DNA from: Narcine bancroftii
Lineage: Eukaryota
NCBI RefSeq assembly: GCF_036971445.1
Contig: NC_091472.1
Span: 90,520,001 to 90,584,000, forward strand
Length of the DNA: 64,000 bases
Direction: 5' to 3'
Shown here: positions 1-64,000 of the stretch, in pieces
How positions within the stretch are numbered: the stretch's first letter is position 1
How the letters are laid out: every line of letters begins with the position of its first letter
The notes under the pieces: generated by a model
Seen by the model: the letters and a program-made list of their open reading frames with translations, nothing else
Database searches by the model: none
What the model was told of the DNA's origin: nothing
Translations under genes and position numbers: made by a program

Positions 1-552
1 TATTGAGTTGTCATGAAGAACCAGTGGATTCATTAATGTTTCTTAGGACATTTTTATCTAGTCTGTCCTATATGTTACTGCAGTCCCTCACACATACTGT
101 TGTCTTTGAATTACTATTGAAATAGCCCAGCAAGTTATTCATTTCCACCAGCATTTCACCAAGACAGTTAGAGACAGGAAGTAAATGCCAGCTGGCCAAC
201 AATTTCCATTTCCAGAGAAATATCTTCATAAATTGTTTTCGTCAGGACAGGAAAGCCAGCCTCCATCTGTTCCATTGGTACAGATGGAGAGCAGAGATCC
301 TGTGATACAATGTAAAGCAAAACAGGAAGCTCATTTGTTGTCTTAGCCAATATTTCTCCTTCGGAATGACTGGTTAGTCATCTTGGAGCTGTTTAGCAGA
401 ATTTTAATGTTCACAAAATAACTCATGTTTGCTTAAGAACGAGTGATGCATTGTGCATGAAACACTTTGACACGAATAAGCGTGACTTTATTGTAATAAC
501 ACATTACAAGGCATGAAGCCCTGTGTGACTGTGTAAAGCCTATTTATGCATT

Positions 553-790
553 AACATAACATAACATAACAATTACAGCACAGAAACAGGCCATTAGGCC
601 CTTCTAGTCCGCACCGAACCAAAAACCCCTTTCTAGTCCCGCCTCCCTGCACAATGCCCATAACCCTCCATCTTCTTCTCATCCATATACCTGTCCAACC
701 TTTTCTTAAATAATACAATTGACTCCGCCGCCACTATTTCTCCCGGAAGATCATTCCACACGGCTACCACTCTCTGAGTAAAGAAGTTCC
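553..790 (-). mobile_element. CR1-type LINE 3' end fragment with (AACAT)n terminal microsatellite
   Basis: AACATAACATAACATAAC followed by ACAGCACAGAAACAGGCCATTAGGCCC..., the reverse complement of a typical CR1-clade 3' UTR and tail; similar pieces recur at ~41450, ~41890 and ~43750. Confidence 0.6.
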
Positions 791-1134
791 ACTTCCCATC
801 TTTGTCTTGAATTTTGAAGCCCTATATATACAAACATATCCAAACCCTTGTTATTCTTAAAAAGTAATGGAGTGAAGATCAGAAATTTTAAAAAGTAGAG
901 AGGTAAGAACTTAAGGAGCAACTTTTCCAAAGGGATTTAATGTGGATTTCAGCCAGTACACCAGGGAGTGTTGCACTGTTAGATGCATCCTCTGGATGCA
1001 ATGTTAAACCACAACTCTGCAGGTGGCTATAACATGCCCTATGGTGTTGTTTGAAGGTCAGCAGGGGGTTCCCCATGAATCCCACTATCCATTTATGCTG
1101 CAATATAATTACAACCAATATATTTTAAAGTTGT

Positions 1135-1492
1135 AGAGAGATACAGCAGGATAACAGTCCCTTTGTTCCCATTGAGTCTGCACCAGGCATAAACCACCCA
1201 CTTACATTAGTTCTGCATTGATCCCATTTTATTCCCTCCACATTCCTACTCCACTCAGATTCTGCCACCCACCCACACACTCAAACCTATTGACAGCAGT
1301 CAGTTAACTAGCCAACTCTCACAGTTTTGGGATGTGGGAGGACTCGGGGGTGGGGGGGGGGGGGTGGGGGGTGAAGGGGAATACACTCAGTCACAGAGAG
1401 AACGTGCAAACTTCACATGGATGATGACTGGTTAAGAATGAACCCAGGCTGCTTGAGCTGTGAGGCAAGAGTTCTACCACTGAGCCACTGTT
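1135..1492 (-). mobile_element. tRNA-derived SINE (V-SINE/HE1-like), degenerate
   Basis: Minus strand begins ACAGTGGCTCAGTGGTAGAACTCTTGCCTCACAGCTCAAGCAGCCTGGGTTCATTC (A-box and B-box-like head), then GAAGTTTGCACGTTCTC, and ends in a LINE-like tail. Confidence 0.65.
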
Positions 1493-1964
1493 AAACCTGT
1501 GCCATTCATCTCTTAACTGTGTGTGGACACTGCCACTTTGCCTGACACTACAAAGGGACCACATTCCAAATATTATCTCTCCGGATATGAATCACACTGG
1601 GGCTCTCTTCACTTCTGACAGTCACATTAAACTAGTGCAACATTTTTGTGGCATTTGCAAGATATTTATAAAAGATCTAACACCTATGACCGATGCATTA
1701 AATGTGTTGCCATGAAGCTGTGAAAGTTGCTGTGTCGCACTTGTAAATTAAACCCTTGCAGCATCCATTTACCACATGGAGAGATGGTAAGAAGCAGAGC
1801 CAGAGGCTTGAGAAGGACAAATCAGCAATGATCCTCCGTTCTGAGAGTAATGAAGACTAAGAAATGCCAAAATCTGATCTTCCCCAAAAGTAACAAGAAA
1901 TATAATGGTTGATAGACTCCAGATAACAGACCTCACTTCCTGAGAAGACTGAAGCGGGAAAGGC

Positions 1965-2310
1965 TACCAAACACTATCACGTCAACCTACTACAGAGGTT
2001 CTATTGAGAATGTCCTGGCTAGCTGCATCACAGTATGGTATGGTGCTGATCGGCGGTCATCCCACGGGACCATAAGAGTGGCAGAGGATCACTGGAATCT
2101 CCCACACCTCATCATTGTCTGAAGAGGGTGCGCAAAATTATTGAGGACTCCTTCCACAGCATCTTTCAGTTGCACCCGTCAGGGAACAGACATGAATATC
2201 AGAGCCAGCACCACCAGGCTGAGAAATACCTTCTTCCCATAGGCAGTAAAAATGCTGACTGACCAAAGGAACTGCTCACACTAACCATCTGAGACTCTCA
2301 TATTTCCAAA
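1965..2310 (+). mobile_element. Rex1/Babar-like LINE 3' fragment
   Basis: Decayed coding remnants (YYRGSIENVLASCITVWYG; RASTTRLRNTFFP) resemble the C-terminus seen at 10577-11060 and 55420-55659. Confidence 0.6.
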
Positions 2311-2379
2311 GCAATATTATTAGGAAAACATTAGGAAGTCTGTTTCTTAGAGTGGGAGAATCTAACGATAAAGTGAAGG

Positions 2380-2615
2380 AATGGAATTAGAAGGGATATG
2401 AAGGGACAATTCTTCACTCAGACAGTGATGGGCATATGGAATGAGCTGCCAGTGATAGAGATTTCTATTAAGAAGCATTCGAATAATTATGTGGATGGGA
2501 GGGATTGGAAGGGGTATGGATCTAATGTGGGCAACTGGTATGAAAGCACATGGACATAATGTTTGGTGGGGACTAGCTGTGCCAGTGTGCCCATTTCCCG
2601 GTTGTGGAACTTTCT
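2380..2615 (+). mobile_element. CR1 LINE 3' fragment
   Basis: TTCTTCACTCAGACAGTGATGGGCATATGGAATGAGCTGCCA (FFTQ.V...WNELP), the CR1 ORF2 C-terminal signature, followed by a 3' UTR-like segment. Confidence 0.6.
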
Positions 2616-5084
2616 GACTTTGGCACCATGGGAAATATTTTTCAAACTGTCAGCCTAATGGTACATCAGTTGCCAATGGGCCAGATGGCAATGAGCTGAT
2701 TCCCACACTGGTCCCACTCATGTTCACACCTGCACTGAAGGACTCTGGCTGCAAAGTGCTCACCCTTGCATTGTGGTCTATGCAACATTAAGGCTCTAAT
2801 AGTTAGGAAGCTTGGGTTTGACAATGGCCTGACAGCTGTGATCAACCGCAAAGCCTTGACCCCAATTTTTTTTGCTGCCCATAAACGTTCAGAGTAATTT
2901 TTAAAATGGTCTTGCATGTCTCTAGCATTTAGATACAAATAAAATAATGTTGTCGTTGCTCTGTTTGAACTGATTTCTCCCTGTAACTCTGCAGTCTGTA
3001 CTGTTTTTAATTGTCATACTGTGTATGTGTTGACTTGCTGGTTTGAATGAAAAATGAACTTTCTTGAACCTCAGTACGTGTCAATAAATCTGAATTTGAT
3101 ACAAGTCATTATAACTGAAGTTAAAAAAATTCAAACTATCTTTATGAAATACTGAATTGTTAAACTAACAAAAAAGCTTAAAATATATATTATCAAGCAT
3201 ACAAGAGAACAGATAATTTAACATGGTTCCCTATTAAATCAAAGGACCCTCTACTCTCATCTCAGGGCCTGAGAGGTTGTTTCCTTGTGTAGAGGCTGGG
3301 GAACCCTGGAAATGTGGAACTCTGCCACTGGACTCCTTGTGGAGTCTATCAGCAAGGAATTGACTGATTCAGCATTCTCAGTCTGTCAGCTGTTGTGGCT
3401 CTTCTGCATTTTAGAGTGTGTCACATGCCCTGTTGAAACAAAACAGTTCCATGTGAAATGGCTAGCATTATTATCTTTAGCTATTGAGATCCACTGGCAT
3501 CAACCAATGTTATATGTTAATGGTCCTTGGCATTAACCATTGTTGAGTGAAAGAAGAAAGTCTGCACATGCTACATTTGTAGTTAAGCCACAAAAGAACT
3601 GGAGAAAATCAGCAGGTCCCACAGTGTCCATAGGAGCGATCAGGCCCAAAACATTGGTTTTTCTTTTCCTTCCATGGATGGTGTGGAACCTACTAAGTTT
3701 CTCCAAAATTTTTGTATATTAACATTAACCAGTATTATCTGTTTTGGAGCCAATGTGTTAAGTGTTTGCATTCATTGGCTATCTGAAAGTCGGTGTTTTC
3801 TCTTCAGAATTGATGGCACTAGTCAGTGGCAGAGGTGAAAGTAAGCATTAAGACTGGTGCAGAATACTGGAAGGAAAGAGGCCAACAACATCAGTACAAG
3901 TGGGTTAAATCAGCAATGTTAGTGATAATGACAGTACAAGTAAGAAATTTTAGTTATTTTTATCTGCGGCTCATTCCCAGGTAATCAATCTACTCTCAAT
4001 CATCACCAAGGTGATGGAAGTTGTCATCAACAATCCTATCAAGTGCCACTTATTCACCAACCTCCCTCATCTTAGGCAGTCTGTCAGGACTTGCTTCCCA
4101 ATGTCAGTTCAGTGATTTGTCAGGCTCTTTCGCAGATGAAGCAGGAGGTGTGCGACTGAATGGGCGGGGGAAGAGTTTTGACACTTACTTAGGGCTTCTG
4201 TGACTCCCCATGCACATCCTTGCATCTTTTCCTCTGTCCCCCAGTACTCTTCCTAGTTCAGCGCTTAGAACAAAATACTTACTTCAGGAGCCCAGTGTCA
4301 GGCATGGTTGGAGTGAAACACAGAAGTCTGCAGATGCTGTGATTATAGTAAAAACCCACTGAAATGCTGAGGAACTGTCTGTCTTTCAGCATCCATAAAA
4401 GACAAAGAAGAAGGGCTCAGACCCGAAATGTCAAAAATATATCTTTGTCTTTTATGGACAATGAAAGATGGGCTGAGGTCCTCCAGCATTTTGGTGTGTT
4501 TTTTAAATGATATGGCCTGCCCAGTAGAGCTGAATGAATGTAACACATGCATCAATGCCAGGGGTGTTCAGCTGGGAAGAGGACACTGATGTTGGTTTGT
4601 TTATCCTTCCAGTACATTTGGAGGGATTGTTGGAAATAGTGATGGCAAATCCTCAGTACCTTGAACTGCCCGCTGTGAATGGTGCAGGTCTCCAAAGCAT
4701 ACATTGCTAATTAATGAGATTTGTGCTAAGTTGAGGACTGACATTCAAACAGTCGTTTCCTGAATCAACCAAAGACTGTTGTTGGCACATTGAAGACCAT
4801 GATGAATTTCATCCCTTTGCTGAGAGGTGTCTCCCAAATGACAATGATAAGTTCATTTCTTTCAGAACTTTGCTGAAACCTGCCCATTTTGGGCTTTGCC
4901 ATGACCACTCAGATCCAGACTTCATCACAACCATGAACCAAAGAGCTGAATCTCACAGTTGTGGTGAGATGGCAGGTCCAGATACAAAGACAACATGTGA
5001 GTGAATGGCATCCACGCACAATTGAAGGCGATGAGTATCAGAGGGAAAAATACATCAACTGTTCAGACCAGACCACAAAGAAAA

Positions 5085-5830
5085 TGGCTGGTTGATTGAG
5101 GCCAATCATCTCAGCTCCAGAGTTCCTCAGGCAATGGCCAAGGCTCAGCCATCAGGAGGTGGAAAATGGGGATGTTTGCTGATGCAGTTCCTCAGGACAG
5201 AGCAAGACCTACACAACATCCAGGGACCTGCTGTTAAGTGACAAATAACATTCCTGCACTAGCCCTGCCAGGAAATAACCCCTTCATCTCCAGAGAGTTC
5301 AGCTCCTACTCTTCACATTCAATCTCATCTCCAATTCCCACCAACATCTAAGGAGGTTAACGCTGGCCAGAAATTCAACTGGAACAATCCCTGCTGTAGC
5401 AGTGAGCAGGCCTGCGAGGGCCATCCTGTGTCTCCTCACAATCCAACACCTTTCGGGCAATGACAAAACACATCAGGCTTATGATGGGATGTTCTACACT
5501 TGCCAAGACCAAGATATCTCCAACTATCATGAAGCCCGACAAGCCGGCACCCTTCAGGACAAGGCAGCCACTCACCACCAAAAACCTTTCCCACCGGTGG
5601 ATGCATGTGCACCATCTTCAAAATGCACCCATGCAGGCTGCTCGGACATCTCCCGAAGCCGCGTCCTTCAGCACCAGCAAGGTCTAGTGCGGTAGGCGTT
5701 CGGGGACACCACCTCCGGCAGGTTTCCCTCCAAGCTGCATCTCCCCTTCATCACGTCTGGGTCTAAATCCTGGGACCCCTGAGTACCTTCGCCAGAAGCT
5801 GAGCAGAGAGTGAAGAAGGCGACCTATTCC
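5085..5830 (+). mobile_element. Degenerate CR1/L2-clade LINE fragment
   Basis: Remnants of RT motifs (GVPQG-like at ~5120, MFADD-like at ~5172) and a 3' region ending GGGTCTAAATCCTGGGA. Confidence 0.45.
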
Positions 5831-6099
5831 CACCCCCCCCCCCCCACCACCGTGATCGAGGTATAGGGGACATTCTGATCTTGCCAGATCCCCCAAAGCG
5901 TATAAATCATCTAAAGAATGTCTGTGTTACCTGATCCAGGTATTACATTGTTATCTCTTCATTAGCCAGTGAACTGTGGCTCTACATTATTTCAACCCAA
6001 CTACATTACAACCGTGACTGTTGTTGGCACATTGGCATCGGCGTTTACCTAATGTTTGGAGAAGTGTGTTTGTGTAGCCCCGGAGTTACCTGAGGTGGC

Positions 6100-7180
<1,081 letters not shown>

Positions 7181-7559
7181 CTCACAATCCCCTTCCTACT
7201 GACAGATGCTGCATTTCCCACTCCGCCTGTTACATCTGCTTTCTCTCTCTCCATCCCTCCCCCTATATTTCTACCCTTCTTTCCACCTCCTTTCCCTCAA
7301 TCTCTCCTCTCCCTGCCCTCTTATCCCTCTCTTCCACCCTGTTTCCCCTTCTCTCAACTTTTATCTCCTTCTGCTCTGCTTCTGCCTTCTTTACTCGCTC
7401 TCTCTCTCTCTCTCTATCTTTCTGCCTTGCAACAACAAAACATCCACTCCCTCACTCCCCAAGCATCTAGAATGAGAAGACAGTAGGTCCAATATCAGTG
7501 TCAGCTCTATGGGGAGTTGCCAAGACCCTGACTCAAAGGCTAGGAGGTCCAGACTCCCT

Positions 7560-9665
7560 ATGTCCTGTACTACATTGTGATCCTGAGTGCTGCACTGTTG
7601 GAGGTGCACTGAATGGTGCTTTGAATGGTGCCTTGACACTTTTACAGGTGAAGAGTTAACTAGTGTTCTGGCCATCAACCAAAGCAAATGCTGTCCAATA
7701 TTACACCCTTAACCTACACAAATGTAACTAATGAGCTGGTCATTCTCTCTCTCTTCTGCTTACTGGATGTTGGTGACTGAATATCCCACATTGCAAACAA
7801 CTCATTACAGAGGCAAAAGAGACAATGTGCATTGTGGGTGATGCTCCGAAGAATCTGAGACCAGGAGGGCCCCTCTCACCACCAAGTCCTGGTGCTTGTT
7901 CCTGAGCACTGATGATAAGGCATTCCACTAGATGACCTGGACAGTCTGCTCCGGAACCACCCCACCATGTGAATCAAGTCCCCGTCTCTCAGTGTCTGCA
8001 GGACGTTCCATGCTGACCACTGCCTGATTGACTTGTAGTGAAAGGTCTTTGGAAAAAGTTTTCCATGGAGGATAAGTGGTGTGGCAAACTCAAGCTGATT
8101 AGAACATTGCATGGCAAGAGGACCAGACCCATTCTTCACAATTCTTGGAACAGTAAAATCTCACCACATAGTAGCAATTGGTGCCCCCATACTTTGGTTC
8201 CACGCACAGCCTGCTAAGAGTGTGCAACAAAGCATGCAAGGGACCTTGATGGGTGCAGTGCTGCTGGAGCTGGCACCTCATCGCTCTAGGCAGAGGTGGG
8301 GGGCAGCAGAGGTGGTGCCTCCCCATTTCCCTGAGTGCTAGTCTGGACATACAAGATACCTTCCTGTATCTTCTATGACCGGTCATCCTCGTTCTTCATC
8401 CTACTGTTCACTCTCAACTATACAATGTCAAATACAACATGGTGGCCACCAAGGCCAGGTCTCGTAAGACCTCCTTGTCACCGTTTTTGATGAGATCTGG
8501 CACCTAAAAGATTAGCACTGCCCCCCTGGTCCTCGTATGGTTCATTCCTAGTTGCATCGTACCATTGGACTCTCTTCATAGGACTCTTGGTTAAGGGAGT
8601 TGATTTGCCCAAAATTTTACATGGAGCCCACACTATACCCAGGGACTAGGGAGGGAGGGAAGTGGGGACCGGGGGGTGAGCGGGGACTGGGGAAAGGGAG
8701 GAGTGACCCAGCACTGAGCCAATGTGGCCAAGGTCAAGCGATGGCATTTAGACCCCCCCTGCCCCTCCTTCGGGGAGCTGCTCTCCTGTTGTCCTCCTTG
8801 AGCCCCTCTCTCCCTGGACAGTGCCTTACCTGATCGCTGTGTGTTGGTGGGGGCACTCTGTGAACATAGAGCTGCACTTGAGCTGATCTTGTTGGACCCT
8901 GACTGTGCCCCCCCTCCACTCCATGGTCTGTATCCTGGGAAGCTGCCAAGTTCACCTAATGGGAGCACTGGCCCTAGGGACAACCAGGAGAGTTAGTCAC
9001 TCTGGGGGAGGTCAGATATATCCGGCAATAGTCTGGAATGAATCAAGGATAATGGTGGATTTCAGTGATACCCAAGAGAACATCAGATGCTTTCTCTGTC
9101 CAATTTTTTTCTTCTTGCTTTTCTTGAATTTTTGCCATTGTTTTGTCTGAAATTGGGAGGGCAGTTCCCCACCCCCACCCCCCAGCTCGAACGGCTATGA
9201 TTCTCTTGTTTACAGGTTGTTCTCAGGAGTCAGATATCCAGAACTGCTGGAAGGTCATCAACTCAGTGGAAGATGCCCTTTGGTCTGCCTGAAACCTGCT
9301 GGTCTTTCAGTACATGGAGATGTCAGCATGGGAATGCTGCCAACTGGCACATTCCAGGCTGCAAGGCTATGTGCTGAGGGATACACTGAGGTTTGGCACA
9401 GTCAGTGTGAGGGTACTGTGTGCAAGGATCACAGTCTAATCCTCCCATTATTGGATATTTAGGGGCTGAGATGGAGGAGAATCCCCTCGAGCAGCAGAGG
9501 GAGGAGTAACAAGAAGATACCATAGTGATGGTAATGGTGTAAATAGAAAATTAATGTAACAATTTTCTGTGATGGAAATGTATGGATACGACACCACGGG
9601 TGTGAAGAGACTTTGAATGGCTTTAGTTTTGTAAATAGCTTATTGTGAATAGTCTATTTTTGAGC
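7560..9665 (+). mobile_element. Highly decayed Tx1-clade LINE pieces, including a 3' end
   Basis: 9225-9660 is clearly homologous to 30570-30995 (CAGAACTGCTGGAAG..CATCA.CTCAGTG.AAGA..CCCTTTGGTCTGCCTGAAACCT; 3' end GAATA..GTCTATTTT). The upstream part is only tentatively assigned. Confidence 0.5.
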
Positions 9666-10217
9666 TTGAGAGGTACATTAGCAAAAGGCTTCTTTTGTTA
9701 CCCAGCTAATCCATGCGAGCATTAATTTGTATATAAAGTGCAGTTTTCATTTTTGATCTGTTTTAATAAATGATGCCTTTCAATCTTTTAATTAATCAGG
9801 TGCAATTCAAAACAGGAAATGCTGGAGGTGCCTCACAGGTCAGGGAACATCTGTGGAGAGAGGACCTTTGAGAGCAATGACTCTTGATCAGAACCACGGA
9901 GGTCTAGGTAGCAGAGGGGAAGTGGAGGAGAGAACAGAGGGGCCGGTTGTGAGAGAGTGGAGTCCAAGGTCATTCAGGGACGAGCATGCAGTGGTTCTTG
10001 TCTGAAAGAGAGGGATGACTGCATGCAGAGCACAACTCAACTGACCAGAGGTGGTGTAAATAGAATGAGATGACTTGGGTCAGTACAAAGTGAAAACATG
10101 CAGGAACTATGAGACATTACCTGCTGGAAATACTCTGAACACCAGCCATCCCCTTTGAAGATAGACATTGAGTTAATATTATGGTTAATGATAATTACAA
10201 TGTTATGATTATAACAC

Positions 10218-11230
10218 AATCACACCTCAGTACCGAATAGGGAAGTTGGGACTGCTGGGTCTAAACACCTCCCTCTGCAATTGGATTCTTGACTTCCTGT
10301 TGGGGAGACCTCAGGCAATCCAAATTGGAAACAGAACTTTCAAGACCATTACACTGAGCACAGGCCCACCCCCCCCCCCACAGAGCTGCGTGCTTAGTCC
10401 ACTGCTGTTCACTTTGCTGACTCATGATTGTGCGTCAAAACACAGCTTGAACCACATCACTAAGTTCGATGAAGGCACGAGCGTGGTGGGCCTTATTAGT
10501 AAGAATGAGGAGTCAGTGTACAGAGATGAGGTGCAGCCACTAACAGACTGGTGCTGAGCCAACGACCTGTATCTGAATGTTAATAAAACGAAAGAAATGG
10601 TTGTCGACTTCAGGAGGGCCCCGGGGATTACTCCCTGCTGACACCCTTAATACCAGCTCCATTGTCAAGAAAGCCCAACAGCGCCTCTACATCCTGCGAA
10701 GGGTGAGGAGAGTTCATCTCTCACCCTCCATCTTCACGACATTCTACAGAGGATGTATTGAGAGCATCCTGTGCAACTGCATCACCGCCTGGTTTGGAAG
10801 CTGTAGCTCCTCAGACTGCAAGACCCTACAGAGGATAGTGAAGTCAGCGGAAAAAATCACTGGGGGCTCTCTTCCTTCCATGAAGGTCATCTACAACACT
10901 TGATGCAGGCGAAAGGCAATAAACATTGTGAAGGACTCAACACACCCCTCACATAAACTGTTCTTCCTTGTGCCATCTGGTTGGAGGTACCATAGCACTC
11001 AGGCCCTTAAGTCCAGATTGGGCAACAGTTTTTCCCCTCAAGCCATCAGGGTCCTGAATTTCCAGAACATGGGACAGAGTACAGTGGACTTTTACTGTAT
11101 ACATCTCAATATTTTAACTTCTATTTTAACTTCTATTTTAACTTATATTTATGTTCCTGGATAAATGCTATCTCATCTTTACTGTGTGATGCATGACATG
11201 AATGACAAATAAAGGTGACTTGATTTGAGT
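10218..11230 (+). mobile_element. Rex1/Babar-like LINE, 5'-truncated with an internal deletion
   Basis: ORFs 10246-10557 ([36 protein letters not shown]) and 10577-10903 (KKAQQRLY.LRR, FYRGCIESIL..CITAWFG); ends AATAAAGGTGACTTGATTTGA. Confidence 0.8.
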
Positions 11231-12151
11231 GAGAGCCATTGATTGGGGCACTTTCCTTGTTCTCTGCAAGTTATTTTCCAGTTCTGATAAAAGGTCATTG
11301 ATTTGTAATATCAACTCTCTGCACAGGCTGCCTAACCTGATATTTCTCTGGAGGAAAGTCTTCGGATACTGTGATTATAGTGCAGGGAACATGGCTCTGT
11401 AGGAAGTAAAGGTTAACCAATTTTTTTGGGGCTGAGCCTTCCATCAAAATGCTGCATTACCCATTGAGTTGCTGCAGCATTTTTGTGTATTGCAGTTATT
11501 TCTCTGTTTTTATTTCAGCTTTCTAGCATCTGCAGTATTTTTTTTCCTTTGAAAATGGATCAAAATATTTGATATATTGTCTGAGAGTGGCAAAGAAATA
11601 AATATCACCCTTGGGCAATTTTCAAATCTCACCATTGCACATTTAGGTCCTGACACCATCACTATGACAACCAATGAAAAAAAATCAAGGCAAAACACCA
11701 TCAGGAAACAGCAGATTACATGACTATAAATATATCAACACACCCACTTTCCCTCTGCCATAGGAACTGGGTTTCACTGCCACTGAATTGCATTTTAAAA
11801 CACTTGAAAGGAATTTATTTTTAAAATTAATATTATGCTATTCAAGGTGTGGAGGTGAAATTATAAAGTGGTCAAGTATTTATTACATTGAATTCCCATA
11901 AAATTTTGACATTTTACAGTCTGAGGTTGCAAAGCAAGTTGAGAAAGCTGTTAAATAGATGTTAAGATCCATGGCATAGGATCGAGGCATAAAATACAAA
12001 TACAAGGAAGCTTAGTTAAATCTTTATAAAATACTGCTTATGTTTTGTGGTCAATTTTGATGCTGCATTTTTAGAAGGATGTCAAATTTTGGGAAGGGCA
12101 CAGGTTTAAAATAGTTATGGAAAAAGTTAGGACTGGTCCAAAAGTTATGGT

Positions 12152-13955
12152 TGTAGCAGCCTGCTATCCAGGAGGCGCACTGACACACAAAATGGTGGTT
12201 GAACGCGGCGATCGAACAAGGCCCACACAAGCTAAAGGCCTTTCTCCTTGGCCGACCGCTGACACAGCAGGAACCAATCAGTGACCAGAATGCCACTGAT
12301 GTCACTTCCGTTGACAACGGCGGGAAACTGGGCCTATATAAGCGGGGGAAGAGAGTGCAATAAACCAGTCTTGTCTATTACCACATCAAGTGCATGTCAT
12401 TCTTCCACTCTCTGCTGTAGCGACTTGCTACACTGGTGATCCCGACTGGCCCAAACGGGATTTGGACCTGAAGATGACCAACCAGTCAACTCTACACACA
12501 GTTTCCTTGAAACTTCCAACATTCTGGACAGTGCAGCCTCTAGTGTGATTCGAGCAGGCCAAAGCCCAGTTCCAGCTCCAACAGATCTCCACCGACACCA
12601 TGAAGTACTACTATGTGGTGAACTCGCTTGACCAGGACACAGCAGCATGAGTCGTCAATTTCCTGCAGCAGCTTCCAGACAAGGCAAATATGAGGCTCTT
12701 AAAGAGCTTTTAGCCCAATCTCTCAGGCTCTCGCGGCGCAAGAGCACTGCCCGACTGCTGCACATGGATGGCCTGGAGTCAGGGGCCCATCTGTCCTCAT
12801 GAATGACATGCTGGCCTTGGCTCAGGGGGAGAAGGTTTTTCTGGAACATCTGCCCGAGGATATCTGATGTACTCTGGAGAGTGAAAATGGATGGCAGCTC
12901 TGTGATGGAACAGGTCGCTAGGCCACATATGGAGAGAACATTAAGGCTGCAACAACTATCAGAAATACAAGTGAACTCCCCCACCAATCAGTACTGTTTC
13001 TACCATCAGTGATGGGGTACAGAGGCCTTCTGATGCCACCACCCCCTGCATGTTTCAGGGAAATGCTGTGGCCAACAGTTGTTAGTGGCTATGGTGGTTG
13101 GCCAACGAGACAGTCTTCTCCACGCCTGGGACTCCCTCTTGGGACGGCGGTTCCTGGACGACACGAGTGCCAAGGTTAGTGCCCTTCCCCCCTCCAGCAT
13201 ATGACACCCAGAATGGAAAACCAGGCCCGGCCCTGAGGGTGGCAAACAGTGGCAGAATGAGTACCTTCAGCACCCACACCATCCCATTCAATTTTGGCAA
13301 CAGCCGGTTCACGTGGACTTTTACACTGGCGGTGGTGGCACAACCACTCCTGGGTGCAGACTTACTCTGACCCCACTGTCTACTAGTGGACCTCAAAGAG
13401 CAGCGTTTGGTGCACGCCAGGACCTTCCAGTCTTTCTCCCTGGGTGAGGCCAGACTAATGGCCCCTCATTTCAACTCTGTCACGGTGTCCGAAAAAGAGT
13501 TCACACGCATTCTTTCCAAATTCTCTTCAATCGTGACACCCCATTTTACCTTGGCTGAACCCAAGCACAGGGTACGGCACCATATTTTGACAGCGGGACC
13601 TCCACTCCACACCAGGGCGTGCTGCCTTCCTCCTGAGAAAACCGCACAAAAGAGGAATTCAAAACAATGGAGGAACTGGAAATAGTGCGACTGTCCAACA
13701 GTCCTTGGGCTCATGGTACCAAAGGCAGCGGGAGGGTGGAGGGCATGCGGAGACTACCATCGCCTCAACAAAGCCTCCACACCAGATAGATATCCTGTAC
13801 TACATATACAGGATTTCACTGCAAATCTACAAGGGGCACAAATATTTTCCAAGGTCAACCTTATTCGGGGCTTTCATCAAATACCAGTCCACCCTGGATG
13901 ACTTCATTAAGACTGGATCCTCACCCACTTTGGGATGCTCAAGTTCCTAAGGATG
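12152..13955 (+). mobile_element. Gypsy LTR retrotransposon, CsRn1-like: 5' LTR, PBS, decayed gag, protease and start of RT; 3'-truncated
   Basis: LTR 12152-12432 bounded by TGTAGC...GCTACA, with TATATAA and AATAAA inside. PBS TGGTGATCCCGAC (12434-12446) is close to the tRNA-Trp complement. Gag remnant VSLKLPTFW, CFYHQ.WG....C..PC knuckle, and RT start MVPKAAGGWRACGDYHRLN. Confidence 0.88.
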
Positions 13956-15465
13956 CCCCAGGGTGCTGTGGGAAGTGAGGGAAGTGATAGCTGGGGCAGT
14001 CGCTTTGATCTTTGAATCCTCTTTGGCTGCAGGGGAGGTGTCGAAGGATTGGAGAATGGCAAATGTAGTCCCTTTGTTTAAAAAAGCTAGTAGGAGGAAT
14101 CCTTGGAATTATAGACTGATGAGTCTTATGTCAGTGGGGTGCAAACTAATGGAGAGGATTCTTAAAGATAGGATCTATGAGCATTTGGAGAAGTACAGTT
14201 TACTCACGAATAGTCAGCATGGCTTCATGAAGGGAAGGTCGTGCCTCACAAGTCTAATATAGTTTTTTGAGGAGCTAACAAAAGAAATTGATGAGGGTAG
14301 GGGGTTAGTTGTGGTCTACATGGATTTTAGCAAGGTATTTGACAAGGTTCCCCACGAGAGACTTATCCAGAAAGTCATGAATCACAGGATCAATGGAACC
14401 TTGGCAGTATGGATAAAAAATTGGCTTGCAGGAAGAAAACAGAGTGTTGTAGTGGAATGAAAGTATTCTGCCTGGAGGTCAGTGACTAGTGGAGCACTGC
14501 AGAGATCTGTTCTGGGACCCCTGCTCCTTGCGATTTTTATAAATGACCTGGATGAAGAGGCAGAAGGATGGGTCAGTAAGTTTGTGGATGATACAAAGGT
14601 TGGAGGAGTTGTGGTTGGAGTTGAAGGTTGTAGAAGGTTACAAGAGGATATAGACAGGATGCAGAGTTGGGCAGAAAAGGGGCAGATGGATTTCAATCTG
14701 GATAAGTGTGAGGTGATGCATTTGGAAGAACTAACCAGAAGGCTGAGTACAGGGTTAATGGTCAGCTACTTAAGAGTGTGGATGAACAGGGGGACCTTGA
14801 GGTACAAATCCATGCATCCCTCAAGGTTGCTGCATGTGTTGATAGGATAATTAAGAAGGCCTGTGGGATGCTGGGCTTCATTAATAGAGGGATTGAATTC
14901 AGCTGTAGAGAGGTCATGTTACAACTCCTCAAATCTTTGGTAAGATCACACCTGGAGTATTGTGTTCAGTTTTGGTCACCTCATTATAGGAAGGATATGG
15001 AAGCTATGGAAAGGGTGCAGAGGAGATTTACCAAGATGTTGCTTCAATTGGGAAACAAGTCTTATGATGCAAGGTTAGCAGAGCTGGGACTTTTCACTTT
15101 GGAGCATAGAAGGATGTGAGGAGACTTGATAGAGGTCTACAAGATAATGAGAGGCATAGATAAGGTTAGCACCTGTTTCCTAGGCTAAGATCAGCAAGCA
15201 CCAAAGGACATATGTACAAAGTGAAGGGAGGAAAGGTTAGGGAAGACATCAGGGGTAGGTTTTTAAATACAGACAGTTGTGGTACCCGGAATGTCTTGCC
15301 AGGGGTGGTGGTGGAAGCTGAAACATTGGGGCATTTAAGAGACTCTTAGACAGACACATGAATGAAAAAAATAGAGGGTTATGGAGTAAGGAGGGTTTAT
15401 TACTTTTTTATGAAGGAATATATGGATCAACACAATATTGAGGGCCAAAGGGCCTGTACTGTGTG
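13956..15465 (+). mobile_element. CR1 LINE, 5'-truncated, RT through 3' end
   Basis: DWRMANVVPLFKK, QHGFMKGRSCLTSL, SVLGPLL..IFINDLD, SKFVDDTK, HLEYCVQFWSPHYRKD; 3' tail GGGCCAAAGGGCCTGTACTGTG. Confidence 0.9.
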
Positions 15466-15539
15466 TAAAGGTTGAAACCTTGTGTTTTTTTTTTAATTTT
15501 TAGTTAATTTTGTGCTTATCTCTTTAAGAGAAAACTTGA

Positions 15540-16470
15540 GGATCTGAATTTGGATAGGTCCTGATGGAATGCATTCCAGGGTATGGAAAGAAACAGCAGA
15601 TGCTATAGTAGAGGCTTTGGTGATAATTTACCAAAATTCTCTAGACTCTGGGCAAGTCCTGGCAGATTTGAAGATGGTGAATGTCACACCACTATTCAGA
15701 AAAAGACAGGGAACTATAGGCCAGTTAGTTTAACATTTCTAGTTGGGAAATGCTTGAAACTATCATTAAAGAAGAATTATCTGAAGCCAAGTGGATCCAT
15801 CGGGCAGACGCAAAATATGAAAATGGACAGTAAAAGTTTTTACAATTAACAGCAAAAAACTTACTACAGTTCTTTGAGGATATAACGAGTGTGGTAGATA
15901 GAGGGGAGTAGATAGTTGTTGTTTACCTGGATTTCTAGGTGTTTAATAAGTTTCCCCATAAAAGACAAGGATGCACAGAGCTGGGGGTGCTGTATTAGCA
16001 TAGGCAGAGGATTGGTTAAGCAATAGAAAGCAGAAAGTTGTGATACAGGGGGTGTTTTTCTTGTTGGCAATTGGTGGTGAATGATGTGCTGTTGGGGTCA
16101 GGGCTGGGCCCAAAACTGTTCATGATATACATTAAAGATCTGAAAGAGGGGACAGAGGGTAGTGCATCTAAGTTTGCTGATTTCACTAAATTGAGTAGAA
16201 AAGCAAATTGTGCAGAGGATATGGAGAGTCTGCAGAGAGATATAGCTAGGATAAGTGAGTGGGCAAGGGTCTAGCAGATGGAGTATAATGTTGGTAAATG
16301 TGAGATTATCTACTTTGGCAAGAAAAATGGAAGATCAGGTTATTATTTTAATGGCAAGTGATTGTAGCATGTTGCCATGCAGAAGGATTTGGGAGTGCTT
16401 GTGCATGAATCGCAAAAGGTTGGTTTACAGGTGCAGCAGGTTATCAAGAAGATAAATGGAATTTTGGCCT
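15540..16470 (+). mobile_element. Second CR1 LINE fragment
   Basis: GPDGMHSRV, NYRPVSLT, GSGLGPKLFMIYIKDL, SKFADFTKL. A compatible CR1-type tail appears at ~29395-29450, after the intervening L1 cluster. Confidence 0.8.
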
Positions 16471-17533
16471 TTTTGTTGAATTTTATAAATCTTTTCTAAA
16501 ACGCTAGTATCATATCTAAGTTCTGTGTTGGATGATTCATTTAGGGATGGGAAACTTCCCTCCTTTTTTAATGAAGCAAGTATATCCCTTATTTTGAAGA
16601 GAGGAAAGGAACCAACTGAATGTGCTTTTTATAGACCTATTTCATTACTTAATCTAAATATGAAGATTTTATCTAAAATTCTTGCCCATAAAAAAGAGAA
16701 TATGTAATCATTAATTATCAATACTAACCAGACAGGTTTTATCAAAAACCATTACTCATATTATAACATAGATCTGTTATTGAATATAATATATTTTCCT
16801 TCCAACCCAATGAATGAATATGTTTTATCGCTGGGTGCCGAAAAAGCATTTCACTGGGTTGAATGGGAATATATGTTTGCAGTTTAAAAAAAATTAACTT
16901 CAGTCCAATTTTTATAAAGTGGATTAAACTAATCTGCTTCAATGTGCTCAAATGCACATCAATCAATATTTTTTAGGCTTTATTGGGGAACTTGGCAAGG
17001 TTGCTCATTAAGCCTTCTGCTTTTCGATCTTAGTTTGGAACCTCTAGCAGCAGCTTTGTGAGATAGTAGAGAATTTAGTGGTTATTTTAAAAAAGGGAAT
17101 TGAAAATAAAGTTTCCTTATTGTTTTTTTTCCAACCCTGAGACTTCACTACCAACCATATTATCCATGTTCGGTCAATTTAGCCAGTTCTCAGGGTACAA
17201 AATAAATTTTCATGAGAGTGAATTGCTACTCATTAAAGCATCTTTAGCAGTAATGCCAATTTCCCTTTCAGAATAGTTAAAGACCAGTTGAAATAGTTGG
17301 GAATTACAATTACAAAGAGTTGTAAGAATTTATTAAAAGAAAATTTATTAGGTTTAATTAAACATACTAAAGAATCGCTGTCAGGATGGACATCTTAATG
17401 CAATTAGAATAAATATTTTGCCTAAATTTTTGTATATGTTCCAATCTTTACCAATTTTTATTTCTAAAACTTATTTTGATTCATTAGATTTGATAAATAT
17501 GAAATATGATAAATATAAATATGAAGAAGTAAT

Positions 17534-17572
<39 letters not shown>

Positions 17573-18267
17573 AGGTAAACAGCCTTGTATAAATAAAACT
17601 TATCTTCAAAGATCCAAAAGGAATGGAGGTCTGTCTCTACCAAACTTTAGATATTATTATTAGGCAGTTAATATACAAAATTTATTATTGTTATTATATT
17701 TTGATAGTGTAGTTGATCATCTTGTTTGGGTAGAAATGGAATTGAATTTTTCTAATAATCTAGCTTTGTTGGCAGTTTTGAGATCTTCCTTACCCTTTTC
17801 ATTTTGGCAACTAACAGACAATCTGATTATGAGACATAGATTAAGGATATGGGCACAATTTAGAAGATTTTTTTGGTCTTTTTAATATTTCCATATCCAA
17901 TCCTATTATTAAGTATCATCTTTTTCAACCTTCTATGTTGGATGCAGGTTTTGGGGAATGGGTCAGATTAGGTATTAAAAGTTCTAGAGATTTGTATATT
18001 TGAGGTACGTTTGCTTTATTTGAATAATTATGAGTTAAATTTAATCTTTCTAATAGGTATTTTTTTAGATACTTAAAAATCAGACATTTTGCTCGTTTCA
18101 AACCCTAATTTTTCCCAAGTTCCCAAAATCACAGGGGAAGTCACGTGATGGAGTAGTGACCGGTAAGAAAATACTAGTCCTCTCCAGAAAAGTTTAAAAA
18201 AAGTAAAGAAAAAGCAAAGCCACAAACACAGAAACCATAACAAATTAAAAATAAAAGTGTGGAGAAA

Positions 18268-19732
18268 ATGGCAGCAAAGAAAGAAAAACCATAAACAACG
18301 GGAAGAAAAGAAGAAGAGAAAGGTGAAAGCCTTACCTGTACGAGGAGGCTCTCCGTGGAGAGAGAAGCCTGCTCCCTGAGGTCAGTGGAAACACCGAACT
18401 CAGGACTATAAAGATGGCTCACAGAGCCAAACAAAAGTGTCCAATTCGTGCATGCGCGATGCACAAGACAAAAACAACACCGACGGGAGGGGGACCAGCT
18501 GAGAAGTAAATCTCCACAGCTGAAACAGACAAGTATAACACAACAGCAAGACTCTCAACAGGAAAACATAGAAAATAACAGGAACAAGAAGGAAGAGAAT
18601 AAAAAAAGGAAATCAGAGAAACAACAGATGACCAACCCAGAGGAAGAAGATCAACACCAAGACACCTTTAATAAAAATAATAAAAACAAAAATACCCAAC
18701 AAATAAAATAAACAACCCAGCAAGAAAATCAGAAGTGACAGAAATAAAGGACACAGATCCTGGAGTGGACCCAGAAGAAGAGGAGGGAGAACATCAAACT
18801 CTACACAGAGAAATGGAAGATGAAGGAAAGGGACAGTACATGGATAAATTTTTTTTTAAAGAATATATGGAAACATTAAAAGAATGGCTGACACAAGAAT
18901 TCAGTGAAATAAAAAGAAGAATAAAAGGTACAGAAGAAAAAGTGAATAGATTAGAGATGCTCATGACAGAAATAGGAAAAAGAGTAGACAAGGTGGAAGA
19001 ATGAGAAACAGCTGTAGAAATGGAGGTAGATGACTTAAAAAAGAAATTAGAAGAATCTGATAAAAAAGTTAAAGAAACATAAGAGCAGTTAGCTCAGAAG
19101 ATAGATATAATGGAAAACTATAATAGGAGAAACAATATAAAGATAGTGGGCCTTAAGGAAGATGAAGAAGGCAAAAATATGAAATAATTTATAAAAGACT
19201 GGATCCCAAGGGTCCTAGGAATGCCAGAATTACAGGAAGGAATGGAAATAGAAAGGGCACACAGAACATTCTCATTCTTAGAATAACCATGGAAGGCAAA
19301 ATATTTTTCTTTGAATTCATCTTAATTCGTTCAAATCATCTTGATAATTATTTTAATTCATTGATTTGTTTGAAGTGGAATATCGTTATTATTTTACAGC
19401 GTGCTTTATTAATTCCTAAGATATATGACAAGAGAAAATATATTGGAGAAGGCAATGAAAAAAAAATAAGAGAAGACAAAAAACCACTGGAATACAAAAG
19501 TCAAAATTTTTTTTTCTACCCAGACATAATTTTTGAACTCCTGAAGAAGAGGAAGGAGTTTAACACAGCAAAATCGACCATATGGAAAAAAGGTTATAAA
19601 TTTATTTTAAAATATCCAGCGGTGCTTAAAATAGTTATCCTGGGGCAGCAAAGCAAACTATTCTCGGATCCGGAAAAAGCACAAAAATTTGCAGAACACC
19701 TACAAAACAGACAGAGAGATGAAGAGATGTAA
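18268..19732 (+). pseudogene. L1 ORF1 (coiled coil, RRM, CTD), disrupted
   Basis: ATG at 18268 (MAAKKEKP); ENYNRRNNIKIVGLKE, EIERAHR, FYPDI.FELLKKRKEF motifs. Contains several in-frame stops and a foreign segment at ~19271-19410. Confidence 0.88.
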
Positions 19733-20163
19733 CAAGAACAAAAATGACAACAAACTATATATAAAGAAGAATAAAGTATAAGTAAGAACTAAGAAGAGTA
19801 AGAAAGGGAAGAAAGGAAGTAAGGAGGGAATTAAGAGAGTGAGCTTTGTTATATATGAAGATTAAAATTTTTTCTGGTGGGGGCTGGGTGGGGAAGAATA
19901 ACAGTCACTGCGAAATCAGTTGATGCCTGCGAGCGGGTTCGCAAATCCAAATGGAGAGGGGAGATGTGGTTGCCCAACAAGGAACAAAGGACAACTCAGA
20001 GAGGGGAGGGACTATTGGGGTTAAAGGAATTTTAGATATGGGAATAGTGGAAATATTTTATGTTTTAGAAATGTTGTCTTACAATGTGTTTAAAAAAAAC
20101 CAGATGGATAAGAAGGGAAGGTGGTGATGAGGAAACGGAAAGGAAAGAGAAACAAAGAATGAA

Positions 20164-23100
20164 ATGGCCATGTTGAACTATATGACTTTAAATATTAACG
20201 GAATACATAACCAAATCAAAAGGAATAAGCTGTTAAATTTACTGAAGAAAGAAAAAATTGATATAGCATTCGTGCTAGAAACACATCTAACTGAAGTGGA
20301 ACACAAGAAATTAAAGAGAGATTGGATAGGACATGTAACAGCAGCATCATATAATTCAAAAGCCAGAGGAGTAGCTATATTAATCAGTAAAAATGTACCA
20401 ATCAAAATAGAAGAGGAATTCATAGATCCAGCAGGGAGGTATGTAATGATAAAATGTCAGATATATTCATAATTTTGGAATTTACTCAATGTATACTCAC
20501 CTAATGAAGAAGATCAAAAATTTATGCAAGATATCTTTTTGAACATCGCAGATACGCAAGGGAATATACTAATAGGAGGGGATTTTAACCTTAATTTGGA
20601 CTCAAACATGGATAAAACTGGAAAAAAGACCAACAGAAAGAACAAAGTAACCAAATTTATAATTAAATCGATGCAGAAAATGCAACTTTTGGATATATGG
20701 AGGAAACGACACCCAAAGGAAAATGAATATTCATATTATTCGGGTAGACATAAAACATACTCAAGGATAGACCTATTCCTGTTATCAGCCCACATTCAAG
20801 GAAGAGTTAGTAAAACGGAATATAAAGCTAGATTATTATCAGATCACTCACCCCTGTTATTGGCAATAGATCTGGAGGACATCCCACCAAGAATGTATAG
20901 ATGGAGATTAAACTCCATGCTACTTAAAAGACAGGATTTTAGAGAATTAATTGAGCGACAAATTAAAATGTACTTTGAAATAAATACAGAATCAGTGAAA
21001 AATAAATTTATACTATGGGACGCAATGAAAGCATTCATCAGAGGACAGATAATAAGTTATGTAACTAAGATGAAGAAGGACTACAATCGAGAAATAGAAC
21101 AATTGGAAAGGGAAATAACAAATACAGAAAAATAATTAGCAATAAAGGAAGATACAACTAAAAGAAGAGAATTGACAGACAAGAAAATAAAATATGAAAC
21201 ACTACAAACATATTAGGAGGAGAAGAACATAATGAAGACAAAACAGAAGTATTATGAGCTATGAGAAAAAGTGCACAAAATGCTAGCTTGGCAGCTAAAG
21301 ACAGAACAAACCAAAAGAATTGTATTGGCATCAAGGAAAAAGGACAAACAAATTACATATAACCCAACGGAGATCAACGAAAGTTTCAGGGAATTCTACG
21401 AACAACTATATCAAACTGAAAACGAAGGGAAAGAAGACAAAATAGATGAATTTCTAACTAAAATTGAACTACCAAAATTGCAAACAGAGGAGCAAAATAA
21501 ATTAATAAAACCATTTGAAATAGAAGAAATACAGGAGATATTTAAAAAACTACTGAACAATAAAACACCGGGAGAGGATGGACTCCCAATAGAATTCTAT
21601 AAAACATTTAAAGACTTATTAATTCCCCCTCTCTTGGAAGTAATGAACCAGATTGAAGAAACACAAAACATGCCATATTCATCCAAAACAGCAATAATTA
21701 CAGTAATACCAAAGATGGGGAAAGGTCCACTAACACCAGCAACATATAGACCAATATCTCTACTTAACACAGATTATAAGATAATAGCTAAACTATTAGC
21801 AAACAGATTGGCCGACTGTGTACCAAAAATAGTAAAACTAGTCCAAACTGGATTTATTAATAAAAGACAAACAATGGACAATATCTGTAAATTCATTAAC
21901 TTAATCCATGCAGTACAAGGAAACAAAACTCCAACAGTAGCGGTTGCTTTAGACGCAAAGAAAGCCTTTGACAGAGTAGAATGGAATTATTTATTCAAAG
22001 TACTACAAAAATTCAACCTACTAAAGAAATATATTAATTGGATTAAAGCATTATATAAGGGACCATTGGCGAAAGTGACAGTAAATGGATATATATCAAA
22101 GCAATTTAAATTAAGCAGATCAACAAGGCAGGGATGTCCACTATCTCCCTCACTGTTCGCGTTAGCTATAGAACCACTAGCAGAACTGGTAAGAACAGAA
22201 AATAAAATAAGAGGGATAAAAATAAAAGAGAAGGAATATAAAATCAATCTATTTGCAGATGACATTATAATATACTTAACAGAACCAGAAATATCAATAA
22301 AAGAATTACATAAGAAATTGAAGGAATATGGAGAAGTGTCGGGGTACAAGATTAACGCAAATAAATGTGAAGCAATGCCAATGAATAATGCGGATTTCAC
22401 AAAGTTTAAGAAAGAATCACCATTCAGATGGCAAACACAAGCAATTCGATACCTAGGTATACAACTAAATAATCTCTGCCATCTATATAAACAAAATTAT
22501 CAGCCATTAATGAAAAAATTACAAGACAACTTAGAGCACTGGAAAGACTTACCACTAACACTGATAGGAAGGATAAACTGTATTAAAATGAACATCTTCC
22601 CAAGGATACAATACCTATTTCAATCATTACCAATTCACCTAACAGAGAAATTCTTCAAGGAGCTAAAGAAAATAATAAGGAAATTCTTATGGAAAGGGGG
22701 GGAAACCGAGGATAGCACTAGATAAATTAACAGAATGGTACAAACAAGGAGGCTTACAACTACAAAACTTGAAGAATTATTATAGAGCAGCCCAATTAAG
22801 ATACCTATCAGATTTTTATCAAACAAGTGAAAAACCAGATTGGACCAGATTAGAGCTAGGTAAAATAGGGGAGAAGATACCTGAACATATACTATGTAAG
22901 TGGGATGAAAAATTGGTGCAACATAGGAATTCACCAGTATTGCACCATCTGCTCAACATTTGGAAGAAGATTCACGTAGAAAGGAATAAAATAAATGATC
23001 AACTACCAAAATTAATACTGACACAAAATCAACTAATTCCTTTCACAATAAATAACCTTTCCTTCAGAGAATGGGAGAGAAAAGGGATCACAAGAATAGA

Positions 23101-23958
23101 AAATTGTTTTTCGGGAAATAAATTATTATCTTTGAACAAAAGAAGGACAAATATAATATAACTCACGATACAATGTTTGCATACCACCAACTGAAAACCT
23201 ACTTGAAGGACAAATTGGGAAACAGTCTGAGGTTACCAGAAGGAAGCAATTTTGAATATGTGATTACAGACACAATGATAATTAAAAAATTTATAACAAA
23301 CATGTACATCAAACTGTAAGAAAAGGAGAACGAGGAAACAAATGGTAAACCTAAACAAAAATGGGGACAAGATCTAAACATAAAGATAAAGAATGAAATA
23401 TGGGAAAAGCTATGCTCCGGAACTATGAGAAATGCAATAAACACGAGGTTATGCATGATACAATATAATTAGTTACACAGGCTATACATCACACCCCAAA
23501 AGTTAAATAAATGGGACCCAACAGTATCAGACAGATGTTTTCGCTGTACGAAGGAAACAGGAACAACAATACATGCAATTTGGGCATGTGAGAAAGTGAA
23601 AAAATTTTGGGAAGATCTAAACCAGATATTAAATAAAATCACAAAAAACGACATACCAAAAAATCCAGAGATCTTTCTTCTAAGTAATATAAGAAATAAA
23701 GAATTTGGACTCGATTTGGATAGAGCACAAAAAAGATTTATTATGATAGCCCTAGCTGTAGCAAAAAAATGTATTATGTCAACCTGGAAATCAGAAGACA
23801 ACTTGAGAATACAATAATGGTACATAGAAATAAATAAATGTATTCCATGAGAAAAAATAACATATAATTTAAGAAATAACATCACAATATTCGAACAAAT
23901 ATGGGAACCATACATGAAACACAATAGAGAAATCCTACCACGGATCTCCACCACCTAA
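20164..23958 (+). pseudogene. L1 ORF2 (APE endonuclease + RT + C-terminal Cys region), disrupted
   Basis: MTLNINGI, LETHL, IGGDFN, YSRIDLF, SDHSP (endonuclease); PGEDG, YRPISLLN, LDAKKAFDRV, TRQGCPLSP, LFADD (RT); CFRC..E.GT..HAIWAC. Broken by stops (e.g. 20470, 21133) and frameshifts. Confidence 0.93.
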
Positions 23959-24789
23959 AATGACAGAAGGAGAAGACAACGAAATGAACTGACTCAGTAT
24001 GTAAAAGTAAAAGGCAAAAATTTCTTGTTTATTTTTATTAAGTGACGACATTGTTTAACAGGTTTAATGTATCTTCTAGATTGAACTTTGAATAAATGGG
24101 AAGGGGGTGAGAGAGGGAGGGAAGGGAGGGGGAAAAGGGGAGAAAATGACACTATATATTCAAGAAAAAAATGTCTGTATGTATTTTGGTCAGTATGGTT
24201 TTCATATGAAAAATAAAAAAATAAAAAAGTTCCCAAAATCACTATTCTTGATTTGCTTTTTGATATAAAGTTTCATCATAGTGGAATGATAGCAACCATT
24301 TATGATAAGATGATGGATTTAAAAATGGGCTTAGGGAATGTAATTAGGAGTGAATGGGAAAGAGATTTGAACATATCGATTTCAGGTGAAGATTGGGATA
24401 CTACACTTGTCCTGACTAACAATACCTCTTTTTGTGCACGACCTTGCCTATTGCAATTTAAAGTGATATATAGAATACATCTGTCTCAGTTAAATTATCC
24501 TGTTTTTATTCTGACATTGATCCACTATGCAATGATGCAGAATATATGAGGCAGCCCTTGTTCATACATTCTGGGAGTCTCCAAAACTGAAAGATTTTTG
24601 GGAACGATTTTTCAAGACGGTATCAGAGATTCTCAGGGTCAAATTGGATCCTTGACCTTGTATTGCTTTGTTTAGTTATTCTCAACAGGAAAATACTTCC
24701 TTGAATCTAACTCAAAGAAGAGTTGTAGCCTTTACTTTGTTGATAGCCTGAGGAGCAATTTTGATTAAATGGAAATATAGATACAGCAA

Positions 24790-27700
24790 GAGGATATAAA
24801 AAAGGGCAATATCTTCCCTTCATTCAGGTAAGTCACTAGGACCGGATGGGTATACAGTGGAGTTTTTTAAAGCCTTCAATTATACTCTAGACTTTCATTT
24901 ATGTAAAGTCTTCACTGACTCTATATCCTCTGGGATTTTGCCTAAAACATTTTATGAGGTATTTATTTTATTAATTCCTAAAAAAGATAAAGACCTGACT
25001 GATTGTGCCTCCTACAGGCTGATATTTTTATTAAATGTAAACTCTAAAATCCTTTCTAAAATTTTAGCCAACAGACTAGAGAATATTCTATCTAAAGTTA
25101 TATCTAAAGATAAAACTGAGTTCATTAAGAATAGGTATTCTCATTTTAATATTTGAAGATTATTTAATATTATTTATTCTTCTCTATCGGAAAAACCTGA
25201 ATGTGTTGTATCTCTTGATGCTGAAATAGCATTCAATAGAGTGGAATGGCCCTACTTATTTGAGATTAAAGTGATTTAATTTTTGTCTGGGATTTATTTC
25301 TTGAATTAAAATGACTTATCAAGCTCAAATGGCTGTGTTTATTACTAATAATCAATAGTAGCGGCTGCTACACACAGAAAACACTACTGGACTCGGTGGG
25401 GTTTCCAGTAGAACTGTTTATTTGAATTTTGCGCATGCCACTTTAAGGTCAACGGGAGATCTGCCCTGTGCAGCAGTGACATCATCATGTGGCCCGGAAC
25501 ACGAGCAGTGGCCTTAGCCACGAGGCAGTGAGTAAGCCCTGACGGCGCCATCTTCTGCAGCTGCCCCGCCAGCACGGCGGTACAAATGGGGCCAGTTCGC
25601 TTACAGAAATATGCACCACCACTCAAACCCCCCAGAACTGGCTTGCACATCCCGCTACTTGGGCGGTCAGCCTCTCCATTTGGGCTGTGCTGTTTGCACG
25701 GGCTGGCTCAAGTCCACATATGCTAGCTTCATCTGGTCGACAGTGTAAAGTTCCTCCCTGCCCCCAATTTCCAGAGTAAATGCTTTGCCTGATCACTGGA
25801 GCACCTTGTATGGGCCCTCATAGGTGTGGGCCTCGCCAGACTAAAACGGACTCCGCTGAGTCCAGCTCTTTGTGGATGTTCGCCGGGTGCTTGCTGTGGT
25901 GGGTTGGCAGTGGGGGTGTTAGCGGGGCAAGCTTGTTGCAGAGGTCTGAGAGAAGCGTCAGGGTCTCACCTTCCGGCCTGGCGTCTGCTCCAAGAAACTC
26001 CCCTGTCAGCGACAGCGGTGTACCGTAGACAAGCTCTGCAGACGAGACTTCGGAGCTGTTTGTATGCCAAACAGGACCCATGGCAGCTATGAGTCCATTT
26101 GCTTGGGAATGATAGGCTGTTGTGTGGGGGAGTTGAATCCCCAAGCACCTTGCCAGCTGCGCCCAAAGGGCAGAGGTGAACTGGGTGCCCCTGTCGCTAG
26201 TAATGTGGGCTGGGATGCTGAAATGTGCGATCCAGTTCATGAACAGGGCTCTGGCGCAGGACTCGGTGGAAATGTCCCTGAGGGGGATGGCTTCCGGCCA
26301 CCTCGTCATCCGGTTGACCACGATCAGGAGGTAGCGGGTGTCCCTGGACAATGGTAGGGGGCCCACTATGTCGACGTTGATATAGTCGAACCTCCTAGCC
26401 AGCGGGTTGAAGTGCTGTATCAGGGCTCTGATGTGACGCTGAACTTTGGGTGTTTGGCAATGTGTGCAGTTCCACACCATCTGGGCCACTTGTTTCCTCA
26501 ATCCGTGCCAGATGAAGCGTTCTGCCACCTTGTGGACCTTTGTCTTGACTGGGGGTGAGCCAGGTCGTGGATCGCCCGGAATGCCTCCTGCTTCCACTGT
26601 GGGGGGACTAACGGTTGCAGCGAGCCTGTGGAGACGTCGCACAGGACCATGTTGTGGCTGCCTAGCAGCTTCAGGTCCTCTAGGCACAGGCCTGTGATGG
26701 CGGTTCAGAAGGCCTGTGTCTTCTCGTCGTCCCTCTGGGCCTGGTTGTTTCCCTGGTATGAGCAGGGTTGGCGGCATTTGTGAGCTTGTGCTCCCCAGCG
26801 CTGGTGATAGAAACACCAGGTCACCTGGTGCTCCTCGATCTTCTGTCTAGGGGAAGGTTGCAGTCGGCTGGGTGCAGGGTGGGAAACCTGGTTCATAGTG
26901 GTCTCGTTCTCCTTCTTCATTCAACAGAGCACGTCGGCATGGGCTGCGACCTTCCTGGGGTCTGAGAAGTCCTTGTCCACTATCAGGAGATGGATGTCCT
27001 CCAGCATTTGTTCGAGGAAGGCTTGGTCAAACATCAGGCAGGGCTTGTAACCCTCTGCCAGTGCAAGCATCTCATCCATCAACGCGGACTGGACTCTGTC
27101 CCCCAGGCCATCGAGGTCCATCAGCCTGGCCATGTGCTGCTGACAGGAGAGCCCAAAGGTGCTGAGGAGAAAGGATTTGAGGGTGATGTACTTGCCCTCC
27201 TCGGGAGGATCGTGGATCAGGTCATCCACTCTGGCCACTGTTTCCTCATCAAGGACACTCACCATGTGGTAGAACATGGTGGAATCCGAGGTGATCTGCC
27301 GGAGTCGAAACTGTGCCTTCGCCTTCCCGAACCATTTGCAGGGCTGGTGGGTCCAGAAGGGAGGGAGCTTCACAGAGATGGAGCTGATTGCCGAAGAGTC
27401 CCTGTTTGGAGACCAGATATCATCTGGGCTCGTTGGGATCACCAATGTAGTAGCTGCTACACACAGAAAACACCACTAGACGTGGTGGAGTTTCCAGTAG
27501 AACTGTTTATTTGAATTTTGCGCGCGCCCCTTTAAAGCCAACAGGAGTTCCGCCCCGTACAATGGTGACGTCATCATGTGGGCCGGAGTGCGAGCAGAGG
27601 CGTAAGCCCTGACAGCACCATCTTCTGCAGCTGCCCCGCTAGCGCGGCAGTACAAACAGGGCTGGTTCGCTCACAGAGATGTGCGCCACCACAGTCTCTT

Positions 27701-29392
27701 TATTTTAGGCTGTTTAGGGGCACTCAGCAGGGTTGCCCTCTAAGTCTGTTGCTATTTAATTTGGCTCTGGAGCCTTTAGCTATTGCCCTTTGAGTCTCCA
27801 ATAACATTCAAAGTATCAAGAGGGGTGATATGATATACCCGGTTTCATGATATGTGGATGATTTATTACTTTATATTTCTGACCCTAAGAAATCTATTCC
27901 TTTTATGCTTTCCTACTTTCTGAATTTGGTATTTTTTCAGGATACAAATTAAATCTTTATAAAGTGAACTTTTTCCTATTAATAATCAGGAGTATTTATA
28001 TGATCAAATACTCTTTAAAGTGGTTAAGAACCAATTTACTTATTTGGGTATTAGAATTACAAGAAATTTTAAGTATCTGTATAAATATAATGATCTCTTC
28101 CTGATAGAATATACGAAACAAACGCTTTCCAGATGGTCTCCAATGGCGCTATCATTAGTTTGTCGTATTACTTCCTTCATCCCTAAAATATTTTTTGACA
28201 AGGTAGACTCTAAGATATCTTCTTACATTTGGAATAATAAAAATCCTCGATTGAGCAAACCTTTATTGCAGAAACAAAAGAAGGTCGGAGGAATGGCTCT
28301 CCCTAATTTTAGATCTTATTATTGGCTATTAATATCCGATAGATTACCTTTTGAATTTATTATTCAGATGTATATGAATGTCCTTTAAGAGTAGATTTGG
28401 AGAGGAATTCAGGTAGGGGGTACTCATTAGCCTCATTGCTGGGAGCTCCTTTACCCTTTGTGTTATCAAAATTAATAAATGAGATCTTAACCCAGTTCTT
28501 AAGCAGAAAATAAGGATTTGGTTCCCGTTTTGTAATTATTAATGGGTTTAATAATTTTGTTTTATCTAGTAAAATACATCTTAATTTCTTTTTTAAAGAA
28601 TCATTGATTGATCTGTAAGGATCAATATGGAAAACGAAAGGAGTAATAACCTTTTCAGACCTATTTGCAGCAGACTGCTTAATGTCTTTCAATCAGTTAG
28701 CAGACAAATATGATTTGAGCAAGGCACAATTTTTTAGATATTTGCAAATACCTTTGTGCATACATTACTTCCAAATTATACTTTTGCTTACCCATCTAAT
28801 ATGATAGACACCCTTTTTCAGGTGTATCCACTTCAAAAAGGGTTAATAGCTGCAATATATAATATGTTACTTAACTTGCAACCGATATCCAATGATAAAA
28901 TTAAAGGTGCTTGGGAATTGGAATTCCAAGAATTACTTCCGGACAATCAATGGGATCATATTTTTTGACTAGTAAATACTATAATAATTTTTGCCCATCA
29001 TTCCTTGATTCAGTTCAAGGTGGTACATCAGGAACATATGTCTAAAGGTAAGTTGGCCCATATTTTTCCCAATGTAAACCCTGCTTGTGATAGGTGCAAA
29101 GTTGAGGTAGCCAACTTTAACTCATATGCTCTGGTCATGTTCAAAACTAGATCATTTCTGGAAAGGTATCTTCAAAACCTTAACAAAACCTCTAGGATTA
29201 GAATTACAACCAAATATATTAACAGCTATCTTTGGAATTGTACCAGTGGAGACTGTCTCTCAACAGCAAATAATTGCCTTTTCCACATTCCATAATATTG
29301 GTTAGAAAAGCCATATTACTTAAATGGAAGGATCCTAACCCACCCACTTTACTTCAATGGCTCTCTGCTGTCATGTCATGTTTAAGTTTGGA
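24790..29392 (+). mobile_element. Another decayed L1 ORF2 fragment (24790-25356 and 27694-29392), split by an LTR element
   Basis: GKSLGPDGYTVEFFK, LLNVNSKILSKILANRL. The reading ...TNNQ resumes after the insertion as QSLYFRLFRGTQQGCPLSLLLFNLALEPLAIAL; later GGMALPNF and CDRC. Confidence 0.85.
25357..27693 (-). mobile_element. CsRn1-like Gypsy element with two LTRs, gag and integrase, lacking protease, RT and RNase H
   Basis: LTRs at ~25357-25622 and 27446-27693; PBS TGGTGATCCCAACG (27444-27431, tRNA-Trp-like); PPT-like AGTTCTGGGGGG; gag ISVKLPPFW...WCFYHQRWGAQAHKCRQPC; integrase DIVGPLP, ITSDRGTQFTS, TTAYHSQANGL. Confidence 0.9.
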
Positions 29393-29569
29393 AGAGGCTT
29401 GACAGGCCAGATGGCCTACTCCTGCTTCTATTTCTCTAAAGTTCTTTCATTCTGGGTATGGTGAATCCATTTTCCATGCAATAACAGTGTAATTTTGTAA
29501 CCAAACAGGAATTGGGTCACTTTAGTTTCAGTCCAATCACCTTTCACTTTTATGATTCTTTCATAGAAA

Positions 29570-30997
29570 GTCTCCGGCCATATCATTGTTTAACATTGTC
29601 TACAAAATACTGTCCAAAACCATTGCAAATCGAGTCAAGTCTGCTGTTGGACATGTGATCCACCCAGACCAAACCTGTATGGTTCCAGCCAGGAAAATCC
29701 CTGACTGCCTCAGACTTCTCAGAGATACCATCATCTCCATGCAGGACAGGGTGATATACACCTACTTGGTCAGCTTACACTAGGAGAAGGCTTTTGACCG
29801 GATATCACACATGTATATGATGGATGTGCTCTCCAAAATGGGCTTTAAGGAAGGAATCCAAAGCTGATCCACACAGACATCCATAGTGCAGTCCAAATCA
29901 ATGAGAGGGAAACAGTTGGCTTTCCCATCAAGTATGGAGTCAGGCAGGGTTGCCCACTGTCTCCTGTTTTGTTGGCATGCTTCAAAGAACCCTTTGCTGA
30001 ATACATTAGAAAGAAGGAAGGCATCAGAGAAGTGACATTGCCTGGAAGTGGAGGCACTCCAGTCAAAACTTCCCTGTACATGTTGCCGTTTTCTGTCCCA
30101 CGATCGGTCCACAAACTGATTAGCATCTGCAGACATGAGGAGTCTGCATCAGGCGACAGGGTAAATGAGAAGAAGAGCGAGGTAATGCTCTTCAGTAAGT
30201 GGTCTGACCAGTCTGCCATCCCCTTCAGTCAGATCTGACAACCAGAAAGAGTTTGACCTGAGAGATGAGGACTTAATCGATACTGTGGGGTTGTTCCCTG
30301 AGCAGACTGGCGGAGTGCCTCATCGTCAGTGCTCACAAACAAGCGCCAGGACTTGTTCTGGCTGGCGGTGAGAGGAGCCCTGCTGTCAGATCCTTCCTGC
30401 TCAACCAGAACATCACCCATAATGCATGTTGTCCCTGAGATGACTGCAGTGGAGTGGAGACAGTTCCCCACCTCTTTGATGAATACAGATTCAGTAAGAG
30501 TGTATGGAGAAATATATAAGGGTCCTTGTCATGGTTTATCCCCAGCAGCAATATGACAGAAATGCACACAGAGTCAGACACCCAGAACTGCTGGAAGACC
30601 ATCAGCTCAGTGAAAGAAACCCTTTGGTCTGCCTGAAACCTATTGGTCTTTCAGCATACAGAGATGTCAGTGTAGGAATGCTGCTGACTGACACATTCCA
30701 AGCTACAGGAGTACGAGCTGAGGGATGTACTGAACCTTAGTGCAGCCAACACAAGGGCACTGTGGGGAAGGACCACAGTATAGAATCCTTCTGTGACTGG
30801 GCATTAAGGGGTTGAGACTGATGGGGAAACCCTCAAAGAATAGAGGGGGGAGTAACAACAAGGGGTCACTGTGGTGGCAATGGTGTAAATAGATAACAAA
30901 TCTAACCATGTACATTTTTGTTTGTATATGACACCAAGGATGTGAAAAGATTTCTATTTTGTAAATAATTTACTATGAATAAAGACTATTTTGGGGA
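29570..30997 (+). mobile_element. Tx1-clade LINE fragment (RT and 3' end, internally deleted)
   Basis: YKILSKTIANRVKS..VIHPDQTC.VP.RKI.D, GVRQGCPLSP, LTNKRQDLFWLAVRGAL; ends GAATAAAGACTATTTTGG. Confidence 0.8.
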
Positions 30998-31673
30998 AGA
31001 AATATGTACGCATTGCTCATGCAGATCAAGAGGCTGACCGGTGTCCGGCAGCTCCCACCTTTGCTGGCAAAATGCCGGCCGGTCGTTCTGGCTGGTGACT
31101 TCAACTGCATTATTGATGCGGTTGATGACTTGGTGGTGGTGACAGCAGACTGGATGATGTGGCAGTGCCAACGCCAGACTAGTTGGTCCAGCGGTGCTGA
31201 TAGATGACTGGACTGTTGCTCCATACTCCTGATGGAGATAATTAAGGGAATGCACAGCTGTAAAACACCTTCATCAACCTTCCACCTAGTCAAGATCGGA
31301 CGGCCCAACCCAATCTCGATAGACTTCTTCTTTGTGTTGAAGCCTGTCATGGTCATAACCACCAACATCACGCTGATGATCTTCTCTGACCATTGCCTCT
31401 TATGCACCTTCTTTCACCTACAGGAGAACCAAAAGGCAGACAGGGAAATGTGGAGGATGATCGTGAAGCTGCTGACCACAGAGAACATAGAAGAACTAAA
31501 GGAGGAGTTCGATGGTTGGAGAGATGTGGAACCCTTATTTAATTCCCCATTGAACTGGTAGGAAGTGACCAAAAAGAACATCAAGAGGTTCTTTATCATC
31601 AAAGGTACTCGGAGAGCAAAACAGAGGATGAGGGAACTGAATCAATTCCAGACTGACTTGCAGCAGTCCAGAG

Positions 31674-34600
31674 CAGTGGTTTTCAACCTTTTCCTTTCCA
31701 CTCACATACCACTTTAAGTATTCCCTAGGCCATCAGTGCTCTGTGATTAGTAAGGGATTGCTTAAGGTAGTATGTGGGTGTGGTGAATGTCTGCCAAGCT
31801 GCCTGTCTCCCCCCTCTGGCAAGCCTTGCTGTACTAACATTGGGTGTGCATTATTCTCTACTGTTAAGGACACTCCCTTTGGATATAACTGTATATGCAT
31901 CTATTGTCTTTCATTATTGTACCATGAGTTTCTGCTAATAAAAGCCATGATTATTGTTTGACCACATCATCTTTGTCTACTTCATCAACTAGCACTTCAA
32001 TTTTATTAGCAGAAATGGATGCAGCCCTCAGGCCAGAGCGGCTGATAATCGACCCAGTCTACCCAGAGGGCCAGAGAAATTTTCAGCCACTGGATTGCTT
32101 GTTTTGATTACTACATGACTCGAAACAACGTGGTCGATGAGGCGATACAATGGGGCCACCTGAACTCTCTGCTGGGTGAGATCCCTTTCGCAGTAACGCA
32201 AGGAGCTACCACTCTGGCTCTAACCCGGGAATGTCTGTCTGCTTACTATGCAGTGCCATGGAATGTGGTGCTTGCTCAACACCAGTTGCTGACTAGACGC
32301 CAGAAACCCGGGGAAAGTGATGCTGCCTATGCACTGGCTCTCGACTCACTGGCAAATGAATGTGATGTCAGGGCAGTCAATGTGCAACAACACCACAATG
32401 CCTTGAAGCTGGATGCTTTAGTCAATGGGATTGACTCCAGTTATATCCGACAGAGGCTGCTGAAGACGGAGCCCTTAACCTACGACCGGGCAGTCACTCT
32501 AGCCAAAACACTGAGAAGTGCCACGCGGTCCAGTAAAATGCTAGAAACCGAAAAGGAAACATCCAGGAGTCCTGGAACCCCGAAGGAAAGAAAAAGGCAA
32601 ACTCCTGAAAAATGCTACTTCTGTGAGCTGGCACCCCAGACAGAAGTGTCTGGCTCGATTTGCTATCTGCAGCTATTGTGGGAAACTCAGCCACTTTGCT
32701 AAAGCGTGTAAGGCGAAAAGTACTTCCACTGATAAGAAGAAGAAGAGAAGCACCAAGAAAATGCATCCTGGAGCAGCAGGAATGGAAGACACTGTGAAAA
32801 GGGGGAATCTTCAGACGAGCAGGCTGAATCGAATTCAAGTGACGGTGAGGTGAGATCCCCTGTGATAGCTCAATTGACTCCAAAACTTGGGGGATGTTAC
32901 GGACTGGAACGGTCGACTATGAAGGGGGAGGTAATTGGTGAGACTCTTGATTGTCTAATAGACTCAGGGAGTGCTGACAGCTACATCCACGAGAGAGTTG
33001 CCAGAGCCTTAAATTTGAGGAGATATCCAGCGAATCGAAAGATATCGATGGCTTGTAGTGAACTTACAAAAACTGTACGGGACAAGTGTAAAGTTACTTT
33101 AAATTTGCAGGGAGATTGCCTGGCTGATGTGTGGCTCTTTATTATGCCGGAGCTCTGCACCCTTGTGGTACTGGGGTTAGATATTCAATCTCAGATGAAC
33201 AGTGTAGTGTTAAATTTTGGTGGGCCACTACCTAACACTTAAAGATCAAAGCTCCCTCCCTTTTCAGTGATTTATCCCCTGAGTGTCGGCCGATTGCCAC
33301 TAAGAGCCGTTCTTACAGCAAAGAGGATCATGAGTTTATCAAAGCTGAGACCCAGAGATTGCTTAAAGAGGGAGTAATTGAACCCAGTAAGAATCCGTGG
33401 CGAGCCCAGGTGGTAGTTGTGAAAAATCACACTAAGAAATGACTGGCTATTGACTACAGCCAGACAATCAAATGTTACACTAACCTTGATGCCTACCCCC
33501 TGCCACCCATCAATGAAATGGTTAATCAGATAGCGCAATACAAAGTGTACTCCACTATCGACTTCAAAGCAGCTGACCACCAAATCCCCATTGAAAAAAA
33601 AGGAACGACCCTATACAGCCTTTGAGGCTGATGGGGGGTTATACCAGTTTAAAAGGGTACCTTTTGGAGTCACTAATGATGTGTCAGGGTTTCAGAGGGA
33701 AATGGATAAGATTGTTTGGACGTATTAATTACAGGATACGTTTCCCTATCTGGATAATGTCACTCTCTGTGGGAAAACACAGGCTGAGCACGACAACAAC
33801 TTAAAAGAAATTTTTAGCAACAGCTAAAGAACTCAACCTTACATTTAACGAGGGCAAATGTGTGTTCAACGCAGCAGAGCTACCCATTCTGGGCTACATT
33901 GTCTGCAAGGGCGAAATCCGCCCCAACCCAAAAAGAATGGCCCCCCCTTAAGAAGTTACCACCCCCAAACTCAGCAAAAGCTCTTAAAAGGTGTATGGGA
34001 TTCTTTTCCTACTACTGCAAATGGGTTCGGGACTACGCCACGAAGGCACGCCTTCTGTTTGACACTAAATCTTTTCCTCTCTCTCCAATGGCCTTGAAGG
34101 CTTTCGAGAGAATTAAAGCTGATATTGCCAAAGCTGCACTCTCGTCCATTGATGAGGATGTCCTATTTCAAGTGGATACTGATGCCTCAGATTGTGCCTT
34201 GGCAGGAACACTTAATCAAAAGGGCAGATCTGTGGCATTCTTCTCCCGCACGTTATGTGGACCTGAACTTAAACATCTTGCCATTGACAAAGAAGCCAAG
34301 GTTATTATTGAAGTTGTTCGCTACTTTCTAGCTGGCAGAAAATTTACTCTTGTCACTGATCAGAAATCTGTAGCCTACATGTTCAGTACTAAACACAAAA
34401 GTAAAATCAAGAACGATAAGATGGCACATTGGCGAATGGAACTCTCAACTTATAATTATGAAATCCAGTACAGACCGGGCAGGTTAAATGATCCCTCTGA
34501 CGCATTGTCACGATCTGCTGCCAATGCTCAACTGGAGGGGCTAAAAAAGATCCATAGCAAACTGTGCCACCCAGGAGTCACGAGATTCTTCCATTACATA

Positions 34601-36287
34601 AGGGCTAACAACCTTCCTTACTCTCTGAAAGAAGTCAGGAAACTGACTAAAAGCTGCAGAATGCAAACCACAATACTTCAAAGCTCCAGAGGCCACTCTC
34701 ATCAAGGCAACCTGACCTTTTGAGAGGATTAGCTTAGATTTTAAAGGGTCGTTACCTTCCAACAACAAAAATGTATATTTCCTTACTGTAATTGACGAAT
34801 ATTCCAGGTTTCCCTTTGCGATACCCTGACCTGACATCTCGTCAGCATCTGTCATTAAACCACTTGACAGAATTTTCAGCATTTTTGGTTTTCCCAATTA
34901 AATTCATACCGATAGAGGCTCAGCATTCATGAGTGCTGAACTGCAGCGAGCCCTGCTACAAAAAGGGATTGTCACCAACCATACCACGAGCTACAACCCG
35001 CAGGGCAATGGGCAGGTTGAAAGGGCTAATGCTACAGTCTGGAAGACTGTTAATCTTGCTTTAAAAACACATGGTTACCCTGTAACCCGGTGGCAGGAGG
35101 TACTGCCTGAGGCACTACATTCTATTCGGACTTTATTGTGTACTGCAACAAATCAAACACATTATGAACGTATGTTTGCCTTCCCTAGGAAATCAGGAAC
35201 TGTGATGGACTGTCCAGCCTGTTTATCTGAGCCTGGAACCGTGCTGCTGAAGAGCCACTTGGGCGTGTAAAACAGACACCCTAGTCCAATCAGTTCAGGT
35301 ACTGCATATTAACTCCAACTACGCTCATGTTAGATTCCCAGACGGGAGTACGGACACTGTACCCCTAAGAGATCTGGCCTTGCCTGGTTCGTCCCTTCCC
35401 CACACCCCTACTCAGAGTGAGCCTGAGAGGTTGGACTCACCCCACCAGCCTGTGACCCCTAGTCAGCTTTCAGATAGCCATGCTGAGGCTCCACTGCCTC
35501 ACGCTGGCGATTCTGGAGCAGGTCCAGAAGTCATTCCTTCCCACACTACTGACCCAGGACCTGTACCAGTTCCCAAGGTTTCGAAGGAGCCACCTGTTTT
35601 GAGACAAAGCACCAGAATTCATAAACAACCTGATGGGCTGACATATTCATAAAACATCTCATTATATTTCGATTGCTTGCTAGATACTGGCGTATTTTGG
35701 CTGTTAGAGTTTCTCAAGGCCAAACATGGTATCCATGTATCGCTTGCTTCAGTCGTTCCTAGCAGCTGTCCTTTTGATTTTAACCCTTCTTCTGCTGGGG
35801 GGAGCCTGTGGTGAATGTCTGCCAAGCTGCCTGTCTCCCCCACTCTGGCGAGCCTTGCTGTACTAACATTGGCTATGCATTATCTCTACTGTTAAGGACA
35901 CTCCCCTTGGATATAACTGTATATGCATCTATTGTCTTTCATTATTGTACCATGAGTTTCTGCTAATAAAGGCCATGATTATTGTTTGACCACATTCTCT
36001 TTGTCTACTTCATCAACTGGCACTTCAGTGGGTGGAAACAAAAAGTTTGAAAATCAGTTTTAATTGTTCTTAATTGACTCTTTATGTGCACGATTTCATA
36101 ACTCCAAAAGAAATGGGCCAAAGACAATTTTTCTTAAGCAAAATATTTCAGTAACAATTGGGTCTAGAGCAGTGGTTCTCAACCTTCCCACGCACACACT
36201 AAAGTAATCAGTTACTAATCACAGAGCACCGATGGCAGAGGGATTAAAGTGGTACGTGAGTGGAAAGAAAAAGGTTGAGAACCAGTG
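31674..36287. mobile_element. Non-autonomous hAT (Charlie-like) MITE, composite, interrupted by the Gypsy element at 31779-36027
   Basis: Terminal inverted repeats CAGTGGTTTTCAACCTTTTCCTTTCCACTCACATACCACTTTAA and TTAAAGTGGTACGTGAGTGGAAAGAAAAAGGTTGAGAACCAGTG; 8-bp TSD GTCCAGAG (31666-31673) / GTCTAGAG (36288-36295), one mismatch. Confidence 0.85.
31779..36027 (+). mobile_element. Structurally complete Gypsy LTR retrotransposon (4.25 kb), ORFs disrupted
   Basis: 221-bp LTRs at 31779-31999 and 35807-36027 (TGTGG...CTTCA, about ten differences by eye); 5-bp TSD GTGGG (31774-31778, 36028-36032); PPT before the 3' LTR. Gag from ATG 32015 with two Zn knuckles, protease CLIDSGS, RT YLDNV, RNase H TDASD/VTDQ, integrase DFKG/HTDRGS/NGQVERAN, in Gypsy order. 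Confidence 0.95.
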
Positions 36288-39179
36288 GTCTAGAGGGTGG
36301 ATGTGAAGGATGTGAGGGAGGAACTCCAAGAGCTGGAAAACCACATTATTCACTTCAGAGTCCTCCAAGACCATCTTCCGATCTAGAGTCCGTACAGTGG
36401 ATCAGGATGAGACAAGCTTATGCTTCTTATAAAAGGTTCACAGAGGGATCTCTGTATTCCGCAGCCTTAATGAAGAGGTTGGCTTAGTCACATCCTTACA
36501 GATGCCCATACAGAGGATCAGCAGATTCTATTATGCCAGTATGTAACACGAAGGGCACAAACAGCATGGCCTCCCAGAACCTCTCGTCCTCTATCACAGA
36601 GGTCTTAGATGACAGCAAATAGGAAAGCCTTGATCAGCCAATAACCCTGGGGAGATGATAATCTCCATCCATTCCTTTGGATTGAATAAAACACCTGGAA
36701 ATTACAGCTTACTGGGTGAGTTGTACATGACTCTGTGGGACTGACGGGTTTGACCTGCTGTAAGTGTACAGCACTATGCTCCTGGTCGGCAGTATGCCAG
36801 ACTCCATGAGGAAGGGTATCATCACTCTCATCTTAAAATATAAGGGGGAGAAGGAGGATATCAAGAATTAGGAGCCATAACCTTGCTTAATTTGATGACA
36901 AAATTCTGTCCAAAACTATAGCCAATCGAGTTAAGTCTGGCTTGGGAGGTGATTTACCCGGTTCAGGTCAGGAAAATCATCTGATGCCCTTGTGTGCTCA
37001 GGTAGACCATATACCATTGCCTATGTGCAGGACAGGAGGGTAGCCATCTGTGTGGTCACTTTGGACCAGGAGAAGGCTTTAGACTGGATATTGCACCCAT
37101 GATGGAGAAGCTATATGTTTTCCACCCATTGATTTGAACTGCACTATGGATATCTGTACAGAGCAGTTTAATTCAATTTCTGATTTCCTCCCAAAGCCCA
37201 TCTTGGAGAAGACATCTATGATCTTGTTGAATAGTGGAACAGAGTGGTCTACTCCTGCTCCAGTTTGCATATGTCCTTGTGTTAACAGGGTAAGGGTAAA
37301 TTAAATAAAAAATGTGATTTCCTTTTCCTGTATCATGCTGAAACTTTATCTGGCACTTGATACAGCAGTCATTTTGGGAATGTCAAACCAATTAAGTGCA
37401 ATGGCATCAATGCAGTGCAGGGTTGGAGTGTAAGATGAGCATTGTCTCCTGTGAATGAGGAAGCAGGGGAGAGGTATGGAGAACATCAAGGCTAGTGCTG
37501 GCTAAAGGTGAAGTGCCATCGATGTAGGAAGGTGGGACATGGATTGGAATGGAGCCTCCAGGACTGGAGAAACAAGGAAGCTGAGAACATTCAGCAGCAG
37601 GAGAGAGTTGTAGCCACTGCATTTGACAAGGACCTCGTCAGGTTCCAACTGAACTATTCTGAAGGGTGTGATTGGCTGACACATGCTATCAGATAGCAAT
37701 AATAGTTATTTTTCTACTTTTTTTCATGGTTTCGAGCTTTGAGTATGAAAGTTTATTGTCATATGTACAATATCCAGATGCATTGAAATTCTTACTTTTT
37801 GCAGCCACATAAAATATACCAACTATAATAATATAAATTAAAATTGCCACAATATGTCATGAGACAGAAATATGGATGGTAAATACATGGTGCAAAAATG
37901 CAATGCTTTATATGTTTTGTGCAGAAAATATTTGGAATTTCAAGGTGTGGGTTTGGCAGGTGAGGGTTGAGTAGTGTTTGTGATTTTCTATATGTTGCTA
38001 CTTCATTAGCAAATATACAGAGGTAGATCTTTAATTGAATATCCTTTGCAGAACGGAGTCACTCAACTAAACAGCAGTAACTGTTCATGATGCTGAATGA
38101 AGAATCAAACCCTTCTTAGAGGTGCCATTCATGTACACACCCCAGGTTCTATTTTGAAAAGGAAATAGCAATGGAATTAATTAAAATATGCATGAAATTA
38201 TAGAAGTTCAAACCATTTTGAACACAATCAGTTATTTGGACTCTTCATTCACTGAGCTTTCACTGCAAGCACATGGGATGTTTCTGAAGTAACCACCCAG
38301 TAATATCTCAGTGAATCATTTGCACAGTTAGCCTCAGACACATCTACACATACCGTCCTTTCCATTCTGTAACTGTTTTCTTTAAATACATTGCATTTTT
38401 TGAATGCATTGTATTGGGTGTTTAATGAGACCATATTCTTTATTCACTGTTCACATAAAACTTAACAGAGTCCAGTAACCTTTAGGAGGAAAAATGGTTA
38501 TAAACTCACTTTGCATATGTTACATTTGATGCATACCATGAACTTATTTGGAACAGTGTTTCCTTGGGTCTACTTTGGTTGCCCATGGAAGCAGTAGAGG
38601 CGACCTGATTAAATATATTTAAGACACAAATAGATAGATTTCTGTATCATAAAGAGAAATGAGTAAAAGGCAAGTACGTTGCTCTGAGTCCATGGCCTGA
38701 TCGACCATGATCTTATTGAATAGTGGATGTGCTTAATGGGCCAGATGGCTGACTCCTGGTCCTATTTCTTATGTTCTTCACCATCCCCTATTTTAGTACC
38801 TTTGTCCAACTGCCTCTCTGTAGCACCAGGCCTTCTTTTCTGCTTCATCTTTGAAGTCCTTAGGATCTGTTTCTGAGCTATAATTCTACAGTGCTTTTGA
38901 TACAGAACAGCCTCTCTGATACACTGACTCATGCTGGTGCCACACTCTGGCCCATTGGTTTCTCGGATCCCCCTGCTGTTTATTGCAAATATCCTTTCAA
39001 TAACACAGTGCTCCCAATTCAGGTGACTTGATCCAGCTTACTCGCACGATCACTAGCGCATGCTCACAACCTGTCACTATGAAAGGCAGCCGGACCCATC
39101 CCTCCCTCCCAGCCACACAACAGTTTATCTATCCCATACACGGAGGGTCCATTCTTCTTAGGCGCTCAGTGGGACAAAC

Positions 39180-39410
39180 TTTGGCTAGGCCATTTCTGGT
39201 GTATTGGATGCAGCTCTGCTCACCACACAATATGATGAATATGAAGGTTTTGGAGAGATGCAGAAGAGGACGGGAGTGTAGGAAAGGTGGAACAAACTTA
39301 GATTGCTATCTCTGGAGCTCTGGAGGCTGAAGGGTGACCTGATTGAACTTTATAAAATGATGGGAGGCATAAAGGGGATAAAGAGTAAAAATGTTATATA
39401 AGGATAGAAC
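39180..39410 (+). mobile_element. CR1 LINE fragment
   Basis: TLARP.LVYW.QLCSPH and RLKGDLIELYKM remnants; further CR1 3' pieces at ~40500-41050. Confidence 0.55.
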
Positions 39411-39419
39411 TGTCAAATA

Positions 39420-40455
39420 CTCAAAACCCAGCAGCAATAGATATTCACCACAACAAATGGTTACTAAACAAAAAATTGTTTTTAATTATCTTTAAACATG
39501 AAACCAAAATCAAACTTATCACTGTTAACTTAACTAACCTAACTTAACCCCCTCCTAATTCTAAGCACACATGTATGTAATGTGTATGTAAATTTAAGAA
39601 AGTTCTTTGGTTTACAGTCCAATCTCAATTCTCATTCTTCCAAGTTCTCTGGTTGCAGGCAATTCTTATACTGCGCACAGAATTTAACATGTATAAAGTT
39701 CACCAAAAGGTAAATGGTTACCACTCAGGAAGGTTCTTATAGATTTTTTAGAGAGAGATACGTGGTTCCAGGATTTCCACAACTGAGGTACCAGCATTAG
39801 TCACCTCAATGTTGCTGATGAAACTTGTCCCATCAGGGTTCTCCAGATGATAACCTCTTTCTTTCAGGCTACTACAGAGTTCCTTTTTGTTCCACTTTTT
39901 CCAAGAGAAACATCAGACAAGATAGCCCTTCCACCACTCTGAAGCTTCTGTTTCAGTTCCAACAAGCTTCTCCTGGTTTGTAACAGCTTTCTGTGTCACA
40001 CACAGTCAAAGACTCCCTTCTGTCTCTCTCTCTTTGAGTCTCTGAGACTCAAACGCCAGAAAGCCTGTGTGACTCTCTATCTCTCTTGCAAAAAAACCTG
40101 ACTTTCTCCAGCAAACAATAGAAGTCAGTCTTCTGGTTAATCTGTTGTTTTTAGGTAAACAAGAACCCATTCATGATCTTTGAGCACTTCTGTCAAAACC
40201 CTTGCAAAGAGCTATCAATAGACAGGGTGTCTCCTGCTTGTTGCTTTAAAGACAATAGTCCATTCATTTCCACAACTCAGTTCAATCAACATCCACCTGT
40301 GAAATCTCCATAGGCATTCATCACAATTTCTGTAAAGTCACTGTGGATATGAATTCTCCAGAATTTCAAATAAGATCAGTTTTAAAGTGTGTGTATGTAT
40401 GTCAACTACTTTTCCCAATTTATCTCTCAAAAACATCTCCAAATATTCTGTTACA
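39420..40455 (-). mobile_element. Solo LTR (~1 kb)
   Basis: The 39420-39860 portion is the reverse-complement homolog of ~45840-46290; the minus strand begins TGTAAC at 40455. Confidence 0.7.
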
Positions 40456-43400
40456 GATGAGAGGGATAGTTTAGAGGAGGTATATGATGCAACTTTTTAC
40501 CAGAGTTGTAGGTACCTGAAATGGGCTGCCAGGGGTAGTGGTGGAAACAGACAACACAGGAATGTTTGAGCCATTGGGGATGCTCTCTTTGCTGTGGTTC
40601 ATTGGGCTGATTCTGGGGATGGTGAGTTTACAAACGAAGGAAAGATGGAGTAGGTTAGGCAATATTCTTCCGAGGTTAGAAGAATATAATAAGGTCTCGC
40701 AAAGCTTCCAGTATTTTTACAGAGCTCAACAGGCTGGAAGCAGGGGGAATGTTTCCCACCTCCCAAGGACTCTAGAACCTCATAATACACAGTCACAGAA
40801 TCAGGGCAAGGCCATTTAGATCTAAGATGAGGAAGATTTTCTTCAATGAGAGGGTGGTGAACCTTTGAATTTGACCACCCTGGAAGGCTGTGGAGATTAG
40901 TCATCGAGTTGATTCAAAACAGAGACTGAAAGATTTCTGTATATGAGGAGACTCAAAGAACATGGAGGAGAATGGCCTTAAGGTAGAAGGTCAGCCATGC
41001 TCCTGATGAATGGCAGAGCAGGCTTGAAGGCCAACTGCTGCACCTGGTCATTTGCTCCAATATACCTTAGCAACGGATGACATTGAGCAGATAGTCAGCA
41101 GCCAGATGATTTCCACACCATTTCAGCAAGGCCTATGCACTACTGGTGTCCTCCCATGCTCACACATCGACAAGACTTCACTACAAAGACTACAGCACCA
41201 TTTCCATCACCAGGGCCTTGTTTCATACTCAATCCTTGCCTTAGACTTTTAAGCTCCATCTCCTACCTCAACATTCTCTTGGATGTTAGGTCCAGTATCT
41301 TAAGTGCTTTGGCTTCTATCATCTCATCTACAGCCTGCACATTAAGCCATCAGCAACACATGATGAGAAGTTTGGAGGGACTGTGTGGGCCAGGTAGCAC
41401 CCATGGGTAGAAATGGTCAGTCAGTGTTTCAAGTCAGGACTCTTTATTGAGTCACAGTCATATAGTGTTGAAACAGGCCCTTTGGCCTAACTTGCACATG
41501 CTGACCAAAATATCTCACCCACCTGACAGGGTTTGGCACATATCCATAAACCTGTCCAATCTATATATCTGTCCAATCTTAAAGAGCCCCGACCGAAAAT
41601 GTTAACTGATCATTTCTGCCCATGGAAGTTGCCTGACCTGCTGAGCTCCTCAAGCATCTAATTGTTTATTGCTCCAAGTTTCTCGAAGAACTGAAGAACA
41701 CAGCAGGCAAAGCTGTTAATTAACTGGAGTAACAGTTAACTTAAGAAGGCATATTTTTTTCATAAGCAAGATCTCAAAAGAAATCCGAAATAAAAACAGA
41801 AAATTCTGGAACAACTCAGTGGGTCGGAGAATGTTTGCACTGAAAATTTCAGGTCAATGACCTTTCAATAGAGAAACTACCTCACAGTACATAGATCGTG
41901 GAACAGTACAGCACAGGAACAGTCCCTTCAGTTCACAATGTCTGTGCCCAACATGAAGATAAACTAAATCACTGCTGCACGCACATGATACATATCCCTC
42001 TATTCCCTGCAAGTGTCTATTCAAGTCTACATTTCATATAACTTTTAAAATTGTTGCTCCCTTATAACTAAAGGTTTATCATTATAATTTATAGAGACTG
42101 AAAGGTGATTAAAAAAAGGCTGAGAACCATGGTGAATAATGCAAACCTCTGGGACCAGAAGATGAGTGCAATACTCTCACATTTTCTGCTACCTCTCATT
42201 CTCAGCTACTCAATCTTGAAGTTTAAGGTATAGCAAAGATAAGCAGATCCAGAGGACACTGTCTTGTCTGCAAATACATAAAAATGGATATTTCTGGGAT
42301 GGTAGTTCTGCTTGTACAGATTATGCTTGCTTCATGCTGCCTCATGCCTTTCACCAACATATGCAGAGACAAGCTGTCAAAATCATCCCCAGCTCAACAA
42401 CTGAATAGGAACAACGCACTGACATATGAGGCAAGAGAACCAGTGAAAAATGTCCTGACAGTTCCAGACTGACAGAGGAATATAGTACACTTTTTAGTTT
42501 GGTTCTATTGTCCTCTAATATAAAGGTAGGAAACTGGTGAAAAATTGCCATTGAGCAACAGGAAAGATGCTTACTTAAATGCAGCTTCGTTAAGTCACGA
42601 GCAAAAAGGTTTCTTTGGGTGCTCCAGATTCCCCCCACCCCCACATCTTAAACGTGCGTAGGTTAGTCAGTTAATTGTCCACTGTAAATTGTCTCGAGTG
42701 GTAGAATCTGGAGGGAGTTGATAGGAATATAGGGAGAATAAAATAGGATTGGTGGAAGAGAATGTTTGAAGATCCACTTGGACCAATGAACTAAAGGATT
42801 TGTTTCTGCTCCGTACGACTACATCACACTATGATTCCATGGGATATTTTTTAACAGAAAGTTTTCTATGGATAAAGTTGCATGGATCCAGTTGAATGAA
42901 TAGTTTGCTATGAATACTGGACCATAGATGTCATTGGCTTTTTAGCACCTCTCATAAATGGCCATTCCTCAGTTCCAAGCTAGGTAGTGAGTCTCGCCAG
43001 ATAATTAAATTGATGCACTCAGTTGATTTTGACACTGCTTTATCCAAGACCTTAATCTATAGAGTTGCTCCAGGAGCTACAAATGATTATTAAGCAAAAG
43101 AACACAATGGCAACTATCTTTCCTTTGCTTGCAATTATAGAGATTATTGGATTCAGCATAAGCTCCAAGCTGGTTCTTATCCATATGTTTAGCACACTTA
43201 CCAAAGGTGAATACTGACACACTGGGAAATATCTCTGGAGCAGGAAAAGATGTTCAGTGCCAACTACTCACCTTGGGACCAAATTAATCAATCTTTATTC
43301 ATTCGAAAGCCATAAAGGTGGCCTGATTCCATTTATACAGATTATTTCTTCAGTAATTTTGCCTGCATCTAGTAAATCCTTGTTTCATTGAATTTTCTTT

Positions 43401-43749
43401 CTTATTGTTAGTCTTTAATTTCTGCCTTGTGTGTTTAATTTGGGACTGCCTTGGGACAATTTCAATCACGGCAGTTCACTGCCTTTCATTTTCCACATCC
43501 AATAAGCTCAGATTCTTCAGACCTTCCTCCTTGCTGAGATATCTGATAATGCCAGTAACTCTCTAGGAGGTTGAGTGGAACAGATGTGCTACTGCTGATG
43601 TTTCCAGGCCAACGAAACCTAGTTTTAGGGATTGTCTTTTTCATGCAGCGTTTGTCTGCTAGTTATTTCATGGCTGTAAAGCAGGGGTGGGTATGGAGAA
43701 AACTCCCAAGGCTGGGAATGTCTGTAGTCCTGTCCTGGGTTGAATTGTC

Positions 43750-44240
43750 ATAGAGTCATACAGCATGGAAACAGGTTATTCAGCCCAACATGCCCACACT
43801 GACCAAAATGTCCCACCTACACTAGTCCCACCTGCCCATGTTTGGCTAATATTCCATGAAACATATCCTATCCATGTATCAGTCCATTTTTTTCTTAAAC
43901 ATTGTAATAGTACCTGCCTCAACCTCCTCCTTTAGAAGCCTGTTCCATACACTCACCCCACTCTGTGTCAAAAAAAGTGACCCTTCAGGTTCCTGTTAAA
44001 CCTTTCCCCCACCTCACCTTAAACCTATGTCCTCTGGTTATCAATTCCCCTACTCTGGGCAAAAGACTGACCATTTACCCAATCTATTCTTCCCATGATT
44101 TTGTACACCTTTATGAGATCACCCCTCATCTTCCTGCACTCCAAGTCTGCTCAATCTATCCCAAAAGCTCAGGTCTCCAAGTTCTGGCAATATCCTTGTA
44201 AATCTTCTCTGCACCTCTCCAGGTTGGCACACCTTTCCTA
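43750..44240 (-). mobile_element. CR1 LINE 3' fragment
   Basis: CATAGAGTCATACAGCATGGAAACAGG tail; minus strand reads FFDTEW.SVWNRL and RMRGDLIKVYKIM. Confidence 0.7.
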
Positions 44241-45213
44241 TAGTAATCGCTGGAGGTGTTTTCATCTCCAGAGTTATACCTTCCAGCCATTGGGGTAAAG
44301 TAGAATCTATGGGTCAGGACTCTGAATCTCCTAATTTACTTTTAAATTGATGCTCTCAGTCAGTGGTGATTGACAAGAATCAAGTGGCCCTGACTGTTCT
44401 GCCTATGTAAGCTGAAGTTCAGTTTGCAGTTTCATGCTGACTTCTTGCTGACTGAAGGTGGTAGATGCTGATTGGAGATATATCTCACAAATTTCAACAT
44501 GCCACAGTCTCAGGGAGTTTACTGATGGTCTTCACCCAAGCTGAGAGGACCATCGGCTTCTTCTTCAGTCAAGCATGGATGGAGCTGTGGAGGTGAGTGT
44601 GTGCTATCCTCCTTGGATTCAGGGATAGAATTACAACTTCCCCAGCCTCTCTGTGAAGTTGGTCCTCTGTGGGACTCACTCCCTGCAATCATAGTAATTA
44701 AGCCTCCTCGTCCACACCAGGTATCTAGGAGGCTTGAGTAAAACACGGAAATCTGTGAACACCTTGATTGAATAAAAACACAATGATGGAGATATTCAGC
44801 AGATCAAAGAGGATACTTTATGTACTAAAGATGATACCACTACTATAACTATTGTTTCAGGCTTGAGCCCTTCATCAAGGAATCTGAGAGGCTTGGATAT
44901 TCCTTTCTTTCTGACACAGTCTGTGGTCAACACATTTCTTGATTATATTAATATAATATTGAGTGCTCATCCTCCACTCTTCATTAAGTATGAAAGTATA
45001 TTATAATCAAGAAATAACCTCTGTCAGACATTCTGTGGAATGATTGGCACAAGTGGAATATATCCAATGCAGAAATGATGCCATCATAAAATAATCATGT
45101 CCAAACATCTCGCTAATCATTAAGACTTGTCCAAGATACTCTAGAAGTCCAAGGATACTGACTAAAGCTGTATTTGCTCCTATGGGTACTTTGCAGACCA
45201 GCATAGTGCCTCC

Positions 45214-45593
45214 TGTGCCTCTCTAAGTTAAATAAGAAAGACAATGAGGTCGAGTGCAATACACAAAAGTGCTGCAATGCGACAGATAATATTTGTATTG
45301 TATATAGATATGTTTTTGGGAGATAAATTGGAGCAGGTTTTTTTTAACGTAGATCATGCACAAACACTTCAAAACAGATCTGTTAAAACCAATCAAGGTG
45401 GCTCCTGGGGGCCTTTGCAAAAGCTTTGGGGTGTGCCCAAGAGATTTCAGTAATAGATTGTTGTTTTGAAAAGCAACAGCTGAAAGAGATTGGAGGAGGA
45501 GTTCTGAGCCTCAGGCTGTCTGGAAGTGCAGTTTGCTGTTCTAAGAGGATCATGTGGTTTTGCAAGCAGAGAGGGTCAAACAAGCTTTTCTCT

Positions 45594-45627
<34 letters not shown>

Positions 45628-46309
45628 TCAGTTCTGCAGTTTTGCAGTCAGCAGCAGCAGCTGGGACTGGAACAGGACAAGCTGGAAAACTTGTGTAAAA
45701 ATCCCATTTGGAAGATGGGTTGTGAGTGCTTAGTTCAGCCTGGTCAAGGCCCTTGTGGTCCATACAAGAGGAGAGGACTGGCTATCTAATGTTTCACTTG
45801 AAATAAGAGAAACAAGAAGGAACTCTGTGGTAACCTGAAAGAAAGAGGTTATCATCTGGAAAAACCTGATGGGGCAAGACACTGACATGGCTGATTAAAA
45901 AGGATCAGTTTGTGTCCAGGAACAACAAATATCTCTCTGAAAATCAACAAGAACCTTCCTTGAGCAGTAACCTTTCAAGCACCAAAGTCTGGTGAGCTTT
46001 ATAAATGTTAAATTCTGTGCACAGTATAACAATTGTCTGCAATCAGTGAACTTGGTGGAGTGAGAAGTGAGATTGGACTGTGAATCAAAGAAATTTTATG
46101 AACTTACACACGCACACATTCATTACATACATGTACGCTTAGAATTAGAAGGTGATTTAGTTAGGTTAGTTAAGTTAATAGTGATAAGTTAAAGTGTGAT
46201 TCTGTTTTCATGTTTAAAGATAATTAAAAGCAACATTTTGTTTAAGTAACCATTTGTCTTAATGAATGTCTATTACTGCTGGGTTTTGAGGTCCTCCGGG
46301 CTCATAACA
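45214..46309 (+). mobile_element. Solo LTR (~1.1 kb) related to 39420-40455, with an internal (GA)n
   Basis: Ends ...CTCATAACA; ATTAAA signal near 46222; homologous to the inverted copy; (GA)n at ~45595-45622. Left boundary approximate. Confidence 0.7.
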
Positions 46310-46627
46310 AGAGAAACTCAGGTGGTGGTGCATCTACAAGAAGTAAAGGGTAACCAACGTCAGGACTGAACCTTTTTTCAAGGCATGAACAAAAAACAGG
46401 CACGCGACTGAGCTTTTTCCACTTCTACCCTCCTGCCTCTATCCACGTTTGACTTCTTACCTGTTAGCCTATGCTCCTCCTATACCTCTTCCACCCTCCT
46501 CTCCACTTCTCCGTCCCTCACCTTTTAATTCAGGTGCCTGTACGTCTTTTGTTCATACCAGGCCCAAAATGTTGGTTACTCTTTACTTCTTATGGATGCT
46601 GAGTTTCTCCAGAACTCTTGGGCAATG

Positions 46628-46706
46628 CCTCCTAAGTATTGCTCAGACTACAATAAACAATGGTCTACTCCTCCTAAGTATTGCTCAGACTACAATAAAC
46701 AATGGT
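46628..46706. repeat. Tandem duplication, 42-bp period
   Basis: CCTCCTAAGTATTGCTCAGACTACAATAAACAATGGT occurs identically at 46628-46664 and 46670-46706. Confidence 0.9.
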
Positions 46707-47345
46707 TTATTGACAGATAGTGGCAGTCCCACCTTTAATTTGTAAGGTTATCTGGCTTGTCATTACAGGTACCAGGCTTTAGATGTTTTAAAAGGGATAG
46801 GATGGGGGTAAAAGATGGAGGGGGGGGGTTGGAGGAGTAGCACTACTAATCAGGGATAGTACCACAGCTGCAGAAAGGGAGGATGTTGTGGAGGGATTGT
46901 CTACTGAGTCAGTGTGGGTGGAAGTCAGAAACATGATCACTTTATTGGGAGTAATCTATAGGCCCCCAAATAGCCCTTGGAAAACTGAGGAGTAGATAAG
47001 TGGGTAGATTTTGTAATAACAGGGTTGCTGTTATGGGAAACATCAATTGCCCAAATATTGATTGGCACCTCCTTACTGCAAGAGGGATAGGTGGGGCAGA
47101 ATTTGTCAGGTCCGTCCAAGAGGGATTCCTGACACAGTATGCAGACAAGCTGACCACATGAGTGACCATACTGGATCTAATACCGGTAATGAACTTGGTC
47201 AGATAACAGATCTCTCGAAAGGGGGGCATTTTGGTGAATGTGACCACCTTGATCTTTAGCATAGCTATGGATAAGGATAGGAGTAGACCAAATGGTAAAG
47301 GGTTAATTAGGGAAGGGCTATTTATAATGGATTAGGCAGGAATTT

Positions 47346-47592
47346 AATTTTTTTTAATATGTAGACATACAGCACAATAACAGGCCATTTCGGCCCACAA
47401 GTCCACGCCGTCCAATTAATCTACACCCTCCGTACATTTTGACCAGTGGGAGGAAACCGGAGCCACCAGGGAAAACCCATGTAGACACGGGGAGAACGTA
47501 TAAGCTCCTTACAGACAGTGCAGAATTTGAATCCTAGTCCTGATCACTGGTGCTGAAATGGCATTGCACTAAATGCTACACCAACCATGCTG
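47346..47592 (-). mobile_element. tRNA-derived V-SINE-like element
   Basis: Minus strand shows a tRNA-like head (GGATTCAAATTC), a central TGTAAGGAGCTTATACGTTCTCCCCGTGTCTACATGGGTTTTCC block and a LINE-like tail; homologous to 55752-55937 and 57107-57270. Confidence 0.75.
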
Positions 47593-47729
47593 AACAGTGG
47601 AAAATAAATTGGGAACAGACATTCTCAGGGGAAAAGCACAAAAATAATGTTTAGGGATCACTTGCATTGGGTTCTGGATAGGTTTGTCCCACCGAGACAG
47701 GGGAAAAAAAATGATAGGATAAGGAACTG

Positions 47730-50700
47730 TGTGGTGATACAAGCACCACACTGGCTGCACTCCCACCAGCCAACTGCAGGGAGAAACCATTGTACCTGCA
47801 GGTAGGCAACCTGGGAGGCTGGCCCCACATGGCCGGCTGTCAATCACTGACCTGTATAAAGACTCGAGACAGCCCCTCCCAGGTCAATCAGACACATGGA
47901 GCCAGCAGAGGACAGCAGGGCACATGTGGGCCATCAAGATATGACAAATGGTGTGTACAGAGTTTAAGTCGATTAAAACCTGTAGTACAGTCTTTTCTCA
48001 TGTTTTGTGTTTGCTTGTGTTGGCCTGTGTATGACTGAGACAGGGATGACCGAAGAGGAGGTGGAGCAACTTGTCCAAGATGCCTGCGTGTGACGGTTGC
48101 GGTCGAGGGCCACCCAGCAGAGACTGCTGGAAGAAAATACTGGAGGTAGTTCACTCTCTGGAAGCTGCACCACGTAGAAACCTTCAATGCTCAACTCCCC
48201 CAACCTCTGGCCTGGCTGACACCAATGGCTGTAATTGCTGAGGGGCCCCATGTGGAAGAGACTATCACTGCCACTGACGCAGTCTGCCACTGCAAGTACT
48301 GCGGGTCCTGGTGTGGGTCGGACAGGCGCTCCTGAAAGAGCTGACCGGCGAGGAACTTGCATTGCTCTCAATGTGGTAAGAAAGGCCACTTCGCTAAGGT
48401 GTACCTCTCTAGACCCACCGGAAGCATTGTGGCCCTCTATGATCAACCAGGAGCCCCCCCCCCCACCCCCTGGACATCGCCATATGTGAATACCGGGAGG
48501 CACCATTACTCGGCCTGTCACTTCTGCCCGCACCACTGACGTCACTTCCGGCGCAGCCACTCACCCTCACCGCTGCTGTGTACTCACCACAGGGGCCGCC
48601 ATCTTCCATTACCCGACTTCCGCCCGCACCGAAGACGTCACGTCTGCCCACACCAATGATGCCACCTCCAGCCTCACTTCCGGTTGGGTCACCCGACTGC
48701 ACCAAAGCCACATGTATCCAGTAGGTGCCGCCATCATGAGCCAACTGGCCCTAACTGCCTCAACTTGCTCAACTCACTGATGGGACGATGTGGTCAACAT
48801 GTGTGCATACACAACCTCGCACCCACCCACCCCATGTTCCAAAGGTAAACCGGTTGCCTGTAGCATGGAGAGGCCGCAGGTGGATTGGGGGCAGTCGCTG
48901 GGTTTTGTGCTGTGGATGGTAAATGGGTGGAGTGGGCCACTAAAGGCAAGGGTGAGGCTTTGGAGGTGGCACTGGAAGTCCATCCCCAGGATGACAAGGG
49001 CACAGAGCTTGGGCATGACCAGGAGCCTGAACCCTTGACATCACAACCATTAGAGAGCAGCGACTCAGATCCTGAGGACTTGAGGTGGTTCTAGTGTCCA
49101 CCACGCTAACAGAGGACATTCCACATGGACTTGGGCACTTGATGATGGACATCACTGCCAATGGGAAGGTAACAAAGCACCTGTTTAATAGGGTAGTACT
49201 GAGAGCTTTGTGCACCTGAATGTGGCCCATATGCTGAATTAAAGGTATGCCCCATGAACTTCTCTATCGCCTTCACTGTCCAGGACCACTCTATAACAGC
49301 ACTCGGGCTCTGCTCAGCAGACTTGACAGTGGGAGGGGAACATATCAAGGGTTCAGGTTCTTGGTCATGCCCAAGCTCTGTGCCCCTGTCATCCTGGGGC
49401 TGGACTTCCAGTGCCACCTCCAAAGCCTCACCCTTGCCTTCAGTGGCCCACTACACCCATTCACCATCCACAGCACAAAACCCAGCGACTGCCCCCAATC
49501 CACCTGCGGCCTCTCCACACTACAGGCAACCCTTCCTGCCCTCTTCAACTACCTTATGTCAGACTGCAAGCCCATAGCTGCCAAGAGCAGGTGCTATTGT
49601 GCGGCCGACAGGACCTTTATCAAGGAAGACATGAGACGGCTTCTGATGGAGGGAAACATAGAGCCCAGCACCAGCCCCTGGAGAGCCCAGGTCCTGATCT
49701 TAAAAGGGGGCAGGAAACAGAGGATGTTCATTAACTATAGGCAGACCATCAACCGATACACCCAGCTGGATGCCTACCCTCTGCGCTAATCGCTTACATA
49801 GTCAATGAGATAGCCCAGTATAGGGTCTTCTTCACGATTGACCTGAAGTTGGTCTACCACCAGCTCCCCATCCACACCCTGGATAAACCTTAAACCATCT
49901 TTGAGGCAGATGGTCACCCCTACCAGTTCTGCTGAGTTCCCTTTGTGGTCACAAATGGGGTCTCTGTTCCAGCAGGAGATGGGCTGCATGGAAGACCAGC
50001 GCAATCTAAGAGCAACCTTCCCATACCTGGATAATGTCACCATCTGCGGCCATGACCAGCAGGACCACAATGCCAACCTGTAGAGATTTCTCTGGATGGC
50101 TGAGGAGCTGAACCTCACTTACAACAGAGTGTTCAGCACCACCCACTTCGCCACCCTGTGGTACATCATGGAACATGGTGTCATTGGTCCTGACCCTGAA
50201 CGCATGCACCCCTTAATGGAACTACCCCTTCCTCACATGCTCAAGACCCTCCTTAAGTGCCATGGGCTTTTCTCTTACTACTCCCAGTGGGTCCCCCGCT
50301 TCTCGGAAAAGGTCTACCCACTGGGCCGCCACCACTTTTCCCCTCCACCCCCAAGGCGCAAGCGGCCTTTGCGCACATCAGACAGTACATCGCCATTCCA
50401 GGTGGAGGGCAATGCCTCTGATGTTGCCCTTGCTGGCATTCTTGACCAAGGGGGCAGACCCGTGGCCTTTTTCTTCAGGACCTTCCACGGTTCTGAGCTC
50501 AGGCACTCCGCCATTGTAAAGAAGGCCCAGGCGATTGTGGAAGCAGTCTGCCATTACTGCCACTACCTGGCAGGCAGGAGGTTTATCCTCCTCACTGACC
50601 AGCGCGCAGTGGCATTCACGTTCAGCATCACCCACAGAGGCAAGATCAAGAACTTCAAGATCTTGCACTGGAGAGTCAAGCTGGCCACGTTCAGCTACAA

Positions 50701-53405
50701 CATCCAGTACAGACCAGGGAAGTTCAACAACTCCCCTGACGCCCTGTCCCAGACCTATTCCAGTGCACAGTCCAACCAACTGCAGGCACTGCTTGACACC
50801 TTTTGCCACCCGGGCATCACGCGCCTGTATCACTTTATTAAGTCCTGGAACTTTTCTTTCACTGTCCAGGAGGTCCAGACTGTGACTGAGTCCTGCAGGG
50901 TCTGTGGGGAGTGTAAACTGCGCTTCTTCCACCCGCCACAAGTCCATATCATCAACACCACTTGGTCCTTCGAGCAACTCAACATCGACTTCAAGGGACC
51001 ACTGCCTTCCACAAACAAGAATGTCTATTTCCTCTCAGTCATAGACGAATACTCCCGTTTTCCCTTCACCATCCCTTGACCTGCTACCTCCACCGCCTCC
51101 GTTATCAGGGCACTGGCGCAGATCTTCATGTTCAGATACCCAGCATTCATCCACAGTGACCGGGCGTCCGGCTTCAGAAGTGAGGAGCTGCACCAGTACC
51201 TGACAAAACAAGGCATTGTGGCTAGACGCATGACTAGCTACAACCCCGGGACAACAGGTAGGTGAAGTGTGAAAATGGGGTGATCTGGAAGGCAGTCCTC
51301 CTGGCCCTGAGGTTGAAAGGCTGTTCGTCTCCTTCCCAACGTGGCTAACGTCTCCAGGACTAGTACTCCTCCACAAGCACGTGCAGACTTACAAGTCTGA
51401 TCCTCTGGTTGAGCAGGTGCTCCTTCTCCATTCAAATTCAAACTACGCCTATGTCAGATAGCCCAATGGACGTGAGGTCACTGTCTCAACCAGCAGGGGC
51501 CCAACCTCTCCACCATGGGTACCCTGCCCAACCTTCCCACTAAGGGCACCCTTTGCCCACCCAGGATTCCCTGGGAGCCGACTCCCACCCTCCGTCTCTC
51601 CAGAGGGCCCCACCCCTCACGGACCTGCCACACACATACATCTCCTCACTGCCAGACACCACCTTGCCCACACCACTGGCTGCCCTGGCCATCCCAGCCC
51701 CAGCTGACCCTTCAGTTCGTTTGTTTTTATGGAAAAGTAAATTATCTAGAATCACTTTGCAAAAACTGACTTAGAAATATGCTTTAGAAGGTTTGCAATT
51801 ACCAAATTTTCAGAATTATTATGAAGTAGCACAATTGAAATTTATTAACCGAATGTCAGACACTGAACAAATTCCAGTATAGGCAAAAGTTGAATTGTCA
51901 CAAATATCAGAGTAATGCTAATTATTTTATATATATATGGAGACCGAATTTTTTAAAGACTTATAACGTATCTGTACTTATACATTTATTGGAAATTTTG
52001 TATAAAAGAGATTAAATGATTGGAACTAAGGGTAAAATCACTGCTCAGACCCCTATTTATCGGAATAAGATTATTCCATTTTCTATGGTTCGTCACTATT
52101 TGAAGGATTGGGAATTGAAGGGTATCAGAATGATGGGAGATTGTTTTGAGAAGGGCGTTTTTCTTTCTTTTGCTCAACTGCAAGATAAATTTGGGATATC
52201 AGTGAATTCAATATTTGCTTTTAATCAAGTGTGAGCTTTCTTAAAAGAAAATTTTGGACAGGAATTTAAATTTCCCAATTTGACTAGGTTTGAAAAGTTG
52301 ATTATAGAAACCTTGAAAAAAGGTTTTATATCAGGAACATATGCATTATTGCAAGAAAAGATGAATAAACCTGGTGTTTTTAAAATAAACGATAAATGGG
52401 AGAAGGAATTACTACTTTTTATATCAGAGGAAGATTGGGTAAAGATATGTGAAGATGCTGTAACGAGGTTGATTAACATGAGGTATAGTTTAATTAATTA
52501 TAATTTTTTACATCAGTTATATCTGACTCAGGAAAAGTTAAAACAATATGGTTTTAGGGATTCAGATTTATGTTTTCTACATTCGGTTTGGTCTTGTGAA
52601 AAGGTGCAAAGCTTTTGGGTGAAGATGAGAGAATTTTTGGAATGTTTGTACAATATTCAGTTATTAGTTGATCCATTATTCTTTTTATTGGGAATTATGC
52701 AAATATAAAAGTGGGTTTAAAGTTGGATAAATTTCAAATTGCATTAATTCGCTTGGTTCTAGCTGTGGCTAGAAAATATATTGCGGTAACATAGAAGGAT
52801 GATGTAGAGATAAATATTCAAAGATGGCACAATGAGTTGAAATCATGCATTTATTTAGAAAAAATAACATTTAATTTACACTAAAATGTGGGAACCATAC
52901 TTAAAATATATGGGTTTGAATATATTTTAATCTTTCTTTTTATAACAAAAAGGCACTCACTTCTGTATGTTAACATATTTGTAAAAGGCTCCGTTATTAT
53001 GAAGGAGTAGGGGTAGTTTGGGTTTTTTTTTGTAGTGGGGTAGTTGGATGGGGGGAGGGGTATTTATAAATAATGAATTGTAATATGGGGTTTTTATATA
53101 TATATTTCTGTACTTTATGGAACCCACATCATTGGCCGCGCTCCCATCAGCCTACTGAAGGGGGCAACCTCTGTATGTGCAGGTAGTCAACCTGGGAGGC
53201 TGGCCCCACCTGGCCGGCTGTCAATCACCGAACTGTATATAGACTCGAGCCGGCTCCTCCCGGAGCCAGCAGAGGACAGTCGGGCACAGTGGAGCGAGTC
53301 ATTAAGATATGACAACTGGTGTGTACAGAGTTTAAGTCAATTAAAATCTGTAGTACAATCTTTTCTCGTGTTTTGTGTTTGCTTGCTGCACCACAGCGCA
53401 TCACA
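47730..53405 (+). mobile_element. Gypsy LTR retrotransposon, rearranged and decayed
   Basis: Related LTRs at 47730-~48020 and ~53115-53405; 5-bp TSD AACTG (47725-47729, 53406-53410); CSQCGKKGHFAKV knuckle, PSTSPWRAQV, YLDNVTICG, LLTDQ and IDFKGPLP. The 5' LTR end, PBS and gag start are deleted. Confidence 0.9.
51716..53112 (+). mobile_element. 5'-truncated L1 fragment inserted near the 3' end of the Gypsy element
   Basis: GLQLPNFQNYY, WEKEL, NYNFLHQLYLT, LHSVWSCEKV, LAVARK and LEKITF; G-rich 3' UTR. Confidence 0.85.
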
Positions 53406-53543
53406 AACTGTAGTTGACAAAAGAGGTCAGACACCTAGTTAAGAGAAGGAAGGAAGCATTAAGAAGGGTTACAAAGCAAAAGACAGGAAGGGCTCATAAG
53501 AATTATATGATAGTAAGGAAGGAACTTAAGAAAGGACAGGAGA

Positions 53544-54157
53544 TGTAAATGAGAAAGAATTATTTGGAATGGGGCAATGGACTAGTAAATTAGAGACTTT
53601 GTTCTGATGTAATATTTGGGAGCTGAAAGGTAGCGAAGTCCATCGGCTGCTGTTTTAGGGCTTGTTTGTGGCAATGAGTCACGTTTCGTATGATAGAGGG
53701 TGGTGGTGTTATATTCCTTAATGTCATAGAGGGAGTTCTATATTATTGTTATTAAATACATGTTTATGAATTGAGTTATATTGATTACATTGATGTTTTA
53801 TTTTACTTTAGAGAATTGATTTAACATGGAATTTAAATTGGATGATGTAAGAGATATGAGATTCTATATGATTAATTAGGAGTAATATGAGATATATTGA
53901 AATTTACAATTGATTTAAAATATAAGATTTACATATTTAGATATGTTATAAATATGTTGGCTTATGTAATCTCTTTAAAAAAATCACTCAATTTTTTCTT
54001 CTGTGCTTTCTTCCTTAGTATTTTTTTAATTTTGGGGGGTGGGGGGATAAAAACAAAATTATGTATAATTTTTTATCATTTCTATTGTAATGTATTGTTC
54101 AAGATGAAGAAACATATATTTATGTTTGATGCAAATGGTAAATAAAAATAATTTAAA
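53544..54157 (+). mobile_element. Non-coding retroposed insertion with poly(A) signal and 16-bp TSD
   Basis: TSD AAGAAAGGACAGGAGA at 53528-53543 and 54158-54173; G-run and AATAAAAATAATTTAAAA 3' end typical of L1-type insertions. Confidence 0.8.
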
Positions 54158-55239
54158 AAGAAAGGACAGGAGAGTAAGAAAGAGTCACGAGAAGGCCTTG
54201 GCAAGTAGGATTAAGGAAAACACTAAGGTGATCTATGTATGCATGAAGAGCAGAAGGATGATGAGAGGCAAGGTAAAACTGCTTAAGGATAAAGGAGGCA
54301 ACATGCCTGGAGACCGAGAAGGGTGAGGAGGTCCTAAATTAATACTTTGCTTTTAGTGTTCATCAGAGAGAGGAAATTTGGTCAATGTGAGGACAGTATA
54401 GAACTAGCTTATGAGCTGGAGCAGGTTGAGGTTAAGAAGGAGGAAGTACTGGCTCTTCTTTTAAAAATTAGGATTGATAAGTCCCCATTCCCAGTAGAGA
54501 TATACCCCAGGTTGCTAAGGGAAGGGAGGGAAGAGATAGCTGGGCTATTGGCGATGTTCTTTGCATCCTCCCTGGCCACTGGGAACGTGCCAGAGAACTG
54601 GAGAATGGCCAGTGTGCTGCCCTTGTTTAAAAAAGGTAATAGGGAGAATCTTGGGAATTATAAACCAGTGAGCCTGACATCAGTGGTGAGCAAACTATTG
54701 GAGAAAAGTCTTAGGGACAGGATTTACAAGCATTTAGAGAGGCATAGACTTCTCAGGTATAGTTACCACAGTTTTATGAGGGGCAGGTCTTGTGTCATGA
54801 GCCTAATTGAGTTTTTGGAGAAAGTAGCAAGAGAAATTGATTAAGATAGGGCAGTAGATGTGGTCTATATGGATTTTAGTAAGACATTTGACATTATCTC
54901 CCATGATAGACTCATTCAGAAGTCTTGAGGCATGGGATCAATAGAACCTTGGCTGTGTGGATTCAGAATTGGTTTGCCTGCAGTCAACAGAGGATAGTAG
55001 CAGAGAGAATGTATTCTGCCTTGAGTTCAGTGACTTGTCAAATTCTGCAGGGATCTGCTCTGTGACCCTCCTGCTCTTTATGATTTTTATAAATGACCTG
55101 GATAAAGAAGTAGAAGGATGAGTCAGTAAGTTTGTAGATGACATAAAGGTTGGAGGTGTTGTAGATAGTGTTGAAGGTTATCGTAAGCCACAACAGGGGA
55201 TAGACAGGAAGCAGAGATGAGTGGAAAAGTGGCAGATGG

Positions 55240-55750
55240 AGTTCAAGTTCAAGTTTTATAAGTACAACCTGATGAAATTCGGTTCTCTGGTCCTCAGTGC
55301 AAAATCATGCAAACACACATACAGACAAATGATACATATGCAGTACATATATACATATTCAAACATAAATTAATATTTTTAGTAAATTGGAGGGTTTGTG
55401 TGGGCAGTTCACCTGTAGTTCAGCGTCTCACTGACTGTGGGAAGAAACTGTTTCTTAGCCTGGTGGTTCTGGCTCTGATACTCCTGTATCTCTTTCTTCT
55501 CTTTCCCAACAGGAGTAGCTGAAAGATGCTATGTATGGGGTAATTAGAGTCCTCAATGATCTTGCAAACCATCTTCAAAGAACGATCCCAGTAGATCACG
55601 TCAATGTAAGTTCGTGGGGGGGGGGGGTAGGGAGACCCTAATGATCCTCTCTGCCGCATTTATGGTCCTGTGGATTGACCTCCAATCCAATGCTTTAGAG
55701 CAACTGTACCATACTGTGATTCAGCCACACAGGACTCTCTCTATAGAGCC
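55240..55750 (-). mobile_element. Rex1/Babar-like LINE 3' end
   Basis: ORF 55420-55659 KIIEDSNYPIHSIFQLL..GKR..YRSIRARTTRLRNSFFPQSVR; (TTGAAC)n-type tail. Confidence 0.75.
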
Positions 55751-55751
55751 C

Positions 55752-55937
55752 CATTAACCTACACCTCCAGTATGTTTTGAACGGTGGGAGGAAACTAGAG
55801 CCCCAGTAGAAAACCTACACAGACGAGGGAAAATGTACAAATTCCTTAGAGACAGCATAGGATTTGAACCCCGGTCCAGTCCCAATCACTGGTACTGTAA
55901 AGGAGTTGCACTAACTGCTACGCCAACCGTGCTGCCC
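55752..55937 (-). mobile_element. V-SINE-like element
   Basis: Minus strand starts GGGCAGCACGGTTGGCGTAGCAGTTAG with B-box GGTTCAAATCC; homologous to 47346-47592. Confidence 0.75.
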
Positions 55938-56739
55938 TCTGAGACTTGTGTGGGATATGCAGGAGCTGTGGTGAAGGGAAGTGTGAAACAGCTGGGATGT
56001 CATATGGGACATAGGCAATGCCATTAAATGTGTCCAGGAGAGGCTGTTGAATTTCTTCTGATACTGGAATCAGTTGCCTCACCCTTGGCATTGGCTTACC
56101 ATTGATTTTTGTGAGTAGGGTGCAGGTCTACTGATAGGCACGTGTCTGCCACCTGTCTACCTATCCACCTGACTGAGCAGGTTATCAGCATAGTTCCTAC
56201 TAAACTTTGGCCTCGGCTCCTCAGCCAGTGAAGGACATGAAGCAGATCTCATTGATGACCTCCAGCGGTGGTCAGCTGCCAGTTCAGGGTTAGGGTGCTG
56301 AGATCAATTCTCACTTGTTCAGTTTCACAGGTCTGCGGTAGTGACAAAATACAGAGGCAATAATAGGCATTACGTGCAGGGCATGAGGAGCAATACTCCA
56401 AGGGCAGAGGATTCTTCACAGGGTACCTTTTTAATGCATGCATTTACATGTGAAAAATGTTTGATCCTTTAAAGCTTCAAACGCAAAACTTAACAGAACT
56501 ACACAAGTCGACGTGACAACAGCAACACAAATTGCATTGAAGAACATGTTATTGTTGTTCAGGAAACCGGGGGACCCCTCCTTTGGTACTCTTGAAGGCC
56601 AGGAAATGACTTTGGAAGGCTGCCACTCTTGTGCTGGTGCTCAGGTCTGACCCTGAACTTCACTTCACAGACAGAAATGGGCAAAACAGCTCATCTCAGG
56701 GTCATCATGAGGCTTGCACTCTGGTGAAACTCTCACTAC

Positions 56740-57290
56740 TGACCTCCAACGACTACCCCAAATCCTGACCACAATTACTGTCTCCCCAAGTACTGAAACC
56801 TGCACTCATCAACCCCAACTATTGTCCTCTAACTACTAACTTCTCAGCTACTGAAACCCCTACTATCACCCTAAATTTTAACCCCTCAACTATTGACGTC
56901 CAATTACTGATTCCCCAGCTTCTGAACCCCTAACCCCACTAATCACTCCCAACAACTGATCTCCAACTCAATCAATTACTGACCTTTAACTATTGATCTC
57001 CAATTATTGACCTCCAACCACTGACCACCAACTACTGACCCTCAACTATTGACACTAAACTATTGACCTCCAAATATTGACTCCCAACTACTGATCCCTA
57101 ACTATTTGGGGCAGCACAGTTGCCATAGCGGTGAGCACAACGCTGTTACAGCGCAAGAGATCAGGACCGAGGTTCAAAACCCACACTGTCTGTAAGGAAT
57201 TTGTACGCTCTCCCTGTGCCTGCATGGATTTTTTCCAAGGGCTTTAGTTTCCTCCCACTGTTAAATTTAAAACTATTGACTCCCAACACA
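56740..57290. repeat. Degenerate ~14-15 bp minisatellite, consensus near AACTA(C/T)TGACCCCC
   Basis: More than 20 diverged copies such as caactactgaccct, caattattgacctc and caactattgacact. Confidence 0.8.
57107..57270 (+). mobile_element. Short V-SINE-like element inserted in the minisatellite
   Basis: GGGGCAGCACAGTTGCCATAGCGGTGAG head and GGTTCAAAACCC B-box; flanked by AACTATT (57100-57106, 57271-57277), a possible TSD that also matches the minisatellite unit. Confidence 0.75.
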
Positions 57291-57650
57291 AGAACTTCCA
57301 TGTCCCTCTGCACTGCAGAATGCTGCAATTTTTCAGCATTTAAATAATAATCTGATCTATTTTTCCTTCCAAAGTGGATGTCCTCACATTTACTAGCTTT
57401 GTACTCCACTGACCAGACCTTTGCCAACTCACTTAACCTATCTAGATCTCTCTGAAGACTCTTCACATCCTCTACACAATTAGCTTAATTTACTTAATTT
57501 AGTGTTATCAGCAAACTTACACGGGTCCCTCTTCCAAATATTTTAATGTATATCGTACACAGATGTGGGCTAGCACTCATCCCTGCAGCACTACGCTTAC
57601 CACTGAGAAACATTCCTTATGGCTAACCAATCCTCTAACCATGCTAATAC
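57290..57650 (-). mobile_element. CR1 LINE RT fragment
   Basis: SKFADNTKL and SLQRDLDRLSELAKVWSVEY..SKCEDIHFGRKN. Confidence 0.75.
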
Positions 57651-58069
57651 CATACGTTTCCAATTATTGAAAACCACTTAACCGAAATTCTCAATTAGCT
57701 GAAAAAATTTTCAACAGCAACATGATGTCACAGTTTGAAAAAAACTTTCACCCATTGTTCTCATATGGGGCTCTGAAGTGCTGTTTGTCCAAATTTGGTA
57801 ACATCAGTGAGTGAATGGAGGAAGTTGATGGGCCAGGTAGCGCATGGGGAGATTGTCCTCGTTTCAGGTAACTCCCTTCCCTCTCTCTTTCCATTTCTTC
57901 TTTACCCTCCACTGTACTTGGTTCTCTGCTGTCCCCAGAGATGACATCAGAACAAATTTAATCAGGGGGCATTGAGGTAACTGCAATGGGGGGGGGGGCA
58001 CTGATTTTATGGCAGCATCAAACCAAGTGGGATGGCAGCAACAGTGTTAGATGGGGGAGGGGGGCAGTG

Positions 58070-58535
58070 GTGGCAGCAAAAGCAGGGACCTCAGGCTCCT
58101 GGGCAGGACTGGCAATGGTGGTGGGCAGGTCTGGGATCTGAGCAGGGACCTCAGGCTCCCGGGCAGGACCAGGAATGGCGGTGCGCAGGTATCTGAGATC
58201 AGAGCAGGGACCTTGGGCTCCTGGGCAGGACCGGCAGTGGCAGGTGTCTGGGATTAGAGCAGGGACCTCAGGTTCCCGGGCAGTTTTGGCAACAGCAGTG
58301 GGGAGGTATCTGGGATCGGAATGGGGACCTTGGACTCCTAGGCAGGTTTGGCGACAGTGGTGGGGAAATGTCTGGGATTGGAGTGGGGACCTCAAACTTC
58401 TGGGCAGGTTCGGCGACAGCGGTGGGGAGGTGTCTGGGATCAGAGCAGGAACCTTGGGCTCCCAGGCAGGTTTGGCGACAGCAGTGGGGAGGTATCTAGG
58501 GTCAGAGCAGGGACTTCAGGCTCCCAGGCAGGTTT
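58070..58535. repeat. GC-rich ~58-62 bp minisatellite, about 8 units
   Basis: Repeating AGCAGGGACCTCAGGCTCC(C/T)GGGCAGG...GGGAGGT.TCTGGGATC; the last unit resumes at 60925-60970, after the L1-derived insertion. Confidence 0.85.
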
Positions 58536-60924
58536 GTTTTTTTTTAAATTTTTCACACCATAAATCACATTAGCCATGATATACATTATTTCTTTTTCAC
58601 ACATATACAGTGACTTTTTCTCCCCCCCCCCCTCCTCCCAAGCCACCCCCCACCCCCCCCTCTCATCCATTTTAGGTATACAATCTAGGTTGCATTAAGC
58701 CAGTCAGACAATGTTGTCATTCAACAAAAATACACCAGAAATTCTACTGAGTCCATTCTTTTCTTTCCTTCTCCTTCCATCAACTTAGGTAATGTTTGTC
58801 CCCGGTAGGTTTTCGCTATTGTATTTAATGTAAGGCTCCTATACTTGTTCGAATATTTCAATATTATTTCTTAACCTATATGTTATTTTTTCTAATGGAA
58901 TACATTTATTCATTCAAATTTAGTAGTTTCTTCCTTTTAATTTGGTTATGTATTCCATTAATATTTAAAGTCATATAGTTCAGCGTAGCCCTTTTATATT
59001 TTGTTTATCTTCTCTTTCCATTTTTCCATCATTACCTTTCCTCCTTTTCCATTTCTGTTTTCTTATTTTCAACTCTTTATAAGACAACATTCCTACAACA
59101 TCCAACATTTTCCTTATTCTCCTATTTCTATCTTATTTATCCCCAATCTCCCCTTCCCCTCCTGAGTTGTCCTTTATCCCTTGTCGGACAACCACATCTC
59201 CCCTCTCCATTTGGATTTGCGAATCCACTCGCAAGCGTCAACTGATTTTGCAGTGACCGCTATTTCCCCCCACCCTGCCCCCCCCAGAAAAGATTTCACT
59301 TTTCATATGTCACAAAGGTCACTCTTTTAATTCCCTCCTTATTCTCTCTATTCCATTACCTTCCCTTATTAATTCTTGTCTATACTATCTATATTTTCCT
59401 CTAAGTACAGATACATTCACGTATGCACATTGTCTCTATTCACTCTTATACCTCTTTACCCGCATACATATCAATCGTGATCATTTTTACTCTCATTACC
59501 CGTCTTCATCCCTCAGTCTATTTTTGTCTTTACCCACATACATATCAATCGTGATAATTTTTACTCTCATTACCCGTCTTCCTCCCTCAGTCTATTTTTG
59601 TAATTGTTCTGCAAATTTTCGTGCTTCTTCTGGATCCGAGAATAGTCTGTTTTGTTGTCCTGGAATAAATATTTTCAATACCGCAGGATGCTTCAGTATA
59701 AATTTATACCCTTTCTTCCATAAAATCGCCTTTGCTGTATTGAACTCTTTTCTCTTCTTTAGGAGTTCAAAACTTATATCTGGATAAATGAAGATTTTTT
59801 GCCCTTTATACTCCAGTGGTTTGTTGCCCTCTCTTACTTTTTCCATTGTCTTCTCCAGTACCTTATCTCTTGTAGTATATCTTAGGAATTTTACTACAAT
59901 AGATCTTGGTTTTTGTTGTGGTTGTGGTTTAGAGGCCAATACTCTATGTGCCCTTTCTACTTCCATTTCTTGCTGTAGTTCTGGACATCCTAGGGTCTTA
60001 GGGATCCACTCTTTTATAAACTCCCTCATATTCTTGCCTTCTTCATCTTCCTTAAGGCCCACTATCTTTATGTTATTTCTTCTGTTATAATTTTCCATTA
60101 TATCTATTTTTTGAGCTAGTAGTTCTTGTGTCTCTTTAGTTTTTTTATTAGATTCCTCCAATTTCTTTTTTAAGTCTTCTACCTCCATTTCTGCTGCTAC
60201 TGCCCGCTCTTCCATCTTGTCCATTTTCTTTCCCATTTCTGTTAAGGTCATATCTATTTTATTCATTTTCTCTTCTGTGTTGTTTATTCTTTTTCTTAAA
60301 TCATTAAATTCCTGTGTTTGCCATTCTTTAAATGACTCCATGTATCCTTTAATAAGAGCAAGTATATCCTTTACCTTGCCTTTCTTTTCTTCTTCTATTT
60401 CACTGTACTCTTCCTCTTCCTCTTCTTCTTCCTCTGGGTTGGCCATCTGTTGTTTCTTTGTTGCCCTTTCCTTCTCTTCTTTCATGTTTCTATTGTCTTT
60501 TGTGGTCTCTTCTTGCTGCAGGTGTTCTGCAGCTGTCGTTGCCGGCTGTGGAGATCGACTCCCCAGCTGGTCCCCCCTCCCGTCGGTGTTTTTTTTTCAT
60601 GCGCGGTTGTGCACTTTTACTCGGCTCAGCGAGCCATTTTTGTAGTCCATTATTTACCGACCTGAGGGAGCGGGTTTCTCTCTCCGCAGCGGGCCTCTTC
60701 GGACAGGTAAGGCCTTCACCTTTTTCCTCCTTTGTCTTCTCTTCCTCTCTTCTTACCGTTGCTTTCGATTTTTCTTTTTTTGTCGCCATCTTCTTTCCAC
60801 CTTTATACTCACTTTTCTGTAACTTTTATTTCTGTGCCTTTGTGTTTTCCTTTGTTTTTCCCGACTTTTCTGGAGAGGGCTGGAGTTCACCGTCCGGCCA
60901 CTACTCCATCACGTGACTCCTCTC
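58536..60924 (-). mobile_element. ORF1-only non-autonomous L1 derivative (HAL1-like), 2.39 kb
   Basis: 15-bp TSD CTCCCAGGCAGGTTT (58521-58535, 60925-60939); 5' end GAGAGGAGTCACGTGATGGAGTAG, like the L1 at 18133; poly(A) tail at 58537-58545; ORF2 5' stub joined to ORF2 3' stub near 58915. Confidence 0.92.
59592..60485 (-). CDS. L1 ORF1p (297-aa open portion; extends to ATG 60789, ~398 aa, if one base is removed from the C6 run at 60572-60577)
   Basis: Uninterrupted coiled coil, ENYNRRNNIKIVGLKE, EVERAHR, PRSIVVKFLRY, IFIYPDISFELLKKRKEF and HPAVLKI; collinear with ORF1 of the 18133 element. Confidence 0.88.
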   Translation of the reverse strand: MKEEKERATKKQQMANPEEEEEEEEEYSEIEEEKKGKVKDILALIKGYMESFKEWQTQEFNDLRKRINNTEEKMNKIDMTLTEMGKKMDKMEERAVAAEMEVEDLKKKLEESNKKTKETQELLAQKIDIMENYNRRNNIKIVGLKEDEEGKNMREFIKEWIPKTLGCPELQQEMEVERAHRVLASKPQPQQKPRSIVVKFLRYTTRDKVLEKTMEKVREGNKPLEYKGQKIFIYPDISFELLKKRKEFNTAKAILWKKGYKFILKHPAVLKIFIPGQQNRLFSDPEEARKFAEQLQK

Positions 60925-61177
60925 CTCCCAGGCAGGTTTAATGATGGCGGTGGTGAGGTGTTGGGAATTGGCTATGGCTGATACAAGTACTATATTCTGC
61001 TGATGCTACTGGGCTGCCTAAAGCCATTTCTCAGTTATCCAAAAAATGCATATACATACCTGGTCCTGAGCATTTCAGATAATGGCACATTATCAAACAC
61101 CATCTGGAAATCCAAGTGTACAACTTCCACCTTTTCCCTCTATTCACTGCACTTGTTATATCATCAAAAAATTCCAG

Positions 61178-64000
61178 TGCAGTGAACTGAGATTCACTGG
61201 GAGAGTGCTGTTTCGATGACTGGCCCTGCCTCCCGGCTCCACCCCCATTTACTCACATATAACCCTGGTTTCCCGCCTAAAGCCAGAACCCCTCTGAAGC
61301 CAACAGTGAGCCCTACCTGTTGCTGAAAGCTAATAAAAGTGTTTGTTCTCCCTCCAGTCGTGTGAGAGCTTTTATCTACGCTACAATTTTATTACCCAAG
61401 CCCAGTATGCTGTTATAGGCCCCCAGTATCCTGTCACGGCTTAGGAGCTTGCATATTGGCTAGACTGCTTCCAGGCCTACCTGAACACAACCAGGAATGT
61501 CTTCCACACAGACGAACTCCAGAAGTCAGCGCTCATCTCCAGTGTAGGAACGAAGGGATATGCTGCTGTCAGAGACTGCCAGATGTATGAAGCCGCCATC
61601 AAGGCACTGAAAACTTGCTACATGAAGGCCCTGAATGAGGTCCTAGCGAGGGACTGGCTCATTCTACATTGCCAATAGTCTAGAGAGTTGATTGACAACT
61701 ACCTGCTGGATCTGCGGATGCTTCCGAAGAAGTGCAGGTATGAAGTGGCTTTAGGCCGCGTTCGAGAAGATTAACAGATCCAGGACACTCTGGTCACAGG
61801 GGTCCGCTCGAGGTACGTGAGGCAGCAACTACTTGAGTTGGAAAAGAAGGACCTCGCTAGTCACGTCCAGCTGACTAAATCACTGGAACAGGCCAGGCTC
61901 GAAAATGATGATCTCGAAGCCAGCAAATTCATGCTCTCAGGTGAGCACCTCCAAGGACCTGCAGCTCCCACTACGGCTGCCCCTGCTCTAATGGCTGCCA
62001 CTTCCCGTGCCAGGGAGTGCTTTGTCTGCAGAAAAGGTCAGCACCTCCAAGACCATTGCCCTGCTAAAGACTTGGTGTGCTCCACCTGTGGAAAGAAGGG
62101 ACATTGGGCAAGGATCTGCTGCGCAAAGGGAGGTCCGGTTAAGTTCACAGCCTGCACTGCTTCTGGATCCAAGTCCAGCCCCAAGCTGTCTGCCCTGTAC
62201 TTATGTGAGATTGCCTACTGCGCAATCCGGCACCTTTGGAAATGATGCGAAAGGCTCGGTGGCCATCTTGTTGTGGCCCAAATTCAAATTTGGTGCCATC
62301 ATTGTCAGAGGAGGAAGGAAGGCAGCCACCTTGCCATGCCACGAGGTCGGTGCCATCTTACCTGCACAGTTCAACTCAGGGTGGAGGGGGCCACTCGAAC
62401 GAGGAACAAGGCATCTCCGGCAAACTGGCATCACTGGTCTTTGACCAGAACAGATCTCACCAGCTCAGTAGCTCTATGGTAATGGTGAAGGTAAATGGAT
62501 ATTCTACCAAGTGCCTAATTGACACGGGCTCCACAGAAAGTTTTATAGACTCACGTACTGTACAAAAGTATAACTTAAAAATGTATCTTTCTAATTATTG
62601 AATCTTCCACATGTCTCAATCCCATTCGGTGCATGTAGAAAAACATTGTATAGTTTATCGTTCGAAGTTTGTAAATTTTGTAAATTTCGATTGTATATTT
62701 TGGATGAATTGTGTGCTCTGGTACTGTTGGGTCTGGACTTCCTGTATCACCTTAAAATGTGACCTGGGAGTTTTCTGGTCCCCTCCCCCCTGAAGTGCTT
62801 TGGAATGGAGAGCCCTCAAAATCAGGATCCACTTGCAGCCTCTCCACGCTGAACATCGACCCTCCCCCTCTATTCCCAAACCTGTCTGTCAACTATAAGC
62901 CCATCGCCACCAAGAGCAGGAGGTACAGTGTGGCAGTCAGAGAGTTTATAAGGATGAGACCCAACACCTGCTGGAGGAGGGGATCATCGAGCCCAGCACC
63001 AGCTGTGGAGAGCGCAAGTGGTGGTTGTAAAGGGGGAAAACAAGTCCAGGCTAGTAATTGACTATAGCCAAACTATCGGTACACACTCCTGGATGCATAC
63101 CCCCTCCCTTGCATTTTGGATATGGTGAATGATATCGCGCAGTTTCGGGTTTATTTGACCATTCACCTGAAAGCTGCCTATCACCAGCTGCCAATCCATT
63201 CGAGGACTGCCTGAACACAGCATTTGTGAATAACAGTCGACTCTATCAGTTCTGGAAGGTCCCTTTCAGCATTACCAACGAGGTTCCTATCTTCCAGCGG
63301 CAGATGGACAGAATGGTGGACGAGTACAGGTTGAAGGCTACCTTCCCTTACCTCAACAATGCCATAATCTGTGGCCACACCATGGAAGACCATGATGCCA
63401 ATCTCCAGAGCTTTCTCCATGCGACGAGAGCCCTGAATCTCACTTATAATTCCAACAAGTGTGTATTTAGGACTATACGACTCACTATCCTTGGCTATGT
63501 GGTGGATAAAGGTGTCATTGGCCGCGATCCAGATAGGATGCACCCCCTCTTAGAGCTCCCTGTTCCTAGGACCACAAAGGCTTTGAGGAGATGTCTGGGG
63601 CTTTTCTCATATTATGCCCAATGGGTCCCTCAATATGCTGACAAGATTTGTCCCCTCTTAAAGGCCACCACTTTCCCCCTTTCAGCCAAAGCCCAGCCGG
63701 CTTTCAATTACCTCCAAAACCATATTGTGAAATTCCAAGTGGAGAGTAATGCTTCGGACATAGCCCTGGCTGCCACCCTCAATCAGGCGGGCAGGCCTAT
63801 TGCATTTTTCTCACAGATTTTACAAGGCCACAAGCTTTAGAACCCGTCAATGGAAACGGAGGCTCAGACCATTGGAGAAGCCAAAAGGCACTGGAGGAAC
63901 TACCTGGCTGGTAGAAGATTTACACTCCTTACGGACCAGTGCTCTGCCACATTCATGTTCAGCAACGCCAAGAGAGGCAAAATCAAGAATGACAAAATTG
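61178..64000 (+). mobile_element. Gypsy LTR retrotransposon, decayed, running off the right edge of the window
   Basis: LTR ~61178-61385 (TGCAGTG...CGCTACA, TATAA, AATAAA); two knuckles CFVCRKGQH...C and CSTCGKKGHWARIC; protease CLIDTGS; RT ATFPYLNN; RNase H SNASD and LLTDQ. Confidence 0.9.

Follow-up and report, generated by a model that had tools for sequence, protein, structure and literature searches.

The element described here is a decayed copy from a compact, chromodomain-free animal lineage of Ty3/Gypsy retrotransposons, in which the site downstream of the 5' LTR pairs with a segment of the element's own LTR (the arm), and this segment is likely to act as the primer instead of a tRNA. 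The pairing is real and lineage-wide, its register is constant, and arm and site covary both across and within families; we conclude that the lineage probably primes in the manner of Tf1 without belonging to the Tf1/sushi group. An earlier note on this DNA had proposed tRNA-independent self-priming outside the chromoviruses, and the covariation at both levels supports that proposal strongly, while none of the three observations that it had named as counter-evidence appeared: an equally good match among the host tRNAs sampled, loss of complementarity in the family or lack of covariation across families, or a one-off local inverted duplication.

The window analysed is a stretch of 64,000 nucleotides from Narcine bancroftii, in which the copy occupies 31779-36027 on the plus strand with a decayed gag-pol (Table 1). 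Its TG...CA LTRs, target-site duplication, polypurine tract and domain order PR-RT-RH-IN identify it as Ty3/Gypsy, and the substitution in the arm copy of the 3' LTR is a change of the last A to G. A short high-copy repeat adjoins the element (31667-31780), with an inverted and possibly MITE-like relative just downstream (36189-36294). Further decayed members of the lineage lie elsewhere in the window on the plus strand, one at 61200-64000 with an LTR end near 61386, followed by TTTTATTA, which pairs over 8 nt with TAATAAAA in the LTR, and another at 47750-51700, in which the stretch from the LTR end into gag has apparently been deleted and which contains a short inverted copy of pol (48852-49041). 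The minus strand at 6389-6946 is probably a host exon, presumably of a TMEM178-type membrane protein.

Table 1. Coordinates of the Ty3/Gypsy copy and its putative priming signals in the window
Feature	Position	Strand	Basis or remark
5' target-site duplication GTGGG	31774..31778	+	repeated at 36028-36032
5' LTR, 221 bp, TG...CA	31779..31999	+	95.5% identity to 3' LTR
TATA-like TATAA, 29 nt ahead of Inr-like TCATT	31884..31888	+	putative promoter, from sequence
Inr-like TCATT, possible transcript start at 31913	31911..31915	+	putative; read by eye, failed pattern scan
LTR arm, predicted self-primer, AATAAA inside at 31937-31942	31929..31943	+	pairing and covariation
Post-arm junction, GCCA here (G/A-C-C-T in most families), predicted cut just ahead	31944..31947	+	family comparison
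57-nt loop: rest of R, U5, spacer A at 32000; predicted minus-strand strong-stop template	31944..32000	+	sequence
Primer-binding site, exact arm complement, no TGG	32001..32015	+	sequence and tRNA comparison
gag-pol remnant (gag, PR, RT, RH, IN) with stops and frameshifts	32015..35652	+	translation and domain matches; end approximate
Polypurine tract, two bases ahead of 3' LTR	35797..35804	+	sequence
3' LTR; arm copy at 35957-35971, last base substituted	35807..36027	+	sequence
3' target-site duplication GTGGG	36028..36032	+	sequence

Recomputation confirmed that 32001-32015, TTTTATTAGCAGAAA, is the exact reverse complement of 31929-31943, TTTCTGCTAATAAAA, that a single A separates this site from the LTR end, and that, as the earlier note had it, the AATAAA lies within the arm and an ATG occupies 32015-32017. 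The longest match obtained in 2000 shuffles of the LTR was 11 nt, compared with 15 nt in the real sequence, and among 1590 other positions of the window a match of 15 was never attained, the highest values being one 13 and one 14. The hairpin formed by arm and site was the predicted fold of the region in all nine segments folded. From 2829 candidates in the same genome 40 were scored, yielding a family set of 30 loci that includes the copy in the window; all 15 pairs were intact in 24 of the 30, and each of the other six differed by one base without compensation. As these copies were picked by their likeness to the query, they are evidence for conservation rather than for covariation. The AT-rich arm and the one window position that attained 14 nt could be taken to favour a chance match or a one-off local inverted duplication confined to this copy, but with 24 of 30 copies perfect and the same geometry recurring with other letters throughout the lineage, this explanation is refuted and retains a negligible probability.

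A metagenome scan at 40-55% protein identity gave 80 loci, in 25 of which the gag start could be located. An exact stem of 11-17 bp was present in 23 of these 25; L088 had nine exact pairs, and L064, which lacks a recognisable LTR, had no stem. L043 and L071, located via LTR pairs, showed 13 and 17 pairs, respectively, and the other loci were unusable because they were too short, had no LTR pair or had a pair lacking a usable 5' end. Thirty-five elements were grouped into 22 families and aligned by a single automatic register rule, which scored G-U as Watson-Crick. In this register 12 of 12 Watson-Crick pairs with the family's own LTR were found in 15 of the 22 families, whereas 3 of 462 pairings between families reached this value; owing to the relatedness of the families, these counts are not independent events. 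When L064 was dropped and L033, L090 and L093 were re-registered by hand from LTR ends or sister copies, 15 of the resulting 21 families were perfect over the 12 bases starting one base past the LTR end, and the 252 positions comprised 244 Watson-Crick pairs, 2 G-U pairs and 6 mismatches. The order of LTR end, one spacer base and paired stretch was constant in all 21 families, the spacer being A in 20 of them as well as in all 30 copies of the window element's family, and across the lineage the duplex measured 12-19 bp and the loop 24-68 nt. Arm sequences mostly differ among families, except that three families of the N. bancroftii genome share a near-identical arm. The arm of L106 ends in GAAGA and that of L089 in ACAAAT, each with a matching site, and L035 differs from L037/L048 by a single matched change in arm and site. 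At one locus, L198, the segment that separates arm and primer site has been inverted, and the breakpoints fall at the two arms.

Pairing also tracked sequence change within sister families. Searches of the N. bancroftii genome with gag gave 120 loci, of which eight had no match; the 105 distinct copies consisted of 76 from family A, 11 from family B and 18 others. In family A, the partners of the polymorphic arm columns ranked 1, 1, 4 and 6 of 193 by mutual information. At its most variable column, scored in 75 copies, T-A occurred in 40, C-G in 14 and G-C in 8, so that 62 were paired and 13 discordant, and a one-base insertion shared by arm and primer site was paired in 19 of 21 copies. These changes fall mostly at the level of subfamilies and thus represent a handful of events rather than dozens; family B showed a like trend in its few copies. 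The covariation test put forward in the earlier note therefore came out positive both between families and within family A. A very young sister family (L179-L197) has LTRs that are 99-100% identical in most copies and long single ORFs of varying length; in one of its members, L181, gag and protease are separated by an Ala/Thr-rich repeat. In the youngest copies perfect pairing ends sharply after 14-16 nt.

No TGG-starting site for a tRNA 3' end is present at the primer position of the window element. In a sample of 32 tRNA genes of 15 types, the longest match to the site of the window element's family fell in the anticodon loop of tRNA-Ile(AAT) and covered 9 nt, as against 15 nt for the LTR; the sample is incomplete, as the partner of a CsRn1-like control site was also missing from it (7 nt at best). 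A TGG at 32016-32018 was discounted as primer site because of its distance from the LTR end (16 nt) and a position that varies between families. In many copies of the family, the stretch corresponding to 31933-31961 resembles the part of tRNA-Ile(AAT) between anticodon loop and T-loop, the 29-nt spacing included; this is probably a coincidence, since by eye the flanking stems are missing and the search pattern had been selected for resemblance. CsRn1-like and Gmr1-like elements of the same genome showed self-complementarity of at most 9 nt, with LTR ends that are often poorly defined, and the CsRn1-like controls carry TGG sites. The earlier note had counted two TGG-primed CsRn1-like elements in the window; one was found, on the minus strand near 27.7 kb, but a motif scan gave no second. 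This element, at 25350-27700, we take to be CsRn1-like, and its TGG primer site is an ordinary one.

The suggestion that pairing masks the AATAAA and is coupled to gag initiation held in part. Twelve of the 21 families have a canonical hexamer, AATAAA or ATTAAA, that overlaps the arm, but L106 and L089 are paired in the absence of a hexamer, and in L034 and L036 the hexamer sits in the loop rather than the arm; masking of the poly(A) signal is thus common and not obligatory. Likewise, the ATG overlaps the end of the site in the window element, whereas in correctly registered families the distance from the start of the site to the ATG is 12-44 nt, which makes the overlap family-specific. In HIV-1 a poly(A) hairpin hides the AAUAAA in the 5' leader and tRNA-Lys3 acts as primer, the hairpin being local and present at both ends. 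Base pairing would hide the hexamer in both systems, but in the lineage the partner is the primer site, at the 5' end only.

These observations bear on a reading in which the stem is regulatory RNA, hiding the 5' poly(A) signal or tuning gag translation, and priming is left to a tRNA fragment or other host RNA, for example a half tRNA-Ile as has been suggested for Bianca copia elements. The overlap of hexamer and arm in those 12 families agrees with it, as do the 9 nt that host tRNA-Ile(AAT) shares with the arm at its anticodon loop and the restriction of the tRNA sample to 15 types and 32 genes; half-tRNA priming, moreover, exists in copia lineages, according to the available portion of PMC6317226. 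We nevertheless regard it as improbable. The site varies by family and subfamily and always follows its own LTR, so that a host primer would need matching changes; the tRNA match is shorter than that to the LTR (9 nt vs 15 nt); the stem is retained in L106 and L089 without a hexamer; and G-U pairs, which a purely structural stem tolerates, are nearly absent from the duplex. Half-tRNA priming of the Bianca or Osser type would call for a site that matches a tRNA up to its anticodon loop throughout the lineage; here, among the 15 tRNA types sampled, the window family matches tRNA-Ile(AAT) over 9 nt, and the sites of other families differ.

Sequence conservation extends past the paired segment. 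In the 21 families the first base after the arm is G in 16 or A in 4, followed by C in 19, C in 18 and T in 17. In 11 families this first base opens a hairpin of 4 bp or more, compared with 6 at an offset of +1 (the same stems) and 0-3 elsewhere; this strict measure was adopted after a looser one, which exceeded shuffles (12 vs 3.8), had shown no excess over other offsets. The first pair of the hairpin is G-C in 4 families, A-U in 4 and G-U in 3. The hairpin is absent from the window element's family and from three of the four other N. bancroftii families. G-U pairs are rarer in the duplex (2 of 246 pairs) than in the neighbouring hairpin (4 of 50; Fisher p = 0.008), a contrast that hangs on four pairs, all at helix ends. 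Small as these numbers are, the difference would fit a hairpin selected as RNA structure and a duplex that is additionally copied by template. Just 5' of the arm, a further hairpin occurs in the window family and in family A but is not lineage-wide; in family A (e.g. L130, L132), 46 of 76 copies have a 6-bp stem, GACTGG/CCAGTC, that directly abuts the arm on its 5' side.

As is known from retroviral biology, the position of the primer's 3' end fixes the right end of an LTR, and the primer must therefore pair at a site of the 32001-32015 type. RNA of the arm sequence is, on these comparisons, the only candidate that tracks the primer site. By analogy with Tf1, folding of the element's RNA would bring the 5' arm copy into a duplex with the primer site. 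RNase H encoded by the element would then cut just 3' of the arm, between the A and the (G/A)CC of the conserved junction, which in 11 of 21 families may be marked by the small hairpin. After the cut, the reverse transcriptase would copy the loop of 25-70 nt, and the short DNA would jump to the 3' end via the stretch of R, some 20 nt long, from the cut to the poly(A) site. We infer that during plus-strand synthesis the primer site would be rewritten from the arm, which would account for the near-exclusive Watson-Crick pairing of the duplex. Where arms bear a hexamer, the duplex would hide the poly(A) signal in the 5' LTR only, likely as a side benefit and not as the core of the mechanism.

In a variant of self-priming, the arm that primes would be the 3' copy or one on the second packaged RNA, with the RNA circularised via the 3' R and the post-arm cut shedding the poly(A) end. 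As both LTRs carry the arm, covariation fits this variant equally well. Its other footing is in the predicted transcript starts, which lie upstream of the arm and would leave a 5' overhang in the cis model: TATA-like and Inr-like pairs place the start 28-52 nt ahead of the arm's 3' end in L169, L173 and L181, and reading by eye places it 30 nt ahead in the window element. Promoter-like motifs are thus found roughly 15-40 nt upstream of the position equivalent to 31929 in three sister families and, by eye, in the window element; they lie near the arm in a few families, and an AT-rich or TATA box about 30 nt ahead of the arm gave a weak signal, with 4 of 16 metagenome families at this offset and 0-2 at others. 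A step in depth near 31958 in read contigs was discounted, as it coincides with a polymorphic site. The sharp end of perfect pairing at 14-16 nt in the youngest copies also speaks for the 3' copy. Copies inspected for mosaics that would separate 5' from 3' primer use proved too few and too old to do so. Against it stand the short loop of the cis hairpin (24-68 nt), its prediction in every segment folded, and the Tf1 precedent, which is cis and 5'; we know of no precedent for priming by a 3' copy. On balance we consider this variant unlikely, though less so than a regulatory stem with a host primer, and retain priming by the 5' arm copy in cis as the preferred model.

An unbroken relative from a sister family encodes a single gag-pol of 1447 aa with the order PR-RT-RH-IN, and another relative has two zinc knuckles. 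The absence of a visible chromodomain reported in the earlier note holds for the 1447-aa relative, in which none was detected at E values up to 0.1, and the PF00385 chromodomain was found in 0 of 120 homologues among the matches listed (1171 in total). Named relatives among the homologues listed came from rays, catsharks, a sea anemone, a nematode, gastropods and a spider; no relative of the lineage was found among viral contigs. An RT tree of 53 rows placed 37 RTs of the lineage on one side of a 100/99 branch and 2 degraded sushi-like, 8 CsRn1-like and 6 Gmr1-like RTs on the other, these three labels being our own motif-based assignments. The tree is unrooted, omits L084 and L097, gathers the lineage rows by similarity and has no named references. 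The lineage thus stands apart from the sushi-like RTs of the same genome in this tree; given the missing root, the motif-based labels and the similarity-gathered rows, an origin independent of chromoviruses is not demonstrated by it. Integrase upstream of RT, the Gmr1-like trait, is absent from the 1447-aa relative. The N. bancroftii genome yielded only 16 chromodomain matches and no sushi-type element with usable LTRs; L203 and L263 are rare degraded fragments that we take to be sushi-like. As for a clade name, our guess is Cigr-1, whose size (about 4.2 kb, one ORF) agrees with the lineage. Cigr-1, MolGy and LGF2/LGF4 are non-chromovirus invertebrate Gypsy clades according to the available portions of PMC6238403, PMC8556966 and PMC8220671. 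They and our lineage are alike as non-chromovirus animal Gypsy elements, a likeness drawn from description rather than sequence. The available portions of PMC6238403 and PMC8556966 do not mention a primer-binding site or primer, those of PMC8220671 do so only generically, and the RT motif of the lineage is absent from the supplements of PMC6238403.

Tf1 is known to self-prime, and the same has been proposed for the Tf1 group (available portions of PMC10085805, PMC4600332 and PMC5341516). As these sources describe them, Tf1/Tf2 of Schizosaccharomyces pombe, Tj1 and the Tf1/sushi chromoviruses resemble our lineage in having no tRNA site and a post-LTR site complementary to their own LTR; extra helices adjoin their central duplex, as a hairpin does in 11 of our 21 families. 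Our lineage differs in lacking a chromodomain, in an RT branch separate from the sushi-like fragments of the same genome, in its 12-19 bp duplex and 24-68 nt loop, and in an arm that often bears a poly(A) hexamer. Its neighbouring helix, in the families that have one, is a local post-arm hairpin, as opposed to the three-duplex pretzel described for the Tf1 group, and its arm, unlike that of Tf1, may not be the 5' end of the RNA. For the TAR (Houba/Osr-1) Ty1/copia elements and Tcn1 chromoviruses of plants, the available portion of PMC6317226 predicts self-priming from complementarity of at least 10 bp starting 0-5 bp past the LTR. The window element shows the same pattern, but as an animal non-chromovirus Gypsy rather than a member of these plant copia and chromovirus lineages. 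No description of self-priming in this clade was found in the available portions of a literature that included PMC6934838, PMC13524379, PMC2774666, PMC12440569 and PMC2836005; we think it possible, if somewhat unlikely, that Repbase, GyDB or Additional file 1 of PMC6317226 contains an earlier note.

A broader reading, which we offer tentatively as less probable than not, is that self-priming evolved separately from chromoviruses in an animal Gypsy clade of wide distribution (rays, sharks, sea anemones, molluscs, nematodes and spiders), and in a different form. The primer would be an internal piece of R, possibly its 3' copy, that also serves as poly(A) signal; a stacked hairpin would mark the junction of its release, and each cycle would copy it back into the primer site, so that signal and site would evolve as a unit.

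Annotation software whose search is confined to tRNA sites will report these abundant elements as lacking a primer site. The lineage also makes the mechanism testable, as it offers about twenty natural variants of arm and site, its R is very short, and the candidate cut junction is conserved. In the available portions of the literature, tRNA-free priming in Gypsy elements has so far been tied mainly to the Tf1/sushi chromoviruses. A second large self-priming Gypsy lineage would mean that self-priming either arose repeatedly or is old, and the latter option bears on the proposal, made in the available portion of PMC3601003, that hairpin priming preceded tRNA priming.

What the first reader, a model, noticed from the sequence alone, without database searches (positions are those of the whole stretch)
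58536..60924. ORF1-only 'half-L1' that looks younger than the autonomous-type L1 nearby
The element has a complete 5' end, a poly(A) tail and a perfect 15-bp TSD. ORF1 has no stop codons apart from one homopolymer indel. ORF2 is reduced to about 25 N-terminal codons (ATG replaced by AGG; LNYMTLNINGIHNQIKRKKLLNL) fused near 58915 to the last ~40 codons (NKCIPLEKITY...), so about 3.6 kb is missing relative to 20164-23958. The ORF2 stub has decayed (lost start, internal TAG) while ORF1 is clean, which suggests the short form replicates as a family under selection for ORF1p in cis and borrows ORF2p in trans. Established: ORF1-only HAL1 elements are known, mainly from mammals. An independently derived one with visible ORF2 scars would capture the birth of such a parasite.
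Basis: partly seen in the sequence, partly recalled or inferred. Interest (0 to 1): 0.72.

Follow-up and report, generated by a model that had tools for sequence, protein, structure and literature searches.

The report
Young ORF1-only LINE-1 copy, probably half-L1
This is a recently inserted jumping gene that keeps LINE-1's RNA-binding gene and both ends but has lost its copying enzyme; it probably belongs to an abundant family that borrows the enzyme from complete LINE-1s, a way of life already known from mammals.

Summary
The anatomy is real. 58536-60924 (-) is a 2,389-bp L1 with a complete 5' end, an L1-type ORF1, a 9-A tail and an exact 15-bp TSD. It lacks 3,588 bp of ORF2 against the L1 at 18134-24226. 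Its closest named relatives are Narcine bancroftii (electric ray) ORF1 proteins, up to 93% alike. It is young: 8 differences in 1,054 bp against the main contigs of one run. Both sides of the junction lie in very abundant sequence. The ORF2 stubs are no more decayed than ORF1 (dN/dS 0.24 vs 0.18). The TAG is a minority state. The join is out of frame, and this copy's ORF1 is frameshifted. The decisive test, many copies sharing the junction, was not achieved: no genome is held and no listed contig bridges the junction. Indirect signs favour a family: no variant row at the lost start codon, depth only about twofold higher at the 3' end, and run-on contigs that resemble the older long subfamily. 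Best reading: a HAL1-type non-autonomous family (about 0.7), a new member of a known kind.

The parts
60925..60939 (.). Target-site duplication, copy at the element's 5' side (15 bp). On the element strand the site reads TT|AAAC, like an L1-endonuclease nick site.
   Evidence: the nick-site likeness is from established knowledge of L1 endonuclease (recalled)
60790..60924 (-). 5' UTR, complete. Begins with a purine run and a CACGTG-containing palindrome shared with the long L1. CpG-rich; probable internal promoter (inferred).
   Evidence: X8 piece 60767-60922 with 0 differences
60598..60789 (-). ORF1 N-terminal 64 codons from the ATG; identical (64 of 64) to XP_069785941.1
60588..60598 (-). Frameshift in ORF1: net 32 nt shorter than the main X8 contig, in a stretch of short internal repeats that varies in length among relatives
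   Evidence: tables 3 and 5c
59592..60596 (-). ORF1 main frame, 334 codons: coiled coil, RRM and C-terminal domain of L1 ORF1p. Ends at the same residue as XP_069785941.1, earlier than XP_069740564.1.
   Evidence: 2YKP E 1.6e-19; 2YKO E 1e-10
59453..59601 (-). 74-bp tandem duplication (96% alike) over the ORF1 end and the start of the inter-ORF spacer; not known whether family-wide
58993..59591 (-). Inter-ORF spacer, 78% like the long L1 over 389 aligned bases
58916..58992 (-). ORF2 5' stub, 25 codons, starting AGG where the long L1 has ATG; its reading stops at 58906-58908
58915..58915 (-). Deletion junction: one G that belongs to neither side of the long-type sequence; no microhomology and no GT-AG intron ends; out of frame
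   Evidence: (table 7)
58785..58914 (-). ORF2 3' stub, 42 codons plus stop, with a minority TAG at 58839-58841
58546..58784 (-). 3' UTR with a G-rich tract, 74% like the long L1
58536..58545 (-). Short tail: 9 A and one C
58521..58535 (.). Target-site duplication, copy at the element's 3' side
58081..58536 (.). 62-bp degenerate tandem array (7.5 copies) into whose last unit the element inserted
18134..24226 (+). Comparison element: full-length, dead L1 of an older subfamily, 16-bp TSD (18117-18132, 24227-24242), ORF2 with endonuclease and RT domains, 9 stops and 2 frame changes in the matched ORF2

Best explanation
A recently inserted, already broken copy of a non-autonomous ORF1-only L1 family (HAL1 type), probably in an electric ray or close relative. 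Steps: (1) SHOWN: an L1 lost 3.6 kb of ORF2 but kept its 5' UTR, ORF1, spacer, 3' UTR and A-tail. (2) SHOWN: this unit, or its longer precursor, inserted by L1-style target-primed reverse transcription (15-bp TSD, TT|AAAC site, A-tail). (3) SHOWN within the limits of contig data: ORF1, spacer and both stubs belong to very abundant, young sequence. (4) INFERRED: the 2.4-kb form itself is the replicating unit. Source copies are transcribed from the retained 5' promoter and make ORF1p, which coats their own RNA; ORF2p is taken from full-length L1s, which exist in the same runs. (5) INFERRED: the deletion is recent against the split from the long subfamily, so the stubs have had no time to decay. 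(6) SHOWN: this copy cannot make full-length ORF1p from its first ATG.
For: Anatomy. ORF1p identity by profile and fold. A second copy of the same ORF1 subfamily is annotated elsewhere: XP_069785941.1, 64 of 64 and 315 of 334 residues the same, same C-terminal end. Run X1: 24,838 contigs laid; median summed depth 448,948 on the 5' side of the junction, 956,483 on the 3' side, 988,924 in the junction bin, 2,686 in flank bins; X8: 55.5 / 109.2 / 165.2 / 1.05 (the tool warns this is no copy number). The 3'-to-5' ratio is about 2 in X1 and X8, as expected for a short unit. Youth: 8 differences in 1,054 bp over 7 of the 8 listed X8 pieces (the eighth, gapped, depth 4, left out); 16 in 1,004 bp over 4 of 7 listed X12 pieces (three short poly-G pieces left out). 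No row at the AGG codon among the 40 of 241 variant rows shown, although rows at 25-33% share in X1 are shown, so AGG is probably the majority state. Four loose-end motifs tested (59596, 58914, 58916, 58982) all match the long-type L1 with 0-2 mismatches (the 15-mer is weak, 23 of 100 shuffles), so run-on contigs at the junction can be explained by the older full-length subfamily. No ORF2 protein above 61% identity was listed in two searches (best 120 of 624 hits; 5 hits), against three named ORF1 proteins at 88-93%. Prior reasoning (inference): a clean loss of just ORF2 in a young, full-ended copy is much likelier if a family has that form.
Against: No listed contig bridges 58915 (only 31 pieces shown, 31,097 not shown). 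Contigs do run on into ORF2 at both breakpoints (X1: 35 at 58914, 58 at 58916; X5: 31 at 58914; X8: 2 at 58916), and their depth is not given, so the young subfamily could be mainly full-length. The far part of the X1 loose end at 58914 differs from the long L1 and may be such a subfamily. In X5 the 3'-to-5' ratio is 7.25. A ratio of 2 is also possible for a very young full-length family. The stubs show no excess decay. The junction was found in none of three public collections, though these are microbial or viral and were not expected to hold it. The ORF2 searches were limited to longer proteins and are weak evidence by the tool's own note.
Confidence: 0.7

Rival explanations
1. A single dead copy of a young, abundant, full-length L1 subfamily that lost ORF2 once, either by a template jump during insertion or by a later genomic deletion. 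There is no short family; AGG, TAG and the frameshift are private changes.
For: No bridging contig is listed; run-on contigs exist at both breakpoints. The stubs are as conserved as ORF1. TAG and the frameshift are minority states. The copy carries other local rearrangements (74-bp duplication, 32-nt loss). The join lacks microhomology, which fits end-joining.
Against: No variant row at the AGG codon (40 of 241 rows shown). The tested run-on motifs match the older long type. Depth is high and nearly flat to the 5' end in X1 and X8. The deletion spares all of ORF1 and both UTRs.
Confidence: 0.22
2. The short form is multi-copy but a passive passenger: it is mobilised in trans with both proteins from full-length L1s, and its ORF1 is retained only because the deletion is recent (no selection on ORF1 in cis).
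For: No excess decay of stubs over ORF1; this copy's ORF1 is frameshifted. ORF1p supplied in trans supports low-level retrotransposition of defective human L1 RNA (PMC5860796, passages).
Against: Of the 4 ORF1 sites shown where 79% or more of X1 depth differs from this copy, 3 are synonymous (p about 0.04, tiny sample from a cut table). XP_069785941.1 keeps a 401-residue open frame.
Confidence: 0.05
3. Repeated retrotransposition of a spliced L1 RNA (SpIRE type), with ORF2 removed as an intron, or an assembly error.
For: Spliced, internally deleted L1 RNAs retrotranspose in humans (PMC5860796, abstract and passages). The long-type sequence has AG near the 3' breakpoint.
Against: The missing segment does not start with GT in the long-type sequence, there is no pyrimidine tract before the 3' breakpoint, and one unassigned G sits at the join. 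An assembly join is unlikely to give clean TSD-bounded ends with one foreign base, but reads from the locus were not seen.
Confidence: 0.03

Closest known systems
HAL1 (half-L1) of mammals, especially rat RNHAL1
   Same: L1 derivative that encodes ORF1p only and arose by loss of ORF2; arose several times independently (PMC5753468, passage). [quoted passage not shown]
   Different: The closest named relatives here are from a cartilaginous fish; ORF1p is only about 24% identical to human ORF1p, so this is a separate origin. Both ORF2 ends remain readable. Multi-copy status of the junction is not shown. The original HAL1 paper (Bao and Jurka 2010) was not held and was seen only through citing passages.
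ORF1-present bipartite non-autonomous LINEs (HeT-A from Jockey, Ag-Sponge from CR1, HAL1 from L1)
   Same: Keep the 5' and 3' parts of a LINE plus ORF1 after an internal deletion (PMC5786205, passages).
   Different: HeT-A and Ag-Sponge belong to other clades; this element is L1 clade by ORF1 fold and by its ORF2 stubs.
Narcine bancroftii L1 ORF1 subfamilies (XP_069785941.1, XP_069740564.1, XP_069748261.1, XP_069749674.1)
   Same: ORF1p 93%, 92%, 88% and 69% identical. XP_069785941.1 shares the N-terminus and the shortened C-terminus.
   Different: These are protein records; whether their loci carry ORF2 could not be seen.
SpIREs (spliced integrated L1 copies, human)
   Same: Internally deleted L1 copies with normal insertion hallmarks (PMC5860796, passages).
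   Different: The SpIREs described there lose 5' UTR or 5' UTR/ORF1 sequence at splice sites; here the promoter region and ORF1 are kept and the breakpoints are not splice-like.

Membership tests
HAL1-type non-autonomous L1 | Encodes an L1-type ORF1p (coiled coil, RRM, C-terminal domain) | tested here: met
   Profile hits human LINE-1 ORF1p (2YKP, E 1.6e-19); model has helix 61-171 then RRM and CTD; Foldseek top 11 hits are all LINE-1 ORF1p. Pfam gave no hit at E 0.001. This copy has a frameshift after codon 64.
HAL1-type non-autonomous L1 | Lacks ORF2 (endonuclease and reverse transcriptase) | tested here: met
   3,588 bp missing; 25- and 42-codon stubs, out of frame
HAL1-type non-autonomous L1 | Keeps the L1 5' end and 3' end, with A-tail and TSD | tested here: met
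HAL1-type non-autonomous L1 | The ORF2-less form is itself multi-copy, at many loci with their own TSDs | tested here: inconclusive
   No genome held. Both sides of the junction are abundant, but no listed contig bridges it and run-on contigs exist.
HAL1-type non-autonomous L1 | ORF1 kept by selection after ORF2 was lost | tested here: inconclusive
   dN/dS against the long L1 is 0.18 for ORF1 and 0.24 for the stubs; this spans mostly the autonomous past. 3 of 4 shown majority differences in ORF1 are synonymous.
HAL1-type non-autonomous L1 | Mobilised by ORF2p of an autonomous L1 in trans | not testable with these tools
Autonomous L1 | ORF2 with endonuclease and RT domains | tested here: not met
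   Domains are present in the long copy and absent from the short one.
SpIRE (spliced L1 retrocopy) | Deleted segment bounded by splice donor and acceptor (GT-AG) | tested here: not met
   Judged on long-type sequence only: the missing segment starts AC, not GT, and one extra G sits at the join. The true parent subfamily was not available.

The most novel reading that the evidence does not exclude
A newly born HAL1-type parasite in an electric ray: a 2.4-kb ORF1-only family that arose from a lineage-specific L1, fixed the loss of the ORF2 start codon and a shortened ORF1 end, is as abundant as or more abundant than its autonomous helpers, and is young enough that the ORF2 scars are still readable. 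This would allow the parent, the moment of the deletion and the onset of selection on ORF1 alone to be dated on one tree. My searches listed no paper describing such a family in cartilaginous fish; Repbase and Dfam could not be checked.
Probability: 0.35. Interest if true: 0.6.

Novelty: new member of a known kind. Interest (0 to 1): 0.4.

Why it matters
ORF1-only L1 derivatives are known and have arisen repeatedly in mammals, so the way of life is not new. A young, independent case in a cartilaginous fish would show that the route is open to vertebrate L1s in general. It would also give a clean test of an inferred idea: that ORF1p made in cis makes an RNA a better substrate for borrowed ORF2p (suggested for rat HAL1 in PMC2241872, passage). 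The ORF2 stubs would serve as a built-in neutral control beside ORF1. If the junction is unique, the element is an ordinary broken L1 copy.

Tried and rejected
Whole-genome junction count: not possible, no genome is held. Exact junction scans: 0 hits in metagenome contigs, viral contigs and prokaryote genomes; these collections were not expected to hold it. Parent ORF2 protein: none above 57% (best 120 of 624 listed, proteins of 852-2430 aa only) or 61% (5 hits, 180-2000 aa). Expression: no RNA holder listed; run X5 is RNA only by guess, so nothing is claimed on transcription. The word shares (0.88 at best) cannot separate junction words from private or poly-G differences. Asymmetric decay of ORF2 against ORF1: tested, not found. 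In-frame fusion protein: rejected; no open plus-strand frame crosses the join either. Splicing origin: not supported. Long L1 as parent: rejected, 70-80% identity. An exact empty-site joint (58535 to 60940) was not among the 15 of 132 joints shown. Pfam gave no family for ORF1p; profile and fold searches settled it. Earlier findings: none for this genome or sequence. No supplements were read; TE libraries in genome-paper supplements could already list this family.

Full report
WHAT IS THERE. On the minus strand, 60924 to 58536 is a 2,389-bp element between two exact 15-bp repeats, 60925-60939 and 58521-58535. It sits in the last unit of a degenerate 62-bp tandem array. On the element strand the site reads TT|AAAC, which resembles the L1 endonuclease target (recalled consensus). 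It aligns end to end with a dead, full-length L1 at 18134-24226, which has its own 16-bp TSD, at 70-80% identity. In order it holds a 5' UTR, ORF1, a spacer with a 74-bp tandem duplication, a 25-codon ORF2 5' stub, one unassigned G at 58915, a 42-codon ORF2 3' stub, a 3' UTR and a 9-A tail. The missing part equals 20241-23828 of the long copy, 3,588 bp.

ORF1. The 334-codon main frame has no stop. Pfam gives no family, but a profile of 7 relatives hits human LINE-1 ORF1p at E 1.6e-19. The model shows a long helix, an RRM and a C-terminal domain (mean pLDDT 73), and all 11 Foldseek matches at E up to 0.001 are LINE-1 ORF1p. The closest named proteins are from Narcine bancroftii. XP_069785941.1 is identical over the first 64 residues, 315 of 334 in the main frame, and ends at the same residue. 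So the window probably comes from an electric ray or a close relative (inference), and at least one other copy of this ORF1 subfamily exists. In this copy the first 64 codons are out of frame with the rest. A depth-32 contig of run X8 has 32 more letters at that place (table 5c), and relatives vary in length there in frame. This copy therefore cannot make full-length ORF1p from its first ATG.

ORF2 STUBS. The 5' stub starts AGG where the long copy has ATG and stops two codons after the join; the 3' stub is in another frame. There is no fusion protein. Against the long copy, dN/dS is 0.18 for ORF1 (230 codons) and 0.24 for the stubs (65 codons); the 5' stub keeps 22 of 25 residues; Fisher p = 0.85. 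The TAG is a minority state: 78-90% of laid depth in three runs has the Trp base. What the numbers do say is that the deletion is recent compared with the split from the long subfamily.

AGE AND ABUNDANCE. No genome is held. Thirteen of 19 listed runs hold part of 58600-59300, and four were laid on 58350-61650 at 85% likeness. In X1, 24,838 contigs were laid. Median summed depth was 448,948 on the 5' side of the junction, 956,483 on the 3' side, 988,924 in the junction bin and 2,686 in flank bins; X8 gave 55.5, 109.2, 165.2 and 1.05. The tool warns that this is no copy number, so I read it only as 'very abundant, with ends at the TSDs'. Seven gap-free X8 pieces differ from the window at 8 of 1,054 bases, and four X12 pieces at 16 of 1,004 (one gapped X8 piece and three short X12 poly-G pieces left out). 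The long copy has 5 stops in aligned ORF1 codons and 9 in matched ORF2. The short copy is clearly the younger.

IS THE SHORT FORM A FAMILY? Not shown directly. Only 31 of 31,128 pieces were printed and none bridges 58915. Contigs do run on into ORF2 at both breakpoints (X1: 35 and 58; X5: 31 at one; X8: 2 at the other), so full-length relatives exist, and their depth is not given. Four indirect signs favour a family. First, four loose-end motifs, including two away from the junction, all match the older long-type L1, so that subfamily can account for the run-ons. Second, no variant row appears at the AGG codon among the 40 of 241 rows shown, although rows with 25-33% share in X1 do; a full-length active subfamily should read ATG there. 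Third, depth at the 3' end is only about twice that at the 5' end in X1 and X8 (7.25 times in X5). Fourth, two protein searches listed no close ORF2, against three close ORF1 proteins. Each sign is weak: cut tables, unknown depth of run-ons, length-limited searches. With the prior that a clean loss of just ORF2 in a young, full-ended copy is far likelier from a family than as a one-off, I put the ORF1-using family at 0.7, a one-off deletion at 0.22, a passive multi-copy form at 0.05 and splicing or artefact at 0.03.

HOW IT WOULD WORK. Source copies are transcribed from the retained 5' end, translate ORF1p, which binds their RNA, and are copied by ORF2p from a full-length L1 at TT|AAAA-like sites. 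Insertion hallmarks, ORF1 identity and loss of ORF2 are shown. Transcription, cis use of ORF1p and the helper are inferred from L1 biology: cis preference and trans mobilisation (PMC5860796, passages) and the proposal for rat HAL1 (PMC2241872, passage).

COMPARISON WITH WHAT IS KNOWN. It works like HAL1, a non-autonomous L1 derivative that encodes only ORF1p and arose several times in mammals (PMC5753468, passage; PMC13756887, passage), one of the ORF1-present bipartite LINEs with HeT-A and Ag-Sponge (PMC5786205, passages). Three structural criteria are met; multi-copy status and selection after the deletion are inconclusive; trans mobilisation is untestable here. It is not descended from mammalian HAL1 (ORF1p about 24% identical to human). 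Bao and Jurka 2010 was not held. Searches pairing HAL1, LINE-1 or non-autonomous elements with Narcine, shark, cartilaginous fish, fish or elasmobranch (listings only, plus passages of PMC8535693) showed no report of such a family in cartilaginous fish. The library lacks most subscription papers, and Repbase, Dfam and supplements were not seen. Unchecked notes from this scan report ORF1-only families in several other genomes, which suggests the kind recurs often.

VERDICT. Observation partly confirmed; interpretation partly supported; new member of a known kind; interest 0.4. One BLAST of the junction against the assembly would settle the main open point.

Noticed in passing
window 16492-17747 and about 24243-24634 (+): The long L1 appears to be nested inside an older L1 of another family: ORF2 matches (24-33% to P0010) run up to its 5' side and resume after its 3' TSD.
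   Followed up: partly
window about 19265-19410: About 145 bp of AT-rich sequence interrupts ORF1 of the long L1; no convincing source for it in the window.
   Followed up: partly
window 51715-52914 (+): A third, 5'-truncated L1 of another family (ORF2 C-terminal part, 39-45% to P0010, several stops); no DNA-level match to the short element.
   Followed up: partly
window 31667-36294: LTR-retrotransposon-like stretch: aspartic protease (32736-33239) and RT-RNase H (33818-34720) domains between near-identical repeats 31779-31999 and 35807-36027 (95%); broken frames.
   Followed up: no
window 25818-27475 (-): LTR-retrotransposon remnant with integrase core and DUF7041 frames, with no RT seen between them.
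   Followed up: no
window 49498-51079 and 61775-63989: Two related LTR-retrotransposon pol fragments (65% alike): RT-RNase H at 50084-51076; zinc knuckle at 61775-62242 and RT at 63133-63837.
   Followed up: no
window 48852-49041 / 49342-49531: 190-bp inverted repeat pair, 95% alike, 300 bp apart.
   Followed up: no
window 58081-58536 and 60940-61010: The 62-bp array and the sequence after the TSD belong to a dispersed repeat: contigs of X1 and X5 join these two sides directly at several offsets (table 5).
   Followed up: partly
window 60905-60920 and 18139-18156: Both L1s begin with the same CACGTG-containing palindrome, conserved across about 30% 5' UTR divergence; a candidate promoter element of E-box type (label recalled, not tested).
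   Followed up: no
proteins P0003, P0004, P0008: Three RefSeq Narcine bancroftii proteins named FAM122B, GrpE-like and mitochondrial transcription elongation factor are L1 ORF1 products by alignment, so the names look like mis-annotations.
   Followed up: partly
window 59595: The one-base-longer A run that ends ORF1 early is the majority state among laid contigs (the shorter form is 3% in X1, 17% in X8) and the same end is seen in XP_069785941.1: a likely subfamily marker.
   Followed up: partly
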